The notes beneath the pieces are model-generated. The model was not told where the DNA came from, made no database searches, and was given only the letters and a program-made list of their open reading frames with translations. Positions 1 to 29,143 of a stretch of DNA of 29,143 bases are shown here, one piece after another (position 1 is the stretch's first letter; every line of letters begins with the position of its first letter). The stretch spans positions 1 to 29,143 of the forward strand of contig CDRNVI010000108.1 in assembly GCA_977017575.1 (NCBI GenBank), written 5' to 3'. Source of the stretch: Paramoeba atlantica (lineage: Eukaryota; Protista; Discosea). The position numbers and the translations under genes are program-made.

Positions 1-1
1 A

Positions 2-604
2 CATTATTTATTACCTTTTGTTATAGCAGCTTTAGCTGGAGTTCATATTATATTATTACATGAAGTTGGTTCTAATAATATATTAGGTATTAATCATAAG
101 GTAGATCAAATACCATTTCATCCTTATTTTGTTTTTAAAGATTTATTTAGTTCATTATTATTATTATTTGGTTTTAATATGTATGCTATAAAACATACTC
201 CAAGTATAATAGACGCAGATAATTATTTAGAAGCAAATCCTTTAGTAACACCCGTACATATCGTACCAGAATGATATTTTAAAGCTTTTTATGCAATTTT
301 AAGATCTGTACCAGATAAAGCAGGTGGTTTTATCTTATTAGTTTTATCTATTATTGTTTTAATAATATTTCCATTTTATGTGAAAGCACCTATAGTTAGT
401 GGTTATTTTAGACCTATTTATAATTTAGGTTTTTGATTATTTATTATGGATTTTATTACATTAACCTGAATAGGAGGTAAACCTATAGAAGAACCTTATT
501 ATTTTATAGGTCAAATGGCTACAAGTTTTTATTTTATATATTTTATTATATTGTTACCTGTTATTGTTAAATTAGAAAAATCATTATATAAAAATATTAC
601 TTAA
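2..604 (+). CDS. cob: Apocytochrome b, 3' part (5' end outside window), genetic code 4
   Basis: Frame from base 2 reads [26 protein letters not shown]...PFHPYF...[17 protein letters not shown](TGA=W)YF...AILRSVPDK; ends TAA at 602-604. Confidence 0.97.
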
Positions 605-608
605 ACAT

Positions 609-1112
609 ATGAATAAAATTTTTAATTTTATAATTTTTTATATTTCTATATTATTTTTAGTTAATATGTTTTCAAATCATTTATTTTTTTTTAATTCTGT
701 TGGTAATTTATTAATTATAATTATATTATTAATTATATCTTTATTTACTTTTTATATTTCTTCGTTAAAAAGTAATTTCTTAATTATAAAAAAAAATGAA
801 ATATATAAACAATATTATTTAAAATTATTAAAACTATATTATATTTTTTATTTATATAAAAATATAATATTTCAAAATATTTTAATATCTACATTTCAAA
901 ATTATTATTTTAAATTTATAATTTTATTTTATAATATTAATTTAAATATATTATTAAATTCTATATCAAATTTATATAGTTATTTATATAATAATTTTTT
1001 AAATACTTTTTATATTAATAATTATTTTATATTTAGTATTAAATTTAAATTATTAAATCAAATAAACTATAAAAATTTTATTTTTAAAAAATATTTTACT
1101 ATAAAAAAATAA
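609..1112 (+). CDS. Unidentified mitochondrial ORF167, possibly a very divergent ATP synthase subunit b (atp4/ymf39)
   Basis: 167-codon ATG-TAA ORF packed 4 nt after cob and 3 nt before nad3. Hydrophobic N-terminus followed by a K/N/Y/F-rich tail. Size and topology fit Atp4, but no diagnostic motif was recognised. Confidence 0.6.
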   Translation: MNKIFNFIIFYISILFLVNMFSNHLFFFNSVGNLLIIIILLIISLFTFYISSLKSNFLIIKKNEIYKQYYLKLLKLYYIFYLYKNIIFQNILISTFQNYYFKFIILFYNINLNILLNSISNLYSYLYNNFLNTFYINNYFIFSIKFKLLNQINYKNFIFKKYFTIKK

Positions 1113-1115
1113 TAT

Positions 1116-1472
1116 ATGAATTTTGAATATAGTATAATTATTATCTCTATATCATTAAGTATGATTATTTCTTTAGTATTATTTTCTATTATTTTACTTC
1201 TTATTTATTCAAAATTTGAGATAGAAAAAGTTTCAGCATATGAATGTGGTTTTCACCCTTTTGAAGATACTAGACATAATTTTAATGTAAGATTTTATTT
1301 AGTATCTATTTTATTTTTAATTTTTGATTTAGAAATAATATTTTTATTTCCATGATTGACTTTAGTTAATTTTTTAGGAACAAGTGGTTTTTTAGTAGTA
1401 TTGATTTTTATTACTATATTAACTATAGGTTTCATATATGAATGATTAAAAGGTGCTTTAACCTGAGAGTAA
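1116..1472 (+). CDS. nad3: NADH dehydrogenase subunit 3 (118 aa)
   Basis: [31 protein letters not shown] and YEWLKGALTWE motifs with TGA=Trp; TAA at 1470-1472. Confidence 0.97.
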
Positions 1473-1490
1473 AAAATTATTTTATATATT

Positions 1491-2243
1491 ATGAATAAAT
1501 TTTTTCAACCATTAGATCAATTTGATATATTTTCTTTATATATAAATTTTTATTTTAGTGATTTTTATATAACAAACTTATTTATATATTTATTTATTAT
1601 TTTTTTTATAATAAATATTATAACAAGTAATGTATTATTATCTAAATTAAATTTAGTTTATAAATCGTTATGACAATACATATATGAGAATTTTATATAT
1701 TTATTTCCGTTAAATGTTTTAGTTACACAAGTAGGTAAAAGAGGTGAACCATATTTTGTTTATATAGCTAGCTTATTTTATTTTATATTAATAGCAAATT
1801 TTATTGGTTTAGTACCAAGTTCTTTTACTATTACAAGTCATATAATTTTAACATTTTTATTAGGATCAATTACTGTTATAGGATTAACTATAATAGGTTT
1901 TTTAAAACAAAAATTACATTTTATACAGTTATTTATACCAAAAGGTGTTCCTAATATTTTATTACCTATGTTAATAGGTATCGAAGTTATTTCTTATATT
2001 GCAAGAGGTTTTAGTTTATCTATACGGTTATTTGCAAATTTAATGTCGGGACATTCATTAATACATATTTTATTATTTTTTATTGTAAAAATATTAAAAT
2101 TTAATTATATTATAGGTATTTTAGGAATATTATTAATAACTGTAATTTTTTTATTAGAGTTTGGTATTTCATTTTTACAAGCTTATGTATTTATTGTTTT
2201 AGTTTCTATTTATTTAAAAGATTCTTACGAAGCTGGACATTAA
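1491..2243 (+). CDS. atp6: ATP synthase F0 subunit a (250 aa)
   Basis: PLDQF N-terminus, NFIGLVP, EVISYIARGFSLSIRLFANLMSGH, LEFGISFLQAYVF. Continuous through TGA at 1671. Confidence 0.97.
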
Positions 2244-2261
2244 AAAACATTTATTTTAACA

Positions 2262-2582
2262 ATGTTTAATATCTTAATTCCTTTTGAAACATTTATACCT
2301 ATTTTAAGTTTTAGTTTATTTATTATAGGTATAGCGGGTATTTTTATTACACGTAGAAATATAATAATAATAATAATGTCTATAGAGTTAATTTTAGCAT
2401 CTGTAAATTTATTATTTATTTTTTTATCAATATATTTAGATGATATATATGGTCAGATATTTGCTTTATATATATTAACTATAGCAGCTTCTGAATCAGC
2501 TATTGGTTTAGGATTAATAGTTATTTATTATAGATTAAGAGGTATTATATCTATAGATTATATTAGTACTATAAAAGGTTAA
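2262..2582 (+). CDS. nad4L: NADH dehydrogenase subunit 4L
   Basis: GIFITRRNIIIIIMSIELIL and TIAASESAIGL motifs. Confidence 0.96.
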   Translation: MFNILIPFETFIPILSFSLFIIGIAGIFITRRNIIIIIMSIELILASVNLLFIFLSIYLDDIYGQIFALYILTIAASESAIGLGLIVIYYRLRGIISIDYISTIKG

Positions 2583-2601
2583 ATTTTTTTATATACTTTT
2601 T

Positions 2602-4620
2602 ATGTATTTATTAGTATTATATTTACCATTAATAAGTTTTTTAATTATAAGTTTTTTTGGGCGTTTATTAGGAAATAAAGGTAGTTTTATAATTGCGAAT
2701 TTTAATATGTTATTAACAGTGTTGTTATCATATTATATTTTTTATGAAACTGTATTAAAAGGTTCTGTATGTTTTTTAAAATTATTTTCATGATTTAATA
2801 TAGGTTTATTTAATGTAACATGAGGATTTATTTTCGATCCTGTAACAGGTGTTATGTTAATTGTAGTAAATACAATATCTTTATTAGTTCATTTTTATTC
2901 AATAGGTTATATGTATAATGATCCTTTTTCTTCTCGATTTGTATCTTATTTATCATTATTTACATGATTTATGTTAATGTTAGTTACAGCTGATAATATA
3001 TTACAATTATTTTTAGGTTGAGAAGGTGTTGGTTTAGTATCTTATTTATTAATTAATTTTTGATTTACAATAGCAGATGCAAACAAAGCTGCAATTAAAG
3101 CTATTATTATGAATAGAATAGGTGACATTGGAGTTGGTTTAGGTATATGTTTAATATATTTAGAATATAAAACATTAAATTTTAGTATAATATTCGCAAT
3201 AAGTGATATGTGTCAATTTGATTATATTTATTTTATAAATAATTATTTTAATACAATAACTTTGATAACTATTTTTATATTAATTGGAGCTATGGGAAAA
3301 TCTGCACAATTAGGTTTACATACTTGATTACCGGATGCTATGGCTGGTCCAACACCAGTTTCTGCTCTTATACATGCAGCAACAATGGTTACAGCTGGAG
3401 TATTTATTTTAATAAGATTATCACCAATGGTTGAATATTCAGCTATTGGTTTATGAATTATAACTTTAGTTGGTGTTTTAACTAGTTTTTTTGCAGCAAC
3501 TATAGGTTTATTTCAAAATGATATAAAAAAGGTTATAGCATATTCAACTTGTAGTCAATTAGGTTATATGGTGTTTATATGTGGGTTATCAAATTATTCA
3601 CTAAGTTTATTTCATTTAACTAATCATGCTTTTTTTAAAGCATTATTATTTTTAAGTGCGGGGGCTATTATACATGCTTTATCTGATGAACAAGATATAA
3701 GAAAATATGGAGGGTTAATTAAATTATTACCTTATAGTTATATTATGATGTTAATAGGTTCTTTAGCATTAATGGGTATACCTTTTTTAACAGGGTTTTA
3801 TTCTAAAGATGTTATAATTGAAATTACTTATATATCATATATAATAGATAGTTCTTTTATTTATTGATTAAGTGTTATAGCAGCTTTGTTTACATCATTA
3901 TATAGTATTAGGTTATTAGTATATGTTTTTATAACATCACCTAATGGTTATAGAAAAATGTTTGAATTAATACATGAATCTAATATTTTTATGTCTTTAC
4001 CTTTATTTATATTAGCTTTAAATAGTATATTTTTTGGTTATATTAATAAAGATTTATTTATAGGATTAGGTAATGATACTTGATTAAATTGATTAAATAT
4101 AATTTCAACTAGAAATATTTTAATTTTAGAATCAGAATTTTTACCTTGATATATAAAAAATATTCCTTTTTTTTTTAGTATGTCTGGTATAATAATTATT
4201 TTTTTAATAAATTATTATTATACTTATTTATATAAAGTTTTAAGAAGTAATAATTATTTATATTTTAAAAGATATAATAATATTGCAAGTTTTTTTTCTT
4301 ATAAATGGTATGTGGATACTATTTATAATAAAATAATTTTAGGAGGTTTTATTAAATTATCCTATATAGTATTTAAAAATATTGATAGAGGTATTATAGA
4401 ATTAATAGGGCCTTTAGGTTTAGTTAGATTATGAAATTCTTTAAGTATTAATTATAAATATTTTTTCCCAACAGGTTATATTTTTAATTATTTGTTCTTA
4501 TTTATTATTTCATCTGTTAGTTTAATTATATTCTATATATTACCTATAAATAATTTAAATAGTGAATTATTATTTATATTAATTGCTATAATTTTAATAA
4601 ATAAATATAAAAATAAGTAA
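2602..4620 (+). CDS. nad5: NADH dehydrogenase subunit 5 (672 aa)
   Basis: All ORF-track fragments share one frame joined by TGA. Motifs [70 protein letters not shown]; TAA at 4618-4620. Confidence 0.97.
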
Positions 4621-4637
4621 AATTTTTTTTAAAACAT

Positions 4638-5225
4638 ATGGATCAAAATTTATTTTATATATTTTTTTTTATAATAAGTATTGTATCGGCTATTTTAGTA
4701 ATAATTTCTAAAAATCCTTTACATTCTATTATTTATTTAATATTAGTTTTTTGTAATATAGTTTTTATATTATTATTGTTGGAGTTGGAATTTATGTCTA
4801 TGGTGTTTTTAATAGTTTATATAGGTGCAATAGCAGTATTATTTTTATTTATTATTTATATGTTAAATATAAAAGTTATAGAATTGAATGAATTAAATAT
4901 AAAATATTTGATAGGTATTATATTATTAACTTTATTAATAATATTTTTAATTTATTTATATTATATACCGATTAATGTAATTTTTAATATAGATTCCTCA
5001 AACAATAATAATTATATAAATTATTATAATATTTTATATAATATATCAAATTTAAATTTGATATCTTTAATATTATACGATAAGCATTATATATTATTTA
5101 TAATACTTAGTCTTATATTATTATTAGCTATGATTGGTGTTATTATATTAACATGTAAAAGAACATATTATCTAAAAGAACAGGTAATTTTTGAACAAAA
5201 TAAAAGGTTTATAAAGAATCCATAA
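4638..5225 (+). CDS. nad6: NADH dehydrogenase subunit 6
   Basis: [24 protein letters not shown] and [12 protein letters not shown] motifs. Confidence 0.95.
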
Positions 5226-5226
5226 A

Positions 5227-7257
5227 ATGAATAATTATAAAATAAATAATATTGCAGTTAAAGATAATAATATGAAAACTATATTACAATTATGTAATAT
5301 GATTAATATAGATATACCAAAATTTTGTTATCATGAACAATTATCTATAGCAGGTAATTGTAGAATGTGTTTAGTTGAAGTAAAAGGAGCTATAAAACCT
5401 ATAGCTTCTTGTGCATCCCCTTTAAATAATAATATGCATATATTAACTAATACTAAATTAGTTAAAAAGGCTAGAGAAGGTGTTTTAGAATTTTTATTAT
5501 TAAATCATCCATTAGATTGTCCTATTTGTGATCAAGGAGGTGAATGTGATTTACAAGATCAATCATTAATTTTTGGTAATGATAGAGGTAGATTTTATGA
5601 AAATAAAAGATCTGTTAATGATAAAGATTGTGGACCTTTAATAAAAACTATTATGACAAGATGTATTCATTGTACTAGATGTATACGTTTTATAGATGAG
5701 TTTATTGGTTATAAATATTTTGGTTTGATAGGTCGAGGACAAAATATAGAAATAAGTAATTTTTTATCAAAAAATATTAATTCGGAATTATCTGGTAATT
5801 TAATTGATTTATGCCCTGTAGGTGCTTTAACTTCTAAACCTTATTCATTCATTTCTAGACCTTGAGAACTTATTTCTTGAAATACTATAGATATTAATGA
5901 TTTATTACATATAAATATTAGAATAGATATTAGAGATAGTGAAATATTAAGAGTTTTACCTTTATTTAATGATTATATACATGAGATCTGAATCTCAGAT
6001 CTAACTCGTTTTTCTTATGATAATCAAAAGAATAATCGAATAATTAATCCTTTAAAAAAGGAAGGTGCAAATAAATTTATTATATATAGTTGAGAAAAAG
6101 TATTAAATTTAATATTAAAAAAATGTTTAAATAGTAATTTACATTTTTTAATAGGTGATAATATAGATAGTGAAACTGCTTTAGTAATAAAAAAAGGAAA
6201 AAATTATTTTAATAATCATGAATTTACTATTAATTATAAAAAATTAACTAGGAATTCAAATAATCGTAAAAATTATATTTTAGATTATAATATATATAAA
6301 GAATTAAATGAATTTAAAAATATTATATTAATTAATATAAATATTAGATTAGAATATCCTTTATTAAATATAAAGTTAAAACGATTTAAAGATTTAAAAT
6401 TATTAAATATTTATAATATAGGGACCTCTTATAATCAAAATTATAAAAATATAAATTATTCATCTAATTTATTAGAAGTAAAAAAATTTATAGAGGGAAA
6501 ATCTTTATTAAATAATATTGTATTAAAAGCATCTAAAAATTTAATTTTATTAAATGATAATACTTTATTTAATTTTTTAATTACAACATTGAAAAATTTA
6601 AATTTAGAATCAAGTATTAATATAGGGTTTTTAAATAATTTAAATATAAATATTATAGCTAATGAATTAAATTTATTTAATTCATTAGTAAAATTTAATG
6701 ATTATAGTTTTAAAAAAATGATTTATAAAGAAAATAATATTTTATATAATTTAAATAATTATAATTATAATTATTTAAATTATAATTGTGATTATAATAT
6801 TTTTCAAGGTTGTTATTTACCTATATTAAAAGAAATTAATAATTATGATTTATTATTACCATCAATAACTCATTATGAAAAAAAAAGTTTATTTATAAAT
6901 ATATTTGGTTATTGTCAATCGACAAAATTTATTTTATTTCCGCCGAAGAATGCAAGAAATGATTGAAAAATATTATATATATTATTTAAAACAATTATTA
7001 GTGATGAAAAGATTATGAAATTATCTTTTAGTAATATTAGATTATTATTAAGTTCTTATAATATAAATATAAATACTATATTAAATATATATAATAATAA
7101 TGAAATATCAAATTATAAAAATATTATGGTTTTGAAAAATAAAAATTTATATAAAAATATGACTAATATATATTCTAATAATAAATTTTTACAATCATCA
7201 AAAATTTTAAACAGTTGTTTAATTAATTCTAAAAAAATATATAATAATTTTCATTAA
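5227..7257 (+). CDS. nad11: NADH dehydrogenase 75-kDa subunit (676 aa), unsplit
   Basis: Fe-S motifs [46 protein letters not shown] and DLCPVGAL. One frame to TAA at 7255-7257 with TGA=Trp; C-terminal half highly AT-biased. Confidence 0.95.
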
Positions 7258-7270
7258 AAGATTTTAAAAT

Positions 7271-8257
7271 ATGAATTTTTTGTTAACTTTAATTATAACA
7301 ATATTAAAATATTTAATTTTAATAGTACCTGTATTAGTAACTGTAGCTATTTTTACAGTTTTTGAAAGAAAAGTTATGGGTTATATACAACGAAGACAAG
7401 GTCCTATAAAAGTAGGTTTTTTAGGTATTTTGCAACCTTTTGCCGATGGTTTAAAATTAATGATAAAAGAACCTGTTATACCGGTAAATTCAAATTATTT
7501 AATGTATATAGCAGCTCCAATATTAACATTATTATTAAGTTTAATAAATTGAATATTAATACCTTTTGATGAAAATGTAGTAATATCTAATATTAATATA
7601 GGAGTTTTGTTTATTTTGGGTATTTCTTCTTTAAGTGTATATGGTGTTATTATAGCTGGTTGAGCTAGTAATTCAAAATATGCATTTTTAGGTGCTCTTA
7701 GATCTGCTGCACAAATGATATCTTATGAAGTATCTATAGGTATAATATTAATAACTCTTCTAATAGGTGTAGGTTCTTTAAATTTAAGTAATATAGTATT
7801 AGCTCAAGAGGATATTTGATTTATTATACCATTTTTTCCTTTATTTTTATTATTTTTTATATCTTCTGTTGCAGAAACTAATAGACACCCTTTTGATTTA
7901 CCTGAGGCAGAAGCAGAATTAGTTTCTGGTTATAATGTAGAATATTCATCAGTAGGATTTGCTTTTTTTTTTATCGGTGAATATGCTAATATTATATTAA
8001 TGAGTGCATTAAATGTAATTTTATTTTTAGGAGGTTGATTACCACCTTTTAATTTTAATTTTTTTTTACCGCCTATAGTATGATTTACAATAAAAATTGT
8101 TTTAATGATATTTTTATTTATAGTAATAAGAGCCATGTTACCTAGATATAGATATGATCAATTAATGATATTAGGTTGAAAAGTATTTTTACCGTTATCA
8201 TTAGGTTTATTAGTTTTCTATGCAGGTATAATGATTGGTTTTGATTTTTTACCTTAA
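7271..8257 (+). CDS. nad1: NADH dehydrogenase subunit 1 (328 aa)
   Basis: [48 protein letters not shown] and PRYRYDQLM motifs. Confidence 0.97.
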
Positions 8258-8290
8258 TTTTTTAGAATAATAAAATATAAAAAATTTTGA

Positions 8291-9763
8291 ATGTTATTAA
8301 AAATTTTACTTTTTTTACCATTATTTTTTGCGTTTATTTTAAGTTTAATACCTAAGAAAAAAATTATATTATTAAAACAATTATCTTTATTATTTAGTAT
8401 AATAATTTTTTTTTATTGTATTAAATTATTAGGTAATTTTAATATATATTATTCGTATATTCAATTTCAATCAAGTATTAGTTATTATCCTGGTATGGAT
8501 TTTAGTATAGGTATAGATGGTATTTCTATTTTTTTTATATTATTAATGAGTTTACTTTTACCTATTTCGTTATTAGTAAATTGAGAAAGTGTGAAATATC
8601 GTAATAAAGATTTTACTATTACTTTATTTATATTAGAATTTTTAGTTTTTTGTATTTTTTGTTGTTTAGATATATTTTTTTTTTATATATTTTTTGAAGG
8701 TGTTTTAATACCTATGTTTTTTATTATAGGTATATGAGGTTCAAGACAACGAAAAATTCATGCTGTTTATCAATTTTTTTTATATACTTTTTTTGGATCA
8801 ATATTTATGTTAGTATCTTTTTTAATAATTTACTTACATGTAGGTTCTACAAATTGAAATATAATTAAATATATTGAATTTTCTGATCAACGACAATTAA
8901 TATTATGATTAGGTTTTTTTATAGCATTTGCTATAAAAGTACCAATGATACCTTTTCATATATGATTACCAGAAGCTCATGTCGAAGCACCTACAACAGG
9001 TTCTATCTTATTAGCTGGTATTTTATTAAAATTAGGTACTTATGGTTTTTTAAGATTTTTATTACCTTTATTTCCTTATGGAATGAAATTTTTTTCACCT
9101 TTAGTTATAGTTATTTGTATAATTAGTGTTATATACGGTTCGTTAGTAACAATTAGACAAATAGATTTGAAAAAAATAATAGCATATTCATCTGTTGTAC
9201 ATATGAATTTTGCAATAATAGGTTTATTTGCTAATAATTTAGAAGGTTTACAAGGTAGTTTATTCTTAATGATTAGTCATGGTATAATATCAAGTTCTTT
9301 ATTTTTTTGCATAGGTGTTTTATATGATCGTTATCATAGTCGTATATTATATTATTATGGAGGTTTAGTACAAGTTATGCCTATATTTGCTGTAATATTT
9401 ATGATTTTTTCTTTAAGTAATATGGGCTTCCCTGGAACAAGTGGTTTTATTGGTGAAATTTTAATATTAATAGGAGTTTTTTTATGAAATATAAAAATTT
9501 CATTATTATTATTTACTAGTGTTGTTTTTGCAGCTGTTTATTCAATATGGTTATATAATAGATTAATTTTCGGTGAAATAAAAAATTATAATATAATGAT
9601 TTATAATAATTTTTATTATAAAAAATGATTTATAAAATTTTCAGATATTACTAAAAGAGAATTCTTTTTAATATTACCATTTATTTTTTTAAATTTTTTA
9701 TTAGGTTTTTATCCTGATTTAATTTTTAATGTAACTTATCTATCAATTTTATCACTTATTTAA
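8291..9763 (+). CDS. nad4: NADH dehydrogenase subunit 4 (490 aa)
   Basis: GIDGIS, KVPMIPFHIWLPEAHVEAPT, DLKKIIAYSSVVHM, SHGIISSSLF and GFPGTSGFIGE motifs; TAA at 9761-9763. Confidence 0.97.
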
Positions 9764-9774
9764 ATTTAATTATT

Positions 9775-11268
9775 ATGAATTTTACAATTATTTTTAAAAA
9801 TCAGGAATATCATTCTATATATAATGATATTAAATATTTATTACCAGAAATATTTTTAATTTCTGGTGTTTTATTAATTTTAGTATTTATTATTTTTTAT
9901 TCAAATATTAATGTATATAAATATATAAAATTAGTTTATTGTACTATTAATTTATTGGTATTTATATTAATATTATTTATATTATTAAATATTAATAATA
10001 TAGATAATAATTTTATTATTTCATCTTATTTATTATATAGTGACGGTATAATTTTTTTTTATAAAAATTTATTGTCAATAATTATGATTATATTATTAGT
10101 TACTTCTTATAATTATATGAGATTAAATAAATTATTAATATTTGAATTTTATATATTAATGTTATTATCTTTTATTGGTATGATAACTTTATTATTATCA
10201 TATGATTTTATTACAGCATATCTTTCTATCGAATTACAAAGTTTATGTTTTTATATTTTAGCGGCAATAAATAGAAATAAGAATAGTTCTATAGAAGCTG
10301 GTTTAAAATATTTTATATTAGGATCATTTTCATCAAGTTTATTAATAGTAGGTATAGCAATTATATATGGTGTAACTGGATTTACTAATTTTTATGATTT
10401 ATCAAAATTATTTGAATTAGGTTTATATAATATAAATTGGGATTCTTATATATTTATAGGTTTATTATTTATTAATATAGGATTATTTTTCAAATTAGCT
10501 ATACCTCCGTTTCATATATGATTACCAGATATTTATGAAGGTTCTTTGAAAATAGTATTAGCTATTTTTGCATTATTGCCTAAATTGGCTATATTAATAT
10601 TTTTTTGAAAAATATATTCTATAATTTTAATAAAAGATTTAATCGACTGACAAATATTTTTTTTAATATTTATACTATTATCTTGATTTATAGGTATATT
10701 AGGGGCTTTACAATCTAAAAAATTTTCAAGATTAATAGCTTACAGTTCTATTAATCATATGGGTTTTATATTATTAATTTTAATATTAAATGATGTATTG
10801 ACTTTAACTTTATATATAATAATTTATATTTTAGCTTTAATAAATATTTTAATAATATGATTAAATATATTTAAATTTAATAATTATAAAGGGATTAATA
10901 CTATATATCAATTTTTATATATTATAAAATCTAATAATTTATTATTTATAATTTTATTAATAGCTATATTTTCATTAGCAGGAATACCACCATTAGCTGG
11001 ATTTTTCAGTAAATTTTTTATTTTCATTAGTGCATTAAAACAAAATTATTATTTATTAGTAGTAATTGGACTTTTATTTAGTGTAGTTAGTTGTTTTTAT
11101 TATTTAAGGTTAATAAAAATTATTATGTTTAATAATAGTTTTTATTGATTTTTTTTAACTCCTTTAAAAAGAAGTTATGCTTACATAATTGTTATATTAT
11201 TTGTAGTAAATTCGATTTTTATATTATTATTGCCTTTTTTATTAGAATATTTAAATTATATAATATAA
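9775..11268 (+). CDS. nad2: NADH dehydrogenase subunit 2 (497 aa)
   Basis: ELQSL, EAGLKYFILGS, FKLAIPPFHIWLPDIYEG, IAYSSINHMG and AGIPPLAGFFSK motifs; TAA at 11266-11268. Confidence 0.96.
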
Positions 11269-11280
11269 TAATAATAATTT

Positions 11281-11886
11281 ATGAAGTATTTATATTTAAA
11301 TCAGTTAATTTCAAGTAATTATAATATATCTTTACATAAAAAAAATAAATGAGGTAGACAACAAATTAATAATATAATTGGTTGATGTAAATTACATAAT
11401 TATGTAATTATAGATATTGTTTCTATATTTTTTAATATAAAAAATATAATTAATATAATTAATTATATTTCAACTAAATTAGGTATATCTTTATTATGTT
11501 TATTATCAGATAGTAATATAATTAATACTTCATTAAAAAGAGTAAAAATAAAAAATTTTTATATGGTATATTTAGATAAAATTTATGGTTTTATATCTAA
11601 TTTTTATATGTTTATTAAAAAAGGTCGAAAACATTATAAAAATATAGTTAATTATAGATCAAAAAGGTTACCTGATATAGTATTTATGTCAAAAGATAGT
11701 TGAAAAGATTATAATAATTTTTTTAAAATATTTTTAGAATATAAAATATTATCTATAAAAAACACATCATTTTTAGAAAAGGATATTCATATTTGTTATA
11801 ATATTATGGTTAATAATTCTTTAATTATATATAATTTATGAAAATATATATATAAGCAAAATAGAATTTTATTTAAAAAATGTTAA
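11281..11886 (+). CDS. rps2: Mitochondrial ribosomal protein S2 (201 aa, divergent); absent from the ORF track
   Basis: Open with TGA=Trp. S2-like pattern: N-terminal H..KW..., YVIIDI, GFISNF, KRLPDIVF. Confidence 0.75.
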
Positions 11887-12593
11887 AAGTAAATTATAAA
11901 AAATTAAATTTAATAAGAGTTTATAAAAGAGATCTTTGAGGTAGAATAATATTAAATAGAAAATTATTATTAATTAGAAATTATATTATTAAATTATTAA
12001 AAATAAAAAAATTTAAATATAATAAAAGAATAAATTTTTATAGGATTAATAATTTTGAGAAACCTGTATATTTTAGAAGAAGAACTAGATATGGTAAATA
12101 TTTTATTTTACGAAGACAATTTAGAATTTTTTATGGTTTTTTAAGTATTAAAAATATAAAAAAAATCATAAAAAAAAGTTTTAAAAAAAAATATGCTTTA
12201 AGTTATTTTATTTATATGATGGAATCTAGATTAGATGTATTAGTTTATAGATTACATTTAGTTAAAAGTGTTAGATCAGCTAGACAATGAATATTTAATG
12301 GTAATATTATTGTTAATAATAATATTATAATTAATCCACAATATAATTTAAAAAAAGGTGATATATTAACTTTAAATAAAAAAAAAATATTATATTTTAA
12401 AAAAAAATTATATTATAATATAAAAACAAAAAATTGATCTCGAAGTATTATACCTAATTATATTGAATATGATTATAATAATTTTGTTTTTAAATTTATA
12501 AGTCTTAATATATATGATGTACCTTTTTTTGCTCCGGTTACTTCTTATACTTTTTTAAATATAATGAATTTTTATACAAGATATTATTTTTAA
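11880..12593 (+). CDS. rps4: Mitochondrial ribosomal protein S4 (237 aa); absent from the ORF track
   Basis: MESRLDVLVYRLHLVKSVRSARQWIFNGNIIVN matches the S4 RNA-binding motif; IPNYIEYDY near the C-terminus. Overlaps rps2 by 7 nt (ATGTTAA). Confidence 0.92.
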
Positions 12594-12706
12594 TTTATTA
12601 AAATAATAATATCTTTAAACTTGATCTTTTTTTGTTTTGTGTGTTTATTTATCGTTATTACACATAAATTTATTAATAATAATTATGTATTTTAAGATAA
12701 ATAATT

Positions 12707-14206
12707 ATGGACGCTAATAATCAGCAAAATAATATTTATTTTGGAATTGTAATTAAAGTTAAGGATGGTATTGCAACAATTAAAGGATTAGAAAACGCTA
12801 AAGCAGGAGAAGTTTTAGAATTTTCTAGTGGTGCTAAAGGATTAGCATTAAACTTAGCTGAAAATGAAATTAGTTCTGTTATTTTTGGTAATGAACAATT
12901 AATTAAACAAGGGGTTCGAGTCAAAAATACAGGTAAATTAATGACTATTAATATTTCTTCTAAATTATTAGGTAGAGTTATTAATGCTATAGGTGAGCCT
13001 ATAGATAATGATACAGCTATTGCTGCAACAGAAGTTAAAAATGTTGAGCAAAAAGCAGTAGGTATTATCGCTAGACAATCTGTTCATGAACCTATGTTAA
13101 CAGGTATGAAATCTATAGATTCTTTAATTCCTATAGGTCGTGGTCAACGTGAATTAATTATTGGTGATAGACAAACAGGTAAAACTTCTATAGCTGTCGA
13201 TACTATTATTAATCAATTAAATTATAATAATAATGTTGATTTTAAAAATGTTAATTTATATTGTGTTTATGTAGCTATTGGTCAAAAAAAATCAACAGCT
13301 GCTAGAATATTTAGTACTTTACAATCATTTCAATCAGCGCAATATACAGTTATTGTAAGTGCATTTGCTTCTGAATCTGCATCATTACAATATTTAGCAC
13401 CTTATGTAGGTACTTCTATAAGTGAGTATTTTAGAGATAATAAAAAACATTGTGTCATTATATATGATGATTTAACTAAACATGCTGCCGCTTATAGACA
13501 AATGTCTTTATTATTAAGAAGACCACCAGGTAGAGAAGCTTATCCAGGAGATGTTTTTTATTTACATTCTAGATTATTAGAAAGATCTTCTAAATTATCT
13601 ACTAAATTAGGTTCAGGTTCAATAACCGGTTTACCTGTTATTGAAACATTAGAAGGAGATGTTTCGGCTTATATTCCAACTAATGTTATATCTATTACAG
13701 ATGGTCAAATATTTTTAGATACTGAACAATTTTATTCAGGTATAAGACCAGCAGTAAGTGTTGGTTTATCGGTTAGTAGAGTTGGTGGAGCTGCACAACC
13801 TAAATTAATGAAATCATTAGCAGGTTCTTTAAAGGTTGGTTTAGCCCAATTTAGAGAAGTTGAAAGTTTTGCTAGTTTAGGTTGTGATATAGATCCTGTT
13901 ACTCAACAATTATTAGATCGTGGTTATAGATTAACTGAATTATTTGTACAAAGTAGATTTAATAATTATTCATTAGATTTATCTTTATTATCAGTTTTTG
14001 CAGGTTCTAAAGGTTTTTTTGATAAATTAGCTATAAATAAAATAAATGGTGTATTTGAAGAAATGGTTTTAGAAAGTAAAAAATTATTTTGATTACCTTT
14101 TTTTCAATTTTTAAATGATGTAATTCATCCTGATAAAGTTGGTCTAAATTATAACTTTTTAGAAAGTTTTTTAGGCTCTTATAATAAATGATGTATTAAT
14201 ATTTAA
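12707..14206 (+). CDS. atp1: ATP synthase F1 alpha subunit (499 aa)
   Basis: [17 protein letters not shown] (Walker A), [25 protein letters not shown] and [18 protein letters not shown]. Reads through TGA at 14090 to TAA at 14204-14206. Confidence 0.97.
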
Positions 14207-14211
14207 AAAAA

Positions 14212-15231
14212 ATGATTAATTTTGTAAATAATATAATTTTTTCAAATTTAGAGGCAGATTATGCTTTACCTGGACAATTAGGTTTTCAATACCCAGCTAA
14301 TACTATAGCTCGAGGAATTATTGATTTGCATAATCATATTATGTTTTTTTTAGTTTTTATTGTTGTATTTACTTTTGCTATGATTTATTTCACTTTAAGT
14401 ACATTTACAATAAATAATAATAGTAATTTAGAGATTTTTAATAAAGTAAAAAATTTTTATAATGTAAGAATTTCGCATAATACATTATTAGAAACTCTTT
14501 GAATTATAATACCAAGTTTAATATTAATATCTATAGCAATACCGTCTTTTGCTTTATTATATGCTATGGAAATATCTGGTGTAAGTCTGTTAACAATGAA
14601 AGTTACAGGACATCAGTGATATTGATCTTATTCTTTTGTATTTAGTTTAGATAATCCTCAAATTGTATATGATATTGCGAGTAATACAAATATAGAGTTA
14701 GGAGGTTCTTTTTCAAATAATATAGCTGAATTTAGTTTCGATAGTTATATGGTACCTACTAATGAATTATCAGATAAAGGTTTACGTTTATTAGAAACTA
14801 CAAATCCAGTAGTATTGCCTGTAGATACTTTTATAAAAGTATATGTAACAGCTAGTGATGTATTACATTGTTGAGCTGTCCCTTCATTAGGTATAAAAAT
14901 AGATGCTTGTCCTGGTAGGTTAAATCAGGTAAATTTATTTATAGATAGAATTGGTCATTTTTATGGTCAATGTAGTGAATTATGTGGTGTAAATCATGGT
15001 TTTATGCCTATTGAAATATATAGTATAACTAAATTAGATTATATTACATATTTATGTTTAGCTTGTGAAGATTTTAGAAATAATTCGTTTAATCAACTAA
15101 TAAATTATTATCATTATTTTTATGAAGATGGAAGTAATGCTATTGTTTTTACTAGAGGTTTCTATGATTGATGACAAGATCAACTTAATTTATCAATAAA
15201 AGAATTTTTAAATAAAGAAAATAGTATATAA
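14212..15231 (+). CDS. cox2: Cytochrome c oxidase subunit 2 (339 aa, with leader and long C-terminal extension)
   Basis: QLGFQ, GHQWYWSY, DVLHCWAVPSLG and CuA motif [14 protein letters not shown]; TAA at 15229-15231. Confidence 0.97.
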
Positions 15232-15234
15232 AAT

Positions 15235-16104
15235 ATGATTAATAAATTTAAACATTTTCATTTTTGACATATTGTAACAATTAGTCCATGACCTTTATTA
15301 TTATCTATGTTTGCATTATCAATGCCAGTAGGTTTAGTAACTTTTTTTCAAGGATTTTATTATGGTGTACCTGTATTTTTTATAGGTTTAATTATGGTAA
15401 TATTTATTATATGTTTATGATTTAGAGATATAGTAATTGAAGCAAGTTATGAAGGTCATCATACTAAACAAGTTCAATCAAGCTTAATTATAAGCTTTTT
15501 ACTTTTTATTTTTTCAGAAGTAATGCTTTTTGTAGCTTTTTTCTGAGCTTTTTTTCATTCAAGTATTTTTCCTACAGTAGAATTAAATTGTAGTTGACCT
15601 CCCGTAGGAATGAGTGAAATAATTATGGATCCTTTTGGTATTCCTTTATTAAATACTTTATTATTATTAACATCAGGTGCTACTTTAACTTTAGCACATT
15701 TATATTTAAAACAAGGATATATGGATAAATGTTTATTAACTATGGTTGTTACAATTGTATTTGCTGTATTATTTTTATCTTTTCAGTTTTATGAATATAG
15801 TGTTTCTGCTTTTGATATTTCAGATGGTGTTTATGGTTCAACTTTTTTTTGTTGTACTGGTTTACATGGTTTTCACGTTATTGTTGGTACTATAGCTTTA
15901 AGTATGACTACTTATCGTATATATTTATCACATTTTTCACGTAATCACCATTTAGGTTTTGAATTTGCAGCTTGATATTGACATTTTGTTGATGTAGTAT
16001 GATTATTTTTATATATGATTATATATTGTTGAGGTAGTGATATGGTAGCTCCTCTTATATTAGAATTAAAAGATGGAAAAGAGAATATTTTTTATTTAGT
16101 ATAA
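15235..16104 (+). CDS. cox3: Cytochrome c oxidase subunit 3 (289 aa)
   Basis: HIVTISPWP, EGHHT, FSEVMLF..FFWAFFH, TGLHGFHV and WYWHFVDVVW motifs; TAA at 16102-16104. Confidence 0.97.
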
Positions 16105-16111
16105 ATTTACA

Positions 16112-17774
<1,663 letters not shown>

Positions 17775-17790
17775 TAATTTTACTAATATA

Positions 17791-17864
17791 ATCCCTCTGG
17801 TCTAATTGGTTAAGACATATCACTCATAATGGTACTGATATAGGTTCAAGTCCTATGGGGGATA
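17791..17864 (+). tRNA. tRNA with CAT anticodon: Ile2-type (lysidine) or elongator Met
   Basis: Cloverleaf; acceptor ATCCCTC/GGGGGAT, loop CTCATAA. C3-C4-C5 and the D-arm resemble tRNA-Ile2, and ATA codons are abundant, but identity is unresolved. Confidence 0.9.
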
Positions 17865-17865
17865 A

Positions 17866-17937
17866 ATAGTTGTAGTGTAGTGGTTAACATATTAGTCTTC
17901 AAAACTAATGACATAGGTTCAAATCCTATCAACTGTG
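17866..17937 (+). tRNA. trnW: tRNA-Trp(UCA)
   Basis: Cloverleaf with loop CTTCAAA; independently confirms TGA=Trp. Confidence 0.95.
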
Positions 17938-17969
17938 TTAATTATAGATGATATAATTAAATATAATAA

Positions 17970-18041
17970 AATAGGGTGACTGAAAGGTAAAGTATTGTTT
18001 TTTGGCAGCAAATCGTGTAGGTTCGAGTCCTACTCCTAAGT
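17970..18041 (+). tRNA. trnQ: tRNA-Gln(UUG)
   Basis: Loop TTTTGGC, T-arm GTAGG-TTCGAGT-CCTAC; acceptor pairs 1 and 2 mismatched. Confidence 0.88.
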
Positions 18042-18054
18042 ATTAAAATTTTTT

Positions 18055-18127
18055 TTAAGGATAGTATAAATGGTTATTATAATTGATTGCAAATCTATAG
18101 ATATCGGTTCGAGTCCGTTTCCTAACT
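18055..18127 (+). tRNA. trnC: tRNA-Cys(GCA)
   Basis: Loop TTGCAAA, U73 discriminator; acceptor pairs 1 and 3 mismatched. Confidence 0.88.
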
Positions 18128-18154
18128 TTTTTAAATTTAATATAAATATAATAA

Positions 18155-18227
18155 ATACCTATAGTTTAATTGGTTAAAACATGCATTTGATAAGTGCAAA
18201 TTGATAGTTCGAGTCTATCTGGGGTTA
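18155..18227 (+). tRNA. trnI: tRNA-Ile(GAU)
   Basis: Loop TTGATAA; acceptor pairs 2 and 3 mismatched. Confidence 0.92.
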
Positions 18228-18236
18228 TAAATAAAA

Positions 18237-18309
18237 AAATAGTTAGCTCAATTGGTAGAGCATCGGCCTTTTAAGCTGAGGGTTATAGGTTCGAGCCCTA
18301 TACTATCTA
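18237..18309 (+). tRNA. trnK: tRNA-Lys(UUU)
   Basis: Loop CTTTTAA; acceptor pair 2 is A:C. Confidence 0.93.
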
Positions 18310-18315
18310 TAAAAA

Positions 18316-18388
18316 TATGGAATGGTGTAATAGGTTAGCACATCGAGTTGTGATTTCGATAGTATGAGTTCAAGTCTCATTTCTTACC
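18316..18388 (+). tRNA. trnH: tRNA-His(GUG)
   Basis: Loop TTGTGAT, C73 discriminator; acceptor pairs 1-3 mismatched; G-1 not encoded. Confidence 0.92.
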
Positions 18389-18454
18389 TAAATTAAGAAT
18401 AATAAAATTAATAAAATATATATTTTATTAAAATTTTTTTATTAATTTGTAAAG

Positions 18455-18528
18455 ATAGATGTGATGGAATTGGTAGACATATTAGTTTTAGGCACTAAAT
18501 TTTAGGGGTTCGAGTCCCCTCATCTGTA
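18455..18528 (+). tRNA. trnL: tRNA-Leu(UAG), short variable loop
   Basis: Leu-type D-arm ATGGAATTGGTAGACAT, loop TTTAGGC, variable region of only 5 nt. Confidence 0.9.
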
Positions 18529-18562
18529 TTGTATGTATAAAAAAAGAAAAAATATTTTTTAT

Positions 18563-18633
18563 AAGGATGTAGTTTAAAGGTAAAATATCTATTTTGGGTG
18601 TAGACGTTATAGGTTCAAATCCTATCGTCCTGA
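18563..18633 (+). tRNA. trnP: tRNA-Pro(UGG)
   Basis: Loop TTTGGGT; acceptor pair 1 is A:G (canonical Pro is C1-G72). Confidence 0.93.
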
Positions 18634-18646
18634 TAATTATAATAAC

Positions 18647-18720
18647 AAGGAGGTAGCTTAATAGGCTAAAGCTTTAACCTGTCGAGTTAAAAGATGAGGG
18701 TTCGAATCCCTTCCTCCGCA
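18647..18720 (+). tRNA. trnD: tRNA-Asp(GUC)
   Basis: Loop CTGTCGA; acceptor pairs 1 and 2 mismatched. Confidence 0.9.
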
Positions 18721-19020
18721 TAAAATATAATAAAATATGTTTATTTTATTACTATATAATCAAGATGTTTTGTATATAAAATATAAAATATTATCTATTA
18801 TATCTATTATATCAATTTATGATAAATGTACATTTACCATATGAAATAACAGTCATAAAACATACATATTTTACTTAAAATTTTTTTAAAAAGAGAAAAA
18901 ATTATAAAATAAATAATTATAGTAATTTAAAAGATTTTATTTTTTTAATAAAATAAAAAATTAGTAAATTAATATGATTATTTATTTTAGATATATCTTA
19001 CTTTAATAATATATGATTTA

Positions 19021-19092
19021 TTTTTCTTCGTCTAATGGTTAGGACATTGCTCTTTCACAGCAGAAATAAGGGTTCAAATCCCTTAGAAATGA
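19021..19092 (+). tRNA. trnE: tRNA-Glu(UUC)
   Basis: Glu-type TCGTCTAATGGTTAGGAC D-arm, loop CTTTCAC; pair 2 is T:T and pair 1 is T-G. Confidence 0.92.
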
Positions 19093-19193
19093 AATTATTT
19101 TATCCGTATTAATTTAATTTAATAAAATTTTTTTGTAAATTTTTGAAATCTATTATACACTGATTTAAGTATATTATTTGTCACATATAATAA

Positions 19194-19245
19194 GGGGGGT
19201 TTGGGGGGTTTGTATAAGAGATAATATTTTATTTTCATATACAAA
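19194..19245 (+). promoter_or_regulatory. G6-TTT-G6 tract followed by a hairpin; candidate control or replication element
   Basis: The only long G tracts in the AT-rich mitochondrial spacers. Followed directly by TTTGTATA...TATACAAA arms with further inner pairing. Function is inferred. Confidence 0.35.
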
Positions 19246-19266
19246 AATTTTTATTAATTATTTTTT

Positions 19267-19349
19267 AATGGTGTGATGGAATTGGTAAACATGATAGACT
19301 TAAAATCTATTGCCTTTTAGGCTTGAGGGTTCGAGTCCCTCCTCCAATA
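19267..19349 (+). tRNA. trnL: tRNA-Leu(UAA)
   Basis: Loop CTTAAAA, long variable arm TGCCTTTTAGGCTT; pair 2 is A:A and pair 6 is T:T. Confidence 0.92.
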
Positions 19350-19367
19350 ACGATGAGTTAATTATTT

Positions 19368-19440
19368 TTTAAGATGGAGTAATAGGTTAACTCAGTGGTC
19401 TCATGAGCCACAGATGTAGGTTCGAGTCCTACTCTTCTTA
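19368..19440 (+). tRNA. trnM: Initiator tRNA-Met(CAU)
   Basis: GGAGT...ACTC D-stem with A11-U24 (initiator hallmark), loop CTCATGA; acceptor pairs 1-3 mismatched. Confidence 0.88.
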
Positions 19441-19539
19441 TATAATTACGTAAATATTATTATGGATTACATTTGAATATGTAATCAATTTTGAATTTTT
19501 ATTAATTAGTAAAATATATGTATAAAAATATTTTCGAAA

Positions 19540-19779
19540 ATGGCAGGACAAGAAATTATGTTAATTTTTGCAAAAAAAGTAGGTGCTGGTTTAGCTACTA
19601 TAGGTTTAGCAGGTGCTGGAGTAGGTATAGGAATAGTTTTTGGAGCTTTTTTAATTGCTTATTCACGTAATACTACAATTAAAAACGATTTATTTGGTTA
19701 TACTTTATTAGGTTTCGCATTAACAGAAGCAATTGCTCTGTTTGCCCTAATGATGGCTTTCTTAATCTTATATACTTAA
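19540..19779 (+). CDS. atp9: ATP synthase subunit c
   Basis: [21 protein letters not shown] and [12 protein letters not shown] (proton-carrying Glu) motifs. Confidence 0.97.
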
Positions 19780-19806
19780 TCAACCTATTTTTGTTGTTTT
19801 GTATTT

Positions 19807-19880
19807 AATTGGTTAGTTTAATTGGTTAAAATTATGATCTTCTAAATCATTAGATATAGGTTCGAGTCCTATACCAATTA
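19807..19880 (+). tRNA. trnR: tRNA-Arg(UCU)
   Basis: Loop CTTCTAA; fully Watson-Crick acceptor AATTGGT/ACCAATT. Confidence 0.94.
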
Positions 19881-19888
19881 TAATTTTT

Positions 19889-19969
19889 TATAGTGTGGCT
19901 GAGCGGTAAAGCGGTAGACTGTAAATCTATTGTATTTATACATCGTAGGTTCGAATCCTACCACTTCCA
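19889..19969 (+). tRNA. trnY: tRNA-Tyr(GUA)
   Basis: Loop CTGTAAA, long variable arm. The 5' strand TATAGTG faces CACTTCC, so pairs 1-3 are mismatched. Confidence 0.94.
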
Positions 19970-20029
19970 TTTGATTAAAATATATAATAATGTTGAATAA
20001 TTTTTAAACAAATCATTTTAAAATTTTTT

Positions 20030-21025
20030 TATAAATTTAAAATAGTATTAAACGGATATCTTGCCAATAATAAGTTTATAGACGTTTTAAAACGTAATGT
20101 GAAAGTAAAATAATAATAATTTTTCAATATTCACGTATCTAAAGGGAAAACCCAATTAAATTAAATAATTAAAGAATATCTAATGAATTGAATCATCTTA
20201 GTAATTAGTTAAAAAAATAAAAATGATATTATTAGTAGTGGCGAGCGAAAATAAAATAGCTAAATTAAACAATAATATAAATAAAAAATATAATAATTTG
20301 GAATAATTAACAAAATAAGTAATAGTCTTGTTATTTTTTATTATTATTATTGGTTTTGAGTAAAATAAAAACTAAATTTGTTTGAAGATTAGAGTACCAT
20401 CTCTAAAGGCTAAAGAATTATTATTGAGCGATAGTGAAAAAGTACTGTGAAGGAAAGATGAAAAGAAATTTTTTAAAAATGTTGAAATAGATTTTGAAAT
20501 TTAATACTAAATAGCACTTTAAGCATAAATAATTATATGTTAAAAGGTACCTTTTGCATAATGGGTCAGTGAGTTAATTATTGTAGCAAAATAAAAAATT
20601 ATTAAATTTTTTAATTGTAATTAATATATTTATAGTTATAATAATTAGACCCGAAACCAAGTGATCTAGTCATGGGCAGATTGAAGTTAATTAAATATTA
20701 ATGGAGGATCGAACCCGTTTATGTTGCAATATATTGGGATGACCTATGATTAGGGGTGAAAGGCTAATCAAACTTGGAGATAGCTGGTTTTCTACGAAAT
20801 CTATTTAAGTAGAGATGAAATTTAAATTTATATAAGGTAGAGCTACCATATTGGGTTGTTGAATCCATATGAACTTCAAATAAATATAAAGTAAAAATTT
20901 TAATTTCGATATATGGCGAAAAGGTTGTATATCAAGAGGGAAAGAGCCCAGATTATAAATTAAGGTTTCTAAATTAATATTAAGTTAAAAAGTATATTAT
21001 AATATTAACAATGAATAGGAGGTAG

Positions 21026-21059
<34 letters not shown>

Positions 21060-22800
21060 CAGCTCACTATTGATAGATATTTATATACAAAAATATAACG
21101 AAAATAAATATTATACCGAAATTATAAAATATTATTTAAAATAATAATATTGGTAGTAGAACGTTTTATAAAAGAAAAAAAAAATTGTTAAATTATAAAA
21201 TTAAAATTGAATATACTGGCATAAGTAGCAAAAATAATGTTATAAACATTATCATCTAAAAATCTAAGGTTTCTAATGTCAAGATAAACTGCATTAGGTT
21301 AATCGGTCCCTAAAATGAATATGATAGTAATAATTGAAGGGTAGTTAAAGAGTTATAAGGATAACATAATATTTTTAACGTTATTAGTAGATGACAGTTT
21401 ATTTTTTAAATATTTTAGGATCAAATTTTAATAAATATAGTAAAACATTGTGTGATATATTCGAATATATTGATTGAAATATTTAAAAAATAAATTCAAG
21501 AAAGAATACTAATATATAAAACCGTACTAAATCCTACACAGGAGGATTAGTAGAGAATACTAAGATGAATAATTGAATAATATCGAAGGAACTCGGCAAA
21601 TTAACTCTGTAACTTCGGGAGAAAGAGTATTTTTATATATACATTATATGTATATAAAAATGTAACAGAATAGAGGATGGCGACTGTTTAACAAAAACAC
21701 AGGACTTTGCAAAATTAATTAATGATGTATAAGGTCTGACACCTGCCCGGTGCTATAAAGGTAATTGTTATTGTTAATATATTATTTAATGTATTAGCTT
21801 TATATAGAATGAATAGTAAACGGCAGCTGTAAATATAACGGTTCGAAGGTAGCGAAATTCCTTGTCGAGTAAGTTTCGACCTTGCATGAATGGTGTAACG
21901 ACTATCCTACTGTCTCCGGTATTATATTAGCGAAATTGAATTCTCTGTGCAGATGCAGCGTATTAATAGCTAGACGGAAAGACCCTATGCACCTTTACTG
22001 CAGTTATATTTTGTTATTAAAAATTAAATTTATAGGATACAAACTAATCGTTTTAAAATTTTAATATTAGTTAATTGTTTAGATAATCTTGGAATAGTTT
22101 GAATTTAATTTTTAAAATTTAATAATTTTTTATTGACAGAATATATTTGGTAGTTTCTCTGGGGCGGAGACCTCATAAAATGTAACTGAGGTGTACAAAG
22201 GTAATTAAAATTTTATTAGAAAATTTTGGCGTGTAATGGCTAAAAATTACTTAACTGTGAGATTTACAAATCAAACAGAGATCTTTTTTATTAAAAAGGT
22301 CGGTCATAGTGATCCAATATAATTGAATGGAAAATATATTGCTCAACGGATAAAAGGTACGCTAGGGATAACAGGCTTATGACTCCGGAGAGAAGATATC
22401 GACGGGGTTGTTTGGCACCTCGATGTCGATTGGTCACATCCTGGTTAAGAAAAATGTTCCAAGGGTAAGGCTGTTCGCCTTTTAAAGTGGCACCTGAATT
22501 GGGTTCAGAACGTCGTGAGACAGTTCGGTTCCTATCTACTATTAATTAATTAAAATTGAAGGAATCTTATCTTAGTACGAAAGGACTGGAGAAGGAATAT
22601 CACTGGTAAATCGGTTGTAATTATAATTGCATAGTCGAGTAGCTAAATATTAATAATATAATTATTGAATTCAATCAGATATAAGAAGATTATCCTAAAA
22701 TATTTTAAAAGTATTGATTGTAAAAGATTATTACGAAATTAAGTTATGTGTGTAAGTCCTGTGAAGGATTGAGCTAAATAATTTTAAGAATCAATCTAAT
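20030..22800 (+). rRNA. rnl: Mitochondrial large-subunit rRNA, no intron seen; ends approximate
   Basis: Conserved cores: GAAAAGTACTGTGAAGGAAAG, GACCCGAAACCAAGTGATCTA, AAGGTAGCGAAATTCCTTGTC, GACGGAAAGACCC, GGGATAACAGGCT, CACCTCGATGTCG, AGAACGTCGTGAGACAGTTCGG, sarcin-ricin loop AGTACGAAAGGAC. Confidence 0.96.
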
Positions 22801-22804
22801 TTAT

Positions 22805-22832
22805 AAAAAGAAAAAAGAAAAAAGAAAAAAAA
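22805..22832 (+). repeat. Short (A6G)n purine tract after the LSU rRNA
   Basis: AAAAAG AAAAAAG AAAAAAG AAAAAAAA. Confidence 0.6.
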
Positions 22833-22929
22833 TTTCTATATAAGAAAAAATAAAATATATAATATTTTGAAAATATTATATGTAATAAAACAACAAACTT
22901 TAAATTAAAGTTTGTAATTTGTAAAACAA

Positions 22930-23002
22930 TACTTGGTAGTTTCAATGGTAAAATAATTGGCTGTTAACCAATCAGATGTAGGTTCGAATCCTGCCCAGGT
23001 CG
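22930..23002 (+). tRNA. trnN: tRNA-Asn(GUU)
   Basis: Loop CTGTTAA, G73 discriminator; pair 1 is T:C. Confidence 0.93.
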
Positions 23003-23017
23003 TTGTATAAAAAATAA

Positions 23018-23106
23018 GTTTATGTGGCTGAGTGGTTTAAAGTAATCCTCTTGAAAAGGATCGTATAATTTTAATTATACCGTGGGTTCGAATCCCACCA
23101 TAATCT
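23018..23106 (+). tRNA. trnS: tRNA-Ser(UGA)
   Basis: Loop CTTGAAA, long variable arm; pair 2 is T:T. Confidence 0.93.
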
Positions 23107-23167
23107 TAATATAAAAAAAAAGGAAAAAATTTATGTAAATTATATAATATATAATATATTATATATA

Positions 23168-23727
23168 AATACTTGTATGTTTTATTCTGGCTTTGAGTAA
23201 ATGCTAGTAGTTCGCTTAACACATGCTAGTCAATTAAAATTTAAAATTTAAAATTAATGGCGTAAGGGTGAGTAATATATAAAAACGGGACTTATAATTA
23301 TGTTTATATTATAAACTGGTTTATAAAGATTTAGGTAGTTGGAGGTGTAATAGACTAACAAGCCGATAATTCTTAGTTGATCTTAGAAGGAGGTACAACC
23401 ACATTGGGAATGAGAAAAGGCCCAAGTTCCATTAGGAGGCAGCAGTGAGGAATATTGAACAATGAGCGAAAGCTTGATTCAGCGAAACTACCTGAATTAT
23501 GACAATTTATTGAAAAATTCTTGTTTAAGTGAGCATAATGAGGTTAAACTTAAGAATAAGCATCGACTAACTTCGTGCCAGCAGTCGCGGTGATACGGAG
23601 GATGCGGGTGTTACTCAGCATTACTGGGCGTAAAGCGTATGATAAGTGGTTTATTTTTTAATAATATAATTTTAAAGGCGTTATTAGTAATAATGAATAA
23701 ATTATATATTAGTAAACTAAGAGTAGT
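23168..23727 (+). rRNA. rns: Mitochondrial small-subunit rRNA, 5' portion only, truncated at the junction
   Basis: CTTAACACATGCTAGTC, GGAGGCAGCAGTGAGGAATATTG, GTGCCAGCAGTCGCGGTGATAC and TACTGGGCGTAAAGCG; stops near E. coli-equivalent position ~660. Confidence 0.94.
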
Positions 23728-24592
23728 TTGGAAGAACATGGGATCGGTAGACCATCAACCTATGCATCGATCATTTCTACACTGCAAGCACGTGAATACG
23801 TACAACTTGATAATAAACGATTTACACCTACTGATGTGGGTCGCGTAGTCGCTAAATTCCTCACCACGTACTTTACCAATTATGTAGAATATAATTTTAC
23901 TGCGCGCATGGAAGATGCTTTAGATGAAATTGCACGTGGCGAAAAAGAATGGTTACCGTTAATGGATGAATTTTGGGAGCGCTTTAAGCAGCGCATTGAT
24001 GAAATTAATCAGACGGTCAAACGCAGTGATGTGACCCAAGAAAAACTCGATGAGAATTGTCCGAAATGTAGTAAACCATTATCCATTCGTTTGGGACGAC
24101 GTGGTCGCTTTATTGGTTGCACTGGTTATCCTGATTGTGATTACACACGCAATTTAGACGGTGACGATAATCAAGAACAAGTAGAAGCCGTTGAAGGACG
24201 TCAATGTCCTGAATGCCAACAAACATTAGTCATCAAAACGGGTCGTTATAGTAAATTCATCGGCTGCAGCAATTACCCTGAATGTAACTTCACTGAACCA
24301 TTAGAAAAAACCAAAAGACACTGAAATAGCATGTCCTAAGTGCAAAAAAGGTAATATATTAGAGCGTAAATCACGACGTGGTAAGATCTTTTATTCATGT
24401 GCCTGCTACCCTAATTGCGAATATGCATTATGGGATCCACCAATAGCAACACCATGCCCTAATTGTGAGTGGCCTATTTTAACGATTAAAACCACGAAGC
24501 GTAGAGGTCGTGAAATACTATGCCCACAACAGAACTGTAATTACCGTGAAGCCTATGAAGAAGATACAACGACTACTGATGGCTCCAAATAA
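23728..24592 (+). CDS. topA: Bacterial DNA topoisomerase I, C-terminal part (5' lost at junction), with a +1 frameshift in the A6 run at 24305-24310
   Basis: LEEHGIGRPSTYASII, FTARMEDALDEIA and repeated C4 zinc ribbons (CPKC...FIGCTGYPDC). After removing one A the frame continues PKDTEIACPKCKKG...CPNCEW...CPQQNC to TAA at 24590-24592. Confidence 0.93.
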
Positions 24593-24637
24593 TAAATTGT
24601 TAACTGCTTCCATTAACTATATAGATAAGATTGCAAC

Positions 24638-25192
24638 ATGTTAGATCAACAGTATATTGATCAAGCTGCATTACTATTACAACAGGGTGGAGTGATTGCT
24701 TACCCGACAGAAGGTGTGTACGGTTTAGGCTGCGATCCATTTAATCAAGTCGCCTGGCAACGTATCCTAGATATTAAACAACGTCCAGCAAACAAAGCAT
24801 TCATTGTGGTTGCCAGTGAATTTGCACAAATTGATAATATCATTGATACCTCTGCTGTTACTGATCTAGATTACATCATGACAACTTGGCCCGGCCCTGT
24901 TACTTGGATATTTCCATTGTCTGAAAAGGGACGTACACTATTGCTGCCAGGATTAACTTCATTAGCAGTACGGATTAGCGCACATCCTATTATCAAAACA
25001 GTATGTGAACAGTTTGCAAAACCGATAACATCAACCAGTGCGAATGTGGCGAATCAAACTCCGTTAACCGATTATGATGATGTCGTTACACAATTTGGTA
25101 AACAGGTTGATTTAGTCATCCCAGGAAATATTGACAATCATATTGGCCCGACACCAATATACGACGCGATAACAAAGGAAAAAATACGGTAG
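24638..25192 (+). CDS. tsaC: L-threonylcarbamoyladenylate synthase (YrdC/Sua5 family)
   Basis: GGVIAYPTEGVYGLGCDP, IKQRPANKAFI, LAVRISAHP and ITSTSAN motifs. Confidence 0.93.
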   Translation: MLDQQYIDQAALLLQQGGVIAYPTEGVYGLGCDPFNQVAWQRILDIKQRPANKAFIVVASEFAQIDNIIDTSAVTDLDYIMTTWPGPVTWIFPLSEKGRTLLLPGLTSLAVRISAHPIIKTVCEQFAKPITSTSANVANQTPLTDYDDVVTQFGKQVDLVIPGNIDNHIGPTPIYDAITKEKIR

Positions 25193-26116
<924 letters not shown>

Positions 26117-26148
26117 CACACTGTAATGTTCAGGAAAACAGGATAGCA

Positions 26149-26155
26149 AGGAGGT
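26149..26155 (+). promoter_or_regulatory. Shine-Dalgarno site for the hydrolase gene
   Basis: AGGAGGT ending 3 nt before the ATG at 26159. Confidence 0.7.
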
Positions 26156-26158
26156 AAC

Positions 26159-26881
26159 ATGCAAACACAATTGATTGAATACACACATACGGATACCACA
26201 TTAGAAGGCTTCTGTGCAGTTGATGCCACGCATGGTAAACAACAGCCATTGGTACTAGTTGCACATGCATGGGGTGGACGTGATCAATTTGCCTGTGATC
26301 AAGCACGTGCATTAGCTAAACTAGGATATGTCGGCTTTGCTATCGATATGTTTGGTAAAGGTGTATTAGGTAATAGTCGTGAACAAAACACACAATTAAT
26401 TGCCCCCTTTATCGAAGACCGACAATTCTTATTAGCACGTTTACAAGCTGGATTAGAGGCAGCTAAACAATTACCTTTTGTCGATCAACAACGTGTTGCT
26501 GCGATTGGATTTTGTTTTGGCGGATTATGCGTACTTGACTTAGCGCGTAGCGGAACAGCCATTAATGGTATTGTTAGTTTTCATGGTTTATTAAATGCGC
26601 CAGACAATGCGAGTCGCAATAATAACATTTCAGCAAAAGTACTGGTGTTACACGGTTATGATGATCCCATGGCAACTCCAGACCAAGTCATAACATTTTG
26701 TCAAGAAATGACGGCTACCAAAGCTGATTGGCAATCGCATGCCTATGGCAATACCATGCATGCCTTCACCAAGCCCGATGCAAACGACCCAGATTTTGGT
26801 ACGGTCTACAACGAATTGGCTAATCAACGTGCCTGGTTGGCGATGCAAAACTTCCTCACTGAGCTATTTACCACCTTATAG
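26159..26881 (+). CDS. Dienelactone hydrolase family alpha/beta hydrolase
   Basis: Nucleophile elbow IGFCFGG, SFHG, HGYDDP and catalytic-His motif TMHAFT. Confidence 0.92.
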   Translation: MQTQLIEYTHTDTTLEGFCAVDATHGKQQPLVLVAHAWGGRDQFACDQARALAKLGYVGFAIDMFGKGVLGNSREQNTQLIAPFIEDRQFLLARLQAGLEAAKQLPFVDQQRVAAIGFCFGGLCVLDLARSGTAINGIVSFHGLLNAPDNASRNNNISAKVLVLHGYDDPMATPDQVITFCQEMTATKADWQSHAYGNTMHAFTKPDANDPDFGTVYNELANQRAWLAMQNFLTELFTTL

Positions 26882-27352
26882 GGAATAAAACTAAGGAAAA
26901 ATTTTATTTTTCAGGTCAATTCAATCAGTTACAACAAGCTGAATATTGGCAATAAATTGGCCGACCAACTACACTTATAGGTAAGCGGTATTGTGTTATT
27001 GGTTATGCTATTTTGCGGCAACAAATGCACACTAAAAATTATAAGAAAAACATCTACATTTATTACACTCAATAAAAAATCATCAAATCTGCTAAATCGC
27101 AGCATTGGGGGTTTTATACATTTTTTTAATGCCCTTAAAACGGGTACACCGATGTTTTTCTTACTATCTCCCATAACACATAAACTGCTTATTTGTATAA
27201 ATAAATGATAATAAATAAATAACATTTTTGGCAGTTACATATTAGGGGTTATGCAATTAGTTAAATAATAATATTTGATTATTAACCAAATCTACTGAAT
27301 TATTATATCCCTAAATGCCGTTATGTAACCTGCACTATTAAGGTGGCAGCAG

Positions 27353-27895
27353 ATGGCATTACGTGTCCAGCAAACAAAAAAGAAATCCGCACTGGGATCA
27401 GCTGTATCAAAATGGCTGAGGTCTACGCATGATCTATTGTCACAATTAAGAAGTGTACGTTTTGGTGCTTACGCTCCTGTTGGCAGCAGTCTTGGTTACA
27501 ACACTATGCTCATTATTGGTGAAGCCATCATTGGTGGGATCTCTATTACTTATAGTACCCCAACATTGGCCACAGAATACCAAGACATGTTACATCGTCA
27601 CAAAAAAATTGATGAAGAATTTATACAATACCGAAAACTTAGTATTAATGATGGTGTAACCACACTTGAATTGGAACAGTATAAAAATTTCTTTGATGAA
27701 CAATTCTTATTGTTACACGAATTTGATGAGAATCTATTTGATTATTATGAAGCTGATTTAGACTCAGATACAAAAGGCGATGATGAACCTAGAGAACCCG
27801 AAATAATAAATGATCCACCAGTAACACCACCAATGCCTGAGATACCCGCACCTGAACCTGAACCAGAACCTGAGCCTGAGCCCGAGCCCGAGCCT

Positions 27896-27936
<41 letters not shown>

Positions 27937-29143
27937 TGAGCCTGAACCAGAACCTGAGCCTCAACCACCTACCGTAGACTTAAGTACCAATAGTGCTGGC
28001 ACCAGCTACTCTACCACATTTACTGAAGATACCAGTACAGTGGCATTAAACGATGGAACATTAAGTATTACTGATAGCGATAGCACGACATTAACATCTG
28101 CCACAATAAGGATTACTAACTTACTTGATACAAATGCTGAAATATTAGCAATCAATACGACTGGCACTAACATAGTAAGCAATTATGATACTAACACGGG
28201 CATCATGGAGCTAACTGGCACAGATACACTTGCCAATTATGAAACCGTATTAAAAACTTTAACGTATGAAAATAACTCAAATACGCCTAATACCACTAGC
28301 CGTACCATTGACATTAGTATTAGTGATGGCACTAATAGCACGGTTGCAACTGCAACCGTTAACATTACCCCAGCAAACGATATTTCCATAATTGATTTAA
28401 ATGGTGCAAGCACAGGCGGCACCAATTACACTACCACATTCGTAGAAAAAGGTGGTGCTATTACGATTACTGATAGCAATATCGCGATTACCGATCCAGA
28501 CAATACATCATTGCAATCTGCTGAAATTTCTATTACTAATATTTTAAATGCCGGTGAAGAAATATTAGCAACCGATACCACTGGCACTAATATTACTGCT
28601 AATTACAATAGCACTACTGGCGTATTATTATTAACTGGCAATGACTCAATCGATAATTATGTTAGTGTCATTCGACAAATCACTTTCGATTTAACATCGA
28701 ACAATCCTAATACAACACAAGATCGTATTATTGAATTTGTTGTCAACGACGGTGATGACAACAGTGCTACCGCGACTACAACCGTGACCATGAACGCTGT
28801 CAACGATGCACCCGTATTTGACCTCGATGGCTCTACCGGCGGTGTCGACTTCTCAACATCCTTCACTGAAGACGGGGGCGCAGTCAGCATCGTGGATACT
28901 GATTCCACCCTAACCGACGTTGATGATACCCATATTGAATCAGCTACCATTACCATCACTAACCAACTCGATGGCACCGACGAAACCTTAAACTTCGATA
29001 CCACGGGCACTAATATCACTGGCAACTATAACGCTGGCACTGGCGTACTAACGCTATCAGGCTCCGATGAACTCGCGGATTACTTAACTGTATTAAGCAC
29101 CATTACCTATAACAACACTAGCCAAAACCCAAACACCACGGCG
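27353..29143 (+). CDS. Large repetitive surface or secreted adhesin-like protein, N-terminal 597 aa (runs off the window; absent from the ORF track)
   Basis: Stop-free from ATG 27353 to the window end. N-terminal domain, acidic segment, (PE)18 linker, then about 142-aa Thr/Asp/Asn-rich Ig/cadherin-like repeats ([10 protein letters not shown]...FTEDGG...SATITITN...TGVLTLSG...TY.N.S..P). Confidence 0.88.
27851..27958 (+). repeat. Coding 6-nt tandem repeat, (CCN GAR)18 encoding (Pro-Glu)18
   Basis: 18 PE units counted; perfect CCAGAA x6 core at 27899-27934. Confidence 0.95.
27965..29143 (+). repeat. Three degenerate ~426-nt (142-aa) domain repeats, the third incomplete
   Basis: Boundary AAC GAT (ND) at 28376 and 28802, 426 nt apart; shared ACTGGCACTAA(T/C)AT (TGTNI) in each unit. 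Confidence 0.85.

Follow-up and report, generated by a model that had tools for sequence, protein, structure and literature searches.

Genes of the window and registers of the tRNAs

The window, meaning the whole stretch of 29,143 nucleotides analysed here, is mitochondrial: its G+C content is about 20%, it contains a tRNA with the anticodon UCA, and both rnl and rns are present. Genes of the cob, nad, atp, cox and rps series are found as well, and, cox1 excepted, every protein gene has an open frame in code 4. The atp1 fragment obtained with code 11 had no exact match on look-up, and the code-4 atp1 product is on record. The contig is not an error-free assembly. From about position 23725 the DNA is bacterial, the mitochondrial rns being joined to a fragment of bacterial topA in a chimeric contig, and one indel, an extra G at 16334, splits cox1. 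This mitochondrial DNA is present in three further assemblies, which show 0 substitutions relative to the window over the 4.5–6.5 kb adjoining the tRNA cluster, and we therefore consider base miscalls unlikely. All or part of the stretch is present, as Logan contigs, in 21 sequencing runs; half or more of its sampled words occur in at least 7 runs, which come from 3 studies, six of these runs having fractions of 0.91–0.98.

With ARAGORN 17 tRNA genes were found between 17791 and 23107, all of them on the + strand, and all 17 pass the gathering score of the Rfam tRNA family. The genes do not overlap, at least 1 nt lies between each gene and its neighbour, and the nearest neighbours in the cluster are spaced by 1 to about 30 nt. 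For each tRNA the register of the acceptor stem was anchored on the T-loop (positions 54–60, followed by 61–65, 66–72 and 73) and on U8. The Rfam covariance-model alignments begin at the same position 1, save for tRNA-Gln, tRNA-His, the second tRNA-Met (Met2) and tRNA-Tyr, whose alignments begin at model positions 3–5 and give this position 1 when projected back. Since the coordinates of the Rfam model give the same position 1, the registers are independently supported, and ARAGORN, T-loop anchoring and the Rfam model are concordant. The genes, with the 5′ changes predicted from the 3′ strand, are as follows.

17791–17864, + strand: tRNA-Met(CAU) no. 1; 7 of 7 acceptor pairs formed, no predicted edit
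17866–17937, + strand: tRNA-Trp(UCA), reading UGA (code 4); fully paired; G73
17970–18041, + strand: tRNA-Gln(UUG); pairs 1 (A-G) and 2 (A-A) mismatched; predicted A1C, A2U; Rfam match from model position 3
18055–18127, + strand: tRNA-Cys(GCA); pairs 1 and 3 mismatched; predicted U1G, A3U; U73
18155–18227, + strand: tRNA-Ile(GAU); pairs 2 and 3 mismatched; predicted U2A, A3C
18237–18309, + strand: tRNA-Lys(UUU); pair 2 (A-C) mismatched; predicted A2G
18316–18388, + strand: tRNA-His(GUG); pairs 1–3 mismatched; predicted U1G, A2U, U3A; C73, −1 G not encoded; Rfam match from model position 5
18455–18528, + strand: tRNA-Leu(UAG); fully paired
18563–18633, + strand: tRNA-Pro(UGG); pair 1 (A-G) mismatched; predicted A1C, giving C1-G72 with A73
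18647–18720, + strand: tRNA-Asp(GUC); pairs 1 and 2 mismatched; predicted A1G, A2C
19021–19092, + strand: tRNA-Glu(UUC); pair 2 U-U, predicted U2A; pair 1 U-G
19267–19349, + strand: tRNA-Leu(UAA); pair 2 A-A, predicted A2U; 6-67 U-U, the sole mismatch outside pairs 1–3
19368–19440, + strand: tRNA-Met(CAU) no. 2 (Met2), putative initiator; pairs 1–3 mismatched; predicted U2A, U3G, possibly U1A; Rfam match from model position 4
19807–19880, + strand: tRNA-Arg(UCU); fully paired
19889–19969, + strand: tRNA-Tyr(GUA); pairs 1–3 mismatched; predicted U1G, A2G, U3A
22930–23002, + strand: tRNA-Asn(GUU); pair 1 U-C, predicted U1G; G73
23018–23106, + strand: tRNA-Ser(UGA); pair 2 U-U, predicted U2A

For tRNA-Glu a fully paired, non-canonical register shifted by −2 was rejected, as it has 4 letters, not 2, between the acceptor and D stems.

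Mismatch positions and strand asymmetry

Counted over the 17 tRNAs, the mismatches at acceptor positions 1 to 7 number 8, 10, 5, 0, 0, 1 and 0. A first-pass annotation of this DNA had given 23 of 51 pairs as non-pairing at positions 1–3 against 1 of 68 at positions 4–7, and these counts were reproduced exactly (Fisher p = 1.6e-9). Its statement that 13 of the 17 tRNAs are mismatched at pairs 1–3 was likewise obtained with the T-loop-anchored registers, and every mismatch and repair that it listed (Gln, Cys, Ile, Lys, His, Pro, Asp, Glu, Leu-UAA, Met2, Tyr, Asn and Ser) was recovered. The signature had been called genome-wide, which holds for the mitochondrial tRNAs on the contig and has to be narrowed to the part of the mitochondrial genome that the contig contains. 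The contents of the cluster at 17970–23106 were given correctly; its start has to be moved, the fully paired tRNA-Met(CAU) at 17791 and tRNA-Trp(UCA) at 17866 lying just upstream. With the predicted repairs the summed minimum free energy (MFE), -246 kcal/mol for the genomic letters, falls to -297.5 kcal/mol, and a complete acceptor stem of 7 bp appears in the MFE fold of 9 of the 13 tRNAs.

The two strands of the acceptor stem differ at these positions. The G+C content of the 17 tRNAs is 10% for the 5′ letters 1–3 and 39% for the 3′ letters 70–72, compared with 50% and 53% for the two strands at positions 4–7. Where the 3′ letter is a C, which needs a 5′ G, the pair is formed in 3 of 11 cases. 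Altogether 28 of the 51 pairs at positions 1–3 are formed versus 21.1 ± 3.2 with shuffled partners, which is slightly above chance (p about 0.02). The 3′ strand bears the expected identity letters, namely C73 in tRNA-His, U73 in tRNA-Cys and G73 in tRNA-Asn and tRNA-Trp. This asymmetry points indirectly to replacement of the 5′ strand, for which the 3′ strand would serve as template.

Related mitochondrial genomes

The closest named relative as judged by atp1 is the amoebozoan Paramoeba pemaquidensis, with 80% identity. Its mitochondrial genome (KX611830, PMC5601477) has the gene block nad2-orf-rps4-atp1-cox2-cox3-cox1 in common with the window; the order of the tRNA genes and the individual mismatch sites differ. 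In six related mitochondrial loci, for which the registers were picked by best pairing at positions 4–7, a choice that slightly favours the pattern, the affected tRNAs number 15/19, 9/9, 11/15, 15/18, 14/16 and 13/18, and the mismatches are confined to pairs 1–3 save for one at position 5 in a single locus (L006). One of the six, the locus encoding exactly the atp1 protein of P. pemaquidensis, has mismatches at pairs 1–3 in 15 of 19 tRNAs and none at pairs 4–7.

Comparing orthologous tRNAs, we find an identity of 0.36 for the 5′ letters 1–3, versus 0.38 expected from composition, and of 0.43 for the 3′ letters 70–72, versus 0.28 expected. tRNA-Tyr has the same 3′ strand as its P. pemaquidensis counterpart and different 5′ letters, and G72/A73 is present in tRNA-Pro of all 5 genomes carrying it. 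The mature ends predicted from the 3′ strand agree between genomes in spite of differing genomic 5′ letters: GUA with C73 is common to tRNA-His of four genomes, CAG to tRNA-Pro of three genomes, one of which encodes CAG directly, and AAC to tRNA-Ile of three genomes.

The genome paper of P. pemaquidensis and its supplement text (PMC5601477), in the parts available to us, describe 20 tRNA genes without mention of editing. A literature search found no text tying tRNA editing to Paramoeba, Neoparamoeba or Vannella; subscription papers on Vannella mitochondrial genomes were outside its scope, so that an earlier prediction may exist there.

Predicted 5′ editing, its alternatives and known systems

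We consider it very probable, judging from the DNA, that these are functional tRNA genes of Paramoeba-related amoebozoan mitochondria whose transcripts need 5′ editing by trimming and subsequent 3′-5′ refilling with a Thg1-like polymerase. What we infer is an RNA editing process with the following order of steps. The 5′ leader would be removed first from the tRNA transcript, and then up to three 5′-terminal nucleotides unable to pair with positions 70–72 would be taken off. The 5′ end would be refilled in the 3′-5′ direction with the 3′ strand as template by a Thg1-like polymerase, which by analogy with DdiTLP3 in Dictyostelium may be a nucleus-encoded protein targeted to the mitochondrion. 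Because repair would hide mutations at gene positions 1–3, these may have drifted to the A+T bias of the genome and now be close to unconstrained. tRNA-His probably receives a templated G-1 in addition, since C73 is present and the −1 G is not encoded.

Such mismatches could also be tolerated, frayed or effectively 4-bp acceptor stems working unrepaired as in some degenerate animal mitochondrial tRNAs, and the intact pairs 4–7 and remaining cloverleaf would fit this. Tolerated degeneration is, however, expected to hit both strands and other stems, and here it is seen only in the 5′ letters 1–3, with letters 70–72 richer in G+C and conserved above chance. The 1-72 pair is normally required by aminoacyl-tRNA synthetases and for CCA addition, and the three consecutive mismatches in tRNA-His, tRNA-Tyr and Met2 would abolish it, so that we regard tolerance as very unlikely. 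The mismatches alone are silent on which strand changes, and one may thus think of editing of the 3′ strand on a 5′ template, as in the 3′ tRNA editing of centipedes. However, the conserved letters lie on the 3′ side and include the identity letters of tRNA-Pro, tRNA-His, tRNA-Cys, tRNA-Asn and tRNA-Trp given above, and 5′-templated ends such as UAU in tRNA-His and tRNA-Tyr are common to no orthologue. Overlapping tRNA genes with missing or wrong 3′ acceptor letters, by which animal 3′ editing is recognised, were not found in the window, its tRNA genes being separate. Editing of the 3′ strand is therefore hardly credible.

An artefact, be it miscalls, a nuclear or dead copy of mitochondrial DNA or wrong tRNA boundaries, is suggested by the rns-topA join and the broken cox1. 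Against this stand the agreement with three assemblies alongside the cluster, the recurrence of the stretch's words in runs of 3 studies, the otherwise open protein genes, the concordant registers and the same pattern in six other genomes; moreover, random errors would not be limited to positions 1–3 of the 5′ strand. We give this explanation practically no weight. Trimming and rebuilding of the 5′ end might be carried out by an enzyme which is not Thg1-like, or might act on all tRNAs regardless of mismatch. The chance-level orthologue identity of the 5′ letters fits constitutive replacement; the pairing at positions 1–3, being still somewhat above chance, speaks against it. As to the enzyme, Thg1-like proteins do the repair step in both amoebozoans studied, DdiTLP3 in vivo (PMC5041481) and AcaTLP1 and AcaTLP2 in vitro (PMC4284800), and we judge this variant very unlikely as well. 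A wider form of the preferred 5′ editing would be that across Paramoeba-related marine amoebae the machinery removes nucleotides 1–3 from practically all mitochondrial tRNAs, paired or not, and builds them anew. This would follow from positions 1–3 being at mutational equilibrium, with an orthologue identity equal to that expected by chance from composition and a G+C content of 10%. It seems rather doubtful to us; if true, it would be a case of fully ratcheted constructive neutral evolution, and tRNA-His would need four consecutive templated additions including G-1.

The assignment to 5′ editing of the kind known from Acanthamoeba, slime moulds and chytrids, templated by the 3′ strand, had already been made in the first-pass annotation and is well supported, as regards the template strand indirectly: the mismatches lie at pairs 1–3 (6-67 of tRNA-Leu(UAA) apart), the 5′ letters are drifted and unconserved, the 3′ letters are conserved, and six relatives are alike. 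Its suggestion that edits to pyrimidines might be new finds no support, since according to the review PMC4284800 5′ editing installs any of the four nucleotides. As to the lineage, the organism is an amoebozoan near Paramoeba and belongs to the supergroup in which the editing was discovered. The mechanism is well established in Amoebozoa (PMC4284800, PMC5041481), and the present case adds a further example of it. Our understanding of the editing mechanism itself is left unchanged.

The mitochondria of Acanthamoeba castellanii (Lonergan & Gray 1993; Price & Gray 1999; reviewed in PMC4284800), likewise an amoebozoan reading UGA as Trp, have mismatches confined to pairs 1–3 in 12 of 15 tRNAs compared with 13 of 17 here. 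In A. castellanii the repair uses the 3′ strand as template and can introduce any nucleotide, whereas the editing here is predicted from DNA alone; the present genome, from a marine Paramoeba relative, is more A+T-rich and has its own set of tRNAs and sites. Mitochondrial 5′ editing occurs also in Polysphondylium pallidum and in Dictyostelium discoideum, in which the same mismatch signature affects 10 of 18 tRNAs, DdiTLP3 does the repair and DdiTLP2 adds G-1 to the mitochondrial tRNA-His (PMC5041481); the tRNA-His of the window would need the same extra addition. Chytrid and monoblepharid fungi (Spizellomyces, Harpochytrium, Monoblepharella; Laforest et al. 2004, cited in PMC4284800) show this 5′ signature at three positions too, and the mechanism is presumed to be the same. 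They belong to a supergroup different from that of the amoebozoan described here. Spizellomyces mitochondria also decode UAG as Leu; a tRNA with a CUA anticodon was not found in the window.

The list of organisms for which 5′ tRNA editing is predicted would gain a marine amoebozoan and, by comparison, a clade of related mitochondrial genomes, at least six in number, to which P. pemaquidensis belongs. Strand asymmetry together with chance-level 5′ conservation offers a way of inferring the edited strand from DNA only, and the same measures show how far repair would have freed positions 1–3 from selection. When such genomes are annotated, tRNA finders should be expected to shift the boundaries of these genes or to score them low. 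At positions 1–3 there are three G-U pairs here, and whether G-U is edited varies by species.

Unpaired acceptor-stem ends

Seventeen mitochondrial tRNA genes on the + strand (17791-23107) were found with ARAGORN, and all 17 score above the Rfam tRNA threshold. ARAGORN at times misplaces stem ends where there are mismatches, so we used the T-loop to fix positions 66-73, and the pairing at positions 4-7 together with U8 to fix position 1. Position 1 anchored in this way is consistent with the Rfam alignments, and the local alignments of the tRNAs for Gln, His, Tyr and of the second tRNA-Met(CAU), the putative initiator, begin at model positions 3-5, as unpaired ends predict. The mismatch counts along positions 1-7 of the acceptor stem are 8, 10, 5, 0, 0, 1 and 0, that is 23 non-pairs among 51 at positions 1-3 (pairs 1-72, 2-71 and 3-70), distributed over 13 tRNAs, versus 1 among 68 at positions 4-7 (Fisher p = 1.6e-9). 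The first-pass annotation had claimed 23 mismatch sites in 13 tRNAs as a signature of 5′ editing and had predicted each repair with the 3′ strand as template; with the T-loop-anchored registers we could reproduce the sites and every repair in full. The predicted replacements comprise A to C (4), A to U (4), U to G (5), U to A (7) and A to G (3). When they are applied, the summed MFE falls from -246 to -297.5 kcal/mol, and the MFE folds of 9 of the 13 affected tRNAs then show all 7 acceptor pairs.

The 5′ letters 1-3 have a G+C content of 10%, resembling non-coding mitochondrial DNA, versus 39% for their 3′ partners 70-72; at positions 4-7 the two strands have 50% and 53%. Where the 3′ letter is C, a pair is formed in just 3 of 11 cases, and the 28 pairs formed among the 51 at positions 1-3 are barely above the number obtained with shuffled partners (21.1 +/- 3.2).

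Comparison with related mitochondrial genomes

Six related mitochondrial loci (L004-L009) were retrieved through atp1, and all of them have the same mismatch profile as the window, with a single mismatch in 380 pairs at positions 4-7. In L004 (2261-16347), which encodes exactly the atp1 of Paramoeba pemaquidensis, pairs 1-3 are mismatched in 15 of 19 tRNAs and pairs 4-7 in none.

Acceptor-stem mismatches in the six related loci (positions 1, 2, 3)
L004: 12, 4, 7
L005: 3, 6, 5
L006: 8, 7, 5
L007: 10, 12, 9
L008: 10, 8, 1
L009: 9, 6, 5

Between tRNAs of the same anticodon the 5′ letters 1-3 are identical at a frequency of 0.36 versus 0.38 expected from composition, whereas the 3′ letters 70-72 reach 0.43 versus 0.28 expected. 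The predicted mature ends recur across genomes despite differing genes: tRNA-His is predicted to start with GUA, together with C73, in four genomes whose gene letters read tat, gaa, tta and caa; tRNA-Pro is predicted to start with CAG in three genomes, one of which encodes CAG outright; and tRNA-Ile is predicted to start with AAC in three genomes. The window and P. pemaquidensis have an identical 3′ strand in tRNA-Tyr. Established synthetase identity letters of bacterial-type systems are kept on the 3′ side as well: G72/A73 in Pro, U73 in Cys, C73 in His and G73 in Asn and Trp.

Proposed replacement of the 5′ letters and its precedents

The composition and the conservation of the letters fit a replacement of the 5′ letters on the 3′ strand as template. 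Editing of the 3′ strand and a simple tolerance of the mismatches were considered as well, and both are improbable given the composition and conservation of the 5′ versus the 3′ letters. In the established model of 5′ editing a nuclease removes the mismatched 5′ nucleotides and a Thg1-like protein (TLP) then fills the gap in the 3′-5′ direction with Watson-Crick templating (PMC4284800, PMC5041481). By analogy, the mismatched 5′ nucleotides of the window's tRNAs would be removed in the same way and refilled 3′-5′ by a TLP on the 3′ template. In Dictyostelium discoideum DdiTLP3 does the refilling in vivo and DdiTLP2 adds G-1 to the mitochondrial tRNA-His (PMC5041481). In the tRNA-His gene of the window, position 73 is C and an A stands upstream of position 1; a templated addition of G-1 probably takes place here too.

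The signature equals that of Acanthamoeba (12 of 15 tRNAs), Dictyostelium (10 of 18 tRNAs) and the chytrids in every feature testable on DNA. The suggestion that edits to pyrimidines might be new is contradicted by a review according to which 5′ editing can put in each of the four nucleotides (PMC4284800). Among the searchable papers, which do not include those on Vannella mitochondrial genomes, none connects Paramoeba or its relatives with tRNA editing, and the lineage is new only insofar as this holds; the P. pemaquidensis genome paper and the searchable part of its supplement (PMC5601477) do not mention tRNA editing. The signature was correctly recognised, and it represents a known phenomenon in an additional member of the expected supergroup. 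Modest added value comes from the asymmetry between the strands and from 5′ letters that have drifted to chance level across the clade.

The contig and its host

The contig is mitochondrial from position 1 to about 23700 (G+C roughly 13-30%), with all genes on the + strand. Genes were read with code 4, UGA being read as Trp because a tRNA with the anticodon UCA is present; Pfam matches support only some of the names and the rest are our reading of the translations.

Gene order of the contig
+ strand, first part: cob (partial), ORF, nad3-like, 250-aa ORF, nad4L, nad5, nad6, nad11, nad1
+ strand, next part: nad4, nad2, ORF, rps4, atp1, cox2, cox3, cox1
+ strand, after cox1: tRNA cluster, atp9, rnl, 2 further tRNAs, start of rns
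about 23725 to 29143: bacterial topoisomerase I, C-terminal portion (Pfam profile positions 333-410 of 411, and zinc ribbons), Sua5/YrdC protein, coproporphyrinogen III oxidase, dienelactone hydrolase

The mitochondrial rns stops after about 550 nt and its remainder is absent from the contig; the Rfam match of 485 nt at 23169-23653, which spans the whole 1533-position bacterial SSU model, is a local and gapped one to this truncated 5′ part. At about 23725 there is an abrupt switch to DNA of 40% G+C, and since bacterial genes follow, the contig is chimeric at its 3′ end. The junction looks like an assembly misjoin, though the bacterial DNA may be a real insertion; the tRNA region is not affected. 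The window's set at 17791-23107 lacks tRNA genes for Ala, Gly, Val, Thr, Phe and Ser(GCU), and the single Arg tRNA gene has the anticodon UCU. The absent genes may be located in genome sequence that the contig does not cover, or the tRNAs may be imported.

Three other assemblies of the same mitochondrial DNA (one Logan contig and two from ENA) show no substitution relative to the window, and 2-4 indel bases, in the 4.5-6.5 kb that adjoin the tRNA cluster. Compared with these, the window has an extra G at 16334 which splits cox1 into the ORFs 16112-16366 and 16338-17774; in the other assemblies cox1 is intact with 553 residues, and the extra G probably reflects an error in the window's consensus. 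At least seven runs from three studies contain half or more of the words sampled from the stretch (six of them at 0.91-0.98); these runs may include the source sample and are therefore not fully independent.

The atp1 product of the window is also recorded in four other contigs. Its best named relative is that of P. pemaquidensis (80% identity), alongside dozens of environmental sequences at 75-87%, and the block nad2-orf-rps4-atp1-cox2-cox3-cox1 is common to the window, P. pemaquidensis and the other relatives compared. From the atp1 relative and the common gene block we infer that the mitochondrion belongs to an uncultured amoebozoan near Paramoeba. The ENA assembly ERZ24894578 contains both the window's mitochondrial genome (L002, ctg2721l) and the contig with the exact P. 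pemaquidensis atp1 (L004, ctg2963c), and the sample therefore has at least two different amoebae. In the related locus L006 the gene pair of tRNA-Lys and tRNA-Ile is tandemly duplicated (15796-15974 and 16483-16662), and the compared acceptor-stem letters of the two copies are identical.

Follow-up and report, generated by a model that had tools for sequence, protein, structure and literature searches.

A probable read-level chimera between amoeba mitochondrial DNA and a gammaproteobacterial topA gene in a Paramoeba atlantica contig

Introduction

Contig CDRNVI010000108.1 of the Paramoeba atlantica assembly GCA_977017575.1 passes from a mitochondrial ribosomal RNA gene directly into a bacterial topoisomerase gene, which raises the question of whether the two pieces of DNA were joined in a cell or in the course of preparing, sequencing and assembling the sample. 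The whole contig, 29,143 nt in length, was analyzed and is referred to here as the window. An initial annotation made from the letters alone had described the switch and had considered it an assembly, MDA or ligation chimera rather than a real transfer.

Chimeric reads have been reported for ligation-based long-read preparations, where they are commoner, and such reads can mimic DNA integration and hinder its validation (PMC8495745). MDA chimeras arise, in the mechanism that PMC11660948 attributes to Lasken and Stockwell (2007), when a displaced 3' end anneals to another strand.

Results

Mitochondrial side of the window

Positions 1 to 23725 (forward strand) are Paramoeba-type amoebozoan mitochondrial DNA, as assigned from alignment to a parent sequence, gene calls, Pfam matches and tRNA and rRNA calls. 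The genes follow each other in the order cob (3' end), nad3, atp6, nad4L, nad5, nad6, nad11, nad1, nad4, nad2, two rps-type ORFs, atp1, cox2, cox3 and cox1, after which come a cluster of 15 tRNA genes that also includes atp9, then rnl (20029-22808), trnN, trnS and the 5' part of rns. This gene set is typical of amoebozoan mitochondria, and the predicted Atp1 was 80% identical to Atp1 of Paramoeba pemaquidensis (P0044). Altogether 17 mitochondrial tRNA genes were called, at 17791-19970 and 22930-23107, with atp9 (79 aa) lying within the tRNA cluster at approximately 19540-19779.

The mitochondrial parent was found by look-ups with nad6, nad4L and the 499-aa Atp1 (P0001) and is ena:ERZ24900291:ctg3923c, a contig of 39,429 bp, the suffix 'c' of which we read as circular. 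Window 1-8386 corresponds to ctg3923c 31044-39429 with 100% identity, and window 8384-23725 to ctg3923c 1-15343 with 99.96% identity. The window thus runs without a seam over the start and end of ctg3923c (fetched stretches L009 and L013), which gives independent support to a mitochondrial circle of 39,429 bp and indicates that the mitochondrial side of the window is an ordinary stretch of this circle. Three further assemblies and two Logan run assemblies also contained near-identical mitochondrial contigs. In a different metagenome the mitochondrial contig ERZ25074695:ctg243506_2x_l had the same gene order and was only 94% identical over 3.5 kb; its source is probably a sister species of the present amoeba.

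The mitochondrial side ends in a truncated rns (mitochondrial SSU rRNA), of which only the 5' part is present, at 23169..23725 on the forward strand (Rfam, 258 bits). Rfam aligned the window rns only to the region around 23650, and the cut was placed from the parent alignment, at position 648 of the 1533 positions of the bacterial SSU model. This position lies in the central domain, on the 5' strand of one of its helices, and everything after it is lost from the window. In the parent, rns (L013 14787-15825) covers SSU model positions 1-1139 with a score of 541.7 bits; it continues unbroken for at least 482 nt past the break and ends only with the fetched stretch of ctg3923c, at 15825.

Bacterial side of the window

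From 23726 onwards the window is bacterial, and all the genes named here lie on the forward strand except where stated. The 3' part of topA, encoding TopA residues 481-768, occupies 23726..24592 and was assigned by Pfam and by 99.98% identity to a fetched chromosomal locus (L001) described below. The reading frame which starts LEEHGIGRP corresponds to positions 332-410 of the 411-position Pfam Topoisom_bac profile and also includes the Zn-ribbon fingers; the window lacks the Toprim domain and the larger part of the Topoisom_bac core. It is followed by a tsaC/yrdC-family gene at 24638..25192 (Pfam Sua5_yciO_yrdC, E = 6.8e-45; gene order as in L001), by hemF for coproporphyrinogen III oxidase at 25205..26116 (Coprogen_oxidas, E = 5.5e-130) and by a dienelactone hydrolase family gene at 26159..26881 (DLH, E = 2.2e-38). 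After a small ORF on the opposite strand comes the 5' part of a gene for a giant acidic repeat protein, at 27353..29143, which corresponds to the L001 gene 12149-20912 on the forward strand.

An exact-protein look-up with HemF returned one contig only, ena:ERZ24900291:ctg4025c, of 2,447,832 bp, which is OZ220716.1, the record entitled 'MAG: Gammaproteobacteria bacterium ... chromosome: 1'. L001 8522-13939, from this chromosome, corresponds to window 23725-29143 with 99.98% identity and one gap. In the parent topA is complete (L001 7082-9388, 768 aa) with Toprim, Topoisom_bac and Zn-ribbon parts, and the genes are arranged in the order dprA, IS, smg (DUF494), topA, tsaC and hemF. The initial annotation had suggested a search for intact copies of both genes elsewhere: topA is whole in ERZ24900291, and rns is unbroken there as far as model position 1139, which is the extent of the gene that was covered.

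The closest relatives of the bacterial TopA were from Coxiellaceae MAGs, with 62-64% identity. The IS of the parent chromosome (L001 5692-6585), which carries a DDE_Tnp_1 transposase and lies between dprA and smg in OZ220716.1, ends 1.9 kb upstream of the break. In L001 4057-6585 dprA was called as two overlapping pieces of 221 and 254 aa. The split dprA, the IS, the chromosome size of 2.45 Mb and the Coxiellaceae-like TopA hint at a host-associated, partly eroding genome, and the gammaproteobacterium is possibly a symbiont of the amoeba.

The giant repeat protein is at least 3020 aa long in the parent, where its gene runs off the locus, and is composed of tandem units of approximately 420 nt (about 140 aa) which are 85-90% identical to each other; its Pfam matches were all below the curated cut-offs. 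Window 28730-29143 was 85-90% identical to six repeat copies in L001, and the right end of the contig lies inside the first of the units of approximately 420 nt.

Base composition and genetic code

The changes of base composition and genetic code which had been claimed for this point were both borne out. The GC content is 0.217 over 1-23725 and 0.399 over 23726-29143, and in the 100 nt flanking the join it is 0.22 on the left vs 0.40 on the right. The nine mitochondrial genes counted contained 65 in-frame TGA codons and three TGG codons, and a tRNA with a UCA anticodon is encoded at 17866-17937. The bacterial genes of the window contained 18 TGG codons and no in-frame TGA, apart from a stop created by a frameshift. 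TGA is read as Trp on the mitochondrial side, and the bacterial side uses the standard code. ARAGORN labelled the tRNA at 17866-17937 as SeC; it is actually a Trp tRNA which reads TGA.

Position and anatomy of the join

The abrupt switch from mitochondrial SSU rRNA to topA was confirmed in the sequence. The initial annotation had placed it at 23727/23728, which is 2 nt too far to the right; an ungapped three-way comparison of the window with L013 and L001 located the break at 23725/23726. The mitochondrial parent equals the window up to 23725 and the bacterial parent equals it from 23725 on, so that the overlap of the two parents at the join is a single base, the A at 23725, with 23724 found only in the mitochondrion and 23726 only in the bacterium. 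Past the break the mitochondrial parent has TTATTCAGA where the window has TTGGAAGAA, and read further it continues as TTATTCAGATATATAG. A short microhomology join through TTGGAAGAA had been suggested, and this is ruled out by the parent sequence.

Longer sequence in common was likewise lacking at the break. Within 300 nt of the breaks the longest word common to the parents was of 12 nt, AT-rich, away from the break and out of register, and over all parent sequence compared the longest common word was of 15 nt. No repeat or target-site duplication was found at the join when the window and both parents were compared, and no run of N was present in the window. The absence of a transposase, integrase or tRNA attachment site close to the join, which had been noted from the letters, agreed with the Pfam scan and the tRNA calls: the seven reading frames scanned on the bacterial side of the window included no transposase or integrase, and no att-type tRNA was found at the join, the closest tRNA genes being mitochondrial trnN and trnS at 22930-23107, 620-795 nt away. 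A megablast comparison of the bacterial side of the window with a plasmid collection gave no match. An IS-mediated event was ruled out as the closest IS of the parent chromosome is the one located 1.9 kb from the break, outside the window.

There is only one junction in the window; the contig starts within mitochondrial cob and stops within the bacterial repeat gene. The breaks, at position 648 of the SSU model and at residue 481 of the 768 of TopA, are arbitrarily placed. As had been pointed out from the letters, they fall in the middle of two essential genes. Both genes are left non-functional in the contig.

Differences from the parent sequences

Six window-specific differences from the parents were found, all of them within 12673-24305, and the outer 12.7 kb (1-12672) and 4.8 kb (24306-29143) of the window were 100% identical to the parents. 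On the mitochondrial side a TA is deleted in a TA-rich repeat at 12673, an extra G at 16334 (forward strand) shifts the frame of cox1, an A8 run is shortened to A7 at 20210, C is replaced by T at 22118 and an A5 run is lengthened to A6 at 23009. On the bacterial side A5 has become A6 at 24305..24310 (forward strand), which shifts the frame of topA and leads to a TGA stop at 24322-24324. No effect was noted for the differences at 12673, 20210, 22118 and 23009. Of the six, one is a substitution and the other five are indels, all located in runs of a single base or of TA repeats. Five short-run indels to one substitution is the pattern of errors expected of accurate long reads and not the pattern left by mutation.

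At each of the five mitochondrial sites ctg3923c and ctg8206, which are from independent assemblies, have a common reading that differs from that of the window. In the window cox1 (16109-17771) is split into two frames, the second of which starts only at 16335; in ctg3923c, ctg8206 and ctg2721l it is an intact ORF of 553 aa. The break in the window cox1 is a consensus error and not a pseudogene.

The probability that all five mitochondrial differences fall by chance in the junction-proximal 11 kb was 0.022, and for all six to fall in so short a span it was about 0.04; both values were calculated post hoc and are only moderately significant. Homopolymer runs numbered 18.0 per kb in the clean left part vs 13.8 per kb in the error-bearing part, so that more errors of this type would be expected on the left. 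The contig naming points to HiFi metagenome assemblies; the platform and the type of library were deduced from these names and from the error pattern alone. A single uncorrected chimeric read, 11.6 kb or more in length, may have covered at least the interval 12673-24305.

Discussion

Origin of the join

On the evidence of these comparisons the join is probably an artefactual read-level chimera and not a transfer, and we would put the probability of this at roughly 0.86, a figure which includes a variant in which the chimera was formed by amplification. Both partners are unbroken at the break elsewhere (ctg3923c, and ctg4025c = OZ220716.1, both in ERZ24900291), and this supports an artefact. 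The same is true of the absence of any recombination signature and of the indel errors around the join: the two sequences meet arbitrarily, without homology, target-site duplication or recombination site. Overlap-based and k-mer-based assemblers need shared sequence to connect two paths, and with an overlap of one base it follows that the join would have been present in at least one read. We infer that such a read exists, and that a single read or very few carry the join, which would have been made in vitro. Given the 100% identity to the parents in its outer 12.7 kb and 4.8 kb, the window appears to come from an assembly that shares its reads or its culture with ERZ24900291. The earlier view of the join as an artefact rather than a transfer is thus upheld by the unbroken parents, the lack of signature and the indels, and its assembly-chimera option, in the sense of a mis-join by the assembler, is unlikely, as the parents have no shared sequence at the break.

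The most likely route is a library chimera formed by blunt ligation, amplification being less likely. Two sheared fragments, one from the multicopy mitochondrial DNA of the amoeba and one from the chromosome of a co-occurring gammaproteobacterium, would have been joined end to end during library preparation, by blunt ligation rather than through an amplification artefact, and the product would then have been sequenced as one long molecule. The assembler may have retained this chimeric read and extended it to the left with normal mitochondrial reads and to the right with normal bacterial reads, until the tandem repeat stopped the extension and left a contig of 29 kb.

That a polymerase jumped from one template to the other, by template switching in MDA or PCR, is an unlikely form of this read-level artefact, even though the formation of chimeras by MDA is well known (PMC11660948). 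Amplification ahead of long-read sequencing is common for low-input protist samples, as would suit this route. A chimera made by MDA is in most cases an inverted rearrangement within a single locus, and no inverted-repeat arrangement of one locus was seen in the window. Template switching also needs an annealed displaced 3' end (PMC11660948), and the short homology available for such an end is here the single base at the join, which is compatible with template switching and lends it no support; an overlap of this kind would be more in keeping with blunt end-joining. A link made purely by an assembler or scaffolder, with no read carrying the join, would suit a short contig composed of two abundant cobiont sequences with its right end in a tandem repeat that is hard for assemblers. 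We regard it as very improbable: the parents share one base at the join and their longest nearby common word, of 12 nt, is out of register, no run of N is present, and the read-type errors centred on the junction point to one physical read. An overlap mis-join by the assembler, in particular, was rejected, the parents having no shared sequence at the break.

The one-base blunt join is also to be expected from non-homologous end joining in a cell, which counts against the artefact reading, as does the post hoc and only moderately significant statistic for the clustering of errors. An end-joined recombinant formed in vivo in the amoeba, either as a recent mosaic nuclear insertion or as an extrachromosomal concatemer of degraded DNA, would be consistent with this blunt junction and with a bacterium that may be intracellular (TopA closest to Coxiellaceae MAGs, dprA in two pieces beside the IS). 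We consider it improbable, and it is marginally less probable again that DNA of a Coxiellaceae-like intracellular bacterium and of a Paramoeba-type host mitochondrion was truly end-joined within the cell, an event which, if real, would be the mixing of organelle and symbiont DNA caught in the act. No nuclear flank is present, the contig ending in mitochondrial DNA on one side and in bacterial DNA on the other. The differences cluster around the join, are mostly indels of the homopolymer type and are not spread evenly as mutations would be, and with outer parts that are 100% identical to the parents the event would have to be extremely recent. Least credible of all is a true organelle-to-bacterium transfer, after which a subpopulation of the bacterium would carry mitochondrial DNA in its chromosome; the same possible intracellular habit (the Coxiellaceae-like TopA and an IS in a 2.45-Mb genome) could be cited in its favour. 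Such a transfer would destroy the only topA seen, which is intact in the closed chromosome, and 23.7 kb of AT-rich DNA with another genetic code would be dead weight; there is a single junction, no mobile-element or homology signature accompanies it, and the error pattern speaks against it.

Insertion of any kind would be expected to leave two junctions with recipient DNA on both sides and a divergence that is spread out and rich in substitutions. What we found was one junction and, in the inner 11 kb, five differences of which four are short-run indels, with one further indel just across the join on the bacterial side. Nor was there an element gene, repeats, a duplication or a tRNA site to indicate mobile-element or site-specific integration.

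Comparison with known systems

The join resembles the chimeras of ligation libraries (PacBio SMRTbell, ONT ligation kits) in that unrelated fragments are placed end to end with no homology, the parents are unbroken at the breaks and both partners belong to the abundant kinds of DNA in the sample. It differs from the usual ligation chimera in that it escaped removal and became part of a 29-kb contig in the deposited assembly, and the library type in this comparison is an inferred one. With MDA chimeras it has in common that distant sequences are artificially joined, as in low-input samples, but here two different genomes are involved and the overlap is one base. The near-blunt join and the arbitrary cuts within genes are also features of NUMTs and of bacterial insertions made by non-homologous end joining. 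Unlike NUMTs and nuclear bacterial insertions the present join has no nuclear flank, its parents are virtually identical to it and the differences are clustered read-type errors.

Consequences for the deposited record

No transfer, new element or new mechanism is supported, and the join is very probably not a biological feature. The 29-kb contig of the deposited holobiont assembly has 23.7 kb of amoeba mitochondrial genome fused to 5.4 kb of bacterial chromosome; it is open to binning or annotation as either partner and might give rise to a mistaken claim of lateral gene transfer. The contig would be better split at 23725/23726, or replaced by ctg3923c and OZ220716.1, the correct versions of both sequences being public as ERZ24900291 ctg3923c and OZ220716.1. 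A systematic screen of the assembly for chimeric contigs is probably needed.

The frameshifted cox1 and topA of the contig resemble pseudogenes. Split genes were also observed in ERZ24894578:ctg2721l (L008, L014), a linear contig of 36.6 kb that represents this mitochondrial genome as well, and in which numerous homopolymer indels peculiar to it interrupt cob, nad5 and nad11 in the gene calls; these split genes are the product of another low-coverage consensus and are not pseudogenes.
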